From IMG/VR virus record IMGVR_UViG_3300026966_000012: a stretch of DNA of 64,000 nt, one strand, 5' to 3'. How positions within the stretch are numbered: the stretch's first letter is position 1; the number at the start of each line of letters is the position of its first letter. Under the pieces are notes generated by a model. That model was not told the origin of the DNA. It searched no databases and saw nothing but the letters and a program-made list of their open reading frames with translations. The position numbers were made by a program, and so were the translations under genes. The DNA comes from a virus (taxonomy: Duplodnaviria > Heunggongvirae > Uroviricota > Caudoviricetes). Shown here piece after piece: positions 1 to 64,000 of this stretch.

Positions 1-422
1 CGGGCTGCTGTAGCCCAGCGCCCTTTCCGCTTTCGCGCGCCGCCCCGCGCCCGCCCTGTCTGGTCCGTCAACTCCGCGAGGTGATAGTAGAGGATCTGAT
101 TAAATGCAGGAATCGTGATGTGAATACAACCCATCTACCCCCACCGCCGTGGGCCCTACTCGGCGACGCCTTCTGACGGCCGTAGCCCCTACCCTCCAGG
201 GTTGGCTCACGGCCCCCCACGCCCCGTGTACCGGGATTCATGCGCCTGTCTACGCCTGTCTCATTTCATACTCTCCGATGATACGACCCCCTCTGTTTCA
301 TCTCCGCGACCCGTCGCGTCAAACCGGCGGTGTATCAGATAGTAGAAACATTTAATATCGTATCACTCCAAGGATAAGATAGGACACCGGTCAAAACCGG
401 TGGCCAACTGGAGTGACCAGAG

Positions 423-881
423 ATGGCAAACGAGACCCAGGCGACTGAGGCACAGCAGACGACCATCGCGGGCGACGTCGACGTCGTCGACCCAACGCAG
501 CACGTCGTGGGCTTCAACGCGAAGACGATGAAGCGCGCGAAGTGGGAGGAGTACGACTTCGTGGTGACGGAGTCCGGCAACGTCGAGGTGCGCAACGCGT
601 CCTACGGGGACGACGCGGACGAGCACACGTACCACGTGGTGACTGACGCCGCGGGCATCCCGAAGTGGTGCCTGCACGCGCTGAGCGACGCGCACGAGGA
701 CGACTGGAAGCCGTGCCCGGCGATGGCCTACCACGCGGCGAAGAAGAACAAGGCGACGGGCCTCGAGACCGACGAGCTCGTGGCGCGGGGCGAGTACAGA
801 GTGTGCAAGCACGCTCTCGCCTACGCGCGCAACGAGGCGATCGTTCAGGCGGTCCGCCGCGTCAAGCAGGGTGACAACTGA
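423..881 (+). CDS. hypothetical protein, first ORF of an early cassette
   Basis: 152-aa ORF with high GC3; preceded by the module hairpin ACCGGTCAAAACCGGT and CTGGAGTGACCAGAG immediately before the ATG. Confidence 0.6.
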   Translation: MANETQATEAQQTTIAGDVDVVDPTQHVVGFNAKTMKRAKWEEYDFVVTESGNVEVRNASYGDDADEHTYHVVTDAAGIPKWCLHALSDAHEDDWKPCPAMAYHAAKKNKATGLETDELVARGEYRVCKHALAYARNEAIVQAVRRVKQGDN

Positions 882-1072
882 TGTCGTGCCCGAATTGCGG
901 CGGGGAGACCGGGCCGAACCCGGTGCGCGACGACCCGCGGACGCCGGCGATGGGCGGGCACGATCCGGGACCGACCGTCGTGTTCTGCTCGGCGGAGTGT
1001 GTCGAAACGTATGACGGCGACCCCGTGCCGGCCACGTGGGGCATCGCTATCAGCAGCCCGGAGGGACAGTGA
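881..1072 (+). CDS. small zinc-ribbon protein
   Basis: 63 aa with CPNCG...CSAEC; ATGA overlap with the upstream gene. Confidence 0.5.
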   Translation: MSCPNCGGETGPNPVRDDPRTPAMGGHDPGPTVVFCSAECVETYDGDPVPATWGIAISSPEGQ

Positions 1073-1299
1073 TGTTCCTGTTGGATGTCTACGCGGACGC
1101 TCACGACGAGTACCCGGTGCGGACGCTCGAGGCGACTGGTGTGGGGACGGCGGTGCTGACGGCGGCCCGGACGGCCGAGTCCCTCGCGGACGAAGCGTGC
1201 CGGCTCCAGGTCGGCGCTGCTGGCGAGGATGAACTGTTCGAGATGTTCCCCGACCCGGGGCATGGGACCGTGGTGGTCCGGGAGGTCGGTCGCCGATGA
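1072..1299 (+). CDS. hypothetical protein
   Basis: Internal ATG of track ORF 1036..1299 (offset confirmed by protein index); GTGATG overlap with the upstream stop. Confidence 0.45.
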   Translation: MFLLDVYADAHDEYPVRTLEATGVGTAVLTAARTAESLADEACRLQVGAAGEDELFEMFPDPGHGTVVVREVGRR

Positions 1300-1490
1300 A
1301 CGACGTCGAGTACGCGCTCTCCTGTGTCGAGATCGTGCACGGCTACCGCGATTACGTTCCGGAGGAGGTGCTGATGGGCGAGCCCGAGGTCGAACGGTTC
1401 GACAGTGCAGTGGCGAAGCTCGAACGCGCGATCGAGATGATCGATCCCGACGACCTCGCAGCCTACCACCAGCAGCGGGAGGCCGAGTGA
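1296..1490 (+). CDS. hypothetical protein
   Basis: 64-aa ORF; ATGA overlap. Confidence 0.45.
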   Translation: MNDVEYALSCVEIVHGYRDYVPEEVLMGEPEVERFDSAVAKLERAIEMIDPDDLAAYHQQREAE

Positions 1491-1669
1491 TGGTGGCCCG
1501 GCCGCGGCGCTGGATGGTGGTGACCGACGCCTGGACTGACGCTGAGTCGCCCGTGTTCCGTCGCATCCGGTCGAAGTTGGAGGCGCACAAGCTGGCACAG
1601 TTAACCGTGCGAGCGTACGACGATGGACGCCCGGTCGATGTCGTGGAGGACCTGAGCGATGAGCGGTAA
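1490..1669 (+). CDS. hypothetical protein
   Basis: Internal ATG (index 87) of track ORF 1229..1669, overlapping the previous stop (TGATG). Confidence 0.4.
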   Translation: MVARPRRWMVVTDAWTDAESPVFRRIRSKLEAHKLAQLTVRAYDDGRPVDVVEDLSDER

Positions 1670-1781
1670 CGTGCGCTGGCGGGGCCAGGAGTTCGGCGAC
1701 GGCCAGTTCATCGTCTGGGAGGGTGACCCGAACACGTCGAAGGCGTACGTGGCCGGGACGCCAGTCCCGAACGAGCCCTGA
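1659..1781 (+). CDS. small hypothetical protein (40 aa)
   Basis: Untracked ORF MSGNVRWRGQEFGDGQFIVWEGDP...; ends exactly at the conserved terminator motif GCTGTTCCGCTTTTGCGCC. Confidence 0.3.
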   Translation: MSGNVRWRGQEFGDGQFIVWEGDPNTSKAYVAGTPVPNEP

Positions 1782-1812
1782 GCTGTTCCGCTTTTGCGCC
1801 GCGCCCCGCCGC
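1781..1812 (+). terminator. conserved cassette terminator motif (T-tract in a GC context)
   Basis: CCGCTTTTGCGCCGCGCCCCGCCG; one of at least 13 copies. Confidence 0.45.
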
Positions 1813-1993
1813 TCGCCGACCCTGTCGTGTTTTCCTGTCGCCCCCTCGCGCGGCGTGGTGCGGCAACCCGGTGCCCTTGCGATGTCTCGGGTTTACCAGC
1901 AGTATCAAGTTATTAACATATCTTTATACTCGCTCCTCTCTTAGGTTAGGATAGGCACTGGGGAAACCCGGTGGCCATCTGGAGTGAAATCGA

Positions 1994-3658
1994 ATGGCAA
2001 GCAGTGACAACGACGTGGAGTACAGCACGGGACAGATCGGCGTCGACGAGGAGCGTATCATCGACGAGCTGATCTTCAGCCAGGCGGAGGGCATCGTCGA
2101 CGGCATCCGCGAGCTGGCGCAAAACGGCGTCGACGCACCCGGCTCGACGAAGGTCGAGATCAACGTGACCCCGGAGCGGACGGTCGTGGTCGACGACGGA
2201 GACGGGATGGACCTGAGCGACGAGTCGGTCCGGGAGTTCCTGACGAACCTGGGCCAGTCGACGAAGATCGACGATGAGGAGACGATTGGCCAGTTCGGCA
2301 TCGGCTTCGGTCAGGCGCTGGCGGTCGGGAAAGTGATAGTGCACAGCCAGGACTCGAAGGTCGAGTTCGACGCGAAGAACTGGTTCCGCGACTACCGGCT
2401 GTACGAGGCCGAGGAGCACTTCGACGGCACGAAAGTGACGATCGAGCACTACGAGGACGAGGTGCCCGAGGCGGGCGCGAGTGAGTGGTCCGACCACCTC
2501 GCCGACATCCGCACCCGGTTCCAGTACATGGAGCTGGTCAAGGGCGTTGAGGTGTGGCTGAACGACGAGCAAGTATCCGGATACGACCCGGCTGAGGACG
2601 ATGAGAACGCCACCGTCTACGACTCGGAACTGGCGTACATGGTCCTGAAGCACGAGAGTTACGACTGGATAACGGTGTACTCGGCGGGCCTGAAAGTCAC
2701 GGACGTCCGCGGCCACGGCATCGGGGGCACCGTGATCACGAAGCGCAACCTCGAGCTGAACACGGCGCGGAACAGCATCCGGTCTGGGTGCGAGGTCTGG
2801 CCCGAGGTCGAGGCCGAGATCGAGGAGGCACGTGTCGAGCTCCTGGACGCCGTCTCTGATTCGAAGCTGACGAACAGTGGTCGCGCGGCCGTGGGCCGCC
2901 TGGCCGCCCAGGGACACGAGGGGTTCGAGGACCGCGAAGTGTTCAAGCTGGCGAACGGTGAGATGACCACCCTCGAGACGATCCAGAGCCGAGACAGCAT
3001 CATGTTCGCTGACCAGACGGACAAGGCCGGGGGCAAGCTGGCTGACCACGGGAAGACCGTCCTGATGCGCAGCGATGGCGCGGTTCAGGCGATTCGGGAA
3101 GCGGTGAACCTCGGTCAGCTGAGCATCCCGGAGACGAAAGACGTCCAGGCGTCGGCGGCCGCGATGGGCATCGCGAACGGCTACGAGATCCTCGAGCCCG
3201 AGGAGTTCCACAGCAAGCCCCTGGCGATGGCCCGCATCCTGCGGGAGAAGATGGAGCAGTACAGCCCCTACGCGCTGGACCGGGAGATCGTGGCCGGAGC
3301 GGATAGCGGGGCCAACGCGTGGACGAAGCCGGACCCGTCGACCCTGAACCCGGTGGAGACGGCGGCGATCGCCGACTCTGAGTTCGAGTCGTTCGTCGCG
3401 ATCACGGACACCGCCTACAGCCAGTTGGCGAGCGAGGTCCTCGTGCTCGAGCTGTGGCGCATCCTGGCTCACGAGTTCGCCCACACGGAGGATTCGACGG
3501 GTGAGCCGTCCCACGGGTCGGGCTTCGCGATGCGCTTCCGCAAGATCCTCGACAAGACCCAGCCGGCGGCCGTCGAGCTCCTGAACGAGATTCGCCAGGA
3601 TGGTGTCACGGCAACGTTCGAGCGATACGACCACGGCGTCCCACACGCCCGCGCCTAA
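1994..3658 (+). CDS. GHKL-family ATPase (HATPase_c) with a C-terminal HExxH motif
   Basis: N-box ELAQNGVDA, G1 VDDGDGM, G2 GQFGIGFGQA; C-terminal ILAHEFAH; hairpin and CTGGAGTGAAATCGA leader before the ATG. Confidence 0.7.
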   Translation: MASSDNDVEYSTGQIGVDEERIIDELIFSQAEGIVDGIRELAQNGVDAPGSTKVEINVTPERTVVVDDGDGMDLSDESVREFLTNLGQSTKIDDEETIGQFGIGFGQALAVGKVIVHSQDSKVEFDAKNWFRDYRLYEAEEHFDGTKVTIEHYEDEVPEAGASEWSDHLADIRTRFQYMELVKGVEVWLNDEQVSGYDPAEDDENATVYDSELAYMVLKHESYDWITVYSAGLKVTDVRGHGIGGTVITKRNLELNTARNSIRSGCEVWPEVEAEIEEARVELLDAVSDSKLTNSGRAAVGRLAAQGHEGFEDREVFKLANGEMTTLETIQSRDSIMFADQTDKAGGKLADHGKTVLMRSDGAVQAIREAVNLGQLSIPETKDVQASAAAMGIANGYEILEPEEFHSKPLAMARILREKMEQYSPYALDREIVAGADSGANAWTKPDPSTLNPVETAAIADSEFESFVAITDTAYSQLASEVLVLELWRILAHEFAHTEDSTGEPSHGSGFAMRFRKILDKTQPAAVELLNEIRQDGVTATFERYDHGVPHARA

Positions 3659-3940
3659 GCGGGCCGTGGCGCGGCAACCCGGCGTCGGACCGGCGTGATG
3701 CTGCGGATCGAATCCGCCCGACGTCCTGGCGGCCTTCGCTACTGTCAAGTGAAGTGACCGCCTACACCCGCCTGGATGGGTCGGAGCCGTTTGTGGTAGG
3801 CTCATAGGCGGTGCGCCCGACCCGTCCCACTCCAGGTGGCCACGGCGTTTGCGATCGGGCTGGCTCCCTCGGGAGCTAAGTGGTCGCGACCGCGGGGTAT
3901 CGCTCCCCGTGTCACCTTTCGTACTGATTGCTCTGATACC

Positions 3941-3977
3941 GTGTACGTACGTACAGACGCGTGTGTACGTACATACA
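3941..3977. repeat. alternating purine/pyrimidine (GTACGTACA) palindromic element
   Basis: gtgtacgtacgtacagacgcgtgtgtacgtacataca; family of 6 copies. Confidence 0.5.
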
Positions 3978-4076
3978 GCCTTTCGGAATCCTGACTTGTC
4001 AGAACCCTTTATTACCGTATCCTGAGAAGGATTACATGGACCTCGAGAAAGCCGAGGCCAGCTGGAGTGACCAGAG

Positions 4077-4388
4077 ATGACAGATACAGCACGACTTGTC
4101 GTGAATGGCTATGTGGAACCGAGCGAGCGAGATACCCGAATTGTGTCGATCCTGGGGAGTCTGGCCGGCGTCCCGGACGGCCACCAGTTCGACTATCGCG
4201 GGATGACGATCGAAAAGCGCGTGACGACCGAGCGAGCGCGGCGCGAACCCGAGATCGCTGTCTACGACCCTGACGGCGAGTACGTCGACCAGTTCCAACC
4301 GCTCCTGTTCTCGTCGTACGAGATCGTGGAGATGCTCGACGAGATGCGAGCCTACTGGGTCGAGGAGAGTCGCGCCACGGCACTGTGA
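4077..4388 (+). CDS. hypothetical protein
   Basis: 103 aa; module leader CCTCGAGAAAGCCGAGG + CCAGCTGGAGTGACCAGAG before the ATG. Confidence 0.55.
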   Translation: MTDTARLVVNGYVEPSERDTRIVSILGSLAGVPDGHQFDYRGMTIEKRVTTERARREPEIAVYDPDGEYVDQFQPLLFSSYEIVEMLDEMRAYWVEESRATAL

Positions 4389-4468
4389 TCGTGGCCGCGA
4401 CAGCGGTCGCAGTCGTGGTCGTCGGCCTGTGGCTGTTCTACGCCCTGGTCGTCTACCTCGAGTTGTGA
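4385..4468 (+). CDS. tiny hydrophobic peptide (27 aa, predicted single TM)
   Basis: GTG start overlapping the upstream stop (GTGA); VIVAATAVAVVVVGLWLFYALVVYLEL. Confidence 0.3.
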   Translation: MIVAATAVAVVVVGLWLFYALVVYLEL

Positions 4469-4486
4469 CCGAAAACTGGTATTTAC
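4469..4486 (+). promoter_or_regulatory. CGAAAACTGGTATWTA promoter motif, copy 1
   Basis: Same motif found upstream of the protease, sheath and TMP genes. Confidence 0.4.
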
Positions 4487-4520
4487 CGCGTGGGGCCTAC
4501 CGTGACATGGAGTACCAGAG

Positions 4521-4841
4521 ATGCCCCGACCGATCGAACGGATGGGTTGTGTTGCCGACCGACTGAGCGACGAGTGGGAGCTCGATGACATCGTGATCGA
4601 GCCGTCGGCGACCGTGACAGCAATCTACCGTCACGTATCCGGGGCGTACGTCATGTGGTCGGCCGACCCGGGACACACGGTACAGTTGTGGGAGGCCGAC
4701 GGATCGGTCGAGACGTGGCTCGATGACGACGAGTTCGCTGACCTGGATTCGGCGACCGAAACTGTCCAGACCTGCGTGGAAGTCATCGAACATGCGACCA
4801 ACCGCGCCCTACCACCAGCAGCGTCGACCCCGCGCCCGTAA
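4521..4841 (+). CDS. hypothetical protein
   Basis: 106-aa ORF, high GC3. Confidence 0.5.
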   Translation: MPRPIERMGCVADRLSDEWELDDIVIEPSATVTAIYRHVSGAYVMWSADPGHTVQLWEADGSVETWLDDDEFADLDSATETVQTCVEVIEHATNRALPPAASTPRP

Positions 4842-5016
4842 CGTTCCGCTTTTCCGCACCGCCTGCGCCAACCTGTCGACTTCCCGATTCAGTCTGACCT
4901 TGCTACGTTGTGTGATTACGGGCAAACACCTCAGATATACATATATTAATATTCACTCCACCCTTAGGTAGAAGTAGGCCAGGAAAACTGGCCCACCCGA
5001 ACGGAGATAGAGAAAG

Positions 5017-5166
5017 ATGCGATACAGAGTCTACGGTACGCACAGTGGCAACGAGTTTCAGGCACCTGTCGACGCAGTCGATGCGAGTGACGCGGTCGAC
5101 GAGTTCCTCGAGTCGGTCGAGGACCCGACCGAGTTCAGCGACGTCGAGGCCGAGGTCTGGGGGTAG
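5017..5166 (+). CDS. small acidic protein (49 aa)
   Basis: Untracked ORF after the module hairpin GGCCAGGAAAACTGGCC + CACCCGAACGGAG. Confidence 0.4.
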   Translation: MRYRVYGTHSGNEFQAPVDAVDASDAVDEFLESVEDPTEFSDVEAEVWG

Positions 5167-5169
5167 CCG

Positions 5170-5340
5170 ATGTCTGGCGAACCCCACACGGGCCCGATCG
5201 ACGCACACGTGTGCGAGCTCGAACCGCTCGATGGCGACGAGTTCGCGACCGTCCACAGCAAGGGCCAGTGCACGATCTGCGGGACCGTGACGACGCCGGC
5301 CCGGGGCGTGAAGAACGCGAAGCGACAGCGGATGTGGTAG
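5170..5340 (+). CDS. small zinc-ribbon-like protein (56 aa)
   Basis: Untracked ORF MSGEPHTGPIDAHVCELEPLDGDEFATVHSKGQCTICG... Confidence 0.35.
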   Translation: MSGEPHTGPIDAHVCELEPLDGDEFATVHSKGQCTICGTVTTPARGVKNAKRQRMW

Positions 5341-5342
5341 CG

Positions 5343-5651
5343 ATGGAGACAGAGAACGTCGCGATCGTCTCGCTGGAGGCGGCTGAAGTTGCCCGACGCG
5401 AGTTGGACATCCTGATTGAACAGACTGGCGGCCCGAACGCCGGGATCGATGAGTCGTGCTCGCCGATGGCCCTCGCGCGCCAACGCATCGAGCGCCTGGA
5501 AGGCGAAGGGATAGACCCGTTCACCGTGGCGACTGTGCTGCAAGTCATGTACGGCGTCGCGGAGGAGCGTGGTGTCGAGATCAGTAGCGCCGACCCGTTG
5601 CAGGACGACGTCTTCCGGGCACGAAGCGAGTTCGAGTCGGATCTCGAGTAG
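5343..5651 (+). CDS. hypothetical protein
   Basis: Internal ATG (METENVAIV) of track ORF 5211..5651, directly after the upstream stop. Confidence 0.45.
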   Translation: METENVAIVSLEAAEVARRELDILIEQTGGPNAGIDESCSPMALARQRIERLEGEGIDPFTVATVLQVMYGVAEERGVEISSADPLQDDVFRARSEFESDLE

Positions 5652-6059
5652 TCTCGACCCTGCTGCGGTTTGCATCGTTCCTGGTGGTAGTGAGCGGTTC
5701 GATTCCGTGACGATGCCTGGCCCCCGAGCCCTCAGACGATACGTTGATAGGTTCGCGGGGCCTATGCTCACGCGGCATCCGTTAGTGATGCCGTTCCGTT
5801 CGGGTGGGATAGCACGCGTCGGGCTGTCTCGGCAAGGGCAACCACGTCAGTCGAGATCAGAGGCTCGTGCAAACCCGTTGCCCGGGGCATTTGTCCCCGG
5901 GCGCCCTTTGGTACCGCCTCGAGCGAGAGCTCTTGTTCTCTGACATCGCGTATCCGCGCCCGAGCGCGCAAACCCGGTGTGATCATGCTACGATCCTGTT
6001 CTATCAGCAATATTATCTGACAAAGATATTATTATATCAGCTCCAGCCTAAGGTAAAGT

Positions 6060-6200
6060 ATGGCACGAAAAAGCCACTCGAGCGGAGATAGCGTGAACAA
6101 GCAGCGGTACCGCGGCAACGAGTCGACCGCCGACTTCGACCTGGGCGACGCACTGAGCCAGATCTCGGAGAGCCGCGAGGAGGACGAGGACGATGAGTGA
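6060..6200 (+). CDS. small acidic protein (46 aa), N-terminus MARKSHSSGD
   Basis: ATG inside the module hairpin TGGCACGAAAAAGCCA + CTCGAGCGGAG; untracked. Confidence 0.45.
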   Translation: MARKSHSSGDSVNKQRYRGNESTADFDLGDALSQISESREEDEDDE

Positions 6201-6402
6201 GCGCATGCACCGGGAGCCGAGCAAGTTCTCGGCTGACGAACTGTCAATCGGCGACGAGATCGTGGTCGCTGGCCTCGTCCACGAGGTCATGTCGGTGGGA
6301 GAGCCCGGGAAGCAGTGCCTCGTGCGGACGGACCGGGGCGCGTTCTCGAAAGACGGCCTGAGTAGCGGGATCGACGACGGCTCCGTGGAGGTGCGCGACT
6401 GA
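6193..6402 (+). CDS. hypothetical protein
   Basis: 69 aa; ATGAGTGA overlap. Confidence 0.45.
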   Translation: MSERMHREPSKFSADELSIGDEIVVAGLVHEVMSVGEPGKQCLVRTDRGAFSKDGLSSGIDDGSVEVRD

Positions 6403-6602
6403 TGCCGATGGCATGGGGCCTCGACGAGTCGTGCCCAGACTGTGGCGAGGACGAACTGATCTGGTGGACGAAAGACGAGACTGAACGTGTCGACGAGGTG
6501 AAGGTGGACTGCACCGCCTGCGGGATGGCGTTCCCGAAGGAGATCGTCGAGAAGACTGACGACACTCCTCGCGAGGAGATTGCACGGGGGATCGTCGCAT
6601 GA
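6402..6602 (+). CDS. zinc-ribbon protein
   Basis: CPDCG...CTACG. Confidence 0.5.
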   Translation: MPMAWGLDESCPDCGEDELIWWTKDETERVDEVKVDCTACGMAFPKEIVEKTDDTPREEIARGIVA

Positions 6603-7225
6603 GCTTCGAGTTCGACGAGGACTACGAGCTCGATGCGATGTTCGAGGGCGCGACCGAGTTCGACCCCGAGTACCAGCGCGAGCGGATGCGCGAACAGCTG
6701 GAGATCGCGGCCTGGGACATCCGTGAGGGACACGTCGAGGACGGCGAGACTTGGACGATCGAGGAGCCCAGCGTGCTGACGCCGGACCCGCTCGACGACA
6801 CCGACTTCGAATGGACGCTGCGCTTCGACGACATCGACGTGCTCGGTGACGAGAGTGTTCCCGGTGTGTTCGAAGTGATGGACCCGGAGGGAGAGTACGC
6901 CGGTCAGTTCGGTGCGTACGAGGATGGCGAGGAGCTGTTGAACGCGCTGGGCCACATCGCCCAGACGTTCCACCGCGACCGGGAGATCGCGAAGTTCCAC
7001 GCCCGCGTCGACGAGATGGAGCCCGGCGACAGTCACCTGCTCCCGAGTGGGAAGATCGAGCTGCGCGATGCCGAGAAGGCCGCGATCTTCGGCCCGGGTT
7101 ACGAGGAGCGGGTCGTGACCAACGCCGACAAAGTGACGCCGAAACTCGTCAAGCGCGTCGAGGGCGACTGGCGGGCTGAGATGCGCGAGAAGTACCGCGG
7201 GACCCCGATGGAGGAGGAGTTCTGA
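6599..7225 (+). CDS. hypothetical acidic protein
   Basis: 208 aa, high GC3. Confidence 0.55.
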   Translation: MSFEFDEDYELDAMFEGATEFDPEYQRERMREQLEIAAWDIREGHVEDGETWTIEEPSVLTPDPLDDTDFEWTLRFDDIDVLGDESVPGVFEVMDPEGEYAGQFGAYEDGEELLNALGHIAQTFHRDREIAKFHARVDEMEPGDSHLLPSGKIELRDAEKAAIFGPGYEERVVTNADKVTPKLVKRVEGDWRAEMREKYRGTPMEEEF

Positions 7226-7399
7226 ATGACCTACGAGATTCCGGCCAACGCAAGTGACAGAGACGAACGTATCGCCGAGCGGATGAACGAGATGCTGTTC
7301 AACGAGTTCGACATCCCGCTCGATGATTTCGAGATCCTGAGTGAAGAAGCAGGCTCGTTCGAGATCACGATCGAACCAGGTGTCGGGACGGTGGACTGA
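7226..7399 (+). CDS. small hypothetical protein (57 aa)
   Basis: Untracked; starts 1 nt after the upstream stop. Confidence 0.35.
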   Translation: MTYEIPANASDRDERIAERMNEMLFNEFDIPLDDFEILSEEAGSFEITIEPGVGTVD

Positions 7400-7539
7400 T
7401 GGGCGTCCCCGTGGGTGAGGCTGATGGTGAGTTCGCTGTGGAGCTGACGTGCGTCGCCTGTGAGGGCACGTTCGAGACCGATGAGACGATGCCCAACGAT
7501 TGCCCCGAGTGTGGGCGGCTGAGCTACACCGCGGCCTGA
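7399..7539 (+). CDS. small zinc-ribbon protein (46 aa)
   Basis: CVACEG...CPECG; followed by terminator motif CCGCTTTTGCGCACCGCCCCGTCG. Confidence 0.4.
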   Translation: MGVPVGEADGEFAVELTCVACEGTFETDETMPNDCPECGRLSYTAA

Positions 7540-7607
7540 CCGCGCTCCGCTTTTGCGCACCGCCCCGTCGAATGAGTTATCAGTTTTGCGGTAGTATCGC
7601 CGAATAG

Positions 7608-8120
7608 ATGAGTGACGATCGCAAGCCGTGGGAGAACCCCGTGACGCTGGCGCGGGCCTACGCCGAGTACGGCTCGGCTGAAGGCGTCGCTGACGCCTGG
7701 GGCTGTTCCGAACGGACGATCCGAACGTGGCTGCACGAGCACGACGAGATCCGCGTCAAGCGACAGGGTCGACGGCCGAGCTGGGAAGACACCGAGCCCC
7801 CGAACCACGTCCTCGAAGACGACGAGGGCTACGAGATCGTCGAGGCGTTCGTTCCCGTCCGCGACGACCGTGGCGAGCTCGTGAAGATCGAACGCAAAGC
7901 CGTCCGCATGCACCGGCTGATGTGTGTCCTCGAGTGGGGGTTCGACGCCGTCTGCGACATGGAAGTGCATCACCAGGATGGAATGAAGTTGCATAACTTG
8001 CCGCGGAACCTGGTGCCGCTCGATCACCTGACGCACGCGAACATGCAGACGCATCGGCGCTGGCGGATGCCCTGGGTCGGTGACTACGAACAGGGCGACC
8101 CCGGCCCAGTGGACGCGTAG
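7608..8120 (+). CDS. HNH endonuclease with an N-terminal HTH
   Basis: HTH segment GCSERTIRTWL; HNH core EVHHQDG...NLVPLDHLTHANM. Confidence 0.65.
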   Translation: MSDDRKPWENPVTLARAYAEYGSAEGVADAWGCSERTIRTWLHEHDEIRVKRQGRRPSWEDTEPPNHVLEDDEGYEIVEAFVPVRDDRGELVKIERKAVRMHRLMCVLEWGFDAVCDMEVHHQDGMKLHNLPRNLVPLDHLTHANMQTHRRWRMPWVGDYEQGDPGPVDA

Positions 8121-8135
8121 TGGGTTACGTCTGGT

Positions 8136-8282
8136 GCGTATCCCACGTGTCGCGCGCGTTTCACGGGTCGCGTATCCCGCGCGCGTTATCCCAGGTGCGT
8201 ATCCCGGGCCCTCGTTCTCGTGTACAGCGTATCCCTTGTGAGAGCACGCGAGAGCCCTCTCCCCCAGTAGAGATACGCACCC
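8136..8282. repeat. iteron-like cluster: 5 direct GCGTATCCC repeats plus 1 inverted copy
   Basis: Copies near 8136, 8170, 8183 (GCGTTATCCC), 8197 and 8227; inverted GGGTGCGTATC near 8272. Confidence 0.55.
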
Positions 8283-8391
8283 TTCGCATATCAATCGAGT
8301 TACGTAAGCAGCTATTGCCGATTCGGCGCCCCAGCGCGGCAACCCGGTGATTGCCAACCCCTAATCTATGACTCATGTTGATAAAGAAACA

Positions 8392-8399
8392 CTTAATAT
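8392..8399 (+). promoter_or_regulatory. TATA box of a cassette promoter
   Basis: acttaatatc lies about 26 nt upstream of the ATG at 8422. Confidence 0.45.
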
Positions 8400-8421
8400 C
8401 CCTCCACTCTTAGGTTAAGAT

Positions 8422-8583
8422 ATGGGACAAAAATCCCAACTCGGGCGGAACGAGGTACAGAGCGTCAAAATTGAAACGCAGGGCTCCCATGCTACGCTCT
8501 CACACATCGAGGGCGTGTGGATCGAGGATGGAGAGCTGGTCATCCGCACCCTCGAGGACTTGCCAATTCACGGAGAAATCTGA
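8422..8583 (+). CDS. small protein (53 aa), N-terminus MGQKSQLGRNE
   Basis: ATG embedded in hairpin TGGGACAAAAATCCCA; untracked frame (track ORF 8471..8809 is a different frame). Confidence 0.4.
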   Translation: MGQKSQLGRNEVQSVKIETQGSHATLSHIEGVWIEDGELVIRTLEDLPIHGEI

Positions 8584-8734
8584 GGCACGTCCTCCCACGG
8601 GACGCGCCCCCATGTCAAGCCTTCGTCCACGCGCAGCGGAGAGTGGCGGCGCCGACGGCTCGCCCTCGCGGGCCCGAGCGCGGCAAACCGGCACCATGCG
8701 ACGCCCGCGGAATCCCCGCAGTATCAGCCGTCTT

Positions 8735-8748
8735 ACATATATTAAATA
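8735..8748 (+). promoter_or_regulatory. TATA box of a cassette promoter
   Basis: acatatattaaata, about 27 nt before the ATG at 8772. Confidence 0.45.
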
Positions 8749-8771
8749 CCCTACCCTGAGTAGGAAGAAGT

Positions 8772-9107
8772 ATGGGACAAAAATCCCACCCCCGACCGGA
8801 GCAGTGTGAAGTGCCAGGGTACTACTGGACCGCCCCCGAAGTCGTCGAGTGCTGGCGCGACCCCGAGGACGTGCTGATCGCGTGGGACGACGGTGTGTAC
8901 GTGCTGTGTGTCGGCGAGCCGGCCGAGCATGCGAGTGAGTCAGGGCGACCGCTGTGGTACGCGCCCGAAGTGCGAGTGCACGACGTGTTCGTCGACGGCG
9001 AGCGATTCGAGCTGATCGAGCGCGACGACGAGCGCCTGCGCAACGTGCGGGAAGTGAGAGTGACGCACGGGACTGCAAGCGCCGTCGCCGAGCTCGAGTC
9101 AGCGTGA
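8772..9107 (+). CDS. hypothetical protein, N-terminus MGQKSHPRPE
   Basis: ATG inside hairpin TGGGACAAAAATCCCA followed by CCCCGACCGGAG. Confidence 0.55.
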   Translation: MGQKSHPRPEQCEVPGYYWTAPEVVECWRDPEDVLIAWDDGVYVLCVGEPAEHASESGRPLWYAPEVRVHDVFVDGERFELIERDDERLRNVREVRVTHGTASAVAELESA

Positions 9108-9187
9108 TCGTCGCCGTCGTCGCGCTGCTGGTGGTGCTGATAGGGCTCGCCGTGTTCTGGGCTGTCGTGCGGGCGATGGCGTCGTAG
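9104..9187 (+). CDS. tiny hydrophobic peptide (27 aa)
   Basis: GTGA overlap; VIVAVVALLVVLIGLAVFWAVVRAMAS. Confidence 0.3.
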   Translation: MIVAVVALLVVLIGLAVFWAVVRAMAS

Positions 9188-9336
9188 GGCCCTGTCGCGT
9201 GCCGCTTTCCCGCCGCGCCCCGTCGACCGCCGTCTGTCGTTTCCCCTCCGTCCACTCCGTCACCTCCGCGCGCCGCGTCACTGAAACCCGGTGTCCATGC
9301 CACGATCCGTACCCGACGACAATATCAGCCGATTAA

Positions 9337-9349
9337 CATATCTATATAC
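9337..9349 (+). promoter_or_regulatory. TATA box of a cassette promoter
   Basis: catatctatatac. Confidence 0.45.
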
Positions 9350-9371
9350 TTGCCCCAGACGAAGGTTAAGT

Positions 9372-9575
9372 ATGGCACGAAAATGCCTCCCGGACGGGTA
9401 CAGCTGGACAGTCGACGGTGAAGACGCGCAGACGACCGAGATCTACGTCGAGAACGCAGAGGGTGAGCTGATCGGCAAAGACCACGTGGCGTCGCAGTTC
9501 GTGCGAACCGACGCCGAGCGCGAGGAAGTTGCGGCGCAGATCGCCGCGGGTGAGCGGGGGCGTCAGTTCCAGTAG
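9372..9575 (+). CDS. hypothetical protein, N-terminus MARKCLPDG
   Basis: ATG inside hairpin TGGCACGAAAATGCC; internal ATG (index 27) of track ORF 9291..9575. Confidence 0.5.
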   Translation: MARKCLPDGYSWTVDGEDAQTTEIYVENAEGELIGKDHVASQFVRTDAEREEVAAQIAAGERGRQFQ

Positions 9576-9689
9576 AGCGGCGCCGACTGTCGGTTTTACG
9601 CCGTGCCCCGTCGACCATGCGACGTTCAGCGGAAGTCGACAATATCAGCTGTCATACATATATTCATATTCGCTCCCGACCAAGATAAG

Positions 9690-9806
9690 ATGGGGAGAAA
9701 AGCCCCACCCGACGGAACCATGAGCTACGCGACCCACGTCCAGATCCGGAAGTTGCAGAGAGCGAGAGACAAGAGCCGCTGGCCGAGCGACGAGGACGAC
9801 GAGTAG
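9690..9806 (+). CDS. small protein (38 aa), N-terminus MGRKAPPDG
   Basis: ATG inside hairpin TGGGGAGAAAAGCCCCA + CCCGACGGAAC. Confidence 0.4.
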   Translation: MGRKAPPDGTMSYATHVQIRKLQRARDKSRWPSDEDDE

Positions 9807-9833
9807 CGGGGCCGCCGCGGCCCCCTCGCCGAC

Positions 9834-9872
9834 GCGTGTGTACGTACATACGCGCCCATATGTACGTACGCC
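9834..9872. repeat. GTACGTACA alternating purine/pyrimidine palindrome
   Basis: gcgtgtgtacgtacatacgcgcccatatgtacgtacgc. Confidence 0.5.
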
Positions 9873-9990
9873 CATCTCGAACCCTCACGTGCCCGAGCGC
9901 GGCAAACCGGCACCCTGCGACGTCCGTCACAAGTCGACACATATCAGCCGCTTTACGTGTCTTTAATACCCTACCAGCCCAAGGTATAGT

Positions 9991-10353
9991 ATGGAAGCCA
10001 AAAACTTCCCACCGCGAACGGTGCAGAGCGCAGAGCCAACCGACGTCGTCGAAGAAGACGGCTACCGAGTCCTGACGTACGAGGACGTCGACGTCGACAT
10101 TCGGATCTCGCGGACGATCAGCCCCGAGACGCCGAAAATCTGGGTCGCCGGCGACCGACTCGACACGCAAGTGGAGACGGTGACCGACGTCGAGTTCCTC
10201 GGCTTCGAGCTCTGGCGATACACCTACCTCGAGGGTAAGCCGACCCATGCCGGTGAGGGTCGACACCGAGGCCGATTCGCCGAGGTCGAGATCGAGGAGA
10301 ATCACTACGGCGAAGACGAAGTCCACGAGTTCAGCCTCAGGGTCAAGCGGTAG
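9991..10353 (+). CDS. hypothetical protein, N-terminus MEAKNFPPRT
   Basis: ATG in hairpin TGGAAGCCAAAAACTTCCCA. Confidence 0.55.
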   Translation: MEAKNFPPRTVQSAEPTDVVEEDGYRVLTYEDVDVDIRISRTISPETPKIWVAGDRLDTQVETVTDVEFLGFELWRYTYLEGKPTHAGEGRHRGRFAEVEIEENHYGEDEVHEFSLRVKR

Positions 10354-10394
10354 ACGGGGCTGACGCCCGGTTTCGCGCGCCGCCCCGCCGCCCG

Positions 10395-10700
10395 ACGACC
10401 CCTGTTTCCACTCCGTCTGGTCCAACGCGGAATAGTAGAGGAAATTATTATTTGCAGAGATCGAGCCCTGAATACAACCCGCCTCAGCGAGGTTCATGGG
10501 CGCTACACGTCGGCGAGTTTTGTGAGGCATGGCTCCTACCCCTTCGAGTTGGCTCACGGCATTCCGAGCGTCGTGTGGACGGTGTCTCCGCGAGGTTCGT
10601 GGGCATCTCAGGAAATGCCCCCTGATGATACGAGAACCCCTGTTTCCCTTCCGCGTGCCGCGTCACGCGAATCCGGCACGCGCCATGCGACGTCGACGTC
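10395..10700. ncRNA. copy B of a conserved roughly 250-300 nt non-coding element (candidate ncRNA or regulatory repeat)
   Basis: Aligns with 1..335 and 14085..14335; core CTCCTACCC..GCTCACGGC, GCRTCTCAGG, CCCCTGTTTCC. Confidence 0.35.
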
Positions 10701-10724
10701 CATCCAGCAGTAACAGCCGTCTTA

Positions 10725-10737
10725 CATATCTATATAC
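10725..10737 (+). promoter_or_regulatory. TATA box of a cassette promoter
   Basis: catatctatatac. Confidence 0.45.
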
Positions 10738-10760
10738 CTGCACCACTCTTAGGATAAGAT

Positions 10761-11138
10761 ATGGGAACCAAAAACCCATCCGAAGCGGAACAGAGCGACG
10801 AGATCCTCCCGGCCCTCGACCACCGCGGACTGACGGGCCACGGCAAGGCCCGACTCGAGGAGAGCGAGCTCGTGACCCCGTACCTCGTGCGGACCCTCCA
10901 GGAGGCGGACCCGGCCATCCTCCGGGCCCTCTCGCAAGTGGCTGACGCCGCCGCCTCGGCCCGGTACGGCCCCATCCAGGCCCAGCTGGCCAAGGACGAA
11001 AGCGCGAGCCGCGAGATCCAGCAGCAGTACTGGAACCAGCTGGACGACGTGAAGGGCCTGTCCCTCCTCTGCACGGAAATCCTGCGCGACGAGCGTGACG
11101 GCGTGCCCAGCGAGGACGACCCGAGACTCGGCTTCTAA
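10761..11138 (+). CDS. hypothetical protein, N-terminus MGTKNPSEAE
   Basis: ATG in hairpin TGGGAACCAAAAACCCA. Confidence 0.55.
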   Translation: MGTKNPSEAEQSDEILPALDHRGLTGHGKARLEESELVTPYLVRTLQEADPAILRALSQVADAAASARYGPIQAQLAKDESASREIQQQYWNQLDDVKGLSLLCTEILRDERDGVPSEDDPRLGF

Positions 11139-11504
11139 CGCCGACCAGCGCACTACCACCAGCAGCGGCTGGCCTGCGCACCGGTTTTCCGCCGTGCCCC
11201 GTCGCCCACGTGACCCTCGTTTCCGCTCCGCCCGCGACTGTCTCGTGCGATCGTCGCGCCCTGCTTGCGTACGTGTCCCCCCACTGTTACGCTCGTCACG
11301 CCTGCGTTCGCGGCCTGTGCTATCCGCGTCCGACCCCTGTTTCATCTCCGCGTGCCAAGGCGCGGCAACCCGGTGGCGTCCCCGTCAGCAAACGGGCCCT
11401 TTCTGCAAGCAATCCGACACTGAAATCTATAAAACGCTGTCTCAAGCCCTCTACACGAGGATTTAGACCAGAACCTTTATATCAAATCAAGTTCAAGAAG
11501 AAGT

Positions 11505-11744
11505 ATGGAATCAAAAATTCCATCCCGGACGGAGAGTGGCGAGAGTGTCGAAATCGCAGTCGGTCACCGAGCGGAGAGCGACGTCATCGCGCGGGCGCTC
11601 AACGAGAAGGCGCGGGAAGCCGAGCTCGAAGCGGAGCGGGCCGGGCCGAAAACGCAGCCCGTGCACGAGCTCGACGCCGCCGTGCTGCGAAGCGCCGCCG
11701 CCGAGTTCGAGCGCGAGTACGCCGAGTGGCGCGAGGAGCGATAG
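11505..11744 (+). CDS. hypothetical protein, N-terminus MESKIPSRTE
   Basis: ATG in hairpin TGGAATCAAAAATTCCA + TCCCGGACGGAG. Confidence 0.5.
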   Translation: MESKIPSRTESGESVEIAVGHRAESDVIARALNEKAREAELEAERAGPKTQPVHELDAAVLRSAAAEFEREYAEWREER

Positions 11745-11746
11745 AG

Positions 11747-11908
11747 ATGCGCCCCGACGTGATCGAGTGGACGGGCGAGGCGCACCTGGTGACGACGGGC
11801 TGTGACGAGTGCGGGCGATCGTTCTCGATCGACGAGGACAGCGTGCGGTGGGCGGACGAGCGCGGACGACCCGTGTTCTGCGACTCGTGCGGGTCGGGAG
11901 GGCTGTGA
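11747..11908 (+). CDS. zinc-ribbon protein (53 aa)
   Basis: CDECG...CDSCG; in frame with track ORF 11210..11908. Confidence 0.45.
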   Translation: MRPDVIEWTGEAHLVTTGCDECGRSFSIDEDSVRWADERGRPVFCDSCGSGGL

Positions 11909-11909
11909 G

Positions 11910-12017
11910 ATGCGGCGGCTGCGGACGGCGCTGCTGGCGGCGAGCGTCGTGACGCGGATCGTCGCGTTCCCGGCGGTGTTGGCTGTCGCGCGGGCCCGAG
12001 CGAGGGTCGTGCGGTGA
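11910..12017 (+). CDS. small hydrophobic peptide (35 aa)
   Basis: MRRLRTALLAASVVTRIVAFPAVLAVA... Confidence 0.3.
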   Translation: MRRLRTALLAASVVTRIVAFPAVLAVARARARVVR

Positions 12018-12229
12018 GTTCCGTGCAGCGGCGGTTGTTCGAGGAGTCGGCGGTCGGGGCGGTCTGGGTCGAAGACAGTGACGGGGGTCGCGCGCTGGTG
12101 ACCGTCGAGCGGCACCCGACGGTGTCGATGGGACGTCTGCTCGAGGCGCTCCGGGGACGTGACGACGTCGAGACGGTGCGCCAGACGACAGCGACGCACG
12201 TCGAGGCGATCGTGCGAGGTGACGCCTGA
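12014..12229 (+). CDS. hypothetical protein
   Basis: GTG start overlapping the upstream stop. Confidence 0.4.
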   Translation: MSSVQRRLFEESAVGAVWVEDSDGGRALVTVERHPTVSMGRLLEALRGRDDVETVRQTTATHVEAIVRGDA

Positions 12230-12309
12230 TGCTGGTGGTACTGCTCGTTGCCCTGCTCGTGGTGCTGTTCGGCGTCTGGCTCGTGCTGGCCGCGGCTACC
12301 GCGTTCTAA
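12229..12309 (+). CDS. tiny hydrophobic peptide (26 aa)
   Basis: MLVVLLVALLVVLFGVWLVLAAATAF; ATGA overlap. Confidence 0.3.
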   Translation: MLVVLLVALLVVLFGVWLVLAAATAF

Positions 12310-12406
12310 CCTCGCGCGACGCGCCGCGGCAACCCGGTGAATCGGTCTAAGGGCTGTTACTACCGCATCACTGATATTTAATACCTCATGCGTCGAAGAT
12401 GAAGAT

Positions 12407-12868
12407 ATGGGACCAAAATCCCACCCAACGGGCGATGAAGCGAGCGATGAAGCGAGCGACGACGTCGTTGTCGTCGATGAGTGTGCGACGTGGGTCGGGC
12501 GACGCGAAGACGTGAGTGAAGACGAAGCCGTCGCCGCGATGAGCGATGTCGAGCGGGCCGTGAAGCGGGTCGCAGACGAGCGATGGGTCGACGTCGTGCG
12601 GGTCGCGATGTGCGACGACGAAGTGCGGGCCGTCGTGAAGATGAAGCAGTGTGAAGGGCCGGGTGCGGGCGCGACGACGTGGGCGAGCGCGTTGTGCGAC
12701 GTCGAGTTGGGCGACGGGCGCGAGCGCGAAGTCGATGTGAGCGTGACGTTGCCGGGCCGTGAAGGGATGTCGGGCGATGTGATGGGCGAAGTCGAAGTCG
12801 ACGGGCGCGAGTGGGAAGTGCGACGTGAAGTGTGGGTCGACGAAGACGGGCGCGAAGTCGGGCCGTAG
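12407..12868 (+). CDS. hypothetical acidic protein, N-terminus MGPKSHPTGD
   Basis: ATG in hairpin TGGGACCAAAATCCCA. Confidence 0.5.
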   Translation: MGPKSHPTGDEASDEASDDVVVVDECATWVGRREDVSEDEAVAAMSDVERAVKRVADERWVDVVRVAMCDDEVRAVVKMKQCEGPGAGATTWASALCDVELGDGREREVDVSVTLPGREGMSGDVMGEVEVDGREWEVRREVWVDEDGREVGP

Positions 12869-12995
12869 CGCGAGCGTGGGCGACGTCGCCGCCGGGCGAT
12901 GTCGTCGCGTGTCGGTTTCGCGCCGCGCCACCGCCCAACCAGCAGTTACAGCCGGAACACGTGCCTATATATCAGTATCATGAGAAGTAAGAAGT

Positions 12996-13334
12996 ATGGA
13001 ACCGAAAAGTTCCCACCGAGCGGAGTACAGTGAGCCGCCCATCGAGCTGGCGAATGCCGTGCGACGCGGCGAGCACTACCTGCTGGGCGACGTTGGAGAG
13101 TTCGTGGTCGACGAGATCGCTGTTGGGTACCCAGTCGAGGAGCGAGACGGCGTGGTCGCCCCGAACCGCGAGGCGTTCGTCACGCGTATCGAGTTTGTGG
13201 CGCCGGGCGAGTGTATCGTGATGGGTCTTGCCGAGCTCGAGGACCGCATCGATCGAACCGATGTGTTGCCCCTGACCGTGCGCGAACGCGATGAGGAGCT
13301 GCACGCGGAGTGGGAGAGCCACGGGCTGCTGTAG
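12996..13334 (+). CDS. hypothetical protein, N-terminus MEPKSSHRAE
   Basis: ATG in hairpin TGGAACCGAAAAGTTCCCA + CCGAGCGGAG. Confidence 0.55.
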   Translation: MEPKSSHRAEYSEPPIELANAVRRGEHYLLGDVGEFVVDEIAVGYPVEERDGVVAPNREAFVTRIEFVAPGECIVMGLAELEDRIDRTDVLPLTVRERDEELHAEWESHGLL

Positions 13335-13344
13335 TCGAGGCGCA

Positions 13345-13378
13345 CCGCTGCGGTCCGCTTTTGCGCCGTGCCCCGCCG
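13345..13378 (+). terminator. conserved cassette terminator motif
   Basis: GGTCCGCTTTTGCGCCGTGCCCCGCCGCTCG. Confidence 0.45.
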
Positions 13379-13438
13379 CTCGTCGCTGCTATTACCGGTA
13401 CGCTGACACTTATACTTGCACGAGTGGTAGGTAGAAGT

Positions 13439-13630
13439 ATGGTCAGAAACGACCACCCGAACGGAGAGCTGAGCGAGTACCAGAAGGCGAACGAGCTGAG
13501 CGACGACGAGTTGCGACAGCGCGTGATCGAGCTGCGGAGCGAGCCCGCGCCGCTGGTGGGAGTGGACAGCGAGTTGGAAGCCGCCGAGGAGGTCGCGCGA
13601 GACCGCGGGCTCGGGCTGGGGATGAGCTGA
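13439..13630 (+). CDS. hypothetical protein (63 aa), N-terminus MVRNDHPNGE
   Basis: ATG in hairpin TGGTCAGAAACGACCA + CCCGAACGGAG; internal ATG (index 43) of track ORF 13310..13630. Confidence 0.45.
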   Translation: MVRNDHPNGELSEYQKANELSDDELRQRVIELRSEPAPLVGVDSELEAAEEVARDRGLGLGMS

Positions 13631-13776
13631 TGCTGGGCCACAGCGGGCCGTTCTGTCCGGACTGCGGTGCAGAGGGACTGAGCGATGAGTGGGTCGAGGG
13701 CGGGCGACGGATGGTGGCGCGACAGTGCCCAGAGCCGAGATGTAGCTCGTACTGGGAGTACGAGGTGGGCTGCTGA
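13630..13776 (+). CDS. zinc-ribbon protein (48 aa)
   Basis: CPDCG...CPEPRC. Confidence 0.4.
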   Translation: MLGHSGPFCPDCGAEGLSDEWVEGGRRMVARQCPEPRCSSYWEYEVGC

Positions 13777-14006
13777 TGCAGCGACGGATCGACGCGACCG
13801 TGGTGATCGGGAGCGACCGAAAGACGGTGTCGGTGTGGGTCGACGAAGACGCGTCCGATGCGACCCGCGAGGCCGCGGTCGAGGAGATTGTCGGCGACGT
13901 CCGGTCGTGGGAGAGTGAGCCGGTCGAGCTCGAGGGATGGGGCGAGACGGGCTGGGTCCAGGGCGATGGCCGGGACGCGATGCCCCGCCGCGAGCCCGGC
14001 TGGTAG
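13776..14006 (+). CDS. hypothetical protein
   Basis: 76 aa; ATGA overlap. Confidence 0.45.
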   Translation: MQRRIDATVVIGSDRKTVSVWVDEDASDATREAAVEEIVGDVRSWESEPVELEGWGETGWVQGDGRDAMPRREPGW

Positions 14007-14084
14007 CCCCGCCTCGCGATTGTGGCCAGTGTCGGTTTTGCGCCGTGCCCCGCCGACCCCTGCTTCCGGTCCAACGACGCTGTC

Positions 14085-14335
14085 CAGCGGATTGAGCCGA
14101 CTGTGCGCCCGCATCTGACTGTCTCCGGAGGGTCCAAGGGCGTCTCACGTCGGCGTGTTTCTGACGCTGTGACTCCTACCCTGTAGGGCCTGCTCACGGC
14201 GTTTTGACGCCTGTGCGGACACTGTCTCCCGGCGTTCTGTGAGCGTCTCAGGCTGTCGCTTGCCGTGATGTCGTACGCATGTCATGACCCCTGTTTCCAC
14301 TCCGCGCCACGTCGCGTCAAACCAGCAGTATCAGC
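14085..14335. ncRNA. copy C of the conserved non-coding element
   Basis: cacgtcggcgtgtttctgacg..ctcctaccctgtagggcctgctcacggc..gcgtctcagg..cccctgtttccactccgcg. Confidence 0.35.
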
Positions 14336-14342
14336 CGCCAAA

Positions 14343-14355
14343 CATATCTATATAC
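14343..14355 (+). promoter_or_regulatory. TATA box of a cassette promoter
   Basis: catatctatatac. Confidence 0.45.
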
Positions 14356-14378
14356 TTGTACCCTGAGAAGCATAAGAT

Positions 14379-14621
14379 ATGGGAAAGAAAAGTCCCACCC
14401 GAGCAGAACTGGCACAGAAACGCCGCGGCATCGTCAGCGCGCTCCCGTTCACGTGCCCGACCGAGCGAGGCGACCAGATCGTGGTGCACGTGCAAGACCG
14501 CAAGCTGGAGAAGTTCGAGCGCGTCGCGAAGCAGCTCGAGCTCGAAATCGTCGACCGCGAAGACGGCGGGAGTTCGCAGCAGGGCCGGCGCCTGCGCATG
14601 ACGCTGGAGACGGCCTCGTGA
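14379..14621 (+). CDS. hypothetical protein, N-terminus MGKKSPTRAE
   Basis: ATG in hairpin TGGGAAAGAAAAGTCCCA. Confidence 0.5.
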   Translation: MGKKSPTRAELAQKRRGIVSALPFTCPTERGDQIVVHVQDRKLEKFERVAKQLELEIVDREDGGSSQQGRRLRMTLETAS

Positions 14622-14761
14622 GCCGCGTCGTCCGGGTCCCGCGTCTCGGCGACCGCCGTAACCCGTGCACCGTCATGCACGAGACGCACACGGGTCGCCT
14701 GAAAGTGCGCGACCGCTACGGCTACGCCCTGCGGGTCGACCCCGAGGAGGTCGTCGAGTAG
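14618..14761 (+). CDS. small hypothetical protein (GTG start)
   Basis: GTGA overlap; same frame as track ORF 14453..14761. Confidence 0.3.
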   Translation: MSRVVRVPRLGDRRNPCTVMHETHTGRLKVRDRYGYALRVDPEEVVE

Positions 14762-14771
14762 CGCAACCGCC

Positions 14772-15293
14772 ATGTATCGCGACTACGAGATTCGATTCGA
14801 GCCGATGGACTGGCCGACGCCCGTGTACGTCAGCGAGGACGAACCCAGCCCCGACGCGGTCGACCCGATCGAGAACTGGAACGTGAAGCCGGTCGGTGGG
14901 CTGTGGACAGCACCGCTGCTCGATGACAGCGACGGCCTCGCGACCGCCTGGACAGAGTGGATGAACGCCGAGCAGTACGTCCCGTATGGCGAGAACGCTC
15001 GCCTGTACGCCCTCGAACCGCGTGACGACGTCGACCTGTTCGTGGTCGACAGCCTCGATGCCGCGAAGGAGCTGTACGCGTTCGGCGACAGCGGACCGGC
15101 CGAGGTGCTCTCGAGCGCGGTCGACTACGAGGCGATCGTCGACGAGTACGACGGCGTCCGCCTGACGCATGAGGGCCAGATCGACACGCGCCTGTCGTGG
15201 GAGGCGAATCTGAACGGCTGGGATTGTGCGTCGACGGTGTGGTTCGACTGGTGCTTCGAGTCGGTCGAAGACCTGGGCCCGCTGGAGTTGTAG
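14772..15293 (+). CDS. hypothetical protein
   Basis: 173 aa, high GC3. Confidence 0.55.
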   Translation: MYRDYEIRFEPMDWPTPVYVSEDEPSPDAVDPIENWNVKPVGGLWTAPLLDDSDGLATAWTEWMNAEQYVPYGENARLYALEPRDDVDLFVVDSLDAAKELYAFGDSGPAEVLSSAVDYEAIVDEYDGVRLTHEGQIDTRLSWEANLNGWDCASTVWFDWCFESVEDLGPLEL

Positions 15294-15295
15294 CC

Positions 15296-15330
15296 GGGCC
15301 CGCTTTTGCGCCGTGCCCCGCCGTCAGCCG
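15296..15330 (+). terminator. conserved cassette terminator motif
   Basis: CCCGCTTTTGCGCCGTGCCCCGCCG. Confidence 0.45.
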
Positions 15331-15421
15331 ACAGCAAACGGGCCTGTTCTGTGGACCGTTCCGTCCTGTTTTCGCGGATTCGGGCGTCTCAGGCCGTCTA
15401 CGCGCGGAATGGTGTGGGAAA

Positions 15422-15430
15422 ACTATATAC
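15422..15430 (+). promoter_or_regulatory. TATA box of a cassette promoter
   Basis: actatatac. Confidence 0.4.
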
Positions 15431-15453
15431 CTGTAAGTGTCCAAGTATAAGAT

Positions 15454-15651
15454 ATGGGACAAAAAATCCCAACCCGACGGAGAGCGACGCCGGCGAACCT
15501 CGAGCAGAGACTCGCCGAGATCGAGCGAGAGCTGCGGGCGATGAGCCGGGGCGACGTCGACGCAGGGACGTGCCGCTGGCTGCTGGAGGAGAAAGCCGAG
15601 CTGCGAGCCGAGCGCAACCGCCTGTTCGCGGCGACGGGGCGGTGGTCGTGA
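15454..15651 (+). CDS. hypothetical coiled-coil protein, N-terminus MGQKIPTRRR
   Basis: ATG in hairpin TGGGACAAAAAATCCCA. Confidence 0.5.
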   Translation: MGQKIPTRRRATPANLEQRLAEIERELRAMSRGDVDAGTCRWLLEEKAELRAERNRLFAATGRWS

Positions 15652-15800
15652 TGAGCGACGACGAGTTCCCGGGACCCGCGCCGATGGGCGCACGACCGCC
15701 GGACGTCGTCGAGCGGGCGAAGGAGATCGCGTACGGCGAGGTGTCGGCGACGTCCGAAGAAGTCGCCTGGGCGCTGGAGGTGATCGCGGATGAGCGATGA
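15651..15800 (+). CDS. small hypothetical protein
   Basis: Internal ATG of track ORF 15306..15800; TGATG overlap. Confidence 0.4.
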   Translation: MSDDEFPGPAPMGARPPDVVERAKEIAYGEVSATSEEVAWALEVIADER

Positions 15801-16029
15801 GTTGCTGGGCGTGATCGAGGTCGAGAGCAGCAAGCCGTACGTGAAAGACGTGTACGACGTGGTCCGCGTCGATGGGCCCGATCTCGAGACGGTCTGCGTC
15901 GAAGCTGGCGAGCGCCACGAGCTGGGCGACCGCGTCCGCTGGCCGAACGAGCTCGTGACGGTGATGTCCCGGGCGACGCTGTACGACCCCGACGGCAACG
16001 AGATCGAGATGGCTGAGCTCGGCCGATAG
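15790..16029 (+). CDS. hypothetical protein
   Basis: 79 aa. Confidence 0.45.
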   Translation: MSDELLGVIEVESSKPYVKDVYDVVRVDGPDLETVCVEAGERHELGDRVRWPNELVTVMSRATLYDPDGNEIEMAELGR

Positions 16030-16082
16030 GGCCCCGGCTCCCGCCTCGGCCTACGCGCGCCAAGGCGCCGCAACCCGGCAAC

Positions 16083-16120
16083 GCGTGTGGGTACGTACCG
16101 ACGTGTGTGTATGTACAGAC
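16083..16120. repeat. GTACGTACA alternating purine/pyrimidine element (degenerate copy)
   Basis: gcgtgtgggtacgtaccgacgtgtgtgtatgtacagacg. Confidence 0.4.
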
Positions 16121-16305
16121 GCCGACCCCGAACCCCGATTCGCCCGACCGGCTGCACTACCACCAGCAGCGACCGGCTCAGCCGACAAAAAACGGGCCCA
16201 CATCACGACGGTTTTCACGCGCGGAATCCAAAACGAACGCCTCAGGGCTCCTACGCGCGGAATGTGACCAGAAACTATATACCTGTCAAAGTACAAGTAT
16301 GTAAT

Positions 16306-16542
16306 ATGGAATCAAAAATTCCATCCCGACGGAGCAGCGAAGCGTGCGAGAACGGTGTCGAGAACGCGATCAGTGAGCGAGAACGTCGCCTCGTGCGGGA
16401 CGTGACGGCCATCGTCAACGAGCTCGAGACGATCTCGCAGCACGACGAGATGCTGAGCGGGCGAATGACGAAGCAGTGGGCCGAGGGGCTGTGCGACGCA
16501 GTCGACGAGTTCGCCGAGTCGGACCCGCACGCGCAGGAGTAG
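16306..16542 (+). CDS. hypothetical protein, N-terminus MESKIPSRRS
   Basis: ATG in hairpin TGGAATCAAAAATTCCA. Confidence 0.5.
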   Translation: MESKIPSRRSSEACENGVENAISERERRLVRDVTAIVNELETISQHDEMLSGRMTKQWAEGLCDAVDEFAESDPHAQE

Positions 16543-16544
16543 GG

Positions 16545-16610
16545 CGGGCGAGCGGGCTTTTTTGTGGGCGCTGATGTCGCGTGCCGATTTTCCGCCGTGC
16601 CCCGCGCCGC
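16545..16610 (+). terminator. T6 tract plus conserved terminator motif closing the cassette array
   Basis: gggcttttttgtggg, then GTGCCGATTTTCCGCCGTGCCCCGCGCCGCG. Confidence 0.5.
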
Positions 16611-17133
16611 GTCGTCCAGCCGAACGGTGGGTGTCGTTCCCGTGGGCGCTCGAGCTGACGCCGTGTCGTACGGTGACGCTCTGACCCGTGCAGTCGGTCG
16701 CGTCGTACGGCGGGCCCCCTGAACGGCGCCCCACTAAAGTCAAATTTTAGATATATCCTCGTTTCGACCTACTTTTCAGGGCACACCGCTGTGAGAGGTG
16801 CGTATCGACAATAATCTATCATAACCCCTCCCGAATAGCTCCCCATAACCCTGTCTTCAACGATGTCGCCCGTCCACGTCCCCATTTGTCGGGCACACCG
16901 ATTTTCAGGCACTCGCCTCTGGTGGTAGTGAGTTTCGGTGACATGAACCATATCGATTGACCTGTATGTACCCATATTTCGAATCATAACGAAAATTATA
17001 TATCCGCTTACTGACTATCTTAGAATGTCCCTCCCGTGGAACGGAGTGACGCATTGCATGAAGCGAACGCACGACCGGCCTGGAGACCCGGTCACGTACC
17101 CGAGTAGCACCGCACTCACTACCACCAGGGACG

Positions 17134-17448
17134 GTGATTCTGGTGAGTGAAGCTGACCAGTTCACGCCTGAGATGGTGGAACGTATCGAGGAGTTGCAAG
17201 ATGATGAGTCGGTCGACTCGCGTAACACGAACCGCCACGAGGATGGTTGGGTTCGATTCTACGTCGAGTGCCCTGACTGTCACGTCCCGATGGCCCGAAC
17301 GACGGTCGAAGCCAAAGACGTCGACGAGACCCACTCGCGATCGACGCACCGATGCATTTGTCCCGAGTGTCACGCAGTCCAGACGAACCTGACTGTCTAC
17401 CGCGAGACCTACAACTTCGACGAGAAGCACCGGAGGAGTGATGAGTAA
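17134..17448 (+). CDS. zinc-finger protein
   Basis: CPDCH...CICPECH. Confidence 0.55.
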   Translation: MILVSEADQFTPEMVERIEELQDDESVDSRNTNRHEDGWVRFYVECPDCHVPMARTTVEAKDVDETHSRSTHRCICPECHAVQTNLTVYRETYNFDEKHRRSDE

Positions 17449-17743
17449 CACGTACTTCGTGAACGACGTCTCTCGACAGCAGGCCGGTGACCTGTGGCAC
17501 GTTGCCGAACAGAGTACCGACCCGTACTCGAACTGGGTTGCCCGAGCGGCCCGGAGTTTGTACGAGGAACTGGACATCGATGATCGTGGGCGGATTCGAC
17601 TCGATGGCAACCAGACGTACCATCGAGCGCGCAAGTTGGTCGAAGCCCATGCCTCCGGAATAGGTTATGTCAACCGTCCTGAATTAGCCCAGTCGTGGGA
17701 AGACATGCTCGACCGCGTCTTGAACGCACAGGTGGTGCCCTGA
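17438..17743 (+). CDS. hypothetical protein
   Basis: 101 aa. Confidence 0.5.
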   Translation: MMSNTYFVNDVSRQQAGDLWHVAEQSTDPYSNWVARAARSLYEELDIDDRGRIRLDGNQTYHRARKLVEAHASGIGYVNRPELAQSWEDMLDRVLNAQVVP

Positions 17744-17991
17744 TGTCGAGTGATCCGCGGATGCTCCAACTGCTCCAGAGTCAGAACGAACTGCTTCGTC
17801 AGCAGAACGCGTTTGTCGCCGATCTCGCGAAGACGCAGAACGACCTGCTGCGATTCCAGTACCTGGAGCGTCTTGGTCGGATGCCAGAGGTCGAGATGGC
17901 CGAGGAGTACGTCCACTCGGACAAGGTCGAGCGACTCCGCATCACTGTAGTCAAAGGCTCTGATGGGGACACCCCAAAACTTCACGATTAA
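17743..17991 (+). CDS. hypothetical coiled-coil protein
   Basis: Internal ATG (index 16) of track ORF 17695..17991; TGATG overlap. Confidence 0.45.
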   Translation: MSSDPRMLQLLQSQNELLRQQNAFVADLAKTQNDLLRFQYLERLGRMPEVEMAEEYVHSDKVERLRITVVKGSDGDTPKLHD

Positions 17992-17993
17992 AG

Positions 17994-18422
17994 ATGACAT
18001 TAGCAAGTGGAGCGGAAGACTTGCCGAAACGACTCGGAGAACTGTTCGACGACCCACGTCTCGGGCTGGTCAGTGTCCGGCATGGGTCGGGGCGCGACGG
18101 CGTCCTCCCGTACAAGTCGGTTTCTCAACTCCCGAACGAGAAGCCGGCCATCGAGATCGCACACGAAGATCCGTATCTCACAGAGACGACGCTCACGTTC
18201 GACGCACTACTGGCTGAGTACGGTTGCACGTACACGACGGTTGGCGAGAACACCTACGTCTACGAGGTGACCAGTCTCGGCGAGGACGCGATGAAGGACA
18301 TGGACGTCGTCCGCGGCCTTGCAGACGCTGGGTTGTCGGCACTGGCCGCTGGTGACATAGACGGTGTGGAGGACGTGCTCAGGGAGATAGAGGACATCGC
18401 TGTTCAGTGGGAGGACCCGTGA
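17994..18422 (+). CDS. hypothetical protein
   Basis: 142 aa. Confidence 0.5.
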   Translation: MTLASGAEDLPKRLGELFDDPRLGLVSVRHGSGRDGVLPYKSVSQLPNEKPAIEIAHEDPYLTETTLTFDALLAEYGCTYTTVGENTYVYEVTSLGEDAMKDMDVVRGLADAGLSALAAGDIDGVEDVLREIEDIAVQWEDP

Positions 18423-18673
18423 CGGGCGACGACGGATACGTACCACCAGGAGCGATGCCCCGAAACGCGAATCGGATGAAAGAGGCTGTCAGACAGTGGA
18501 ACGCTGCGGTCGAAGGGCTCCAGGAGCTCGTCGACGATCTCGATGATCTCGACATCCCCGACCGACACGACATGCGGGAAGCTGAGGAGACCATCATGCA
18601 CGACCTTCCGGACGCGGAGCTGTTCCTGCGCGATGCGTGGGATGACCTAACAACGGTATTCGATGATGAGTGA
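18407..18673 (+). CDS. hypothetical protein (start uncertain: GTG at 18407 or 18419)
   Basis: Track ORF; acidic. Confidence 0.45.
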   Translation: MGGPVTGDDGYVPPGAMPRNANRMKEAVRQWNAAVEGLQELVDDLDDLDIPDRHDMREAEETIMHDLPDAELFLRDAWDDLTTVFDDE

Positions 18674-18869
18674 CGACGAAACAATCACGGTAGAAACGGA
18701 CGGAGAAACGTACGCAGACATCCGCGTCGACGGCGAGGTGGCTGCATCGGTCGATGTTGTCGACAAGGACCAGGTGAAAGCAAAGCTCTACGAGCTGACG
18801 AACGCGGCTGACCGAGACGCGATAGACGTCTGGTTCCTGGACCGGCCGACGGAGGGCGACGATGAGTGA
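18663..18869 (+). CDS. hypothetical acidic protein
   Basis: 68 aa. Confidence 0.45.
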   Translation: MMSDDETITVETDGETYADIRVDGEVAASVDVVDKDQVKAKLYELTNAADRDAIDVWFLDRPTEGDDE

Positions 18870-19305
18870 GCAGGAGGAACCGATCACGTTGGCCGAGCTC
18901 CTGGGAGACGAGGAGGTCGAGTTCGTCGTGTTCAAAGACGGCGACGAGGTGACCACATTCGAGGACTTCGGTGCAGCTGTCGACCGTGTGCTCGAGACTG
19001 TGGGCCTCGATGTTGGCGTGGTCCAGAACGTCGGTGGCCCGCGGCGCCCGGTGTACCTCTCGATGGCGGGTGTCGTTGAGACACTGCTCGCCGACGTGCC
19101 CGACGATGTCCACTTACAGCTGCGAGAAAAGTACAGCGAGTTGATCGACCGACATGGTAAGCTCAAGGACGCTGCTCGTGAGGCCGACGTGACCGACGAC
19201 CCGATGCACGCACCCGGTGAGATCCGGGCCGAGGCGGATGGTGTGCTCTACGGCATCCAGGCTATCGAGGAGGTTCTGAACGACATCGAGGGAAACGATG
19301 AGTGA
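18862..19305 (+). CDS. hypothetical protein
   Basis: 147 aa. Confidence 0.5.
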   Translation: MSEQEEPITLAELLGDEEVEFVVFKDGDEVTTFEDFGAAVDRVLETVGLDVGVVQNVGGPRRPVYLSMAGVVETLLADVPDDVHLQLREKYSELIDRHGKLKDAAREADVTDDPMHAPGEIRAEADGVLYGIQAIEEVLNDIEGNDE

Positions 19306-19720
19306 ACACGTCGCGACGTACGCACTGGAGCTCAAGCGCGACGTTGGGGGGATGACAGTCTGGTATCAGGTCGAGGCCGAGGGCGATGTCGATCTCGACG
19401 AGGACGAGCTACGTGAGATGGGTGTCGACGCTGTCGAGGCGAACCTCCCTGACGCCCCTGTCGGCGACCTGGTCCTCGCGTTTGCCGAGATGACCGAGCT
19501 GGAGACGTCGGCGTACACGTTCGAGTTCTCTGAGACGGTAAACTACCACGCAGATGGCACCGACTGTCAGGGCCTCGCTGCTGGTGGTAGTCTCGACGAG
19601 GATGGTGAGCTACGTCTCACGGTCTACCGGACGGAGATGGACGGCGTAGACGTGAGCAAACCGACGAAGGTGGACCGGGTGGCCATCGACGACGTGAAGG
19701 CGGTAGTGGACGATGAGTAG
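19298..19720 (+). CDS. hypothetical protein
   Basis: 140 aa. Confidence 0.5.
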   Translation: MSEHVATYALELKRDVGGMTVWYQVEAEGDVDLDEDELREMGVDAVEANLPDAPVGDLVLAFAEMTELETSAYTFEFSETVNYHADGTDCQGLAAGGSLDEDGELRLTVYRTEMDGVDVSKPTKVDRVAIDDVKAVVDDE

Positions 19721-20054
19721 CACCGTCCAGGGACAGGTGTCGAAAGCCTCCTCGTCGTTTTCGAGCTGGTGGGAGATCGAGCTCGAGATACCGTTCGAGA
19801 TGGCGATGGATGCGTACTTCGTCTACCGCGAGTCGAGCCACAAGTGCTCTGACCGTATGGCGAACGCCCTGTACTACGGCATGAAGCTCGCTAACCACGA
19901 GCGGTCGGATATGGTCGAGGTCGAAGTCACTTACTACGACCAGGGGTGGCGGACCTGGTTGCTGAAGACCGTCAACATGCGCCCGTACTTTGCGTCCGAC
20001 CCGGAGCAGGTGAAGCATCTGGAGGAGTTGGCCGACCTGTTGGAAAACATCTGA
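19713..20054 (+). CDS. hypothetical protein
   Basis: 113 aa. Confidence 0.5.
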   Translation: MSSTVQGQVSKASSSFSSWWEIELEIPFEMAMDAYFVYRESSHKCSDRMANALYYGMKLANHERSDMVEVEVTYYDQGWRTWLLKTVNMRPYFASDPEQVKHLEELADLLENI

Positions 20055-20245
20055 TGTCAGTCGAGGAGACCGGCGTGTGCCCCCACTGTGAGATCAACCT
20101 CAAGCAGACGGGGACAGCCTTCGGGAAGTACGACAGCGCACTCCTGTTCACGTACGAGGGTCACCTGGTGTTCGAGTGCCCTGATGTCCCCCCACAGACA
20201 CGAGCGCACCTCAATGAGGGAAAGGGTCATACTTCCCTGAAGTGA
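20054..20245 (+). CDS. small zinc-binding protein
   Basis: CPHC...ECPD; internal ATG of track ORF 19946..20245; TGATG overlap. Confidence 0.4.
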   Translation: MSVEETGVCPHCEINLKQTGTAFGKYDSALLFTYEGHLVFECPDVPPQTRAHLNEGKGHTSLK

Positions 20246-20246
20246 A

Positions 20247-20633
20247 ATGTCAGGTATGAGTTTCGAAAAGTACCAGGGGTCGAGCCGTGGTCGGAAAACG
20301 ATCAGTCACCCATGTGTTAAAATCTGGTCGTCCGGTAAGATCGCCTTCAACGACGTGGCTGTCGAGGAGTGGCTGGATAATGCAGAGTACGTCGGGATCT
20401 GGACGCACAGTGAGATTCCACAGGTGGCCATCGCTCCGTCGACGAAGTCAAACTCGGGTCTCCCACACGTCTATGCGCTCCATACGCAGGGGACGTACAA
20501 CGGCAAGCTCCTCCAGGTACGCAAGTTGCTCCGCGATTTCGGATGTTCCCGACCGGACGAATCTCTCGAGCTCGACGCCTGGTACGACGACGATCGGGAG
20601 ATGATGGTTGTCGACCTGGACCCACTGACGTGA
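20247..20633 (+). CDS. hypothetical protein
   Basis: 128 aa. Confidence 0.5.
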   Translation: MSGMSFEKYQGSSRGRKTISHPCVKIWSSGKIAFNDVAVEEWLDNAEYVGIWTHSEIPQVAIAPSTKSNSGLPHVYALHTQGTYNGKLLQVRKLLRDFGCSRPDESLELDAWYDDDREMMVVDLDPLT

Positions 20634-20685
20634 CCCCCACCCCCGGGACACCGATATAGCCTGTCCGAGCGGTGAGCCCTATTGG

Positions 20686-20717
20686 TACGGCGAGTCGGTT
20701 CGATTCCGACCAGGGCC
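20686..20717 (+). other. tRNA 3'-half-like fragment (T-arm GTCGG-TTCGATT-CCGAC plus acceptor 3' strand CAGGGCC); possible att-site remnant
   Basis: Canonical T-loop GGTTCGATTCC; no matching 5' acceptor strand or anticodon arm upstream. Confidence 0.4.
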
Positions 20718-20751
20718 GTGTGCGCCCACACGCTGGCGCCCAAGAAGTAGC

Positions 20752-21180
20752 GTGGAACGGAACCATGACGCAGATAACCCAGGAGGTGGCGCAACGATGG
20801 AGGTAATCGTTACGCCGTACGGCAACGAACCGAAGTTAGTGACGAAGGCGGAAAGTCTGGTGCGCGACGGCTACGCTGCTGATGTGTGGGTACTATGCGA
20901 ACGCATCCTCGCCTCGAATGGGGCTGATATGCTGGTCCAGTTGCGAAACGAGGATGGGGACAACTGGCTCATCGAGGAGAAGGGGCTCGGGACAGCTGTG
21001 CTCCAGCAGGACTGCATCGCGATCGAGGCCGAACACCAGACGGAGAACGCGGTCCTCGTTGGTCGATACGCGACACCTGGCGGTCAGGGGACGGAGTCCG
21101 GGCTCCACCTCCGTGATACGCTCGGAGACATATGGCTTCCGAAAAGCCAGATCACCTCGTTTGAACTGAAGTCTGACTGA
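20752..21180 (+). CDS. hypothetical protein (start may be the ATG at 20797, MEVIV)
   Basis: Track ORF. Confidence 0.45.
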   Translation: MERNHDADNPGGGATMEVIVTPYGNEPKLVTKAESLVRDGYAADVWVLCERILASNGADMLVQLRNEDGDNWLIEEKGLGTAVLQQDCIAIEAEHQTENAVLVGRYATPGGQGTESGLHLRDTLGDIWLPKSQITSFELKSD

Positions 21181-21200
21181 CACCACCCCAACGATAGACC

Positions 21201-21734
21201 ATGCGACAAGATACCACAACGGAAGACGTGAACACACTGGAGCTGACGGTGAACGATGGCCACCCGCTCGACGCGGTCGCTGCGGCGCTTGATGCGCTGG
21301 ACGTGACTGAGGACCGTATCCAGACAGCACAGATCGCAGTCACCTACGAACCCGACCACTCGGTACCACCAGAACCGGCTGTCGAAGATGAGCCAGTGCA
21401 GGACGAGGAAGAAACCGTCGAGCTCGACATCAACGTGGTCGATACCTGCTCCGTTTCGTACGGGAGTCAAGCGCACGCGATCCTCAAACACCTCGAGGAG
21501 ATCACGGACGAGAACGAGTGGGCAACCCCACTTGGGGTCGCAGAGCGACTCGGTGATGAAAGCAAAGCGACGACCGTGAGCGCGCAGATCTCGAAGTACC
21601 ACGATCGTGAGTTGGTAGAGAGAGCGCCACGAGACGACATCCCGCAAACGGCATACAAGTACAAGATCACGCTTCTTGGGCGGGAGGCGTTGCGTCGGTG
21701 CGAGTTCGAGGAGGACCAGAGCATCCCTGCATGA
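21201..21734 (+). CDS. putative winged-helix DNA-binding protein
   Basis: C-terminal region AHAILKHLEEITDENEWATPLGVAERLGDESKATTVSAQISKYHDRELVER resembles ArsR/MarR-type wHTH. Confidence 0.45.
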   Translation: MRQDTTTEDVNTLELTVNDGHPLDAVAAALDALDVTEDRIQTAQIAVTYEPDHSVPPEPAVEDEPVQDEEETVELDINVVDTCSVSYGSQAHAILKHLEEITDENEWATPLGVAERLGDESKATTVSAQISKYHDRELVERAPRDDIPQTAYKYKITLLGREALRRCEFEEDQSIPA

Positions 21735-22012
21735 GTCGAAAACGGGCGGGACTCTCGCCGCGACAACTCGGTGCGTTGACTCGCGGTGGGTTGGTCGAGG
21801 TAGACGATGGGACGCGACGCTCCGTCGAGCTGTACTGTGTACAGGACGATGCAGAGGTGTGGACGAGAATCGCGACGACAGACGATGGGGAGGAGTTGAC
21901 CGTACTTTCGTTCCCCGAGAGTACGTGGGAGGACGTCCTCGATGTCCTCGGTATCGACGATGGACGCGATAAGGTCAAGGTCGGCTCGATGGTGTGGGTG
22001 TGTCGAGACTGA
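21731..22012 (+). CDS. hypothetical protein
   Basis: Internal ATG of track ORF 21698..22012; ATGA overlap. Confidence 0.4.
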   Translation: MSRKRAGLSPRQLGALTRGGLVEVDDGTRRSVELYCVQDDAEVWTRIATTDDGEELTVLSFPESTWEDVLDVLGIDDGRDKVKVGSMVWVCRD

Positions 22013-22696
22013 CGCTGCTGGTGGTAGTGGTGACAGGTCGATATTAAATATTCTTATACTTGCCACTGTATCGGGATGAGTGATCGGCGTAGATCAGGGT
22101 TAAAACTGTCTGATGGGCTTATCTGTGGGACAACCCGAAAGTTATAATGAGTTGGGGAGCAGAGTGTATGATACCGGATATGGATAGCCACATCGGGGTG
22201 GTAGACACGATGTTGATCACCCCAGACCCACACGAGCTGCACACGCACTACGAACTACTGGAGCTTGGGCGCGAGGAGTTCCACGGGACAGTCACTGTCG
22301 TTGGACTGGCATCGTAGCCTGACGAGACGATCTTCGAGATATGACCCCCACACTCGGGACGCGGTTTACTGGTGTCCACCGTGAGTCCGATGTGTTGGTT
22401 CCATTGGTCAAAAACTCGGCCGTATGGCCCGTTAGGGCGGGATTATCGTACTATGTAGGGTCTGTATCTAAATACTTGCACGCCGTAGTGTATGCTACGG
22501 GAAAGTGCCCTGTCCTCTCAACAGTGCAGAGCACAGACCCGTTCAACTGGGTAGCTGCGAGCGACCCCCTTTCGGAACGTGAGCGATCCACCTGGGGAGG
22601 TGTCGCCTCACGTCGCTCTCAGTTTTACGTACTCACGCCCGTGAGACTGGTGTCTCTCATTCCGTTCGATTCGGGACACGGGAATCACCCATCTGG

Positions 22697-23119
22697 GTGA
22701 GGTTTCAAACGATGGAAGAACTACCGCCGACAGCTGAGCCGGCGCACGAACAGGAGTATAATGTGACGATGCCGCGCGAGATGGTCGTCTACTACGACAC
22801 GGTGCTGGACCAGACGATCACGGTCCGTGACGTCGACGACTCGGACGACGGGTTCGTCACGTACCACCCTGACGGTGACCCGGAGGGGATGCAGAGCGAT
22901 CCCATGAATCGCTTCTTGGCGTGGTTGGCCGCTGGCCGCTTCGTCAAGCTGGGCGACCGAATGGAAGCACATGGGCTCGACGCGAGTGACAAGGAGGTAG
23001 CCCGAGTCTTCGCCGAGGCGTACGGATACGACCCGCGCGAGTTCCGACCGATGGAGCTCGCTCGGTTCCTCCTATCCGAGCGGCTCGACGAAACGTTGAT
23101 CATGGAGGAAGATGGATAG
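22697..23119 (+). CDS. hypothetical protein
   Basis: 140 aa. Confidence 0.45.
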   Translation: MRFQTMEELPPTAEPAHEQEYNVTMPREMVVYYDTVLDQTITVRDVDDSDDGFVTYHPDGDPEGMQSDPMNRFLAWLAAGRFVKLGDRMEAHGLDASDKEVARVFAEAYGYDPREFRPMELARFLLSERLDETLIMEEDG

Positions 23120-23294
23120 CGCGCTGCAAGACTTCGACGAAATAGAGGTGTCGGACGACGACTGGCACCACCTGGAGGTCACGATGTGCGGCGCGGAGGT
23201 CGAGGGGATCGTCTTCGACGGCGACATCGTCTTCGCCACGGAGCAGTACATGTCGGGGCGAACCGACCTGGACGACGTCGACGTGGGTCGCTAA
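23112..23294 (+). CDS. hypothetical acidic protein
   Basis: 60 aa. Confidence 0.35.
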   Translation: MDSALQDFDEIEVSDDDWHHLEVTMCGAEVEGIVFDGDIVFATEQYMSGRTDLDDVDVGR

Positions 23295-23382
23295 CTGGGT
23301 ACGACCCATGTATCTTCCCCATTACCGGTCTATTCACTCCTGCTGACTATTCGATATAGATTGTACGGCATCAACCCCGAAA

Positions 23383-23400
23383 CGGGTATTTGTATATAAA
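23383..23400 (+). promoter_or_regulatory. strong TATA box ahead of the packaging module
   Basis: tttgtatataaaatc in an AT-rich intergenic region. Confidence 0.45.
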
Positions 23401-23445
23401 ATCACCGCAACACTTTTCTGATACTAAAGACCAACTATCACATAG

Positions 23446-24120
23446 ATGAGTGGTGGACGCCGCCCGGACATTGACAGGTCCCCGTTCCGGGACGAGATCC
23501 GTATGCTCCTCAAGAGCAAGGGTCGTGCGCATAGCCCGACCTACGAGGAGCTGCAAGAGACGATCGAAGAACGGTACGGAGAGGAACTCACTGTCCGACA
23601 ACTCCGCGACTACATGAACAAGGAGTTGCTCCCCGAGGAGCTCATGCCCGCCAAGGAGGCGCAGGAGGAGTTAGAGCGCCGGAAGGAAACGGTCGATATC
23701 GCCGCCAAGCGACAGGAACTGGTCGAGCTACAAGAGTCGCGACTGGGGAAAGCAGTCGACACGGAGGAGCAGATGGGTGGGATGCTCCTCGACCAGGTGA
23801 ATGAACAGATCGAGCTGAAAGACAAACTGCTCGAATCCCTGTCGAAAGACTACGAACGGCTTGGTGTCCTCCAGTCCACGTCGGACATCGATATCGACGT
23901 CAACCAGATTCAGGCCGACCCGTTCAGTCAGATGCTCGCCGAGTCCCTCCAGATCGAGCTCGAGGAAGATACTGACGACGAGCATGCTGACTACCGCGAC
24001 CCGGAGGACATCCGCAACGAAGCTGAGTCTGACGAGGAGTTCGAGGAAGGTGAGTCCGAGGACGCCTGGATGGACAAAGACCCCGACGAGATCAGCCTCG
24101 ACGACCTCCCCGACGAGTAG
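23446..24120 (+). CDS. putative terminase small subunit (positional call; acidic, HTH-like N-terminus)
   Basis: Sits immediately upstream of the large terminase; N-terminus TYEELQETIEERYGEELTVRQLRDYMNKE. Confidence 0.4.
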   Translation: MSGGRRPDIDRSPFRDEIRMLLKSKGRAHSPTYEELQETIEERYGEELTVRQLRDYMNKELLPEELMPAKEAQEELERRKETVDIAAKRQELVELQESRLGKAVDTEEQMGGMLLDQVNEQIELKDKLLESLSKDYERLGVLQSTSDIDIDVNQIQADPFSQMLAESLQIELEEDTDDEHADYRDPEDIRNEAESDEEFEEGESEDAWMDKDPDEISLDDLPDE

Positions 24121-24134
24121 CCACTACCACCAGA

Positions 24135-24172
24135 AGCGTGTGTACGTACATACGCGCCCATACGTACATACA
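24135..24172. repeat. GTACGTACA alternating purine/pyrimidine palindrome
   Basis: gcgtgtgtacgtacatacgcgcccatacgtacataca; adjacent to dispersed motif CCACTACCACCAGAAGCG. Confidence 0.5.
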
Positions 24173-24192
24173 CCCCCTGAAGCCCTCCCCAA

Positions 24193-25836
24193 ATGCCCAC
24201 AGCGAACCTCCTGAACACGAAGGCCGGCAAGTTCGGCCAGGTCCCCGGCGCCGCCTCTCGCGCTCGCATGTCCGAGCTCGTCGAGGGGAAAGGTGCGATC
24301 GACCTTCGCGACTACCAGTCCCACTTCGAGCAAGCGTTCGACGATCCCGTCGAAGCACAGATCAAGTTCGAGAACTGGTGTTGCCGAGTCAAAGACACGC
24401 TGATCTCGTCGTCGGGTATCGATCTCCGACCATACCAGAAGGAGTTCTCCGATCGCATCATCAAGTCCGTCGTTCGGAATGATGGACAGACGTTCTTCGC
24501 CGAATGGGCTCGTCAGAGTGGAAAAACGGAGACACTGGCCTCGACGGCCTACGCGGTGTCTGTCCTGTTTGCCCCGATCCGCATCGGTATTTTCGGTCCG
24601 AAGCAGCGACAGGCGCAGATCATGTGGGACCGCGTGAAAGAGCGGTACAACCAGGAGGTTCTCGACGGACTTGGGCTCGAGATCGAGAAGTATGGGGGAA
24701 ACACGTTCAAGCTCTCCTCTGGGTCCGTGGTTCAGGCGATCACGGCTGGCTCGGGGAACATTGAGGGGGAGACATTCGACCTGATCCTCATCGACGAGAC
24801 GCAGAAGATCAGCCGCCGGATGCTCCTTGCGGAGATCTGGCCGATGGGGGCGGAGACCAACGCGACGAAGTGTTGTATCGGAACGCCGCACTTCCAGGAC
24901 TGCTGGTTCCGAGAGCAGCTGGAGCGGCTGAAGGGCACGCCGTTCTGTATGATATACGACTGGCGGACGCCGGCGAAATACTCGAAGAACTACCGGAAAT
25001 CGATCGCCCGCCAGCTGGAGCAGATGAGTCCGGAGTCCGAGGAGTTCCGCACACAGTACGAGCTCGAGTGGATTCTGGAGTCGGGGATGTTCATCACGAT
25101 AGAGGACTGGCGCCGGATGAACCCGCCGCCGCTCATGACCCCGGTCGTGACGAAAGAGGAGCTGTACGACAGCGAGATCAACTCGAAGTGGCAAGTGAGA
25201 GCGGGCGTCGACCTCGCGAAAGAACACGACTCGACTGTTCTGACGGTCACTGGCAAATACTTCGGGTCGTGGGAGCCATACTGGGATGGCTTCTCGGAGG
25301 AGACGATCGTACTCCTCGACGTGGTCGAATTGGAGGGCCTCGAGTACCCGGACCAGATAGACATCATTCAGGAGGAACTGGACCGATGGCACGCCGACGT
25401 GCTTGGAGTGGACTCGACTGGTGTCGGCGACCCGGTGACAGATATCCTGAAGCGAGAGCTGAACCAGCACGTCGAGGGCATCAAGTTCACGTCATCGAGC
25501 AAGCACGACCTGTACAAACACGTCGAGCGGAAGGTGAAGGTCGAGGAGGAATGGGACTACTGCAACTTCGTGATCCCAAAGAAGGTCCGCTCCTACCCAC
25601 ACCTGGAGGTGTCGATGCGGAAGATGGAAGAACAGTGGTTGGAGCTGACGAAAGAGTACAAAGGGTCACGCATGAGTGTTGAGGGACCGGATAGCGGGCA
25701 CGACGACTACCCGGACAGTGCAGCCCTCTCCATGTGGGTGCAGGACGCCGACTACAACATCGACGAGAAGCACATGACCTCGCCAACCCCAGTCCTGGGG
25801 ACGATGAACGGCATCGGGGCGAAGATCGGGTACTGA
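24193..25836 (+). CDS. terminase large subunit
   Basis: Walker A ARQSGKTE, Walker B LILIDETQ, C-terminal nuclease region GVDSTGVGD; 547 aa. Confidence 0.9.
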   Translation: MPTANLLNTKAGKFGQVPGAASRARMSELVEGKGAIDLRDYQSHFEQAFDDPVEAQIKFENWCCRVKDTLISSSGIDLRPYQKEFSDRIIKSVVRNDGQTFFAEWARQSGKTETLASTAYAVSVLFAPIRIGIFGPKQRQAQIMWDRVKERYNQEVLDGLGLEIEKYGGNTFKLSSGSVVQAITAGSGNIEGETFDLILIDETQKISRRMLLAEIWPMGAETNATKCCIGTPHFQDCWFREQLERLKGTPFCMIYDWRTPAKYSKNYRKSIARQLEQMSPESEEFRTQYELEWILESGMFITIEDWRRMNPPPLMTPVVTKEELYDSEINSKWQVRAGVDLAKEHDSTVLTVTGKYFGSWEPYWDGFSEETIVLLDVVELEGLEYPDQIDIIQEELDRWHADVLGVDSTGVGDPVTDILKRELNQHVEGIKFTSSSKHDLYKHVERKVKVEEEWDYCNFVIPKKVRSYPHLEVSMRKMEEQWLELTKEYKGSRMSVEGPDSGHDDYPDSAALSMWVQDADYNIDEKHMTSPTPVLGTMNGIGAKIGY

Positions 25837-25916
25837 ACCCCTCTGACAACCTAACATTTTTCTGGTAATACCACATTAGCAATACACTTAAGCGTAGGTA
25901 GTACCAGATTTGTGAT

Positions 25917-26057
25917 ATGGGAAGAACAGTCGAGACGGGCGCCGTGAACGAGCGTCCTGAAGATATTCGGGAAGAAGGACAGTGTCCGTGCTGCGGGACC
26001 GAAGTATCCGCAGAAGACCACGACCACGAGTGCAGCTGCTCGGACGAGAGCGAGTAA
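25917..26057 (+). CDS. small Cys-rich protein (46 aa)
   Basis: CPCCG...ECSCS; untracked. Confidence 0.3.
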   Translation: MGRTVETGAVNERPEDIREEGQCPCCGTEVSAEDHDHECSCSDESE

Positions 26058-26073
26058 CCTGGAGTCGCCCTGA

Positions 26074-27807
26074 ATGAGTGACGCAGAAACACCGACAGAC
26101 GACGCGAACGATCCAGTCGAGATCACCGCCGAGGTCGAGTCGGCTGACGGCACAACGGCAACGGTCACCCGATCGGCATCGCTGGCCGAAGTTGTCTCTG
26201 AGCCCCGCGAGATCCTCGAGAAAGATCAGTTCGAGACTGACTTCGACCTGTATGAACGGCTCATAGAGATCGACCCCGAACTGGCTGGGACGATCCGCGC
26301 ACAGGCACAGCTGGCCTCTGGCTTCGAACTAATCCACCCCACTACAGAAGGAGACAGTGAGGAGCCGACGGACGCAGATGTGACCGCACATAACGACTGC
26401 ATGGAGCTGGTCCAGGCCCTGGACCTCGACCTGTCCCAGCCGTCGATGTTCAAGCACATGATCGGGATGGGTAACGACATCTCGAAGATCATCTATTCGG
26501 ATGGCGTTGGCGTGACTGGTCTCCAGTCGCTCCCCCTCCGGTCGGTGACGATCATCGACGAGGACACACAGCCGGGTGTGCAGAACGCAATTGCTGAAGC
26601 GAAAAAGCAGGCGCAGGACGACGAGGAGATCGAGCTCACGACGTACACCGATAACCTCCCGGACGCAGTCGTACAGGATGCCGACTTCTACGTCCTGAAC
26701 GAGGGCAAGAAGGACATGAAGATGATCGAGTCGTGGAAGATCCTTCACCTCGCTGTCGAGCGCCGTGGCAACTGGTTCACCGACAAGTTCGACCGCAAGA
26801 CCTACGGGGTGTGGGGTGCCCCGCGAATCGAGCCGACAAAGTTCGCCCTCCAGGCCAAGCACAACACGCTCACGAACAAGGTGTCGATGGATGACTCACT
26901 GATCGCCCGTGAGATCTACCACATCGACGTCGCCACGCTATTCGGCCACATCAATAACGACGACAAACGAGAGAAGAAAGCGAAAAAGTACGCCTCCGAC
27001 CTCAAGGAGACACTCGAGGGACTGGGTCCCGACGAGAAGCCGATCCTCCCGGACGAAGTGAGCGTCGACGTTCAGGGACCCGAGGGGAAGGCCAAAGAGC
27101 ACGGTGACTTCCTCGACCTGATGAACGATTCCATCATGCACGCACTGACGTTCAACGTCTCTGGCGTCGGGCGTGACGCTGGTGGACCGTACATTGGGAA
27201 CCGGCCGGCGAAGGATACGTCGCTGAACAACGTCCGGCACCTTCGCGAGACGATGGGTCGACAACTCCGGAAGCTGTTCAAGATCCACCTGCTCCTCAAG
27301 CACCCCGAGTGGCGCGAGGATATGGCCGACCCCGAGGACGTCTCGACATGGAAGCTCCGCGATGACATCACGCTCCCCAAAGTCGAGTGGGCGCAGATGG
27401 AAGACGGAGACCTCGAGCGCATCGTCAACGCGGCGACGAAAGCGTACGGGTCGAAGCTGATCACGCGTAACGAGGCCCGAGAGATGTTCGGCCTCGACCC
27501 GATCCCCGACGACGAGATCGACCGCCTGTTCCAGGACCAGTTCATGAACATGGAGATTCAGGACGAGTTCAACCGACGCCAGCAAGAGCGTCAACAGGAG
27601 GATGCCCCCGAACGGGATCAGGATACTGAGGAAGAAGACGAGGAGGATGCAAGTGTTGCTCAGACCGCCTCCACCTCACTACCACCAGAAGCGCAAGAAA
27701 CAGTCGCGAATGAATCGTTCCGATCGGCGCTGGCCACAGGGTTCGATGACGCTGTGTCGAACATGAACGTCGCGCTGAGTCAGGGGGATGCTGATGACAC
27801 TGAGTGA
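26074..27807 (+). CDS. portal protein
   Basis: 577 aa directly after the terminase; acidic C-terminus; size and position typical of a portal. Confidence 0.75.
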   Translation: MSDAETPTDDANDPVEITAEVESADGTTATVTRSASLAEVVSEPREILEKDQFETDFDLYERLIEIDPELAGTIRAQAQLASGFELIHPTTEGDSEEPTDADVTAHNDCMELVQALDLDLSQPSMFKHMIGMGNDISKIIYSDGVGVTGLQSLPLRSVTIIDEDTQPGVQNAIAEAKKQAQDDEEIELTTYTDNLPDAVVQDADFYVLNEGKKDMKMIESWKILHLAVERRGNWFTDKFDRKTYGVWGAPRIEPTKFALQAKHNTLTNKVSMDDSLIAREIYHIDVATLFGHINNDDKREKKAKKYASDLKETLEGLGPDEKPILPDEVSVDVQGPEGKAKEHGDFLDLMNDSIMHALTFNVSGVGRDAGGPYIGNRPAKDTSLNNVRHLRETMGRQLRKLFKIHLLLKHPEWREDMADPEDVSTWKLRDDITLPKVEWAQMEDGDLERIVNAATKAYGSKLITRNEAREMFGLDPIPDDEIDRLFQDQFMNMEIQDEFNRRQQERQQEDAPERDQDTEEEDEEDASVAQTASTSLPPEAQETVANESFRSALATGFDDAVSNMNVALSQGDADDTE

Positions 27808-28654
27808 CCAACTCATGGAGCACGTAGACACACTCCGTTCGGAGCACGAAGAAGCGACCGAGACACACATGCGCGACGCATACGATGATGGGGCGTACCA
27901 GGAAGCAAAGTGGCTTCGTAACCTGGGCGTCCAGGTCACTACCCCCGACCCTGAGCCGGGGGACGAGCTCGATGAAATCCGAGAGCGAGCTGCGTCTCGC
28001 ACCCGGTGGTACGACGATGCGCTGGAAAATGCCGTATTCTCAAGTCTCGAAGAATCGAAGGGTAGCGTCTATGAGACGCTTGCTCGCGTGTTCGACGATG
28101 GGTTCACGATCACTCCCGGAGAAGCGCCGGTCAAGTGGGTCAGTCCCGATGGTTCGGCGTCGTTTGACGACCGCACGGTCGCCTCGATAACGCTCGATCC
28201 TGAGACCTACTTCGAATGGGTGACGGCGGTGGCTATTGTCGAAGCACGGAGTGCCGGCCGCGTATCCGTTCAGCTCGAACTGGGCGAAGTCATGGGTCAC
28301 GTGTGGGTCGACCCGCTCGACGAACAGACGACCCCCATGGCCGCTCGCCTCCACGGTGAAACGTACGGCCGAGACGGCTTCCCGTTTTACCCACCTGTCG
28401 CATACGGCGGGCGGTCGCGTGTGTGGCCGGTGTTCGAAGCATCGTCGACGCCGGCGGCACGGCTCCCGTCGGTAGATACGCTCGTGGGCCAGCGAGAACG
28501 CTGGTTCATCAACTACTCGCGGATGCAGAACGGGGAGCTCCCGGAAGACGACTGGGCGAGCGAGCCTGTGGTCGAGGGAGAATACAACCTGGCGTTCATC
28601 TACACGCAGTTACTCCCGCGAGACCCTGCACAGTACCTCCCCACCAACGAATAA
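27788..28654 (+). CDS. putative head morphogenesis / minor head protein (Mu F or SPP1 gp7-like)
   Basis: Position immediately after the portal; 288 aa. Confidence 0.4.
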   Translation: MLMTLSDQLMEHVDTLRSEHEEATETHMRDAYDDGAYQEAKWLRNLGVQVTTPDPEPGDELDEIRERAASRTRWYDDALENAVFSSLEESKGSVYETLARVFDDGFTITPGEAPVKWVSPDGSASFDDRTVASITLDPETYFEWVTAVAIVEARSAGRVSVQLELGEVMGHVWVDPLDEQTTPMAARLHGETYGRDGFPFYPPVAYGGRSRVWPVFEASSTPAARLPSVDTLVGQRERWFINYSRMQNGELPEDDWASEPVVEGEYNLAFIYTQLLPRDPAQYLPTNE

Positions 28655-28920
28655 TGTCCCCCAACAAACCACTCGCAGACTGGCAAAAGCTGACGATCAT
28701 GGCCCAGGCCCCGTTCCGGGGCAACCGGACTATCGCAAAGCGCGCGGAATGCTCTGTCTGGGCTGTTAGGAAGTACCGCTCGATGATGAAGGAGAACGGC
28801 CACGCCCTCGACGTCGGAGTGACCGAGGAGTACGATGAAGCCCTCGTCTCAGAGGAAGCGATGGAGATTTTCGACACGATCGTCGACGAAGGGCTGAACC
28901 AGGAGCGCGGGAGGATATGA
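28654..28920 (+). CDS. small HTH-like protein
   Basis: Internal ATG (index 77) of track ORF 28423..28920; TIAKRAECSVWAVRKY. Confidence 0.4.
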   Translation: MSPNKPLADWQKLTIMAQAPFRGNRTIAKRAECSVWAVRKYRSMMKENGHALDVGVTEEYDEALVSEEAMEIFDTIVDEGLNQERGRI

Positions 28921-29147
28921 TGCCCCGGGCGAAGGACGTGGTGAGCGTCCTCCTGGTCGGCGCTGTCACGAGCGTGTGGCTCTACCAGACGCTCGACCCG
29001 GCGCTGGCTGAGGACTTCGCTATTAAAGCCCTCGCACTCACGTTCGCGGCTGCTGGTGGTATCACACTGTTCGGTCGTGGGACGATGAGAGCTGCAAAGA
29101 GGGTGGCTGAATCGACACTCCGCCCGCGAGAAAAGACCGAGGAATGA
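28917..29147 (+). CDS. small membrane protein
   Basis: Two predicted TM segments. Confidence 0.45.
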   Translation: MMPRAKDVVSVLLVGAVTSVWLYQTLDPALAEDFAIKALALTFAAAGGITLFGRGTMRAAKRVAESTLRPREKTEE

Positions 29148-29545
29148 GACTCGTCAAACAGGAGAACTGGAACGATTGTGCGCCAGCATGTTTGGCCATG
29201 GTCACTGGCGTACCGATTACCGAAGTCAAAGGGTTCGTTCACGTCCCGACGACACACGCGGAGATGTATGCGTTTCTGTATCATCGGGTCGACGAAGTGA
29301 ATCTGATCCCGATTCTCGACGAGATGAAATTTCGCGACGTGAGAAGGAGAGATGAGCTGTTCCGCGACAATCGCCCGTTCGATGAGCGGACGGTGATCCT
29401 GACCGTGTCTGCGCCGTATCCAGAAGTCTCCTGGCACGCCCTCGTCATCCACGACGGAGAGGTACTGGACCCGAAGCAGGAGTGGAACGACGTTGACGGA
29501 CTCACAGACGTAAGTTGCGTATGGGGATTCGACATCAAGCCCTGA
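29144..29545 (+). CDS. putative papain-like/C39-type cysteine peptidase
   Basis: QENWNDCAPACLAMV (Gln, Cys) and a later WHALVIHDG His. Confidence 0.4.
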   Translation: MRLVKQENWNDCAPACLAMVTGVPITEVKGFVHVPTTHAEMYAFLYHRVDEVNLIPILDEMKFRDVRRRDELFRDNRPFDERTVILTVSAPYPEVSWHALVIHDGEVLDPKQEWNDVDGLTDVSCVWGFDIKP

Positions 29546-29634
29546 GCCTGTCGACTTCCCAGACAGGTGGGAGATAGAAGGGTCGAATCACCAGACAAGT
29601 AAGCTTTTTATCAATGTAACGTATTTGGTAATAT

Positions 29635-30654
29635 ATGCAAGCTGTTGTAGATGCAACTGGAAACGCACCCAGCCTCGCACCCCTGAACGCGCGCCGCTCT
29701 CGATTCAGCCTCCCAGTCGCTGGAGAGACGATCATCGAGCGCGTCGTAAGCGGGCTCGTCGATATCGGTGTTGAACGGATCGCGATTGTCACGGACGAAG
29801 ACTCCATCCGGACGATCTTCGGCGCTGAGCGCGGTGTCGATCGGCTCGGCATGGAGGACGTCGAACTGTGTTTCATCCCGCACTACTACGGCGACACAGC
29901 GTCGAAGACACGCGGTCTGGCGGAAGACACTGGCTTCCTGTGGGTCCGTGGCGATACACTCTACGACTGGGAGACGATTGCCCAACTCGCCGAGCACGAT
30001 GCGGCACTCGGATACGTCCCTCACCCGCACGAGGCGGCCCACGGGAAGCTCCAGATCAACGGTGACGACCTGCGCGCATCGCCCGGCGAATACACACACT
30101 CTGGGGCACACCTGGCCTACGCGTACAAGTTCCCACCCCGAGCTCACGAGTGGGACTACGGAATCGATCCGATGACAGAGGAACTCGCCACGGAGCCCGG
30201 CACAGAGGAGGTCTCGATTCGCTGGACGCCGATCACGAACCCGAGAGACTATCTGCAAGCGAACCTCGAGCGGGCCGGTGCTGGTGGTAGTGAGATGTCG
30301 GTCGATGGAACACTGGTCGGACCCTGCGTGATCGGAGAGGACGTGACCGTCGGACCGGGTGCTGTGGTCGAATCGTCTGTGCTCCTGGACGGTGCGACTA
30401 TCGGTGCCGGATCGTACGTTGGATACTCAGTGGTCGACGAGGGCGTCACTATCGAACAGAACGTGACGACGAATACGCGAGCAGCCAGTGGGGAAACGGT
30501 CGTCGCAGAGTTCGGCGGCGAACGGGTAGACACTGGGATGACGGAGTTCGGGACAGTCTTCGGCCCAGGGGTGACGGTTCAGGCCGGGGCGACGGTCATG
30601 CGCGGGACCACGATCGACACGGGACTGACTGTTGATCCTGGGGAAGTTCGCTGA
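29635..30654 (+). CDS. sugar-nucleotidyltransferase-like protein with a C-terminal hexapeptide-repeat (left-handed beta-helix) domain
   Basis: N-terminal NTP-transferase-like fold; hexapeptide repeats GPCVIGEDVTVGPGAVVESSVLLDGATIGAGSYVG. Confidence 0.65.
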   Translation: MQAVVDATGNAPSLAPLNARRSRFSLPVAGETIIERVVSGLVDIGVERIAIVTDEDSIRTIFGAERGVDRLGMEDVELCFIPHYYGDTASKTRGLAEDTGFLWVRGDTLYDWETIAQLAEHDAALGYVPHPHEAAHGKLQINGDDLRASPGEYTHSGAHLAYAYKFPPRAHEWDYGIDPMTEELATEPGTEEVSIRWTPITNPRDYLQANLERAGAGGSEMSVDGTLVGPCVIGEDVTVGPGAVVESSVLLDGATIGAGSYVGYSVVDEGVTIEQNVTTNTRAASGETVVAEFGGERVDTGMTEFGTVFGPGVTVQAGATVMRGTTIDTGLTVDPGEVR

Positions 30655-30698
30655 GTGCGTGAAAACCCGTATCAGAGCCTGATAGCGTAGGAGATTCA

Positions 30699-31025
30699 GT
30701 GTACGTCGAAGACCTCTCATCCGGCTACCTGCTGACGAAGCTCAGCGTCGAACTGTGGGACGAGGACTACGGGGCGATGGACTACGCAGACCACGGAATC
30801 CTGTCTGACGTCGTCTACGACGGTGGCCGCCATCCGTTGTTGATCAAAGGACAGCGACATCGGTCGATGTACATCCCCGTCTACCCCGAATCGTCGGTCC
30901 CACGAGATACGGTATTCGTCCCTGGTGAGGGTCGAGCACCGCAGCCGGAACAGGAACGCATACTTGTCGCAAAACGTGCACATGCCCTCAAGCTACTCAG
31001 GCTGATGAGCCACGACCCCCTCTGA
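30699..31025 (+). CDS. hypothetical protein
   Basis: 108 aa. Confidence 0.4.
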   Translation: MYVEDLSSGYLLTKLSVELWDEDYGAMDYADHGILSDVVYDGGRHPLLIKGQRHRSMYIPVYPESSVPRDTVFVPGEGRAPQPEQERILVAKRAHALKLLRLMSHDPL

Positions 31026-31030
31026 ACCCC

Positions 31031-31066
31031 CGCACGTACATATACACACGCACATATGTACGTGCA
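31031..31066. repeat. perfect 34-36 nt alternating purine/pyrimidine palindrome (Z-DNA-prone)
   Basis: cgcacgtacatatacacacgcacatatgtacgtgca; identical copy at 51791. Confidence 0.6.
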
Positions 31067-31562
31067 AAAGGGTAGAGAGTCTGAAAGGGATTAGGTAGGA
31101 AAGTTTTCATTCCGACGTGTGCCGACCCTGTTTCCAGACCGTAACCCCCCACCTCTCGGGCCTGTAAACCACTCTCCACGCAATCCGGCCGAAAAGGCCC
31201 TCTAAACCGCACTCTCAGAGCTTCTATCCTTTGAATATGCCATGTCTGAGCGACATTCTGGGTATCCAGACTGGTTTCCCCTCACCAACCACTCATGTCC
31301 GATACCGCAGGATAACCACCCTGACACTCGTACCACCAGGAACGAAGGCCCGTATTCCTTCAAGATATACAGAGACAAGCAGAGTGGAATCGATAGACTG
31401 CACTGACCTCCACGCATATACGAAAAACGACAGAACAGAAATCTTTAATATCACATCCCACATATTTCTATTCACCCACAGCTACCCAGTGGGACGTGCT
31501 CCCCGAGTGCGTAGAACGGAGATATACATGAAGGAATGGCGACAGAAGTGGAGGAATAGTCT

Positions 31563-32444
31563 ATGAACGAACGTGCGCAGTCAGCGGCTGGGCCGATTGC
31601 GGTCGTGGTCCTGGTCGGTGCCGTTATCCTTGTCGGAGTTGGTCTCGCGTCGATGCAGACAGTCGACGAGGGACACGTCAAAGTGGTCACCTACAAAGGC
31701 AACGCCGAAGGGACGTTCTACCCCGGCAACTGGTATTTCATCAACCCGATCACGCAGGGGACCGTGTCGGTCGACGTTCGGCCACAGGTGATGCAGATGG
31801 TTGCTGCACAGGGAGAAGGCGAGCGTTCCGAGTTCGACGACTCGATCAAAGTAGTGACTAACGACAACATGCGAGTGCCAGTTGACGTTGCGATCACCTA
31901 CCAGGTCGACGACCCGGTCACCTTCTATGAGGAGTGGAAGACTCACGACCAGGCCCGACAGCGGGCGATCCGACCTGGGTCCCGGGCCGCCATCTACACC
32001 GTTGGTGGTGGGATGTCCGGTACCGAGATCACCAACGACGAGGCACGAGAGCGGATGCGCCTCGCTGTTGCTGAAGAACTGGAAGACCGGTTCGACGGGA
32101 CGGGGCTCGCTCTGATCGCTGTCGACATCCGTGGCGTGTACCCACCCGACTCGTTCCTGGATGCGGCCGAGAACGCCCAGGCCGAGCGTCAGGAGATCAT
32201 CGCTGAACAGCACCGACAGGAAGTTGCCAGAGAGCACGCAGAAACGCTCCGTATCGAAGCCGAAGGTGAGCGAGACGCCCGCCTGATCCGCGCCGAAGCG
32301 TACGAGAACGACGCTGTCCTCGAAGCGATGTACATCGACGAGCTCAGCGAGTCCAACGTGATCTACGTACCGGTCGGTAACGATGGCGTGCCACTGTTCA
32401 TGGACGTCAGCGACGACGAGAACAGTACAAGCGGGAGTCCGTAA
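31563..32444 (+). CDS. SPFH/band-7 (prohibitin/stomatin-like) membrane protein
   Basis: N-terminal TM segment; SPFH domain with a coiled-coil EA-rich tail. Confidence 0.85.
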   Translation: MNERAQSAAGPIAVVVLVGAVILVGVGLASMQTVDEGHVKVVTYKGNAEGTFYPGNWYFINPITQGTVSVDVRPQVMQMVAAQGEGERSEFDDSIKVVTNDNMRVPVDVAITYQVDDPVTFYEEWKTHDQARQRAIRPGSRAAIYTVGGGMSGTEITNDEARERMRLAVAEELEDRFDGTGLALIAVDIRGVYPPDSFLDAAENAQAERQEIIAEQHRQEVAREHAETLRIEAEGERDARLIRAEAYENDAVLEAMYIDELSESNVIYVPVGNDGVPLFMDVSDDENSTSGSP

Positions 32445-32447
32445 GTC

Positions 32448-32627
32448 ATGGCTCTCGCGGTCGTGGGCCTCCTGCTCGTGTGGGTGTCTCTGTGCATCGT
32501 TACGTTCGTCGCCTATCGGATGTACATGCGCCACCGCGACCGGAAGCACGAGGAGCGTATCAAACAGCTGGAGACGCAGCAAACGCTGTTCGAGAACGAC
32601 GAGCTGTTCGACGACGAGGACCTGTAA
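32448..32627 (+). CDS. small membrane protein partner of the SPFH protein (59 aa)
   Basis: MALAVVGLLLVWVSLCIVTFVAY, then a charged tail. Confidence 0.4.
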   Translation: MALAVVGLLLVWVSLCIVTFVAYRMYMRHRDRKHEERIKQLETQQTLFENDELFDDEDL

Positions 32628-32628
32628 G

Positions 32629-32724
32629 ATGATCCCGCCCGAATCGTACTGGATGGCGGCGGGAGCGGTACTGGGCGTCGCGGGGACGCTCCTGGGACTG
32701 TACCTCGACGGGTACATCCCGTAG
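32629..32724 (+). CDS. tiny membrane peptide (31 aa)
   Basis: MIPPESYWMAAGAVLGVAGTLLGLYLDGYIP. Confidence 0.3.
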   Translation: MIPPESYWMAAGAVLGVAGTLLGLYLDGYIP

Positions 32725-32731
32725 CGGCGAC

Positions 32732-32776
32732 TGTCGGCCCGGCTGGGTCATTCGGGGTTCGAATCCCCGACCGACA
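32732..32776 (+). other. tRNA-like minihelix (acceptor-like stem TGTCGG/CCGACA plus T-arm CGGGG-TTCGAAT-CCCCG); candidate attP core or tRNA-like element
   Basis: Canonical T-loop GGTTCGAATCC; no D arm or anticodon arm. Confidence 0.4.
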
Positions 32777-32788
32777 CTGGGGTGACCA

Positions 32789-33601
32789 ATGCAAATCAAA
32801 CAAATCGCAGGCACGCCGCACCCCGAGCGACTGGTGAGTCTGTGTGCACGAAACGACTATCGAGCTGATGGCGTCATCGACCACTCATTCGCCGAGATCA
32901 TGGCGGGTGTGAAAGTGGACGACGACGTCGTCGACGATCTCCGTGAGGAGTGGTTTGACGACGACGATGTTGCACGGGACGACCCGTGGGATGCGATGCC
33001 AGCCGAGTTCAGAACAGAAGCAGAACAACGATCGCTCCTCAAGCATACCATGAACGAGGGCCACTGGGGCGTGTTCGAGCACCCACAGGCGACGCTCGCG
33101 CTCGAGGGTATCACCCGGACATCGATGGCGCAGATCACGCGCCACCGACACTTCACGTTCGACATCATGTCCCTCCGATACGTCACACTCGACTTCGACT
33201 CGGTCGAGGAGATGAAGGAGCGATTCGCCGAGCCTGATGAGATCACGGCCGAGGAGGTCGTGAGTCGGAACGGCGTCGAGACCATCGACATGGACCCCGA
33301 CGAGCGCGAGGAGATCTGGTGGGAGACGATCGCCCACACCGCCCACACCTACAACACACTCGTGGACGCTGGCGTCCCTCAGGAAGAAGCGCGCAAAGTC
33401 CTCGGTATGGGAACGAAGGTCAACATCATGATGTCTGGGAACGCCCGGGCCTGGATGCACCTTCTGAACATCAGAGGGAAAGCGAACGTCCAGGGAGAGG
33501 CCCGAAACATCGCTGACGGCGTGATGGGCGAGATGAAGGAGTGGATGCCGTACACGTTCGAGCGGTACGACGACATGCTCCCACTGAGACTGAACCCATG
33601 A
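32789..33601 (+). CDS. thyX: FAD-dependent thymidylate synthase ThyX
   Basis: ThyX signature RHRHFTFDIMSLRY (RHRxxSxxxxSxRY-like). Confidence 0.85.
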   Translation: MQIKQIAGTPHPERLVSLCARNDYRADGVIDHSFAEIMAGVKVDDDVVDDLREEWFDDDDVARDDPWDAMPAEFRTEAEQRSLLKHTMNEGHWGVFEHPQATLALEGITRTSMAQITRHRHFTFDIMSLRYVTLDFDSVEEMKERFAEPDEITAEEVVSRNGVETIDMDPDEREEIWWETIAHTAHTYNTLVDAGVPQEEARKVLGMGTKVNIMMSGNARAWMHLLNIRGKANVQGEARNIADGVMGEMKEWMPYTFERYDDMLPLRLNP

Positions 33602-34044
33602 GTCAGAAGAAGCTTCCACGATACCAACGGCTGACACCACCGAGAGTACACAACGATGATTACGCCACATACAGAGGCGAATCGATCGGATGGGTTGGAC
33701 GAGCGGAGAACCGTCGTGGGAATGTATTCGTCCAGTATCGACCGAAGGGGGTGAAAGAGCTCCGTAAAGAGGACGGTCGTCGAACAGTCTCGTTCACGAC
33801 GGGAATCCTCGACTACGTACGCGAGCAGCTTGGTGCCAAATGGTTGCTCTCGATCATGTACACAGGGCGCGTCCTGGAGTACGACCTTGCGCAGTTCGAT
33901 GATGGATGGGTCGGTGGTAAGCACCCGGAGACGACGGAGGCGATCGTCAACCTGTACTTTGAGGACGCGCTGTACGAGTGGGAGTACGGCCAGATCAAAC
34001 TGACTGAGCCGATAAACGAGCTCGAGAAGGAGTATGAACAGTGA
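33598..34044 (+). CDS. hypothetical protein
   Basis: Internal ATG (index 19) of track ORF 33541..34044; ATGA overlap. Confidence 0.5.
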   Translation: MSQKKLPRYQRLTPPRVHNDDYATYRGESIGWVGRAENRRGNVFVQYRPKGVKELRKEDGRRTVSFTTGILDYVREQLGAKWLLSIMYTGRVLEYDLAQFDDGWVGGKHPETTEAIVNLYFEDALYEWEYGQIKLTEPINELEKEYEQ

Positions 34045-34217
34045 ACCCAACGGAAGCGCGACAGCGCGTGAAGGACGAGTTCGCACTGGCGGCCGACCTG
34101 ATGGCGACTGGTGACGTCGAACCAGAAGTGATGCGAGAAATGGTTGACAACGTGATCGGTCGATACAACGCCTATCTCGGCGACGAGATCGAAAACATCT
34201 ACGAAGACAATGAGTAA
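34041..34217 (+). CDS. small hypothetical protein (58 aa, GTG start)
   Basis: GTGA overlap; untracked. Confidence 0.35.
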   Translation: MNPTEARQRVKDEFALAADLMATGDVEPEVMREMVDNVIGRYNAYLGDEIENIYEDNE

Positions 34218-34668
34218 CGCAAACACTACAGACGCAGACGCAACGATTCAGAGCAGAGACGACATCCCGGACCGCGACGAGCTCGTCGAGCTTCGACGCG
34301 ACCGTGGCCTCACGAACGGTGAGATCGCAGAGAATCACATCACCGAGTTCAGCTCTCGACAGATAGGGATCTTCGCCTCGATGTACGGCATCGAGAAGGG
34401 CTGGAAGGACGCTGAGTACGTGCAGGAACAAATCGATAGAGGGGTGACCCCCGAAGAACTGGCCGAGCAGTGGCCGATCACGGCCGGCACCGTTCGCGGC
34501 TGGATGGCCGAACACGGTATCGAGGAGAACCCGATCCCTGACGCTTACGCCGACGCGGTCGAGGCGCTGGAACACCTCGCCGAGGTCGTCGACGACGACG
34601 ATCTCGCGACCGAGTACGAGGAGTTCGCGAACGAGCTCGTCGACGACGAGGGTAGCCTGTTCAACTAA
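34210..34668 (+). CDS. HTH-containing protein
   Basis: PEELAEQWPITAGTVRGWMAEHGI; paralog of the 34671 ORF. Confidence 0.5.
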   Translation: MSNANTTDADATIQSRDDIPDRDELVELRRDRGLTNGEIAENHITEFSSRQIGIFASMYGIEKGWKDAEYVQEQIDRGVTPEELAEQWPITAGTVRGWMAEHGIEENPIPDAYADAVEALEHLAEVVDDDDLATEYEEFANELVDDEGSLFN

Positions 34669-34670
34669 CC

Positions 34671-35411
34671 ATGGCCTCGGTAAAGGAACTGTTCAGGTGG
34701 CACATGGGCCTCAAAGCAGATATCGCGGAGATGGCGGAGAGTCTGGAGGTTGAGAACCCTGACGAACTGGTGAGACAGCTGCGCGACGACGGATACCCGA
34801 TTAGAGACGACGACCCAGACTACGGAACAATGGCAACCACGCAAGACACAGAAACTGACGGACAGAACGATGAACACCCCCTCGCGACGGAGAAAAACAG
34901 TCTCAAATCTGTTGACAACCTGAACGAGATCTACGCGGACCTGGAGACGAGGGACGATTACCCATACGACGAAGTTCCATCGAAAGAGCTGTTGAAGCGA
35001 CTCCTGCACTACTGGGGGTTGAAAAAGATCCATGCGGCTGGTATCCTGGAGGAGAAGTCGTCAGCAATCAGCACGTACACGGAAGCGTACGGCTTAAAGA
35101 GAGCGTGGAACGATCCTGACGCGATCCAGCGTGCGATCGACAACGGAGATACGGTTCATGAGCTCGCCGAGCGATGGGTTATCAGTGAGTCCACGTTGAG
35201 AAAAGCCATCGACAAGTACGACATCCGCACGATGTCGCTCATGGTCGCCTACTCGGAAATCATCGAAGCAGGAGACGTGATACTCGAGCAGACGGACAAC
35301 CCCGAGTTGGAAGAACAGCTTCGACAGGTGATCACGACTGTGAAAGCGGAGAGAGGGATGGAAAGTAGTGAGATCGGACAAAAGACAGTTGTAGAGGCTG
35401 AGGCCGAATGA
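34671..35411 (+). CDS. HTH-containing protein (paralog)
   Basis: DTVHELAERWVISESTLRKAIDKYDI. Confidence 0.5.
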   Translation: MASVKELFRWHMGLKADIAEMAESLEVENPDELVRQLRDDGYPIRDDDPDYGTMATTQDTETDGQNDEHPLATEKNSLKSVDNLNEIYADLETRDDYPYDEVPSKELLKRLLHYWGLKKIHAAGILEEKSSAISTYTEAYGLKRAWNDPDAIQRAIDNGDTVHELAERWVISESTLRKAIDKYDIRTMSLMVAYSEIIEAGDVILEQTDNPELEEQLRQVITTVKAERGMESSEIGQKTVVEAEAE

Positions 35412-35725
35412 GTACCGAGCGGTATGAGGAGTCTTCGGTCGGTGAGCCGAACATCCTCGAAGAAGCCAACGACACGGTCGGTCAGCGGGCCGAGGAGTAC
35501 GGGCCGCCGACTGAGAACTTCCGGTGCATCGCCGACATGTGGTCTGGATACCTCGGCATCGAGGTGACGCCGTACGACTACGCGATGCTCATGCAGCTCG
35601 CGAAGATCGGGCGCACCAAGACCGGTGGACCTGACCGGGACACGCACGTCGACATCCCGGGATATGCGCTCACGGCCGATCTCGTCAATCAGGACGGGTC
35701 GGAGCCAGGGCCGTACCTCGGCTGA
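35408..35725 (+). CDS. hypothetical protein
   Basis: 105 aa. Confidence 0.5.
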   Translation: MSTERYEESSVGEPNILEEANDTVGQRAEEYGPPTENFRCIADMWSGYLGIEVTPYDYAMLMQLAKIGRTKTGGPDRDTHVDIPGYALTADLVNQDGSEPGPYLG

Positions 35726-35726
35726 T

Positions 35727-35785
35727 GTCCTAACTAATCTCACCCACACGAGCCGTTCGAATCTTAGTTAGGACAGCGAAACGCT
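35727..35785. repeat. 11-bp inverted repeat (GTCCTAACTAA / TTAGTTAGGAC) with a 37-bp spacer
   Basis: Intergenic, immediately after the stop at 35725. Confidence 0.4.
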
Positions 35786-35914
35786 CAGTTCCCAAACTCG
35801 TGTTTCGAGACGACGATGGAGCTACAGTAATGCGTTTGACCGATAGTAAGAAAATAGACCTATCAGTATTAGAAAACTATATACTCGCACACTGACTACT
35901 CTTAGCAAACAAGC

Positions 35915-36877
35915 ATGCCCACCCAGTTAGCAGTTGAAGCGGACAGCAAGAACCACTGGGCGCTCCTGTGCCTCGCGCTCTACCAGGAGGAGCACGCGGC
36001 GGGAGCTACCACACGTGAGTTGTACGAAACGGCCGATGGCGTCTTCGACAACGCACAGCGCCTCTCCGGCGCGTTCCACTCCCTGTACAACAAGCGCCGC
36101 CTCCTCGAGCGTGAAGACGACCTGAGTCATCCGAGGGCGTACCGCTACTATCTGAACGAAAGCGGATGGTCGATGCTCAAGCACATCGGAAGCCCGACGC
36201 GAACGCCCGGCGGTGATCGTGTTCGGAGTATCGACATCCCTGACAAACCACCGGCTGTCAAAGCGCCAAGTGAGTACAAGCAGGTCGAGATCACCGACGA
36301 TGCTGACGAAGCAGGTCAGGACCCTGGCCCGTTCGAGTCCGCCAAGTCACGGCGCCGGTACTTTGCCCAACAGGACGAGAGTGAGTATCTCGACTGGCTG
36401 GAGAACAAGTGGGCGCCGAACCACCGCCTGACTGACGAGCAGTCTGGGATGACGGGGGAGGAGGTCGACGAGATGATCGAGCTGAACCGTCGAGCGGAGG
36501 CGAACGGCGAGGTTCGGTTCGAAGGCCACGATGAGATGATGGAGCAGGTGTTCGGCGATGATGACGACGAGGAGGAGTCGGTGGAGACGATCGATCTCTC
36601 ACCCGACTGGGACTGGCTTGGGACGCAACTCGTCAAGCTCGGATTCGTCGGTCTCGCACGGGATGCGTTCGAGGCGAAGCTCTCGCCGCGCATCGTCTAC
36701 AACGACGTTCTCGACACGATTCAGGAACACGCTGGTGATCCAGATGCCGACCTGGACCTGGAGACCGGCGCAGGTGGTGCGACCATGGTTGAGGCACCGG
36801 CCGACCCGGAGCAGGTGTCCCGGTTCAAGCAGGCACTCGGCATCGACAACACGGACTCCGACACAGCCACCGCCTAA
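35915..36877 (+). CDS. protein with N-terminal winged-helix (MarR/PadR-like) fold
   Basis: N-terminal 90 aa HTH-like; TATA aaaactatatactc upstream. Confidence 0.5.
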   Translation: MPTQLAVEADSKNHWALLCLALYQEEHAAGATTRELYETADGVFDNAQRLSGAFHSLYNKRRLLEREDDLSHPRAYRYYLNESGWSMLKHIGSPTRTPGGDRVRSIDIPDKPPAVKAPSEYKQVEITDDADEAGQDPGPFESAKSRRRYFAQQDESEYLDWLENKWAPNHRLTDEQSGMTGEEVDEMIELNRRAEANGEVRFEGHDEMMEQVFGDDDDEEESVETIDLSPDWDWLGTQLVKLGFVGLARDAFEAKLSPRIVYNDVLDTIQEHAGDPDADLDLETGAGGATMVEAPADPEQVSRFKQALGIDNTDSDTATA

Positions 36878-36986
36878 AAAACACCTACCACCAGCAACGC
36901 CCGTTTGGAGCACGGCGGTTCAACTCCGCCGGCGGGCCTGCGCTCCCCACCAGCGCGTTAGAAAACCGTGGGACGGAGTACAAGAA

Positions 36987-37238
36987 ATGACCGCAGATAC
37001 CCAGTCTACCAGCACCGGGTCTACCGAGAACCGGGAGCTGATGAGAGTGGACGTGCTCGCTGAGGACGGGCACCTCCACGAGTTTCGCAATGTCGTCGAT
37101 GCGCACGAGCGTGGCGACGGCGTCCAAGTAACGTATCTCGACGACGGTGAGGAAATCGTCGAAACCGTGGGCGAGATGGGTGGGCGCATCGTGTGCGCAC
37201 TCATACCGGCCAGGTACGGGGGACAGAGCGATGATTGA
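36987..37238 (+). CDS. hypothetical protein
   Basis: Internal ATG (index 143) of track ORF 36558..37238; GGACGGAG box before the ATG. Confidence 0.45.
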   Translation: MTADTQSTSTGSTENRELMRVDVLAEDGHLHEFRNVVDAHERGDGVQVTYLDDGEEIVETVGEMGGRIVCALIPARYGGQSDD

Positions 37239-37488
37239 CCCGGTCCACCTGGTGGTCCTCGACGGTGAGTGTGACGTGTTCGAGGACGGCTACGGGATTC
37301 AGCCGGCGCACCGCGTCGCCGTGACCGACTATTACGGTGACTTCGAGTTCCCTGGCTCGGAGGTGTATTCAACGGCCATCAAAGCGCACGGCGCCAACGG
37401 GATCGTCTACATCCGAGAGTCTGATATCAACTACATCGTCGACCTGTCTGACGACGAGTTCCGACCCGTCGGCGAGGAGAGTGCGTGA
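37231..37488 (+). CDS. hypothetical protein
   Basis: Internal ATG of track ORF 37147..37488. Confidence 0.45.
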   Translation: MIDPVHLVVLDGECDVFEDGYGIQPAHRVAVTDYYGDFEFPGSEVYSTAIKAHGANGIVYIRESDINYIVDLSDDEFRPVGEESA

Positions 37489-38009
37489 CCATGACTGATG
37501 ACTTTGTCCCTGTCCGCCGCGAGGTCGCCGAGCTTGCCGCCCAGGAGCTGTTCGAACAGGCGGAGTACACAGACGTCCCAGAACAATCGGACCGCCGTGA
37601 GCGGCTGCTGGAGGCCGCAGAATCGATCACAGTATCAGTCAATGGCGACCACGATGGGAAGCTCAGTCACCCGGACAGAGAGACGTGCGTCCGAGAGGAG
37701 GTGTTTCTCGAGGAAGACCCAACTGACGAGTACCTGGACGAGGCCGGGTGGAACGTCGTCTACAACTGTCCGATGTGTGGCCGGCGTTACGAATACTTCT
37801 ACGGGTTCGAGGGCATCTACGACACGGAGACGAAGCGGTACATTACGTCAGAGTCGTTCGACCCCTCGTGGGAGTGGGACGAAGAAGACGGGTACCACGA
37901 TGGACAGTGTTTCTCAATCCCCGCCACCGACGACGCCCGGTACGAACGGGTGTACATCATGGATGGGCTGTACGACCCACTCGATCACGAACAGATCTGG
38001 AGTGCCTGA
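37485..38009 (+). CDS. zinc-finger protein
   Basis: CPMCGRRYEY. Confidence 0.5.
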   Translation: MTMTDDFVPVRREVAELAAQELFEQAEYTDVPEQSDRRERLLEAAESITVSVNGDHDGKLSHPDRETCVREEVFLEEDPTDEYLDEAGWNVVYNCPMCGRRYEYFYGFEGIYDTETKRYITSESFDPSWEWDEEDGYHDGQCFSIPATDDARYERVYIMDGLYDPLDHEQIWSA

Positions 38010-38695
38010 TGGCGGTTACGACACAGGTCCCGACAACACTCGCCGACTGGTACCACCAGCACGACTACGGCGCCGTGCAGGACCGGCTCGCCACTGTCCG
38101 AGACGTCACGCTCGACGGTGAGATCGAGCAGGCGGCCGAGAACATCCGGCGAGCTTACCACTTCGCCGTCCTCTCGATTCGGACGGTCAAAGACATCCAC
38201 GAGCATGCGTTCGACCTATGGATGGACGGCACTGCGCTTGAGGACGCAGTACGCATCGCCGGCGTCAACTTTTACCGGAACAAAGTCGGTTGGATTCGAC
38301 AGACTGAGGAGTCGGTTCACTGGAAGGGGCTTGTTCGGAGTGTTCGAGAACACGTCGCCCGTGACGAGCTCGGCTCACTCATGGACCTGAACGAACGACT
38401 GTCCGGTGTCCACTACGCGAAGTGGGGCTTCACACTCGCACTGTCCGGTGTGTGGGAAGTGATCTGTATCGATAGCAACGTCAAGAATCACTACGGGATC
38501 GACGGGCGACTCGATCTTCGGTCGAACGATGGGATCGACACCTACCGTGAGATGATCGACCGTGTGGTGCGCGACGTGCCCGGCGACGTCCCGCCGTTTG
38601 TCGCGCAGTGGGTGGTGTACGATTACCAGCGCGGTGAACACGCCACGCACGACCCGTACTTCGAATCGGCCTACCCGTTCGCGGAGGGTGTCTGA
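38009..38695 (+). CDS. hypothetical protein
   Basis: Internal ATG (index 87) of track ORF 37748..38695. Confidence 0.5.
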   Translation: MAVTTQVPTTLADWYHQHDYGAVQDRLATVRDVTLDGEIEQAAENIRRAYHFAVLSIRTVKDIHEHAFDLWMDGTALEDAVRIAGVNFYRNKVGWIRQTEESVHWKGLVRSVREHVARDELGSLMDLNERLSGVHYAKWGFTLALSGVWEVICIDSNVKNHYGIDGRLDLRSNDGIDTYREMIDRVVRDVPGDVPPFVAQWVVYDYQRGEHATHDPYFESAYPFAEGV

Positions 38696-39696
38696 TGGAC
38701 ATCGACGAGATCTACGAGCAAGAGATTGACGCTCGCGAAGACATCGTCGAGGCGTGTCCCATCGACATCTACGTCGCGTCGATCAACCCCTACTGGGCAT
38801 ACCCGAACAAGCTGATGTCGTACTACGAGACGCGGCCCGGCGTTCGTGATTCGTGTCGCCAGGTGATCGTCGACTCTGGGAAGACGCGTATCGGTAACAT
38901 GAGCGAGATCATCCAGGCGGCTATCGACATGGATGCTGACCAGGTGATACCGCCGGACCCGACGCCATACACAGACGGGTACGACGAGCTCACGCCCCAC
39001 GGCCACGCCGAGGAACAGGCACAGCACTACTGGGAGTGGTATCGAGAAGACGTCGACGGGACGATTTTGCTCCCGATCCACCCGCCGTATCAGCGGTTTA
39101 TTGAGGAGCTCGGTCGGTGGGACCCTGGGCACATACTCGGGTACGAGGACGACCCGTACTTCGACTACCCGAGTACGCCTGAAGCTGAAGAACGCTACCT
39201 CGCCGGTGTCGAGCACTACTCGCTCACGTACGACCTGATCGGTGCCGCCGATGGCGTTGCGGTCGGGAGCCTCCTGGGCCTCGACGTCTTCGAGCAGATC
39301 ACGGCACTCAAGCAAGTACGAGAGGCGGTCGGGCCGTACAAACACGTCCACGCACTTTCGCCGACCCCTCGGCCCGAGATGCTGCTGTTTCTCCGGCGAA
39401 ACCCTGGGATTATCGACTCACTCGACCTGTCGACGCCCGAGACGGCGCCGGCTGGGAACAAGCTTCCCGACCTGCGGTTCTATCCGCAGATGAAGTACCT
39501 GTTCCCACCAGCCCATGCGAACATCAGCCCCGTCAGAGGTGCAGCGTCGACGATGATCGCGCTCATGCTCAACTTCTGGCTGAGTGAGTGGGTCAAAGAG
39601 GAGGAGTTGATGGAGATGCTCGAGGAGCACTACGACTGGGTCGAGCGTGAGCAGACCGCCCAGACCGGCCTGGAGGCGTTCGGACATGGCGACTAA
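38695..39696 (+). CDS. TGT/DpdA-like protein, degenerate paralog
   Basis: VIVDSGKTRIG (degenerate DSGG box); C-terminal half aligns with the 39686 ORF. Confidence 0.4.
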   Translation: MDIDEIYEQEIDAREDIVEACPIDIYVASINPYWAYPNKLMSYYETRPGVRDSCRQVIVDSGKTRIGNMSEIIQAAIDMDADQVIPPDPTPYTDGYDELTPHGHAEEQAQHYWEWYREDVDGTILLPIHPPYQRFIEELGRWDPGHILGYEDDPYFDYPSTPEAEERYLAGVEHYSLTYDLIGAADGVAVGSLLGLDVFEQITALKQVREAVGPYKHVHALSPTPRPEMLLFLRRNPGIIDSLDLSTPETAPAGNKLPDLRFYPQMKYLFPPAHANISPVRGAASTMIALMLNFWLSEWVKEEELMEMLEEHYDWVEREQTAQTGLEAFGHGD

Positions 39697-40915
39697 CCTC
39701 GTCGACGACGGTCATCGTCCCACGCCGGAACGAGACACGTTCCGTCACGTCTGGGCGAGAGAACGCGGGCCCTGGGTCGTCCTTGAGCGCATCAAAGGGA
39801 CGCGAATGGAGAGCGGTGAGATCGTCGCTGAGTGCGATGACTACCTGGAGGCACTCGCGTTCGCTGTCGATTCCGAGACAGAGGACTGGGTTATCACGGA
39901 GATCGCTGGTCAGTGCTGCAACTGTGGACAGCTGGTTGTCGTCGACGAGCTCGCTGAGGAGCCGACGTGTCCACACTGCAACGACGTCCTCTGGCTGGCC
40001 GCCGAGCAGCGACGGTTGGCCGAGTTTGCCCGCGACCGGCTGGCGTTCGATATGTACTGGGGTGTTGCCTCTGGCGCACAGCGGAAAGCGATCCGTGTCC
40101 TTGCGCACGGATTCGACCATCGCGAGCCAGACAATCTCAACATCATGCTGAACTACGCGACGCAGAATAATCAGCTCCTGACCGAGAAGGGACTGGAGCT
40201 CATGACGAACGTCGAGACCCTGTTTATCGACTCTGGCGGCTACTCGTTCTTCGAGCGAGAGGGTGGATACGACACTTCAGACTGCGAGTACCTGCGATAC
40301 ATCGCCCGCGTGCAACCTGATTACTTCGCACTCAGGGATTACCCGTGTGAGCCTGACATCCTGGATGCACGCGACACGACCGTCCAATACCACCAGCAAC
40401 GGACGACAGAGAAAGCCCAGATCCTGCTCGATATGCTTGATGACTTTGCGATCACGGCCACACCAGTTGCGGTCGTGCAGGGGTGGTCGCCCGATGATTA
40501 TCGGTCACACCTCCGGCAACTCTATCGCGCTGGTGTCCTCGACGAGGTGGAGCACATCGGCATTGGGACCCTCTGTGGTCGCGAAGACGTTGCCCAGATC
40601 GCGACCATCGTCGAGGCCGTCAGAAAGAGTGTTGGACCGGACTTCAAAATACACGGGTTCGGTGTCAAGCGAGAGGCGTTAGAACGCCCGGACGTCGTCG
40701 AGTCACTCGACTCGGCCGACACACTCGCGTACAGCATGAAGCCGATGTACGATTCAATCGCTACTGGTGGTATGGTCGCGAACACGTGGAAACACGAAGC
40801 GCGAGGGTTCCTGGATTACTATGCCACGATCCACGAGTCGCTCAGACGAATCGAGCACGGGGAAGCCGACGAAGATATAGTCGCCCAACAGACGCTTGCA
40901 TCATATGGTGACTGA
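39686..40915 (+). CDS. tRNA-guanine transglycosylase (TGT)/DpdA-like protein with an N-terminal zinc ribbon
   Basis: FIDSGGYSFFE matches the TGT substrate-binding box DSGG[FY]Q; CCNCGQ...CPHC. Confidence 0.5.
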   Translation: MATNLVDDGHRPTPERDTFRHVWARERGPWVVLERIKGTRMESGEIVAECDDYLEALAFAVDSETEDWVITEIAGQCCNCGQLVVVDELAEEPTCPHCNDVLWLAAEQRRLAEFARDRLAFDMYWGVASGAQRKAIRVLAHGFDHREPDNLNIMLNYATQNNQLLTEKGLELMTNVETLFIDSGGYSFFEREGGYDTSDCEYLRYIARVQPDYFALRDYPCEPDILDARDTTVQYHQQRTTEKAQILLDMLDDFAITATPVAVVQGWSPDDYRSHLRQLYRAGVLDEVEHIGIGTLCGREDVAQIATIVEAVRKSVGPDFKIHGFGVKREALERPDVVESLDSADTLAYSMKPMYDSIATGGMVANTWKHEARGFLDYYATIHESLRRIEHGEADEDIVAQQTLASYGD

Positions 40916-41046
40916 AAGAAAGAGTTCTATTGGCACACAGTCTTGCGATTAGAACAGGTAAGAAAACAGAAACATATTTTACCTCCTACTGCATACATAG
41001 ATTACCCACCGGGCACAGGGCCTGGTGGCGTGGAACGGAGTTACTG

Positions 41047-42099
41047 ATGGAAGACGGACCAGATACGCATGACGTCCCCGGGCACGACCGGGCGACAGGC
41101 ATCGACGACCCCGTACCGGACCGCGAGTATGGGGACCAGGACCACCGGCCTGAGGACGAGGTCGATCCCGCCGAAGACGACCGCTACACGATGGAGGACG
41201 AGTACGCGGTGGATGAGGTCGGCGGATATGGTTCCAGCAAACACTACGGCACGTACTGTGCGTTCGACTTCGCACAGGCGGCGGAACAGGCTCAGGATGA
41301 GCACCCCGCTCTCGACCTGGGCCTCGTCCATGTGACTCACCTGGAAACGGGAGAGACGCAGCATGTAGAGCTCGAGCCCACGGGACAGGACCCAGACGGA
41401 ACGGTCGACGTGGCCACGGACACGGTTGAGCTCGAAGGCGAGATCGGAACGCTCGAGCCCGACGTTGACGAGGAGGAGATGGAGAGAGTCAACGACTCAC
41501 TCGAGGACTGGATAACGACACTGGAGCTGAACGCGTTCCTCGAGACCTACGACTACCTGTGGGCCGAGTATCCGGTCGACGATGGGGAGGACGTTGTCTA
41601 CGTCGTTCCGGATGCAGAACGGTCGTTCACGAACAAGGAGGAGCTCGCATACTTCATCCACCAGCTCGAACAGTACCCGAAGCAGGTGAGCGTCAGGGCA
41701 CAGGTGCAGTGTCGCTTTGACCTGATGCTGGCGTCGCCGGATAGCGACCCGGAAACAGCCGCGAATGATCAGGTCGCATCGGCAATCGAATCAGTGGGCG
41801 TCACAGTTGACGGCGTGAACGTGATCGACGTCGAAGATGTCCCCAAGTATCCTGAGAGTGAGCAGGCCGACGTGGAAGACCCGATCCCAGACATCGGCGA
41901 CACTATTCGATTCATCCTCCCCGGAGATGGTGTCGAACGCGATGGTGTTGTCAAAACGGTTCGCGGGTTCGACGGCGATATCGAGATCGAGGTGGAAACC
42001 GCGGACAAGAACAATCAGACGTACGTCTCTCCAGAGCACATCACGAGTGTCCAGCCAGCTGATGATGCTGACACGCCCGATCACGAGGTGTTCAACTGA
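41047..42099 (+). CDS. hypothetical highly acidic protein
   Basis: ATG after a hairpin + CGTGGAACGGAG box; upstream part of the track ORF looks non-coding. Confidence 0.45.
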   Translation: MEDGPDTHDVPGHDRATGIDDPVPDREYGDQDHRPEDEVDPAEDDRYTMEDEYAVDEVGGYGSSKHYGTYCAFDFAQAAEQAQDEHPALDLGLVHVTHLETGETQHVELEPTGQDPDGTVDVATDTVELEGEIGTLEPDVDEEEMERVNDSLEDWITTLELNAFLETYDYLWAEYPVDDGEDVVYVVPDAERSFTNKEELAYFIHQLEQYPKQVSVRAQVQCRFDLMLASPDSDPETAANDQVASAIESVGVTVDGVNVIDVEDVPKYPESEQADVEDPIPDIGDTIRFILPGDGVERDGVVKTVRGFDGDIEIEVETADKNNQTYVSPEHITSVQPADDADTPDHEVFN

Positions 42100-42470
42100 T
42101 GTTCAACCCAGTTTCATGGGTTCGACGGTTGGTGTCGGGGTCTCCAGACCCTGACCCCTCCCCTGTGGAGGCCGACATCGAGCCTCCGGAGACTGTGGCG
42201 CGCGATGTAGCACTCTACCCGGACATCGACGACATGATCGAGTTCGCTGAACGCCGCGGTCGGGTGCTCCGATACGATGATGCAGAGACGGTGGTTGTCA
42301 AGCTCGACGAGACACAGTCGATGACGCCGGTTGCTGTCGAACAGATCGACTGCATCGTTGCTGGTGGTAGTCCGCACCTCCCCGACCATGATGTGTTCGG
42401 GACGGAGACGCCTGACCACCCAGTGTTCGAAGCCGACGAGGACCTTCCGGACCACGAGGTGTTCGCCTGA
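42099..42470 (+). CDS. hypothetical protein
   Basis: 123 aa; PDHEVF repeats. Confidence 0.45.
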   Translation: MFNPVSWVRRLVSGSPDPDPSPVEADIEPPETVARDVALYPDIDDMIEFAERRGRVLRYDDAETVVVKLDETQSMTPVAVEQIDCIVAGGSPHLPDHDVFGTETPDHPVFEADEDLPDHEVFA

Positions 42471-42652
42471 TGGCCGACAGAGGGCCGTGGGCGATCGTAG
42501 AACTGTCTGTCGGGGATCGAGCTGACCAGTTCTACAACGATGAGGGGGAGTTGCTGACGGTATCTCTCCCTGTCTACGGTGTGTTCGACGACGAGGAACT
42601 GGCGGAGGACAATGTCGAGGAGAACCAGACGGTGATCGAGGTGTTCCCGTGA
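42470..42652 (+). CDS. hypothetical protein
   Basis: 60 aa. Confidence 0.4.
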   Translation: MADRGPWAIVELSVGDRADQFYNDEGELLTVSLPVYGVFDDEELAEDNVEENQTVIEVFP

Positions 42653-42966
42653 TCCTCGATGACAGGTTCCTGGAGGGGCTGTACTACGACGCCCAATACG
42701 GCGACATCGTTCGTCTCGACAGGGACGAGAAAGCAGGCGTTGTTATCATCCTCAGTCCGGACAGAGAGGAGCTCGACCGTGTCGACCCAGTCGACTTCGA
42801 CGAGGGAGACATGTACCCAGTCCCGGAACTGGCTGTCGACGACCCAGCGACGTTCATGGCCAACGTCTACGAAGACGCGCTCGAGGTCGACGCACTCGAT
42901 GTTCGAGAGTGGGCCGGGTACATGTACGCCAGCGATCGCACAACACTCGTCGAGGTTGAGCCATGA
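42649..42966 (+). CDS. hypothetical protein
   Basis: 105 aa. Confidence 0.45.
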   Translation: MILDDRFLEGLYYDAQYGDIVRLDRDEKAGVVIILSPDREELDRVDPVDFDEGDMYPVPELAVDDPATFMANVYEDALEVDALDVREWAGYMYASDRTTLVEVEP

Positions 42967-43226
42967 CGGTCGTCGATGTCGTCATCTCGTTCGCAACCTC
43001 GGCGAAAGTCGAGATAGGCGATTACGACAGGGAGACCGCCTTCGGCGATGACTTCCCATGGAAGGAGTTCGACGAGGCACTGGTCGAGTATCTCGACTCA
43101 CTCTCCGAGGACGAGCTTCGTGAGCTCTATCGAGAGCCAGAGGCGATCGCCATGGACGATCCGATCTTCGGCGGCTTCGGTGACGCAGCGGCGGACGTCG
43201 AGATGGAGGTGAACGATGGCGCCTGA
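42963..43226 (+). CDS. hypothetical protein
   Basis: 87 aa. Confidence 0.45.
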   Translation: MTVVDVVISFATSAKVEIGDYDRETAFGDDFPWKEFDEALVEYLDSLSEDELRELYREPEAIAMDDPIFGGFGDAAADVEMEVNDGA

Positions 43227-43365
43227 ACGGTACGCCTCGTACATCGAGTTCGAGGATGATGTCGACCAGGCGTTCAAGGACCTGGTACAGGAGACGCTGG
43301 AGCAGTCAGCGTTTATCGAGACGCACTGGGTCGGTGAGCATCTCGCAGTTGAGGAGGTTGAGTGA
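43216..43365 (+). CDS. small hypothetical protein (49 aa)
   Basis: Untracked. Confidence 0.3.
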   Translation: MAPERYASYIEFEDDVDQAFKDLVQETLEQSAFIETHWVGEHLAVEEVE

Positions 43366-43682
43366 TGTCGGGTGTCGAGTTCAGTGGAGAGACCGCTCGC
43401 ATCGACGACACGGCTGACCACGACGAGACGGTCGATCACGTTCCAGACAACATGGCCGCTCACTTCGCGGGTGCCTATGAAAAGGGCGCGCTCGCGAGGC
43501 GACGCGGCGAAGACCAGTCAGCGAACCCGTACATCGCACGGTACAACCCAGACTCGGCGATGGGGGGTGAGTGGGGTCATGTCTGGTCGAACGCCTGGCG
43601 ACTCGGCTGGGAGAACGAACGCCGTGAACAAGAGGGAGAATCGATCCTGAGCTACCGGAAAGCCTGGAAGATGGGGCGATAA
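43365..43682 (+). CDS. hypothetical protein
   Basis: Track ORF 43362..43682 with the ATG at 43365. Confidence 0.45.
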   Translation: MSGVEFSGETARIDDTADHDETVDHVPDNMAAHFAGAYEKGALARRRGEDQSANPYIARYNPDSAMGGEWGHVWSNAWRLGWENERREQEGESILSYRKAWKMGR

Positions 43683-43882
43683 TGGCGACCGCTGACGAGA
43701 CGACACAGGAGACCCTCTCACCCATACCACCAGCAGCCCGGTGTGTGAACTACGCCGACTGTGGCAACGAGACGCCTGGTGGCGAGGATGCTGGGAACAT
43801 GATGTGCGATGCGTGTCTCGACGCTGCACGTGCTGGTGGGACAGGACACGACCTGGCGACGCCCGACGAAGACGACGCATAG
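43682..43882 (+). CDS. zinc-binding protein
   Basis: CVNYADCG...CDAC. Confidence 0.45.
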   Translation: MATADETTQETLSPIPPAARCVNYADCGNETPGGEDAGNMMCDACLDAARAGGTGHDLATPDEDDA

Positions 43883-43980
43883 TACGTAGACTATCTGAAT
43901 CGAATCGAATTGAAGGAATCAACCATGCCATAACTGAACGGCAAACTGAACCGAAGTGACGTAGCAAGAGACTGAGATAG

Positions 43981-44418
43981 ATGGCACAACACACACGGCC
44001 ATACCCGTACGCAGAATCGCTCAAGAACACCCAGCTGATGGCGTTGTACGACCGAGGACCGTTGTTCTCGGATGAGCTCCCCAACGGAGCCCGTTTTACA
44101 CCGCGCTCTCGCCCGTATGTCGGGTCGGTACAACCGACGTGGGGGAGTGGCAAGTCAGTCTGGTATCTCTGGGGAGACGAACGGCAAGCGATCCGCCGAT
44201 TCGTTAAGACGTACGAGGATGAAGTACGGGACGCTATGGTTAGCAAGAACAGCGCACTCTGTGCTCGACTGGACGACGCTCTCTGGCGGATGCTTTGCGA
44301 GGAGTTCTACTGGGGCGTTGCCACAGACGAGGAACAGAAAGAAATTGGTGCACGACAGCGGCGGGTCCGATCGCAAGCCACACAGAACGAGATCGACGCG
44401 GAGGCACAGGATGTCTGA
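43981..44418 (+). CDS. hypothetical protein
   Basis: 145 aa. Confidence 0.5.
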   Translation: MAQHTRPYPYAESLKNTQLMALYDRGPLFSDELPNGARFTPRSRPYVGSVQPTWGSGKSVWYLWGDERQAIRRFVKTYEDEVRDAMVSKNSALCARLDDALWRMLCEEFYWGVATDEEQKEIGARQRRVRSQATQNEIDAEAQDV

Positions 44419-44854
44419 AGACGACGGCTCTACTGACGCCGATACTGACGTCGACGAAATGGGGCTGGACCCTGACAACGAAATCGTGTACTTCGAGCGA
44501 CGACAGGAGGACGAAAGCGAGTTCCCTGATACGTATCGCGACGCGCAGATACGAGAACTCGCAAACTCTCGGGAGACGCTGGCGATCGAGTTGACGCTTC
44601 GCCAACTTCAGGGGTGGGCGGATACACTCGGAGCGAAACTCTCCGAACAGCGGCGTCGGGTTGGAGAAGATCTCGCGGCCGTCGACGAGGTGTACATCCT
44701 CTACCGGACGAGAGATGGAATCAAAGTCGACGCGAAGGGTGTCGCGTTCACACTCAGAGCGGCGAAAGAGGCACAAATGGAGCTGAGATCTGATCTCGAC
44801 GAACCGTGGTGTGAGGAAATAGAGCTCGAAACACTCCCGTTTTTCACGGGCTAA
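44411..44854 (+). CDS. hypothetical protein
   Basis: Internal ATG (index 113) of track ORF 44072..44854. Confidence 0.45.
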   Translation: MSEDDGSTDADTDVDEMGLDPDNEIVYFERRQEDESEFPDTYRDAQIRELANSRETLAIELTLRQLQGWADTLGAKLSEQRRRVGEDLAAVDEVYILYRTRDGIKVDAKGVAFTLRAAKEAQMELRSDLDEPWCEEIELETLPFFTG

Positions 44855-45012
44855 CTACGCGCCCTCACACGCACTCTAACGGAATCCGATGCCCGGCCCA
44901 TACTGGTCCTTACTATACGGATACAACAGATACAACGCCTATACAGCACCTTCTGAGCGATCATTATGTTTAGATAATAGGGTTTTTATCCCATACCGCC
45001 ATACTAACGGAG

Positions 45013-45669
45013 ATGACACTGGTGGCCGAGTTCAGTGTGACGACGCCGATTCTGGAAGATACTCGCTTGTCGTTCCCACATATATCACTCGAGATGGTGA
45101 GTCTCTATCTCACAGAGGACGGTCAGGTAAAGTTAGTGCTATGGGTTGAAGGAGATGGTGAGGAGGAGTTTTTTATGGAAATGCAGCACGATATGACAGT
45201 GGATGACGTGGAGGTGTTGGCACACCTCGATGATGACTCCCGAATCCTGTGCTCGGTGGTACTGACTGAAGAAGCGTCAAAGATGACGTCATACTCACAG
45301 GTAGTCGAATCGGATGTCGTTTGGATCAGTGTGGTCATGCAGGGAGACAGGGGCCGATGGTTGGTTCGGATACACGACAGAGACCGTCTGAGCCGATTCG
45401 TTCGAGGGATACGAGACGAGAATAATGAATCGATTCAACTGGTGAGTCTGTACGACGATGCCGAGATGAAACGTGGTGAGCGAGGACGGGTAGAGGTTTC
45501 TGTGCCCCAGTTAGATGCGCTGTCTACCGCGTACGAGATGGGGTACTTCGACAATCCACGACGAGCATCACTCGATCAGGTGGGTGATCAGCTGGGGATC
45601 TCGTCTGGAGCTGTGAGTGGACGGATCAGACGGGCTGTGAGAACATTGGTTCGAGAGACCGTAGAGTAG
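45013..45669 (+). CDS. HTH_10 (Bat/bacterio-opsin-activator type) transcriptional regulator
   Basis: C-terminal QLDALSTAYEMGYFDNPRRASLDQVGDQLGISSGAVSGRIRRAVRTLV is the haloarchaeal HTH_10 signature; lower GC3 than neighbours. Confidence 0.65.
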   Translation: MTLVAEFSVTTPILEDTRLSFPHISLEMVSLYLTEDGQVKLVLWVEGDGEEEFFMEMQHDMTVDDVEVLAHLDDDSRILCSVVLTEEASKMTSYSQVVESDVVWISVVMQGDRGRWLVRIHDRDRLSRFVRGIRDENNESIQLVSLYDDAEMKRGERGRVEVSVPQLDALSTAYEMGYFDNPRRASLDQVGDQLGISSGAVSGRIRRAVRTLVRETVE

Positions 45670-45990
45670 ATTGTGGGCGTGAGTAACAGATGGTTATACA
45701 TAAAGTATTGATAGCGACACGGTACGTGTTATAGCCATATGCGGCGATTGATCGGTAGAGAGGAGTCTGGCCAAAACCACCGCCTAAACAGGTAGTATTT
45801 TATTTTTATGTAATGGTTTAATGTCCAACTCTAAATAGCTATTTCAGGCTCTCTAAGAACTGTTTATAGTAATTCTGTCTATTTAAGAAGACTGATACAA
45901 CGTAACACTTATCTCCTAATCGCGACAAGGTACGAGTACCCCTCGGCGAAGGGGGTCGTCCCACGACGGGACGCGGCTACCCACACCTCC
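45670..45990. other. AT-rich non-coding region (lowest GC in the window); candidate origin or regulatory region
   Basis: A/T runs such as tattttatttttatgtaatggtttaatg; no ORFs. Confidence 0.35.
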
Positions 45991-45994
45991 CCAG

Positions 45995-46372
45995 ATGTCG
46001 ACAGCCACACGAAACCAATCGGTAGAGATTGGTACAGAAACGACGACGCTCGTCCGGGTCGCTATAGAAGATGGCGACCATGGATACGTTATCGTCCAGT
46101 TCGAAACGGACTACGAGCCCGCAACGCACTCAGAAGTACAGGAGCGAGTGCGGGCAATGTGGAACAATCTCCCCGTCCGCGAGTATCGGACACTTGCCGG
46201 CCGAGTAGTTACACAGTGGCCCGGTGCTGTCGCTGGTGTCTGTGGTGGAGTTCTTCAACACGATCCGTCCCAAGAGACATGGCATTGCGAACATTGCGAT
46301 GTCCGACTTCCCCCAGGAGTCTGGGCGGCTCATGTTGAAGGCTGCTTTCGCTCACAGTGGAGAGATCAATGA
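45995..46372 (+). CDS. hypothetical protein
   Basis: C-terminal HCEHCD. Confidence 0.5.
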   Translation: MSTATRNQSVEIGTETTTLVRVAIEDGDHGYVIVQFETDYEPATHSEVQERVRAMWNNLPVREYRTLAGRVVTQWPGAVAGVCGGVLQHDPSQETWHCEHCDVRLPPGVWAAHVEGCFRSQWRDQ

Positions 46373-46812
46373 CGACAGAACCAACTGACGTACTGGAAGA
46401 ACAGAAAGCAACATTCGAAGCGAAGAATGAGGACTACTCGGACACGTGGATCGTGTCGGGTATCGCCCTCTCCTCGCTTCACGACGAGCCCGTGGTGCTC
46501 GATTCAGACATCGACCACATCGTGAACGGAAACGTTCACCGTCTCCTCGACAAGGTGCTGCGCGGCTACAGCGCAACGATCATCAACGACGACGTCAACT
46601 TCGAAGCGGCGGTTGACTCGTTCAGAGATGCAGCAACCTACGCGGCGATGCTCGCGTCGGTGCTCGAGGGAGAACCAACGGAACGGCTTCACACGGCGTA
46701 CGATAACGCCCTCGCAGGCGGTATCGACGAAGGCGATCTCGATGTGCTGATCAACGCCCACGAGAGTAGTACACCGACCAGCATCGGCTACAGCCCGGAG
46801 GACCCGCGATGA
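46357..46812 (+). CDS. putative all-alpha NTP pyrophosphohydrolase (MazG-like), weak
   Basis: Adjacent to a clear MazG-like gene; EDYSDTW. Confidence 0.3.
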   Translation: MERSMTTEPTDVLEEQKATFEAKNEDYSDTWIVSGIALSSLHDEPVVLDSDIDHIVNGNVHRLLDKVLRGYSATIINDDVNFEAAVDSFRDAATYAAMLASVLEGEPTERLHTAYDNALAGGIDEGDLDVLINAHESSTPTSIGYSPEDPR

Positions 46813-47150
46813 GCTGGGACACCGAGTTCGACGACCGCTACCAGGAGATGGCCTGGGTCGTCGCAGATGGCTGGGAGATGCGTCCGGAGTACAGTAGCGA
46901 CCGAGACTACGTCGCGCAACTCGAAGCTGTCCGCGAGGAAGTGCTCGAGCTCTCGCACGCGATCCGTGGCGAGGGACGTGACGACCCGTCGATTGTCGGT
47001 GAGGAACTCGCCGACTGTCTGATCACGCTCCACCTGCTGGCTGTGCAGTTAGATGTCAACCCCTGGCCATACTACCACGCCAAGCAAGAGTACAACATGA
47101 ACAAGACGGGCACACGGACGGAGTCGGGCAAAGTCATAGACGACGCGTAA
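46809..47150 (+). CDS. MazG-like nucleotide pyrophosphohydrolase
   Basis: REEVLELSHAI...EELADCLITLHLLAVQL matches the MazG EE..E / EELGDLL pattern. Confidence 0.55.
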   Translation: MSWDTEFDDRYQEMAWVVADGWEMRPEYSSDRDYVAQLEAVREEVLELSHAIRGEGRDDPSIVGEELADCLITLHLLAVQLDVNPWPYYHAKQEYNMNKTGTRTESGKVIDDA

Positions 47151-47245
47151 ACCGCCATACGGCGGCAACGTACACACTTATTATCCCCCAGCGACTACAA
47201 GATAAGCACCCACTCCTGGAGCGGAGTGTATCAGAATAGAGTAAT

Positions 47246-50236
47246 ATGAGCCAACCAGACAGTAGTGTGCGCCTCCCGAAGAAGCAAACAACGGGAGCCA
47301 CGCTCGAAGACCGACTGACAGAGAACGCGTACCAGCGGATTATTCCACAGCGATACCTCAAGAAGGACGAGAACGGTGTGCCAACGGAGGAGCCAGAAGA
47401 CCTGTTCGAACGCGTGGCGAAGAACATCGCCATCGCTGAGGCGATCCACACGGACGAGACGGTGTGGATAGAACCCAGGCACATCAAGCCCGACCACCCG
47501 CGACGCGAGGACCTGATCCGCGAGGTATTCGACGACTACGGCATCGCTGATGCCGAGGGCATGGAGCCGACCACGGAACTGGACGAGGAGAACGCCAAGT
47601 GGGTCTCCTACGATACAATCATCGACGACCTCGACACTACCACCAGAAGCGTCGTCGAGGACACGAAAGAGCGGTTCCAGGATCGTATGGAGCGTCTGGA
47701 TTTCATCCCGAACAGCCCCACCCTCGCCAACGCCGGCGACGAGCTCCAGCAACTCAGCGCATGTTTCGTGATGTCCCCGGAAGACGACATCGCTGACATC
47801 CACGACACGCTTCGTGATGCTGCGCTGACGTTCCAGTCGGGAGGCGGCGTTGGGTATGCGTTCAGCTACCTTCGACCCTACGGTGACCGTGTCGGCTCGA
47901 CTGGTGGTATCGCATCGGGCCCGCTCACGTTCATGCGGACCTACGACCAGATGTGCCGGACGATCGCCCAGGGCGGGATGCGCCGCGGCGCGCAGATGGG
48001 TGTGATGCGAGTCACGCACCCTGACGTGATCTTCTTCATCCACTCGAAGAACAAGGACGTCTCACTCGCGCAGGCCCTCCGTCTGAACGACCCGAAGGAC
48101 TACGTAAACTCGTCGTACGGGGAAGCCCTCGAAGAAGCCCGCGACACACTCGAGCGGTTCACTGACGACGAAGGACGTCTCGAACCACACCTCCGAAACG
48201 CTGTCGAGGCACAGCTCGCCAACTTCAACATCAGCGTGACGGTCACCGACGACTTCATGCTGGCCGTGGAGAACGACGAGCTCCACACGTTCATCAACCC
48301 GCGCACTGGACAGCCCCACATCGCGACCGAGGAGACCAAAGAGATGTACGAGTGGTTCGACCTGGGTCACCACGTCACTGTGGGAGAGCCACTACGTGTC
48401 CCGGCTCGCGAGATCTGGGATGACATCATCGAAGGTGCGCACGAGAACGGCGAACCAGGGGTGCTGTTCATCGACAGTGCGAACGCGGACCACTCGTTCC
48501 CGACGGAATCGACGCCGACATGGCGCGACGACGATCAGTTCGAGATGTCGACGACCAACCCCTGTGGCGAGCAATGGCTCATGGAGAACGAGGCGTGCAA
48601 TCTGGGCCACATAAACCTCTCGACGCTTGTGGCCGAGGATGCACCCGACTGGCGAACGTACCTCGACACATACGGCGCCCCGAGTGGGTACGAACCCGAC
48701 CGGTCTGAGATGGCATACGTCGTTGGTGATTTCCTCGAGAAAGCCATCGACTGGGAGGAGCTCGACGCCCGCGTCGACGACGGCGTTCGGTTCCTCGACA
48801 ACGTCGTCACCATGTCGTCATTCCCCACCCCGGAGATCGAACAGACAGTACGGGATAACAGGAAGATAGGACTCGGGATCATGGGACTGGCCCAGATGTT
48901 CGTGCAGATCGGGACCAAGTACGGGAGCGATGTCTCGAACGAAGTGACCAGACAGGTGATGCGCCACATCAACCAGCGGTCGAAAGACGCATCGCTACGT
49001 CTGGCTGACCAGCGTGGGTCGTTCGAAAACTGGGAGCACTCGAAGTACGCCGACCCGACCGCCCACACAGACTGGTTCGAGCGCCAGACTGGAGAGGCGG
49101 CCGACGTCTGGGAAGATGGCTACCCGATACGGAACCACAACACGACCACAGTGGCGCCGACTGGGACAACTGGAATGATCGGAAACACGAGCGGTGGATG
49201 TGAACCGATCTTCGGTGTTGCACACTTCAAAAACGTCTCTCAGGACATCCAGGGAGACGAGCAGCTCGTTGAGTTCGACGACTATTTCCTCCGTGTCCTG
49301 GAGGCTAACGACGTCGACGTCGAAGCGGCGAAGACAGAGTGTCTCGAGCAGATGCAAGCCAACGAGTTCGAGGGTGTGAAGGGGCTCGAAACGGTCCCGG
49401 ACGAGATCGGCGAGCTATTCGTCACCACGGACATGCTCAGTGGCCTCGAGCACGCGTCTGTCCAGTGTGCCGCCCAGGAGGGCGTGGACAGTGCGATCAG
49501 CAAGACCGTCAACTTCCCCAACAGCGCGACCAAACAGGACGTGCAGGAAGTGTACGCGTACCTGTGGAGCCACGGAGCCAAGGGAGGAACGATCTACCGC
49601 GATGGGTCCCGTTCGAAGCAAGTGATCTCAACCAGAGCTGATCACGGAGACGTGGCCGGCGGAGAGCCCATGTCGCGAGAGGACGCTGAGGCTCGAATCG
49701 ACGAGCTCGCAGAGGAACACGGTATCCCACTGGCCGCCGCTGAGCAACCCGCTACTGGTGGTATCGAGCTGGCTGAGCCGGGCAAGGTTCTGTCTGCTCG
49801 ACGCGAGCGCATCAAGACGGGATACGGGAACATGTACGTCAACATCGGGTTCGACGACGAGGGTCGCCCCATCGAGACGATCTGCAACATCGGGAAGTCG
49901 GGCGGGTTCACCAACTCGATGGTCGAGGCCATCGGCAAACTGTCGTCGCTGGCACTCCAGGCTGGCGTTCCAGCCGAGGAAGTAGTCGAGAAACTCGACG
50001 GCATCTCCTCGCCGGACATCGGGTTCGACGATGGTGAGCAGATAGCCTCACTCCCGGACGGTATCGCCACCGCACTTCGTCGTGCGGTCGAGGCCGAGAG
50101 TGAAGCGACACTCGAGATCAAAGCCCACAACGATCACAACCCGAACGAGGAGTCCTGTCCGGACTGTGGCGGCGACGTCGTTTACGACGGTGGGTGCCCG
50201 AAGTGCGCCCTCGAGTGTGGTTGGTCGAAGTGCTGA
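47246..50236 (+). CDS. nrdJ: class II (adenosylcobalamin-dependent) ribonucleotide reductase
   Basis: 996 aa; active-site TTNPCGEQ; C-terminal zinc ribbon CPDCGG...CPKCALECGWSKC. Confidence 0.85.
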   Translation: MSQPDSSVRLPKKQTTGATLEDRLTENAYQRIIPQRYLKKDENGVPTEEPEDLFERVAKNIAIAEAIHTDETVWIEPRHIKPDHPRREDLIREVFDDYGIADAEGMEPTTELDEENAKWVSYDTIIDDLDTTTRSVVEDTKERFQDRMERLDFIPNSPTLANAGDELQQLSACFVMSPEDDIADIHDTLRDAALTFQSGGGVGYAFSYLRPYGDRVGSTGGIASGPLTFMRTYDQMCRTIAQGGMRRGAQMGVMRVTHPDVIFFIHSKNKDVSLAQALRLNDPKDYVNSSYGEALEEARDTLERFTDDEGRLEPHLRNAVEAQLANFNISVTVTDDFMLAVENDELHTFINPRTGQPHIATEETKEMYEWFDLGHHVTVGEPLRVPAREIWDDIIEGAHENGEPGVLFIDSANADHSFPTESTPTWRDDDQFEMSTTNPCGEQWLMENEACNLGHINLSTLVAEDAPDWRTYLDTYGAPSGYEPDRSEMAYVVGDFLEKAIDWEELDARVDDGVRFLDNVVTMSSFPTPEIEQTVRDNRKIGLGIMGLAQMFVQIGTKYGSDVSNEVTRQVMRHINQRSKDASLRLADQRGSFENWEHSKYADPTAHTDWFERQTGEAADVWEDGYPIRNHNTTTVAPTGTTGMIGNTSGGCEPIFGVAHFKNVSQDIQGDEQLVEFDDYFLRVLEANDVDVEAAKTECLEQMQANEFEGVKGLETVPDEIGELFVTTDMLSGLEHASVQCAAQEGVDSAISKTVNFPNSATKQDVQEVYAYLWSHGAKGGTIYRDGSRSKQVISTRADHGDVAGGEPMSREDAEARIDELAEEHGIPLAAAEQPATGGIELAEPGKVLSARRERIKTGYGNMYVNIGFDDEGRPIETICNIGKSGGFTNSMVEAIGKLSSLALQAGVPAEEVVEKLDGISSPDIGFDDGEQIASLPDGIATALRRAVEAESEATLEIKAHNDHNPNEESCPDCGGDVVYDGGCPKCALECGWSKC

Positions 50237-50355
50237 TCGCGTAGACTCACCGTTTTTCGGATAGCTTGAAACCAAACGAGTGGAAGCCACTCGTGTATGA
50301 AAACACTCTTAATCTGATAGTACCAAGAATGTGATAACGCCTCCCCAGGTGTCAC

Positions 50356-51165
50356 ATGGACAAAGAAACAACGGAAGTGTCGGCCCACACCAACTGGGTC
50401 CACCCGCAGCTGCGAAACGCGGGCTTCGATATCTTCGACGTGGAGGGGTACAGTCTGGACGAGGACGCGGATTCGGTCGAGCTGTTCATCGACCGCCGGA
50501 GAGTCCGCGACGTCCGAGGGTACAACGCTGGCCGAGTCTGGCGCGAACTACAGCAGACAGTCGACGATACAGAACTGGAGGCGAAGGAGCGGCTCGCCAC
50601 GCGCGCAGGCTGTGACTACGTCGTCGCGGTCTATGACGACAAACGCGTCCGAGTGTACCGAGTAGACAGCCAGGGTGTCGAAACGATCACCGAGGAACTG
50701 TCCTTCCCCGAGTTCGGTGTCTGGGTGTTCAGCCACAACTCGACGACCGAGCTCGGTAAGGAGTTCATCCACGACGACGACTTCCCGACGCTGGACGCGG
50801 CCCTGAGACAGAACGGGACGCCGTGGCCGCCGAACCTCGATGGGTTCTGGTACGACGATGATGGGGTGCAGTGTCTCATCGAGTATCAGACCACGAACGT
50901 CACGTCCCCGGCGAATCACTCGAACAACCGCTATTTCTCACAGGACCACGGCCGCTGGAAACACCTCTGGGGGCTGGCACAGGCGCTCGACCTCCCGCTC
51001 GTGATCGTCGTCTGGTCGCCCAACGAGAAGTACCAGAACGAAGTGAAGGTAAAGATCGTCCACGAGGTCAACTTCAGCGGTCGTGACCGCGGCCTGTCTT
51101 ACTCCAGTGTGCAGCTGCTGGAGCCAGCGCAGGTGAGTGACGAGATCCGGATGGTGGCCCAATGA
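50356..51165 (+). CDS. hypothetical protein
   Basis: 269 aa. Confidence 0.5.
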   Translation: MDKETTEVSAHTNWVHPQLRNAGFDIFDVEGYSLDEDADSVELFIDRRRVRDVRGYNAGRVWRELQQTVDDTELEAKERLATRAGCDYVVAVYDDKRVRVYRVDSQGVETITEELSFPEFGVWVFSHNSTTELGKEFIHDDDFPTLDAALRQNGTPWPPNLDGFWYDDDGVQCLIEYQTTNVTSPANHSNNRYFSQDHGRWKHLWGLAQALDLPLVIVVWSPNEKYQNEVKVKIVHEVNFSGRDRGLSYSSVQLLEPAQVSDEIRMVAQ

Positions 51166-51530
51166 CGTTCGAGTACCAGCACGCCCGGGCCGACCGGGTC
51201 GTCGACGGTGACACGATCTGGATGACAGTGGATGTTGGGTTCTACCAGTACGTGAAGATCCCGTTCCGACTCATCGACGTCGATACGCACGAGATCCACT
51301 TCGTTAGCCACGATAGCGAGGAGTACAAGCAGGGAATGGTGGAGAAACAGTTCGTCATCGATTGGCTCACTGAAGCTGAGCTCGGTCGTGGCGACTGGCC
51401 GCTGGAGCTGATCACATACGGCACCGGAAAGTACGGTCGGTGGTTGGCCTACGTCAAGCGCAAGAGTGACGGCGCGATCCTGAACGAGGACCTGCTCGAC
51501 GCGTTCGACGACATTCGGTACGGTGAGTGA
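51162..51530 (+). CDS. SNase-like (thermonuclease) nuclease
   Basis: RVVDGDTIWM and a staphylococcal-nuclease-like layout. Confidence 0.55.
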   Translation: MTFEYQHARADRVVDGDTIWMTVDVGFYQYVKIPFRLIDVDTHEIHFVSHDSEEYKQGMVEKQFVIDWLTEAELGRGDWPLELITYGTGKYGRWLAYVKRKSDGAILNEDLLDAFDDIRYGE

Positions 51531-51789
51531 GATGGGGCGTGAGAGCGTACCGGTCAGTCGTCGCGACCTGCTGATCGCCCTGGGCGCCGGGTCCGTAACA
51601 CTGGCTGGCGACTTCGTCAGAACGAGAACGACAGTCGTTGGGGACGAGTGTGAGCCAGTGACGGTGTGTACACCCACCGGATACGGTGACTGTGGCTACG
51701 GTGAGGGTCCCTTTGGCGGAACCGACCCGAGCGCCGACTTGCTCGGCTACAGTGAGGGTGGGTACGGGACCGGAGGATACGGCGGATAG
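51523..51789 (+). CDS. small Tat-signal secreted Gly-rich protein
   Basis: Twin-arginine SRRDLLIALGAGS; GYG repeats. Confidence 0.5.
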   Translation: MSEMGRESVPVSRRDLLIALGAGSVTLAGDFVRTRTTVVGDECEPVTVCTPTGYGDCGYGEGPFGGTDPSADLLGYSEGGYGTGGYGG

Positions 51790-51790
51790 G

Positions 51791-51826
51791 CGCACGTACA
51801 TATACACACGCACATATGTACGTGCA
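51791..51826. repeat. perfect alternating purine/pyrimidine palindrome (identical to 31031 copy), followed by a T-run
   Basis: cgcacgtacatatacacacgcacatatgtacgtgca + gggtttta. Confidence 0.6.
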
Positions 51827-51831
51827 GGGTT

Positions 51832-52431
51832 TTAGAGCAGGTTGTCGACGACAGTTAGTGTTCGGGTGGTGAGTTCGTCGAGCCCACGATTGTTTTGTAC
51901 GACGGCGTCTGCACGCTGGAAGTAGTCCCTGACCCCCGCATCGTGCTCGCGATCGGTCCGTTCGCGCAAATATCGAGCACTGTCGATGGGGTCCTCGCCC
52001 CCTTTCCCCCTACCCTCACGGGTTGCAAACCACCTAACACGGTCGCCGAAGGTCGCGTCGACCCACACAACGTGTGCCTCAATGTCTAACTCGGCCGCGA
52101 GGTAGTCAACTTCGGCGGGATTCCGGGTCCCTTCCAGGACAACGACATCGGACTCGTCGAGATGCTCGCGGATGGGGCCGGTGCAGGGAACGGCCACTCC
52201 ATACTCACCATGCTCCTCTCTGAGAGCTTCGGCGTAGGCCCACACTTCATCCTCGTCGCTCGACTCCATGGCTTCTCTGAGCGTCTCACCCATGCTCACG
52301 ACTGGAAACCCCTGTTCTCCCAGGAGTTGAGCGGCTGTGCTTTTCCCACTTGCCGGATATCCCGCGAGTGCTATGATAGTCATCATGATATGTAATATAT
52401 CCCGAAACAAGAACATTGCGCTCACTACCAC
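51832..52431 (-). CDS. P-loop nucleotide kinase (adenylate/dNMP kinase-like); only minus-strand gene
   Basis: Walker A AGYPASGKST; start probably at MMTII (52386). Confidence 0.6.
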   Translation of the reverse strand: MVVSAMFLFRDILHIMMTIIALAGYPASGKSTAAQLLGEQGFPVVSMGETLREAMESSDEDEVWAYAEALREEHGEYGVAVPCTGPIREHLDESDVVVLEGTRNPAEVDYLAAELDIEAHVVWVDATFGDRVRWFATREGRGKGGEDPIDSARYLRERTDREHDAGVRDYFQRADAVVQNNRGLDELTTRTLTVVDNLL

Positions 52432-52522
52432 CAGAAGCGTTTGATTGTGCCCCGTCTATCCGGGTGAGGTGACCCGAGTATAACAAATATATTCTCGATT
52501 GTATCTGTTCAAAGAGTAGTTA

Positions 52523-52539
52523 CGAAAACTGGTATATAT
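52523..52539 (+). promoter_or_regulatory. late promoter motif CGAAAACTGGTATATAT
   Basis: TATA about 28 nt before the ATG at 52563. Confidence 0.5.
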
Positions 52540-52562
52540 GTTCGTGCGTGTTTGACAACTTG

Positions 52563-53366
52563 ATGGGTGACCCACAGACCGCCGAAATCCTTCTCGACAC
52601 CCCCGAGGTAGTCGTCGAGACGGCTGCGGACGGAGATACCGTCGAGAGCGTCAAGCTCGTCGGTACCATGTTCGCAGACGGACTCAACGCCAACGCCTGG
52701 GGCCTTACAGAGAAGGGTGCGAAGGCGATCGCGTCCTCGCTTGAGGGCGAAGATCTAACGGCTGGTCATCCTCCCGTCGTAGGGTACGGCTTCACACGAA
52801 GCATCCACGACGGGCCGGGCAAACCCATCGGTTCAGTCACAGACACCGGCGTTCAGTTTTTCCAAGCTGCGATGATGGCCGACGTCGGCGGTGGGTACAC
52901 CGCTGAGTACGAGGCCGAGGTAACGTCCCCGGCGTATGCCGAGGACTTCCAGCAGGGACTGATGATCGGTGGTGACTACGGCGTCTCGATCGGGATCACC
53001 GCTCGGGACGAGGATGCCATCTGTTCAATTGATGGCGAAGTCTTCGCGGAGTGCAAGCACTTCCGTGGAGAGGAAGTCGACGGCAAGATCGCTGGCCCAC
53101 TCTACGATGCTGGGGAAGCTGACCACCTCGCGGTGGTCTATGTCCCTGCATGGGAGGAGGCCGACTCCGAAGTAACTGACGCGAACGCAGCGATGCTCGC
53201 GTCAACTGCGGACGAGTTCTTCGGTCAGCCGTTCGACGCCACCAGCAACCAGCAAGCAGACGCGACCGCCGACACCGGCACCGCAGATTCCACCGAGGAG
53301 ACCTGCACCGATGATCGGTATCGTGTCCAGGTCACACCTGACCCAACGTTCACACTTCAACTATAA
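52563..53366 (+). CDS. putative prohead protease / head maturation protein (positional call)
   Basis: First gene of the head block, upstream of scaffold and capsid; ATG inside the track ORF that starts with GTG at 52548. Confidence 0.35.
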   Translation: MGDPQTAEILLDTPEVVVETAADGDTVESVKLVGTMFADGLNANAWGLTEKGAKAIASSLEGEDLTAGHPPVVGYGFTRSIHDGPGKPIGSVTDTGVQFFQAAMMADVGGGYTAEYEAEVTSPAYAEDFQQGLMIGGDYGVSIGITARDEDAICSIDGEVFAECKHFRGEEVDGKIAGPLYDAGEADHLAVVYVPAWEEADSEVTDANAAMLASTADEFFGQPFDATSNQQADATADTGTADSTEETCTDDRYRVQVTPDPTFTLQL

Positions 53367-53368
53367 CC

Positions 53369-54022
53369 ATGAGCGACGACGACACCCCGAACCAGCACAC
53401 GGTCGCGCTCGCCGACCTCTCCGTTCCCAAGATCCGGTCTGAGAACGAGCAGGTCGCCGAGGAGATCGACCGACTGGAGGGCCGCGTCGAGGAACTTCAG
53501 GCTGTGAAGGCCGAGGCGGAAGCCCGTGCCGACCAGCTCGAGGAGGAAGCAGAGAGCTTCGAAGCAGAGAAGCAGGATGCCCTCGACGACACAGCGGCCG
53601 AGTACGAGGAACAGATCGCAGAGCTCGAGACGGAGCTCGAGGCGAAAGACGAAATCATCGAGGAGATCCGCGAGGCCGAGCGCCAGCAGGCTCTCGACCG
53701 CTTCAGCGAAGCGTTCTCCGCCGCAACCGGTGCGGACGAGGAGGCCGTCGAGGCCAAGCTCGCAGAGTTCGACGACGCGCCCAAGGCGACGGTGGAAGCC
53801 GCCGCAGAGGGCTACGAAGTCGCAGCCGAGCGCGCCGAATCCGCAGCCAACGTCGAGTCCACCGAGGAGAACCTCGGCGGCACCGGAGACGCCCCGGGAG
53901 CAGACGCGACCGAGGACCGGAAGCAGGAGATCGCCCGCGAGATGGGCGTCCTCGACCAGCTCGAAGCAGCTGACGACCTGAAGCCCCAGGGCTTCGAGGT
54001 CAACACAGAGGGGGGAGCGTAG
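53369..54022 (+). CDS. scaffolding protein (acidic coiled-coil)
   Basis: EAEA-rich coiled-coil immediately upstream of the capsid gene. Confidence 0.55.
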   Translation: MSDDDTPNQHTVALADLSVPKIRSENEQVAEEIDRLEGRVEELQAVKAEAEARADQLEEEAESFEAEKQDALDDTAAEYEEQIAELETELEAKDEIIEEIREAERQQALDRFSEAFSAATGADEEAVEAKLAEFDDAPKATVEAAAEGYEVAAERAESAANVESTEENLGGTGDAPGADATEDRKQEIAREMGVLDQLEAADDLKPQGFEVNTEGGA

Positions 54023-54469
54023 ATGAGCCGAGCAGCAGAGGTCGGCGACAACCTGAACTTCACCTCGGACGACGCCGCTGACGGCGGCTTCGACTCCGAG
54101 GGCTACGTCCTCGAACCCGGAGACGACAACGGGCGAACGGTCAAGAAAGCCGGCGCTGGCTCCAACACGAACGCCTTCATGGGCGTCAACCACAAGAGCA
54201 CCTACAACTACGACGAGTCTGTCGTCCAGCAGGGTGTCCCCGTCGGGGTCATCCAGGACGGCGTCGCGATGGTGCTCTGCATGGGCGGAGCCAACTACCA
54301 GCTCGGCGAGCACGTGTACTTCCCCGACACTGGGGAGGATGCGGGCGTCGCCTCCAAGTCGAACAACAGCAACACGGAAGTCGGCAAGGTCGTCGAAGAC
54401 CACGATGACTCCGCAGGCTCGGCGAGCGACCCGGTGCTCGTCAAGGTCCGCGTCGACGGGAGGGTCTAA
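54023..54469 (+). CDS. hypothetical head protein
   Basis: 148 aa. Confidence 0.45.
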   Translation: MSRAAEVGDNLNFTSDDAADGGFDSEGYVLEPGDDNGRTVKKAGAGSNTNAFMGVNHKSTYNYDESVVQQGVPVGVIQDGVAMVLCMGGANYQLGEHVYFPDTGEDAGVASKSNNSNTEVGKVVEDHDDSAGSASDPVLVKVRVDGRV

Positions 54470-54471
54470 AC

Positions 54472-55419
54472 ATGGCAAAGCAGACAATCACTGAGATCGC
54501 CGCAGACGGCGAAGCGACAGAAGACGACGTACTCCGTCGCCAGGTCGTGCGCGAGCTGCTCTACAAGCAGGCCGGGAACCTCTCGGTCGGCACGCAGATC
54601 GTCGACACGACCTCGTTCGACGTGCTCGACGTCAAGTTCGAGTACCCCGGCGAGATGTCGGCGGAGTACCCGGTGGCACAAGACACCACCGTGGACCGAC
54701 AGAAGATCACCTGGAACGAGTTCGACATGTCCCTCCAGCAGGGAGAGGGTCGGTACTTCATCGCCGACTCCGCCAAGCTCCGGGGCATGGGCGACCTCCA
54801 GCAGCGGTTCACCCAGCAGCGCCAGGGAGAGGCCCTCGCGCGCCGGAAAGACGAGAACATCCTCTCGGCTCTCCTGAACGGCTCCCCATCCGCCAACGAC
54901 GACACCGCGTCGGCCGGCGACGAGTGGGACCAGCCCGACGTGGACATGGTCAACAAGCTCCACGGCATGTGGACGGACATCCTCACGAACGCGCCGATCA
55001 ACAACGCGAACATCGGCAACTTCAGTGTCGTCCTCCCCATCGAGATCTGGGCGGAGATCAACCAGGTCGAGCTGATCAACAACGTGCAGCAGCAGATCCG
55101 GGACTACCTCGGAACCACGTTCGGGTTCAGCATCTACCCGACCAAGCTCGGGCTCCACGACGACGACAACGTGGACCTCCAGGACGAGGCCATCATGCTC
55201 ATCCCCGGCGACGAGACCGCCATCCACGGCGTGCTCTCGGACAACGCGGCCGCCTCCGCAGGCGTGCCGCTCGTCGAGGAAGAACGCATCGCGGGCCGCG
55301 GCGACGAGTACATCGTCAGCCAGTGGTTCAACACCGCGATCGTCGAGCACGAGGGTGCCGGCGCTGGCGAGAGCCCGCGCATCGCCACCCGGAAGAACGT
55401 CAACAGCAACCGGAGCTAA
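54472..55419 (+). CDS. major capsid protein (putative, HK97-fold size class)
   Basis: 315 aa following the protease and scaffold. Confidence 0.55.
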   Translation: MAKQTITEIAADGEATEDDVLRRQVVRELLYKQAGNLSVGTQIVDTTSFDVLDVKFEYPGEMSAEYPVAQDTTVDRQKITWNEFDMSLQQGEGRYFIADSAKLRGMGDLQQRFTQQRQGEALARRKDENILSALLNGSPSANDDTASAGDEWDQPDVDMVNKLHGMWTDILTNAPINNANIGNFSVVLPIEIWAEINQVELINNVQQQIRDYLGTTFGFSIYPTKLGLHDDDNVDLQDEAIMLIPGDETAIHGVLSDNAAASAGVPLVEEERIAGRGDEYIVSQWFNTAIVEHEGAGAGESPRIATRKNVNSNRS

Positions 55420-55449
55420 ACGCTCCGGTAACGAGTAGGTGAAGACATC

Positions 55450-55824
55450 ATGATCGACATCGGTGAAACGTTCGCCGCCCGGCGATTCGGTACGCTCTCG
55501 TACGTGCTTCACGGGGCCCTCGCAGCCCAGGACTACCTGGGCGACACGGCCGGGGACAGCGGTGTGTCCATGCCGGCCTGCACGCTCAACCACGTGCACT
55601 ACCACCTGGGTTCCGCTGACGACGGAAACACGGACGTCGTGTTCCACAACGAGACGCAAGGCACGAGCGACACCGTGACGCTCAGCACCAACACGGAAGA
55701 CGACGCTGCTCTCGATCTCGACTTCGACGAGGGAGATGAGCTCGCTGTCGAGGTGGGTGCGGTCACCACACCCGGTAGCGACCTGTCCCTCCTGGTCGAG
55801 TACGAGCAGCAGGAGATCGCCTAA
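55450..55824 (+). CDS. hypothetical structural protein
   Basis: 124 aa. Confidence 0.45.
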   Translation: MIDIGETFAARRFGTLSYVLHGALAAQDYLGDTAGDSGVSMPACTLNHVHYHLGSADDGNTDVVFHNETQGTSDTVTLSTNTEDDAALDLDFDEGDELAVEVGAVTTPGSDLSLLVEYEQQEIA

Positions 55825-55854
55825 CTGGGGTTCGTTCCCCCACCCTGACGCCCA

Positions 55855-56361
55855 ATGGTTGACTTTATCGACGATTACGACGCGCTGACAGTGGACGAAA
55901 TAGTCGAGCGGCTCGAAGACAGGCCCGCCGAAGATCTCGTTGCGCTGAAAGCACATGAAGCAGACCACAAAGCCCGGGTGACACTACTCGATGAAATCGA
56001 CACACGACTCGATCGACACGAAGGCGGAGATAGTACAGGCGATCGAGCGGAAGCAGAAGATAGCCCCCGGGACGTCGGTGAGTCCGACGATACAGACGGC
56101 CCTCAAGACAATGAGTCGGTTCAGGGAGCTGGACTCCCAGATGAGTCGGGCACAGCGTCGGACGAAAGAACTGACGACGGTGATGCCGTGGGAGTAAACA
56201 CGCCTGACTCTGGCGACGAAGTGCTGGTCAGGTACATGGGCCACGGCCGCGGGTACGCCGCTGGCCACTGGTTCGATGCCGCCTACGAAGAACGCACCGT
56301 CACATACGACAAGCGAATCGCGGACGCGGTCGATGAGGGGACACTGAGACTCCTCGACTGA
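55855..56361 (+). CDS. hypothetical acidic protein
   Basis: 168 aa. Confidence 0.45.
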   Translation: MVDFIDDYDALTVDEIVERLEDRPAEDLVALKAHEADHKARVTLLDEIDTRLDRHEGGDSTGDRAEAEDSPRDVGESDDTDGPQDNESVQGAGLPDESGTASDERTDDGDAVGVNTPDSGDEVLVRYMGHGRGYAAGHWFDAAYEERTVTYDKRIADAVDEGTLRLLD

Positions 56362-56393
56362 CCGCTCACTACCACCAGCAACGGGATTAACAC

Positions 56394-57032
56394 ATGGAAG
56401 ACTGTCCAATCGATAACTACGACCAGATGACCGTCAGCGAGGTTGGGTCAGCTGTCGGGCCGTATACCAACGGCCTCGAACAGCTATCTGACTCCGACCT
56501 CGTCGAACGGCTCGAGCTGGTCACGGCGGTACTGGAATACGAACGTGCCCACAAAGACCGGAAGACAGCGAAGTCTTCCATCACTGAAGTTCGAGACGCC
56601 CTCGTCGCCGAGGCGCGCCCACGCGGACTGCTCACCCCGGATGAGGAAGCCGAGACTGAAAGCGACGACGCTGACGACGTGCAGACAGACGAAGAAGACG
56701 ACGCAGACGCTGGCGATGCTGACGATGCTGACGGCGAAGATACTGGGGATGGCGATGATCCTGAGCCTGACGCTGCTGAGGACGAGAGCGAGGAGGGTGC
56801 TGAAGACGTAGCCCCGACATCCGGTCCGATGCAGCAGCGCGACAACGAAACGAGAGAGGCCGCGTTTACTGGCGCTGACCGGCGCTCACGTGTCCTCGTT
56901 CGGAACCACCTGAAGGAAGCACGACGCGTTGCGGGACATGCGTTCGATGGTGGAGAAGTCAAAGAGATCGTCCTCGACGACAAACTCCGAGCGGCGATCC
57001 GACGTAACCAGCTCCAGGTGGTGAAGGGGTAG
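56394..57032 (+). CDS. hypothetical protein with a poly-acidic (D/E/A) tract
   Basis: 212 aa. Confidence 0.45.
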   Translation: MEDCPIDNYDQMTVSEVGSAVGPYTNGLEQLSDSDLVERLELVTAVLEYERAHKDRKTAKSSITEVRDALVAEARPRGLLTPDEEAETESDDADDVQTDEEDDADAGDADDADGEDTGDGDDPEPDAAEDESEEGAEDVAPTSGPMQQRDNETREAAFTGADRRSRVLVRNHLKEARRVAGHAFDGGEVKEIVLDDKLRAAIRRNQLQVVKG

Positions 57033-57425
57033 ATGCCAAACAAAGAAGCGGCCTTCGCCTGTGAAATCCGCGACACACAGGCCCACAACAGCGACGACGA
57101 TCCTGACGGTGACGCGGAGTTTACTGTCGTCACGGACACGCTCCACCCTGGAGACACGTTCCGGCACTACGATGCGATCACCGTCCACGTTGAGAACACG
57201 CACGATCAGGCGTTCGACGTGACGGTCCAGTCCGATCATCACGAGGGCGACTTTACGAACCCCGTCGACGAGACAACGCTCTCTCCTGGGTCGGGCGGCG
57301 CTGCGAACACCACGTTCGTCACACCGCGCGGGAAACTCCGGTTCAGTTTCGCGGCGCCCGCGTCGTCCCCCGGCTCCGGTCAGTACAAGTGCTACGTGTA
57401 CGCGAGTGGCCCGCCGAAGCGGTGA
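57033..57425 (+). CDS. hypothetical structural protein
   Basis: 130 aa. Confidence 0.45.
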   Translation: MPNKEAAFACEIRDTQAHNSDDDPDGDAEFTVVTDTLHPGDTFRHYDAITVHVENTHDQAFDVTVQSDHHEGDFTNPVDETTLSPGSGGAANTTFVTPRGKLRFSFAAPASSPGSGQYKCYVYASGPPKR

Positions 57426-57431
57426 TCTTCG

Positions 57432-57830
57432 ATGGTCGTTGAAGCCCGCGACGTGAGAACGGCGCTGAACGAGATCGACGAAGATGCCATCTCGAACGGG
57501 GTTATCACCCAGAAGATCGGACAAGCGAAGGTGATCGTCACTGACCGTGGTGTCAAAGAGTCTGACGATCAGTACGAGTACGCAGTGATCCAGACGGCCG
57601 CGTTCCTGGCGTTCATGGCCAGCCCACCGATGGAGCAAAAGCGTGCCCTCGATGCCGAGGCGCACTGGAACGTCAAGGACTACATCGAGAACCTCAAGTG
57701 GCAAATGAATCTCGCCCTGGAATCCGCTGGCGGCGCTTCTGGTGGTAGGTCGGCTGCGTTCGTCGACAACACAGATGGTGTCTACGACGACGTTACGAGC
57801 GACACTGACGACACGCAGTTTTCGCGATGA
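57432..57830 (+). CDS. hypothetical structural protein
   Basis: 132 aa. Confidence 0.45.
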   Translation: MVVEARDVRTALNEIDEDAISNGVITQKIGQAKVIVTDRGVKESDDQYEYAVIQTAAFLAFMASPPMEQKRALDAEAHWNVKDYIENLKWQMNLALESAGGASGGRSAAFVDNTDGVYDDVTSDTDDTQFSR

Positions 57831-57919
57831 TCTGTGAGACGGCACTCACGGTTGGCATCTGGGCCATCGTCCTGTGCGTTGTTATCCTGTTCGTTTGGAC
57901 GGTGCTCGCGGACAGATAG
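57827..57919 (+). CDS. tiny membrane peptide (30 aa)
   Basis: ATGA overlap; MICETALTVGIWAIVLCVVILFVWTVLADR. Confidence 0.3.
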   Translation: MICETALTVGIWAIVLCVVILFVWTVLADR

Positions 57920-57960
57920 CACCAAACCTGATATCAAGTGCGTGAGACGTATCGCTATCC

Positions 57961-58395
57961 ATGGCGAGTAAAGTCGTCGACATCAACCGAATCCCGCAGC
58001 TCATTCTGGCGCTCGACGAGGCGCAGGAGGAGTATCTCGAGCATATGGGGAAAGCCATCCTCGAGCAGATCGACATGGGATTCGACAAGGGTGCCGACCC
58101 CCTCGGCCGGCCATGGGAGCCACTCGATCCCGAGACAGTCGCTCGGAAAGGACACGACGATATTCTCATCGAATCCGGCGACCTCCGGGACTCGTTTGTC
58201 TACCACGTCGACAAGGGTGAGAACGCCGTTGCTATCGGGTCGAACAGCCCCCTCATCGAGTTCCACGAGTACGGGACGGAAGACATCCCACAGCGTCCAA
58301 TCCTCCAGCCGGCGTCCATCTGGGCGGAAGAACGGCTTATCGTCCCCATGGGACGAGAAGTGCTTGGAAGCCACATAGACCAGGTGACCTTCTGA
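57961..58395 (+). CDS. putative virion morphogenesis protein (Mu gpG / P2 gpS-like)
   Basis: EDIPQRPILQPA resembles the Phage_tail_S PxRPFL box. Confidence 0.35.
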   Translation: MASKVVDINRIPQLILALDEAQEEYLEHMGKAILEQIDMGFDKGADPLGRPWEPLDPETVARKGHDDILIESGDLRDSFVYHVDKGENAVAIGSNSPLIEFHEYGTEDIPQRPILQPASIWAEERLIVPMGREVLGSHIDQVTF

Positions 58396-58742
58396 TGCCG
58401 GACTTTACGGCAACGGATGCGATCATGAACGATGGTCGGTGGAGAGCTGTCGTACCGGTCACACCACAGGGGACGATCACGAACACGAGCGGCTACGCAA
58501 CCCACACACCTGGCGACCCTGTCGACGTCGAGGCGGTCATCAGACCGGCTGCTGCGACGCGCTACTCGGTAATCGCCGAGGGACTGTCGGACGGAGCTGA
58601 GTACGTCATGTTTGTCCGCCACGGAGCACCTGTCTCGTCGGGCGACCAGCTCGACTACGAGGGTTCGACCTACGAGGTGCGGGGGTTGGAGGCTGACCCA
58701 TATGACGGGCTCAAGATCTTCGAGCTCGTCGAGGAGGTCTAA
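58395..58742 (+). CDS. hypothetical structural protein
   Basis: 115 aa. Confidence 0.45.
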   Translation: MPDFTATDAIMNDGRWRAVVPVTPQGTITNTSGYATHTPGDPVDVEAVIRPAAATRYSVIAEGLSDGAEYVMFVRHGAPVSSGDQLDYEGSTYEVRGLEADPYDGLKIFELVEEV

Positions 58743-59360
58743 ATGCTCAGTCACGCAGAACAGCAGCGAATCTACGACTCCGTGCCGACCTCATACTCGG
58801 TGAGTTGGGACGGGTCAACGTACACGTACAGCAACCTCCCTGTCTGGTGGGCTGACCAAGATCACGACATCGACCTCCCTGAGATCGTCCTGGGCTGGAC
58901 CGTCCAGGGTGTCGAGAAAAGCGGCCAGCAACCGATGAATCAGGTGCTCGACTACGACTACAAGCCGAACCAACAGGGGATGGACATCACCCGTGGGACC
59001 CGGGTGTACGACGAGATGCAGGTCACGTTCGCCGTCGAAGCAGACCAGAACGCTGACGGCGTCCCCGCGCCGGTTCGGTCGAACGCGTTTGGCGAGGTGT
59101 TACTCGACCACTTCCGGTACGCGTTCTCCCAGAACAGTGAGGGCTCGAATGGGGAACGAGCAGTGGTGGCCCGCGTGGTCGAGGAGCCATCTATCGTCCC
59201 GGCCGAGATCGACGGCGATCGTGGGCTGCGAGCACGGTTCCCCGTCAGATTCCACTACACGGACACGCACGTCGACGACGAGCCCACAGTCGAGCGGGTC
59301 GAGGGCGACGTGGACCTGGACGACGACCCCAACACCGTCGATTCGTTCTCGTACGACTAA
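58743..59360 (+). CDS. hypothetical structural protein
   Basis: 205 aa. Confidence 0.45.
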   Translation: MLSHAEQQRIYDSVPTSYSVSWDGSTYTYSNLPVWWADQDHDIDLPEIVLGWTVQGVEKSGQQPMNQVLDYDYKPNQQGMDITRGTRVYDEMQVTFAVEADQNADGVPAPVRSNAFGEVLLDHFRYAFSQNSEGSNGERAVVARVVEEPSIVPAEIDGDRGLRARFPVRFHYTDTHVDDEPTVERVEGDVDLDDDPNTVDSFSYD

Positions 59361-59512
59361 TAGACGCCCGCCGACCCACTTATCGGGCCACAACCCCCAC
59401 CTCTCGGGCCTGCAAACCCTCCTCCGGGAGCGTACGAATGGCCATGTATTCTCACTCTCTACTTTTGAGAGGTCTTCGAAGAATACGTGGACGTTGGCGA
59501 CCCAGAACATTA

Positions 59513-59530
59513 GCGAAAACTGGTATATAC
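59513..59530 (+). promoter_or_regulatory. late promoter motif GCGAAAACTGGTATATAC
   Basis: TATA about 31-37 nt before the ATG at 59561. Confidence 0.5.
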
Positions 59531-59560
59531 GCCAGATTGTGTCTGTTCTGATGAAACGAT

Positions 59561-60916
59561 ATGCCAACCAGTGTAGTCGACCTGAGCCTGTCGTCGAGCA
59601 CTGGTGCCACGGTCCAAGAGACGTACAACGACATCTGCGTCATCGGCCATGCCACCAGCGCACCCACGGCTGGGTTCAACACCGTGAAGTCCTACACGTC
59701 CGCCTCGGACGTGGAATCGGACTTCGGGGCCAACTCTGACGTTCACACCGCCTCACAAGCCCTCGCGGAGATGGGCGTCGAGAGTTGGTCGGTCATCGTA
59801 GCAGAAGAAAAGACAGTCACTGACGAAGTGGTCGGAAGCTCCGACTCGTCCGCAGTCACGAACGGGACAGTCGCGAACACACCGATGCACGACGACGACT
59901 CGGTCATCGACGTCACCGTCGACGGCGGGAGTTCGCTGACGAAGAACTTCACGACGGACGACCCGAGCTCGAAGTCGCCGGCCGCTGGTGAGTGCTACAT
60001 CAACACCGACACCGGAGAAGTAGAGTCCGGTGACGCATCGTCCGGGTCGGGCAACGGGATCGAGGTGGACTACCACTACCTCGACTGGTCCCCGGTCAAG
60101 ACGGAGATCGAGCCTCAGGGCTTCGACCTGGTGTTCCTCGCAGACACGTACTTCGACGTTCCCGGGTACGGGAACCTCGACGAGGTCGTGACCTGGGCCA
60201 GCTCGAACGACGCCGGTGTCGTCGGTGCCTCGGTGAACGGCGACAACGAGTCGACCGAGCAGGACGCGATGGACATTGCCCACGAAGTCGGCGGTGCCGT
60301 CTCCTCGGGTTACTACATGCAGGTGGCCCACAAGTCGACCGACGACGTCGCGGCCTACATCGTCGGCCAACTCGGCGTGAACGAAGCCTGGTTCGACCCA
60401 TTCTGGGACGGCGACGGCTACCCGTTCGCGACGAACTACTACAGCCGCGCCAACGTCGGCGACCCCGCCTCGGCGGGAACGTTCGAGGGTGGCGATGCCA
60501 GTAACCAGGAAGGCGCGACCAACGTCGTGATCAGTGTCGACGGGACGAAAGTCCTCTCGAACTCGCTGACCACAGCCGGCTCGTCGTCGAACTACCAGTT
60601 CTTCGACGTCGCCCGGACAGAATCGTTCGTCGCCAGCGAGATCGAAAACGCACTCACGTCGCTGCGTCTGTCGAGTGACCAGATCCCGTACACGTCCCAG
60701 GGTCGCTCGGCCATCATCGGCGCGATCCAGGGCCAGCTCCAGGAGTACGTCTCCGGACAGGGAGCCCCGCTCTCGGAACTGGACATCACGGCACCCACGA
60801 TCGACCAGATCTCGGACTCTGACAAGGCGAACCGCGTGTTCCCCAACATCAGCGTCACCGGCACGCTGGCCGGGAACGTGCACGAGTTCGGCGTCGATCT
60901 GAACGTGAAGGTCTAA
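59561..60916 (+). CDS. putative tail sheath protein
   Basis: 451 aa directly upstream of a roughly 130-aa tube-like protein. Confidence 0.45.
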   Translation: MPTSVVDLSLSSSTGATVQETYNDICVIGHATSAPTAGFNTVKSYTSASDVESDFGANSDVHTASQALAEMGVESWSVIVAEEKTVTDEVVGSSDSSAVTNGTVANTPMHDDDSVIDVTVDGGSSLTKNFTTDDPSSKSPAAGECYINTDTGEVESGDASSGSGNGIEVDYHYLDWSPVKTEIEPQGFDLVFLADTYFDVPGYGNLDEVVTWASSNDAGVVGASVNGDNESTEQDAMDIAHEVGGAVSSGYYMQVAHKSTDDVAAYIVGQLGVNEAWFDPFWDGDGYPFATNYYSRANVGDPASAGTFEGGDASNQEGATNVVISVDGTKVLSNSLTTAGSSSNYQFFDVARTESFVASEIENALTSLRLSSDQIPYTSQGRSAIIGAIQGQLQEYVSGQGAPLSELDITAPTIDQISDSDKANRVFPNISVTGTLAGNVHEFGVDLNVKV

Positions 60917-60931
60917 AGGAGGTGAGATAAG

Positions 60932-61321
60932 ATGCCAAAATCAGAGTACGACGCCCGCGAAGTCTCGATCATGGTCGATGGGGTCGCAATCGCCGACCTC
61001 GACTCGTTCGGATACGACCAGAGTAAAGCCCACGAGCTCGAACGCACCCTCGACGAGGGAAGCGTTTGGGTGAAGGGAACCGGGGAGTTCACCGGGACAG
61101 TGGTCATGAAGGCCACGTCCGACAACATCCCGGACGTCGAAGACCTGTTCCAGAACGACGAGATCTTCGACATCACGATCCAGTACGCAAGCACGGAGCC
61201 ACGCGATCAGAGCGTGTTCACCCGAGTCATGCTCCAGGACTGGGGCCCATCGGACTACGAGCTCGATGGACTCCCGACGTTCGAAGGGTCCTGGGAAGCC
61301 GACGAGGTCGCCCACAGCTAA
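60932..61321 (+). CDS. putative tail tube protein
   Basis: 129 aa after the sheath. Confidence 0.4.
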   Translation: MPKSEYDAREVSIMVDGVAIADLDSFGYDQSKAHELERTLDEGSVWVKGTGEFTGTVVMKATSDNIPDVEDLFQNDEIFDITIQYASTEPRDQSVFTRVMLQDWGPSDYELDGLPTFEGSWEADEVAHS

Positions 61322-61367
61322 CCTCGACGGCAAAACTGTTATAGCGACGGAATCAGTAATCTGATAT

Positions 61368-61976
61368 ATGTCGGGTAACGACAAGTCTGACCCAGAAGTC
61401 ACTGAGCGTCGCGACGTTACTGACCTCTCGACAAACGATGAGGTAGAAGAAGCTGTCGACGACATGCTCGGTATCCCGGAAGAAGAACGGCCGGAACGCA
61501 ATCTGTCCGTCCCAGAGGGCGAAGAAGACCTGGAAGCAGAAGCCGACGAACCAGAGCTTCGCCCCGAGGTCGAAGCGCACATGGAAGCCGCGCGTGAGCA
61601 ACAAGAGGCCCAGGAAAGTGAGTCCTCGACAGAGGTGACCGTCAGCTCGCTCGATGAGCCAGACGAGTGGGAAAGCTTCGACTTCGAAGACCAGGAGTGG
61701 ACGCTCGACGACGCCAAAGAGCCCGAGATCCGCGAGATCCGCGGGATGGTGTTCAAACTCGCCGAGCCAGAAGACGACGACGAGATCCTCAACCAGCTGG
61801 AAGTCGCGAGCGACGGCGACCGCTGGGACCAGATGTTCGCTCTGGTCAGCCTCGTGGTGGAGGGCCCGGAGGTCACAGAGGAGCGGTGGGACAACATGAG
61901 CTTCGCCTCCAAGCTCGCACTCGGGTCGGCCGCAGCTGACTACCTGGGGCTGGACGAGGGTTTTCTCGACGAATAA
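61368..61976 (+). CDS. acidic protein, possible tail assembly chaperone
   Basis: Position between the tube and TMP; very acidic. Confidence 0.35.
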   Translation: MSGNDKSDPEVTERRDVTDLSTNDEVEEAVDDMLGIPEEERPERNLSVPEGEEDLEAEADEPELRPEVEAHMEAAREQQEAQESESSTEVTVSSLDEPDEWESFDFEDQEWTLDDAKEPEIREIRGMVFKLAEPEDDDEILNQLEVASDGDRWDQMFALVSLVVEGPEVTEERWDNMSFASKLALGSAAADYLGLDEGFLDE

Positions 61977-62352
61977 GGGGCTGGGCACAGTCCCCTGCTG
62001 GCCAGATCACGGTCAGCATCGCCCTGAGATTCAACAAAGAGATCGAAGAAGTCGATGCATGGCCCTGGCGCCGCCGATTCGCTTACGCCCTGGCGATCGG
62101 CGCAGTCGAAAACCAGGAGAACGCACAGTCCGAGCTCCCGAATGTAAATACAAGCCAACTCCCCGCTGGCGCGAACGTGAATACGCACATGCCCTCCGGC
62201 AAAGAAGTCCACCCATCCGTCGCGAAGCACGACCACGTATTCCACGTCGAGAACGGCAACTGACCGCTCACTACCACCAGGAGCGTCTGTGGCATACACT
62301 TATTACCGCATACTGTCAATATCTATATATGGAACTAACTGAAAGAAGCACC

Positions 62353-62778
62353 ATGGGACTGACTGAAGAAACCGCGGCTGACTGGATCGGGCGATCGAAA
62401 GAGGAGATGCCCGATGACCTTACCAGTATGTTCGACGCGTTTGACTCACCGTGCCCAGAGTGTAACGAGAACATGGTCGCGTTCGCGCCAGAAGGTATCG
62501 ATAGCGAGTGTGTCTGCTTTGGCTGTGGGGCTGAGCTCCGCTCACACGACGTCGACAATATGTTCGAGGTGGCCAAAGAGAAAGTCGACAACCACATCGA
62601 GACTCGGGGAGAAAGAAAGGAAGCGATGTCGAAGGGTGAGTACAAGCGCGAGGGTAACAAGAACCTCGCGAAGATGCTCGGGATCATCGGTATACTGTTC
62701 TGTCTCACGATCATCGGCATCCCGATAGGTGCTGTCCTGATATACCTCGCCGCTCGCATCGCTCCTGACGAGGAGTGA
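62353..62778 (+). CDS. zinc-ribbon membrane protein
   Basis: CPECN...CFGCG and a C-terminal TM; TATA atctatatat about 25 nt upstream. Confidence 0.45.
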   Translation: MGLTEETAADWIGRSKEEMPDDLTSMFDAFDSPCPECNENMVAFAPEGIDSECVCFGCGAELRSHDVDNMFEVAKEKVDNHIETRGERKEAMSKGEYKREGNKNLAKMLGIIGILFCLTIIGIPIGAVLIYLAARIAPDEE

Positions 62779-62795
62779 CCTGATCTATTTCTGAC

Positions 62796-62814
62796 CCGAA
62801 AACTGGTATATAGG
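62796..62814 (+). promoter_or_regulatory. late promoter motif CCCGAAAACTGGTATATAG
   Basis: Fourth copy, upstream of the TMP. Confidence 0.45.
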
Positions 62815-62921
62815 CCAAATCGTCTTCGTTACAGTAGCAGGCGGTAGTCGTACCGCCGGCGCCGGCCATGAGAGTATCCGCGTCAGTCCCCCAAGAGCGT
62901 CTGTTCGAGGTGGTCGAATAG

Positions 62922-64000
62922 ATGGTTTTCCAGCAGATAAGACATCTTTTTATAACTCTCGACGCCACTGACAAGGCTACCAGAAAGCTCAAGCAGGTAG
63001 ACCGGACTGCGGATAACCTCACGAGGACACAGCGTGAGGCGGCTGAAGCGACACGGAAGTATCGACAGCGGCTCGTGGCGGCTGGGTTCGGTGCAGCGAT
63101 TCTCACCGGCGCACTCGCCCGCATGGTCCAGATGACCGCCGAGGTCGACCGCACGTTCGCCCGCATTGAGGGGACGAGTGGGGCGACGGCCGAGGAGATG
63201 GCACGTATCCGTGAGGAAGCAGAGCGGATCGGTGCGGAGATGCCTGTCCTCATGTCTGACGCTGCTCAATCGTTCGAACAGCTCAGCTATGCCGGCTTTA
63301 GTGTCGAAGAACAGATAGCGGCCGCGAGTGCTGTGACCGAGCTCGCCATCGCGGGTAACATGGAAATGGCCCAGTCGGCTCGTATCGCCTCGTCGGCCGT
63401 GAGAGCCTTCAGCCTCGAAGCCACCGAGGTGGAACAGATCACAGAGTCGATGGCGGCGACGTTTACGAACAGCGCCTTCGAGATGGCCGAGATGGCGCAG
63501 TCGCTCGAGTACGCAATGTCCACAGCGTCGCAGGCGAACCAGTCGTTTACTGAAGTCGTCGCGGCCCTGGGTGTTCTCGCCGACATCGGCCTCCGTGGGA
63601 CGAAAGCAGGGACGGCCCTGGAACGCATGTTCACCCGGCTCGCCAAGCAGAACGGCGAGACAGCGGACGCGATGCAGACGCTCGGGCTCACGATGGACGA
63701 CCTCGTCGACTCACAGGGCGATTTCCTCGACCTGAGTGCGATCGTCCAGATCATCAGCCAGAACATCGAGGAACTCGGCGTGGGTGGTGCCGAGACGCTT
63801 CGTATCCTCCAGGAGCTATTCGGCGCTCGTGGTGGTAGGGCTGCGGCGGCGCTCGTGAACAACACGGACAAGTTCCTCACGAAGATCGGCGACAACGCCC
63901 GTGCAGAGATCCACGCCACGATGGCCACGCTGAACGAACTGAATGAGGAAGAACTCGCCCAAACGAACGAGGTGCTGAACATGATGGTCGAGAACTTCGA
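62922..64000 (+). CDS. tail tape measure protein (3'-truncated at the window end)
   Basis: Untracked because no stop in the window; N-terminal TP901-like TMP domain ...MAQSARIASSAVRAFSLEATE...; Ala-rich and helical. Confidence 0.75.
   Translation, partial: MVFQQIRHLFITLDATDKATRKLKQVDRTADNLTRTQREAAEATRKYRQRLVAAGFGAAILTGALARMVQMTAEVDRTFARIEGTSGATAEEMARIREEAERIGAEMPVLMSDAAQSFEQLSYAGFSVEEQIAAASAVTELAIAGNMEMAQSARIASSAVRAFSLEATEVEQITESMAATFTNSAFEMAEMAQSLEYAMSTASQANQSFTEVVAALGVLADIGLRGTKAGTALERMFTRLAKQNGETADAMQTLGLTMDDLVDSQGDFLDLSAIVQIISQNIEELGVGGAETLRILQELFGARGGRAAAALVNNTDKFLTKIGDNARAEIHATMATLNELNEEELAQTNEVLNMMVENF

What the first reader, a model, noticed from the sequence alone, without database searches (positions are those of the whole stretch)
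44880..45990. Host-like Bat-type HTH_10 regulator with atypical codon usage next to a 320-bp AT-rich non-coding island
ORF 45013..45669 ends in the haloarchaeal HTH_10 (bacterio-opsin activator type) DNA-binding signature. It has a sensor-like N-domain and noticeably lower GC3 than its neighbours, which suggests recent acquisition from a host. Immediately downstream (45670..45990) is the most AT-rich stretch of the window, with A/T runs and no ORFs. It is a candidate DNA-unwinding element or origin, or a regulatory region controlled by this regulator.
Basis: partly seen in the sequence, partly recalled or inferred. Interest (0 to 1): 0.55.

Follow-up and report, generated by a model that had tools for sequence, protein, structure and literature searches.

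The report
Viral BAT/HTH_10 regulator beside promoter island
A haloarchaeal tailed virus carries its own fast-evolving copy of a typical haloarchaeal DNA-binding regulator, and the very AT-rich DNA after it is most likely the promoter and structured leader of the next group of genes, not a replication origin or a sign of recent gene theft.

Summary
ORF 45013-45669 is a 218-aa BAT+HTH_10 protein. Its GC3 (0.57) is second lowest of 69 genes. The 100 bp at 45786-45885 (27% GC) is the most AT-rich stretch of the 60.5%-GC window.

The interpretation mostly fails.
- **Not a recent host acquisition.** The gene sits at the same position in three diverged virus lineages. One is a circular 148.9-kb plasmid-like provirus of Halobaculum halophilum. 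The best cellular homologues are only 27-37% identical. The low GC3 recurs in all three lineages and is shared with the gene across the island.
- **No support for an origin.** There are no conserved flanking repeats, no skew turning point and no neighbouring initiator gene. In the complete relative, orc1/cdc6 and parA lie about 70 kb away.
- **What the island most likely is.** It is the intergenic control region of the downstream unit (125-aa protein, MazG, RNR). A TATA-like box keeps a fixed offset. Then come hairpins with compensatory changes and a conserved GCTACCCA just before the ATG. A fourth lineage that lacks the regulator keeps this layout.

The regulator and its flanks (about 44855-45900) are the most diverged segment of a conserved block. 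An ACNGATACAACR box occurs twice upstream of the gene and once next to the downstream promoter. This weakly suggests autoregulation and control of that promoter. Interest is modest.

The parts
44855..45012 (+). Intergenic region upstream of the regulator gene (48% GC). It is the left end of the hyperdivergent cassette and the presumed promoter of a leaderless HTH_10 mRNA.
   Evidence: GC. Identity to L004 falls from 71-79% to 36-55% exactly here. The TTTTTAT box at 44983-44989 lies 30 nt before the ATG. The best hit of the virus's own promoter matrix starts at 44977, 36 nt before the ATG, which is the spacing seen at the virus's other promoters, but the score is weak at 4.9. The promoter is inferred, not shown.
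44917..44937 (+). Two overlapping copies of the box ACNGATACAACR (ACGGATACAACA and ACAGATACAACG, 9 nt apart). This is a candidate operator.
   Evidence: the only three exact matches in 64 kb, on either strand, all flank this gene. An 8-mer present three or more times in the two intergenic regions arose in 18 of 5000 shuffles. The box is not conserved in L004 or L094. L094 has its own tandem repeat ACGGGTGAC..ACACCTA upstream of its gene.
45013..45669 (+). Virus-encoded BAT + HTH_10 transcription regulator, 218 aa.
   Evidence: Pfam domains. There are 255 full-length homologues at E<=1e-10, of about 215 aa and 27-37% identity. Of 72 family members, 72 match HTH_10 and 69 match BAT. The AlphaFold2 model has pLDDT 93.9 and shows an alpha/beta N-domain followed by a C-terminal helical HTH. 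Foldseek matches to sigma region 4 and LuxR-type HTH chains are weak, E 1e-3 to 7e-2. The gene is syntenic in L004 and L094.
45670..45785 (+). Diverged 5' part of the island (47% GC). Presumed 3' untranslated region of the regulator mRNA.
   Evidence: It is 40-50% identical to L004. The first bases are homologous to the longer C-terminal coding end of the L004 gene.
45786..45920 (+). AT-rich core (28.9% GC). It contains T-runs (45797-45809), the conserved block TATGTAATGGTTTA (45807-45820), the conserved block ATTCTGTCTATTTAAGAA (45872-45889, with TAAGA invariant in four lineages), the third ACNGATACAACR box (45891-45902) and the TATA-like box AACACTTATC (45904-45913).
   Evidence: GC. Conserved blocks. 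The spacing from TAAGA to the first hairpin is 55 nt, ungapped, in the window, L004 and L094 (sequences). The TATA-like box reads CTTATC, TTTATC, TTTAAC or CTTATT in the four lineages. The L004 version scores 9.2 on the virus promoter matrix, whereas the window version scores below 3.8.
45938..45973 (+). Two tandem GC-rich hairpins at the predicted start of the downstream mRNA. Hairpin 1 is 45938-45956 and hairpin 2 is 45957-45973.
   Evidence: Folds. The hairpin 1 stem CCCCU/AGGGG is invariant in three lineages. The hairpin 2 stem reads CGTCCC/GGGACG (window), CGCCCC/GGGGCG (L004) and GTTGCC/GGCAAC (L094). Four of its six pairs changed on both sides and none is broken (read). L095 has a single longer hairpin at this place, z = -4.5.
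45975..45994 (+). Conserved leader end GGCTACCCACACCTCCCCAG, directly before the ATG.
   Evidence: AGCTACCCA is identical in L004, L094 and L095 and reads GGCTACCCA in the window. Its function is unknown.
45995..46372 (+). First gene of the downstream unit, 125 aa, unknown function. It has the lowest GC3 in the window.
   Evidence: It is 76% identical in L004 and 39-40% in L094. The CEHC..HVEGC motif is not conserved in L094. The AlphaFold2 model is poor, pLDDT 68.

Best explanation
The window is part of a large haloarchaeal tailed virus with nearly all genes on one strand.

ORF 45013-45669 is a virus-borne short BAT+HTH_10 transcription regulator. It is probably made from its own small, leaderless, single-gene transcription unit. 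This unit sits between two conserved gene blocks.

The AT-rich island after it is the control region of the next transcription unit. That unit begins with the 125-aa gene at 45995, followed by a 147-aa gene, MazG and a class II ribonucleotide reductase. Its presumed parts, in order, are:
1. T-runs that probably end the regulator's transcript.
2. One or two TATA-like boxes, the proximal one at 45904-45913.
3. A predicted transcription start near 45935-45939.
4. A leader of about 58 nt that opens with two hairpins and ends with the conserved GCTACCCA..CCUCCCCAG AUG.

The regulator cassette with its flanking non-coding DNA (about 44855-45900) evolves much faster than its surroundings. The regulator probably binds the ACNGATACAACR boxes, two upstream of its own gene and one abutting the downstream TATA-like box. 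That would let it control its own expression and the downstream promoter.

Shown: the domains, the synteny, the composition, the conservation pattern and the covariation. Inferred: promoter use, the transcription start, termination and all DNA binding.
For: Virus context: terminase, portal, DpdA, ThyX, MazG, RNR and a tail-sheath-like protein. About 111 of 113 called genes are on the + strand.

Regulator identity.

Same position in three lineages: L004 and its copies (IMG/VR UViG 3300027007_000012 and ENA ORDC01000044) and L094 (NZ_CP058532.1).

The island is again the lowest-GC 100 bp of the locus in L004 (29%) and L094 (36%).

Fixed architecture in all lineages: the TAAGA block, then the TATA-like box, then about 25 nt, then hairpin(s), then AGCTACCCA, then the ATG. 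Hairpin 2 has compensatory changes in four of six pairs (and the sequences).

The same grammar, promoter then about 30 nt then a 5' hairpin, recurs at many other genes of this virus.

The L004 proximal box scores 9.2 on a promoter matrix trained on the other intergenic regions.

L095 keeps the island layout without any HTH_10 gene, so the island belongs to the downstream unit.

Haloarchaeal promoter elements and leaderless mRNAs are as described in PMC4983044.

Hyperdivergence of the cassette:
- HTH_10 is 51%, 38% and 41% identical in the three pairwise comparisons, against 57-95% for most neighbours.
- Its synonymous difference is 0.83 (saturated), against 0.33-0.62 for the flanks.
- The nucleotide identity profile drops to 36-62% only between about 44860 and 45900.

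Box enrichment.
Against: There is no transcript data, so every promoter, start and terminator call is a prediction.

The window's own proximal box scores below 3.8 on the virus promoter matrix, and the regulator's promoter scores only 4.9. AT-rich DNA also gives matrix hits on the minus strand.

The ACNGATACAACR box was found post hoc, with p about 0.004-0.008. It is absent from the islands of L004 and L094.

Because L095 has the island without the regulator, the regulator is not needed for the island to exist.

Relative to L094, the 125-aa gene (39%) and the 350-aa gene (42%) are as diverged as HTH_10. The regulator is therefore not uniquely fast-evolving.

Only four lineages exist in the searched collections.
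Confidence: 0.6

Rival explanations
1. The AT-rich island is a replication origin or DNA-unwinding element of the virus, and the HTH_10 protein acts at it.
For: It is the least stable duplex in the window (27% GC over 100 bp). At the 300-bp scale it is the lowest-GC stretch of the complete 148.9-kb relative (45%). AT-richness is conserved at this position in four lineages. The best single change point of whole-sequence GC skew falls at 45800.
Against: The skew change is a slope change from 0.037 to 0.007 per base, with no sign reversal or minimum. It disappears at third codon positions, where the step is at about 52 kb, at the structural genes. In the complete circular relative the cumulative skew rises monotonically through the island, and the detrended extremes are at about 72 and 98 kb.

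No conserved inverted or direct repeats flank the AT core. No initiator gene was found in the window.

In the relative, orc1/cdc6 (50187-51431), parA, DNA polymerase and helicase lie 55-70 kb away. Its lowest-GC 100 bp (47191-47290) sits in a CDS-free gap beside orc1 and parA. By established knowledge, archaeal origins usually adjoin orc1/cdc6.

In that relative several other intergenic regions are about as AT-rich.
Confidence: 0.08
2. The island encodes a small non-coding RNA. This could be a sense RNA from the distal AT-rich boxes, or an antisense RNA running back into the 3' end of the regulator gene. The conserved hairpins would then belong to that RNA and not to an mRNA leader.
For: The conserved blocks in the AT core are unique in the window. 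The hairpins show covariation. Promoter-matrix hits lie on the minus strand at homologous places in the window (45794, 45827) and in L004 (10786, 10877).
Against: No Rfam family matches, even at E<=1. No T-run follows the hairpins, which instead run straight into the conserved start codon. Minus-strand matrix hits are expected by composition in AT-rich DNA. The same promoter-then-hairpin layout precedes many protein genes of this virus.
Confidence: 0.1
3. The regulator cassette is an immunity-type or lifestyle switch. It would be a lineage-specific repressor or activator with co-evolving operators that governs maintenance of the plasmid-like provirus state or exclusion of related viruses.
For: The regulator and its flanking non-coding DNA form the most diverged segment of a conserved block, with saturated synonymous sites. 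Lineage-specific tandem repeats lie upstream of the gene in two lineages. A close relative is a circular episome with ParA, ParB and Orc1 in a cultured strain. The two closest lineages co-occur in one sequencing run.
Against: L004 shows no repeated box. The third box copy exists only in the window. Other genes are equally diverged relative to L094. One lineage does without the gene. No integrase or other lysogeny marker was examined, and there is no phenotype.
Confidence: 0.15
4. The low-GC cassette is a recent import, from a host or from a lower-GC virus, and the island is merely the recombination scar.
For: The window allele is AT-shifted (GC3 0.57) compared with the L004 allele (0.69). Synonymous sites are saturated between these alleles although the flanks are not. 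One cellular homologue, from a Haloferacaceae MAG, also has GC3 0.57.
Against: The three viral alleles are each other's closest relatives (51%, 38% and 41%, against at most 37% for any cellular protein). The position is conserved. The GC3 dip is shared by the orthologues and by the non-replaced neighbouring gene in all three lineages. The 3' part of the island is conserved and structured rather than a scar.
Confidence: 0.07

Closest known systems
Short BAT + HTH_10 proteins of Halobacteria (Pfam PF15915 + PF04967, about 210-225 aa, annotated 'helix-turn-helix domain-containing protein' or 'bacterio-opsin activator domain-containing protein'). By my own recollection DmsR of Halobacterium is a studied member.
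   Same: Same two-domain architecture and length. Homology is full-length: 255 representatives at E<=1e-10, and 72 of 72 checked match HTH_10 and 69 of 72 match BAT. The model is confident, with an alpha/beta N-domain and a C-terminal helical HTH that weakly matches sigma-r4 and LuxR-type chains.
   Different: It is encoded by a virus. No homologue was found by tblastn in 50,697 deposited phage and virus genomes or in PHROGs. Only one IMG/VR contig carries one. Identity to any cellular member is at most 37%. Its BAT score is only just above the Pfam cut-off.
Bat, the bacterio-opsin activator of Halobacterium salinarum, and QarA of Haloferax volcanii (long BAT-type regulators; PMC13464002).
   Same: Shares the C-terminal BAT + HTH_10 output module.
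   Different: It lacks the PAS, GAF or receiver input domains, so it has no recognisable sensor. It is not an orthologue. A Brz-like zinc-finger partner is not supported, because the neighbouring protein's Cys/His motif is not conserved in L094.
Immunity regions of temperate phages (a repressor gene with its operators, as in lambdoid phages).
   Same: A DNA-binding regulator and its flanking non-coding DNA form the most diverged island within otherwise conserved synteny. Short repeats flank the gene. A relative is maintained as an episome.
   Different: The fold and family are different. No divergent promoter pair is evident. The operators are not demonstrated, and the repeats are absent in one lineage. 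No immunity phenotype is known.
Haloarchaeal promoters and leaders as mapped in Haloferax volcanii (PMC4983044).
   Same: An AT-rich TATA-like box lies about 25-30 nt upstream of the predicted start. The regulator gene fits the common leaderless type.
   Different: The downstream unit has a conserved structured leader of about 58 nt. That paper reports structured leaders to be untypical of haloarchaea, but they are common in this virus.
Orc1/Cdc6-dependent archaeal replication origins.
   Same: There is an AT-rich, easily melted stretch in an intergenic region.
   Different: There are no conserved origin-recognition repeats, no adjacent orc1/cdc6 and no skew turning point.

Membership tests
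BAT/HTH_10 regulators (short form) | C-terminal HTH_10 domain (PF04967) above the Pfam gathering score | tested here: met
   55.1 bits against a cut-off of 23.1, residues 166-213.
BAT/HTH_10 regulators (short form) | BAT domain (PF15915) N-terminal to the HTH | tested here: met
   26.1 bits against a cut-off of 25.8, which is marginal. It is supported by full-length homology to a family in which 69 of 72 members match BAT. The L004 orthologue is below the cut-off (18.4 bits), and BAT was not detected in the L094 orthologue at E<=0.01.
BAT/HTH_10 regulators (short form) | End-to-end homology to the haloarchaeal proteins of about 215 aa | tested here: met
   1489 representatives at E<=1e-3 and 255 at E<=1e-10. 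Alignments span residues 1-217 at 27-37% identity.
BAT/HTH_10 regulators (short form) | Cellular members essentially confined to Halobacteria | tested here: met
   Of 167 confirmed genome loci, the 80 best that were listed are almost all Halobacteria. The 115 matching plasmid records listed by organism are all from haloarchaeal genera.
BAT/HTH_10 regulators (short form) | Sequence-specific DNA binding and transcriptional control | not testable with these tools
   Only candidate boxes are available.
Bat proper (bacterio-opsin activator orthologue) | N-terminal PAS/GAF sensor domains in a protein of about 670 aa | tested here: not met
   The protein has 218 aa and no PAS or GAF hit at E<=0.1.
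Archaeal replication origin | AT-rich unwinding stretch | tested here: met
   27% GC over 100 bp, the lowest in the window.
Archaeal replication origin | Conserved repeated initiator-binding elements flanking the AT stretch | tested here: not met
   The repeats found are short and not conserved between lineages.
Archaeal replication origin | Adjacent initiator gene (orc1/cdc6 or rep) | tested here: not met
   The neighbours are unknown small proteins, MazG and RNR. In the complete relative, orc1/cdc6 is at 50.2-51.4 kb and the island is at about 121 kb.
Archaeal replication origin | Strand-composition turning point | tested here: not met
   There is only a slope change in raw skew. Third codon positions show no step there, and the complete relative shows no extremum at the island.
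Archaeal replication origin | Initiation of DNA synthesis at the site | not testable with these tools
   This needs marker-frequency analysis or 2D gels.
Archaeal promoter with structured 5' leader | TATA-like box at a conserved distance upstream of the transcribed element, in the orientation of the downstream gene | tested here: met
   CTTATC, TTTATC and TTTAAC lie at the same ungapped offset, 30 nt before hairpin 1, in three lineages. L095 has ACACTTATTAC.
Archaeal promoter with structured 5' leader | Match to the virus's own promoter consensus | tested here: inconclusive
   The L004 box scores 9.2, whereas the window box scores below 3.8 on a matrix trained on the other intergenic regions.
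Archaeal promoter with structured 5' leader | Leader structure supported by compensatory changes | tested here: met
   In hairpin 2, four of six pairs changed on both sides across three lineages and none is broken. The hairpin 1 stem is invariant. This rests and on my own reading of the sequences, because the automatic alignment misplaced L094. The sample is only three sequences.
Archaeal promoter with structured 5' leader | Mapped transcription start | not testable with these tools
   No transcript data are available.
Phage-type immunity region | Regulator and flanking non-coding DNA far more diverged than the surrounding synteny | tested here: met
   The contrast is less exclusive against L094.
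Phage-type immunity region | Repeated operator sites on both sides that co-vary with the regulator allele | tested here: inconclusive
   Window: three boxes, two upstream and one downstream. L094: two upstream only. L004: none found.
Phage-type immunity region | Immunity or lysogeny phenotype | not testable with these tools
   The only indication is the episomal state of a relative.

The most novel reading that the evidence does not exclude
The BAT/HTH_10 cassette is the lifestyle or immunity switch of a group of large haloarchaeal myoviruses that can persist as ParAB/Orc1-equipped circular episomes. In this reading a host-type regulator family has been recruited by the virus. It evolves rapidly together with lineage-specific operator repeats. 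It gates both its own promoter and the promoter of the nucleotide-metabolism unit that starts in the AT-rich island. It would be the first BAT-type regulator with a defined role in an archaeal virus.
Probability: 0.15. Interest if true: 0.6.

Novelty: new member of a known kind. Interest (0 to 1): 0.33.

Why it matters
Regulation of gene expression in haloarchaeal tailed viruses is poorly known. BAT/HTH_10 regulators are numerous in haloarchaea, but their BAT domain has no known function (PMC13464002).

A virus-borne short member has several useful properties:
- It is conserved in position but fast-evolving.
- It has candidate binding boxes.
- It has a tractable cultured relative, plasmid unnamed3 of Halobaculum halophilum Gai3-2.

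Together these offer a simple system for studying what such proteins bind and do.

The practical result for the scan is mostly negative. The low GC3 and the AT-rich island are stable, inherited features of a promoter region. They are not evidence of recent gene transfer or of an origin.

Tried and rejected
- **Reference phages.** DNA and protein searches of the locus against 50,697 deposited phage and virus genomes gave no match for the region, the regulator or the 125-aa protein. Only the 147-aa neighbour hits Halorubrum tailed virus 27. The terminase hits distant Bacillus, Streptomyces and Halogranum viruses.
- **RNA genes.** No tRNA and no Rfam family in the window. None in the region even at E<=1.
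- **Bacterial-type promoter and terminator scan.** Uninformative for an archaeal system.
- **Hairpin pattern scan of IMG/VR.** Three extra hits were chance matches in unrelated DNA.
- **More relatives.** Searches through the regulator, the 125-aa protein and IMG/VR or metagenome scans found only one further lineage. The 147-aa neighbour finally gave two more.
- **Family-wide genome scan.** The two-sequence alignment worked.
- **Solved structures.** No solved structure was found by sequence. The best fold match for the N-domain is Ta1207 (5m86), which gives no functional lead.
- **Defence systems.** No relevant match for the regulator or its neighbours; the only hit was a marginal TIR-effector match for the upstream 147-aa protein, E 0.0094.
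- **Brz-like zinc-finger partner.** Rejected, because the Cys/His motif of the 125-aa protein is lost in L094. Its model is poor (pLDDT 68), so no fold search was run.
- **GC-skew change point at 45800.** Rejected as origin evidence after the third-position and whole-genome analyses.
- **Automatic alignments of the hairpins.** These misaligned L094, so the covariation in hairpin 2 was read by hand.
- **Within-lineage variation.** None exists to exploit. All copies within each lineage are identical.
Full report
**1. What the window is**

Nearly all of about 113 called genes lie on the + strand. They include:
- a large terminase (24193-25836) and a portal (26074-27807);
- an SPFH protein, ThyX, DpdA (39686-40915) and a MazG-like protein (46809-47150);
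- a class II ribonucleotide reductase (47246-50236) and a nucleotide-kinase-like ATPase;
- a DUF3383 sheath-like protein.

This is a large haloarchaeal tailed virus. Nothing similar at the DNA level is in the deposited phage collection. The terminase is only 27-31% identical to the best-listed hits, from Bacillus and Streptomyces phages; two Halogranum virus records also match at under 60% identity.

**2. The observation**

The ORF 45013-45669 exists as described. It carries HTH_10 (E 6.6e-15) and, just above threshold, BAT.

A full phmmer scan of 1.84 billion representatives finds 1489 relatives. Of these, 255 have E<=1e-10. Nearly all are about 215 aa long, align end to end and are 27-37% identical. 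Of 72 taken for an alignment, all match HTH_10 and 69 match BAT.

An AlphaFold2 model built on that alignment is confident (pLDDT 93.9). It shows an alpha/beta N-terminal domain and a C-terminal helical HTH. Foldseek matches to sigma region 4 and LuxR-type HTH chains are weak, E 1e-3 to 7e-2.

Codon usage:
- GC3 is 0.571, second lowest of 69 genes of at least 100 codons (z = -2.3; synonymous-codon score z = -2.9).
- The lowest of all is the gene on the far side of the island, 45995-46372 (GC3 0.508).

AT-richness:
- The 100 bp at 45786-45885 have 27% GC. The next lowest stretch has 35% and the window averages 60.5%.
- The intergenic region falls into three parts: 45670-45785 (47% GC), 45786-45920 (28.9%) and 45921-45994 (70%).

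**3. Relatives**

Word-based protein searches found only one other lineage for the regulator and for the 125-aa neighbour. This is L004 and its copies, from IMG/VR UViG 3300027007_000012 (88.7 kb) and ENA ORDC01000044 (154.8 kb).

The better conserved 147-aa neighbour gave two more lineages:
- **L094** is NZ_CP058532.1, the circular 148,857-bp 'plasmid unnamed3' of Halobaculum (Halorarum) halophilum Gai3-2.
- **L095** is a 48%-GC scaffold, KB659950.1.

The plasmid is a complete myovirus-like genome. It has terminase, tape measure and baseplate J genes, and also ParA, ParB, DNA polymerase, a helicase and an Orc1/Cdc6 protein. It is therefore a plasmid-like provirus, and it gives a host genus for the group.

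**4. Is the regulator a recent host acquisition?**

No.
- An HTH_10 gene occupies the same slot in the window, L004 and L094, between the 147-aa gene and the island. The alleles are 51%, 38% and 41% identical to each other.
- That is closer than any cellular protein. Cellular homologues reach at most 37% among all representatives, at most about 31% over the full length in 185,579 species genomes, and at most 33% on haloarchaeal plasmids other than the provirus.
- The GC3 dip is inherited. In L004 the two genes flanking the island have GC3 0.69 and 0.66, against about 0.7-0.84 for most neighbours. In L094 they have 0.66 and 0.68, against 0.74-0.90.
- Seven of eight cellular homologues checked have GC3 of 0.72-0.96, so a fresh import from a typical host would look GC-richer, not AT-richer.
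- L095 lacks the gene. The gene was therefore either gained before the three GC-rich lineages split or lost in L095.

**5. The cassette is hyperdivergent**

Between the window and L004:
- The neighbouring genes are 73-95% identical in protein. Their synonymous differences are 0.33-0.62.
- The regulator is 51-52% identical, with a synonymous difference of 0.83 (saturated) and four-fold-site identity of 0.20.
- A sliding nucleotide identity profile drops from 71-95% to 36-62% only between about 44860 and 45900. This spans the upstream intergenic region, the gene and the first two thirds of the island.
- Other intergenic regions in the block are 80-87% identical.

Against L094 the regulator (38%) is again among the most diverged genes, but the 125-aa (39%) and 350-aa (42%) genes are similar.

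Either the cassette evolves very fast, or alleles have been exchanged among related viruses. Both are compatible with the data.

**6. What the island is**

The 3' third of the island is conserved and has a fixed layout:
- A block ending in TAAGA is invariant in four lineages.
- Exactly 55 nt lie between TAAGA and the first hairpin in the window, L004 and L094.
- Within those 55 nt a TATA-like box sits at the same offset. It reads AACACTTATC, AACATTTATC and AAGGTTTAAC in those three lineages, and ACACTTATTAC in L095.
- Next come two tandem hairpins, or one longer hairpin in L095.
- Next comes AGCTACCCA (GGCTACCCA in the window), 12-18 nt before the start codon.

Hairpin 2 reads CGTCCC/GGGACG, CGCCCC/GGGGCG and GTTGCC/GGCAAC in the three lineages. 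Four of its six pairs changed on both sides and none is broken. The hairpin 1 stem is invariant (and the sequences). The automatic alignments misplaced L094, so I read this count by hand.

Many other genes of this virus show the same layout. An AT-rich box of the type ACATATCTATATAC, AGAAACATTTAATATC or ACACTTATTA is followed about 30 nt later either by the start codon or by a hairpin and a GGAG.

On a matrix learned from the other intergenic regions, the L004 proximal box scores 9.2 but the window's scores below 3.8. The promoter call is therefore stronger for the relatives than for the window itself. One possible reading, which is inference only, is that the window's promoter depends on an activator.

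Haloarchaeal promoter elements, the predominance of leaderless mRNAs and the rarity of structured leaders are taken from PMC4983044.

L095 keeps this layout but has neither the regulator nor the 125-aa gene. The island therefore belongs to the downstream transcription unit, and the regulator cassette is an accessory unit placed in front of it.

The T-runs at 45797-45809 are the first oligo-T after the regulator's stop codon and may terminate its transcript (inference).

**7. Origin hypothesis**

The island is physically the easiest place in the window to melt, but nothing else points to an origin.
- No conserved repeats flank it.
- The best change point of raw GC skew does fall at 45800, but it is only a slope change.
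- Third-position skew shows no step there. It shifts at about 52 kb, where the structural genes begin.
- In the complete circular relative the cumulative skew rises through the island with no extremum.
- That relative's Orc1/Cdc6 gene (50187-51431), its divergent parA and the genome's lowest-GC 100 bp (47191-47290, inside a CDS-free gap) lie together about 70 kb from the island. This is a much better origin candidate, given that archaeal origins usually adjoin orc1/cdc6 (established knowledge).
- In that genome several intergenic regions are about as AT-rich as the island.

**8. Does the regulator act on the island?**

The 12-nt box ACNGATACAACR has exactly three perfect matches in the window. 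Two are overlapping copies 76-96 nt upstream of the regulator's ATG. One lies in the island, immediately upstream of the proximal TATA-like box, separated by a single base. A shared 8-mer occurring three or more times in these two regions arose in 18 of 5000 shuffles.

Evidence from the relatives is mixed:
- L094 has a different tandem repeat, ACGGGTGAC..ACACCTA twice, upstream of its allele, but none in its island.
- L004 shows none.
- At the island position of the window's box, both other lineages read TACATAT.

This fits allele-specific autoregulatory sites. It is only weak support for control of the downstream promoter.

**9. Verdict**

The features are real. The explanation is largely ordinary: a virus-borne member of a common haloarchaeal regulator family, sitting in front of a conserved promoter and leader region. 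The points of interest are:
- BAT/HTH_10 genes are rare in viruses. None was found in the reference phages or PHROGs, and only one IMG/VR contig carries one.
- The cassette is hyperdivergent.
- A cultured episomal relative exists that would allow experiments.

Noticed in passing
window 1-17000: At least a dozen copies of a composite non-coding cassette precede small genes. Its parts, in order, are: a T-run element CCGCTTTTGCGCCGTGCCCCGCCG; GCGCGGCAACCCGGTG; CAGTATCAGCCG..ACATATCTATATAC; about 22 nt; a hairpin TGGGAC-AAAAA-TCCCA; and CCGACGGAG. It looks like a repeated terminator, promoter and 5'-hairpin leader unit of an early gene region. The ATGGGA that mechanical ORF calls take as a start codon is probably part of the hairpin.
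   Followed up: partly
window 1-16500 versus 17000-53000: There is a compositional step. The first block has about 65% GC and GC3 of 0.81-0.89; the second has about 59-60% GC and GC3 of 0.71-0.79. The two blocks may have different histories or expression classes.
   Followed up: no
L094, L096-L099 (NZ_CP058532.1, 148,857 bp, circular): 'Plasmid unnamed3' of Halobaculum (Halorarum) halophilum Gai3-2 is a complete relative of this virus. It has terminase, tape measure and baseplate genes, plus ParA, ParB, Orc1/Cdc6, DNA polymerase and a helicase. It is a plasmid-like provirus in a cultured strain, apparently annotated only as a plasmid.
   Followed up: partly
L097 46051-47531 and L098 187-2708 (NZ_CP058532.1 46-52.7 kb): A CDS-free gap holds the lowest-GC 100 bp of that genome (34%). 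It lies next to a strand-switch region with orc1/cdc6 and a divergent parA. This is the likelier origin and partition locus of this virus group. The equivalent region lies outside the window.
   Followed up: partly
L004 12232-16302: The ribonucleotide reductase of the L004 lineage is 1356 aa and contains an intein with a LAGLIDADG endonuclease. The window's orthologue (996 aa) has none.
   Followed up: no
L095 (KB659950.1) 9617-13857: This low-GC (48%) relative lacks both the HTH_10 gene and the 125-aa gene. It has a class I RNR (small and large subunits) in place of the class II enzyme. It still keeps the AT-rich region (35% GC), a consensus-like ACACTTATTAC box, a hairpin and AGCTACCCA before the first gene.
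   Followed up: partly
window 45975-45983; L004, L094 and L095 equivalents: AGCTACCCA (GGCTACCCA in the window) lies 12-18 nt upstream of the start codon. It is the best conserved element of the whole region across four lineages. It is not Shine-Dalgarno-like. An exact copy also sits in the intergenic region at 31480-31488. Its function is unknown.
   Followed up: partly
L003 and L006 (run SRR6201724): The window-type and L004-type viruses, which differ most in the regulator cassette, are both assembled from the same sequencing run. All copies within each lineage are identical over the region.
   Followed up: no
window 39686-40915: A DpdA-family protein (E 6.6e-20) suggests 7-deazaguanine modification of the viral DNA. 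It is conserved in L004 and L094.
   Followed up: no
window 45995-46372: The 125-aa protein has a CEHC..HVEGC motif that looks like a zinc site. The L094 orthologue reads CDKY..YVEGC, so the motif is not conserved. No family match was found, and the structure model is poor.
   Followed up: partly
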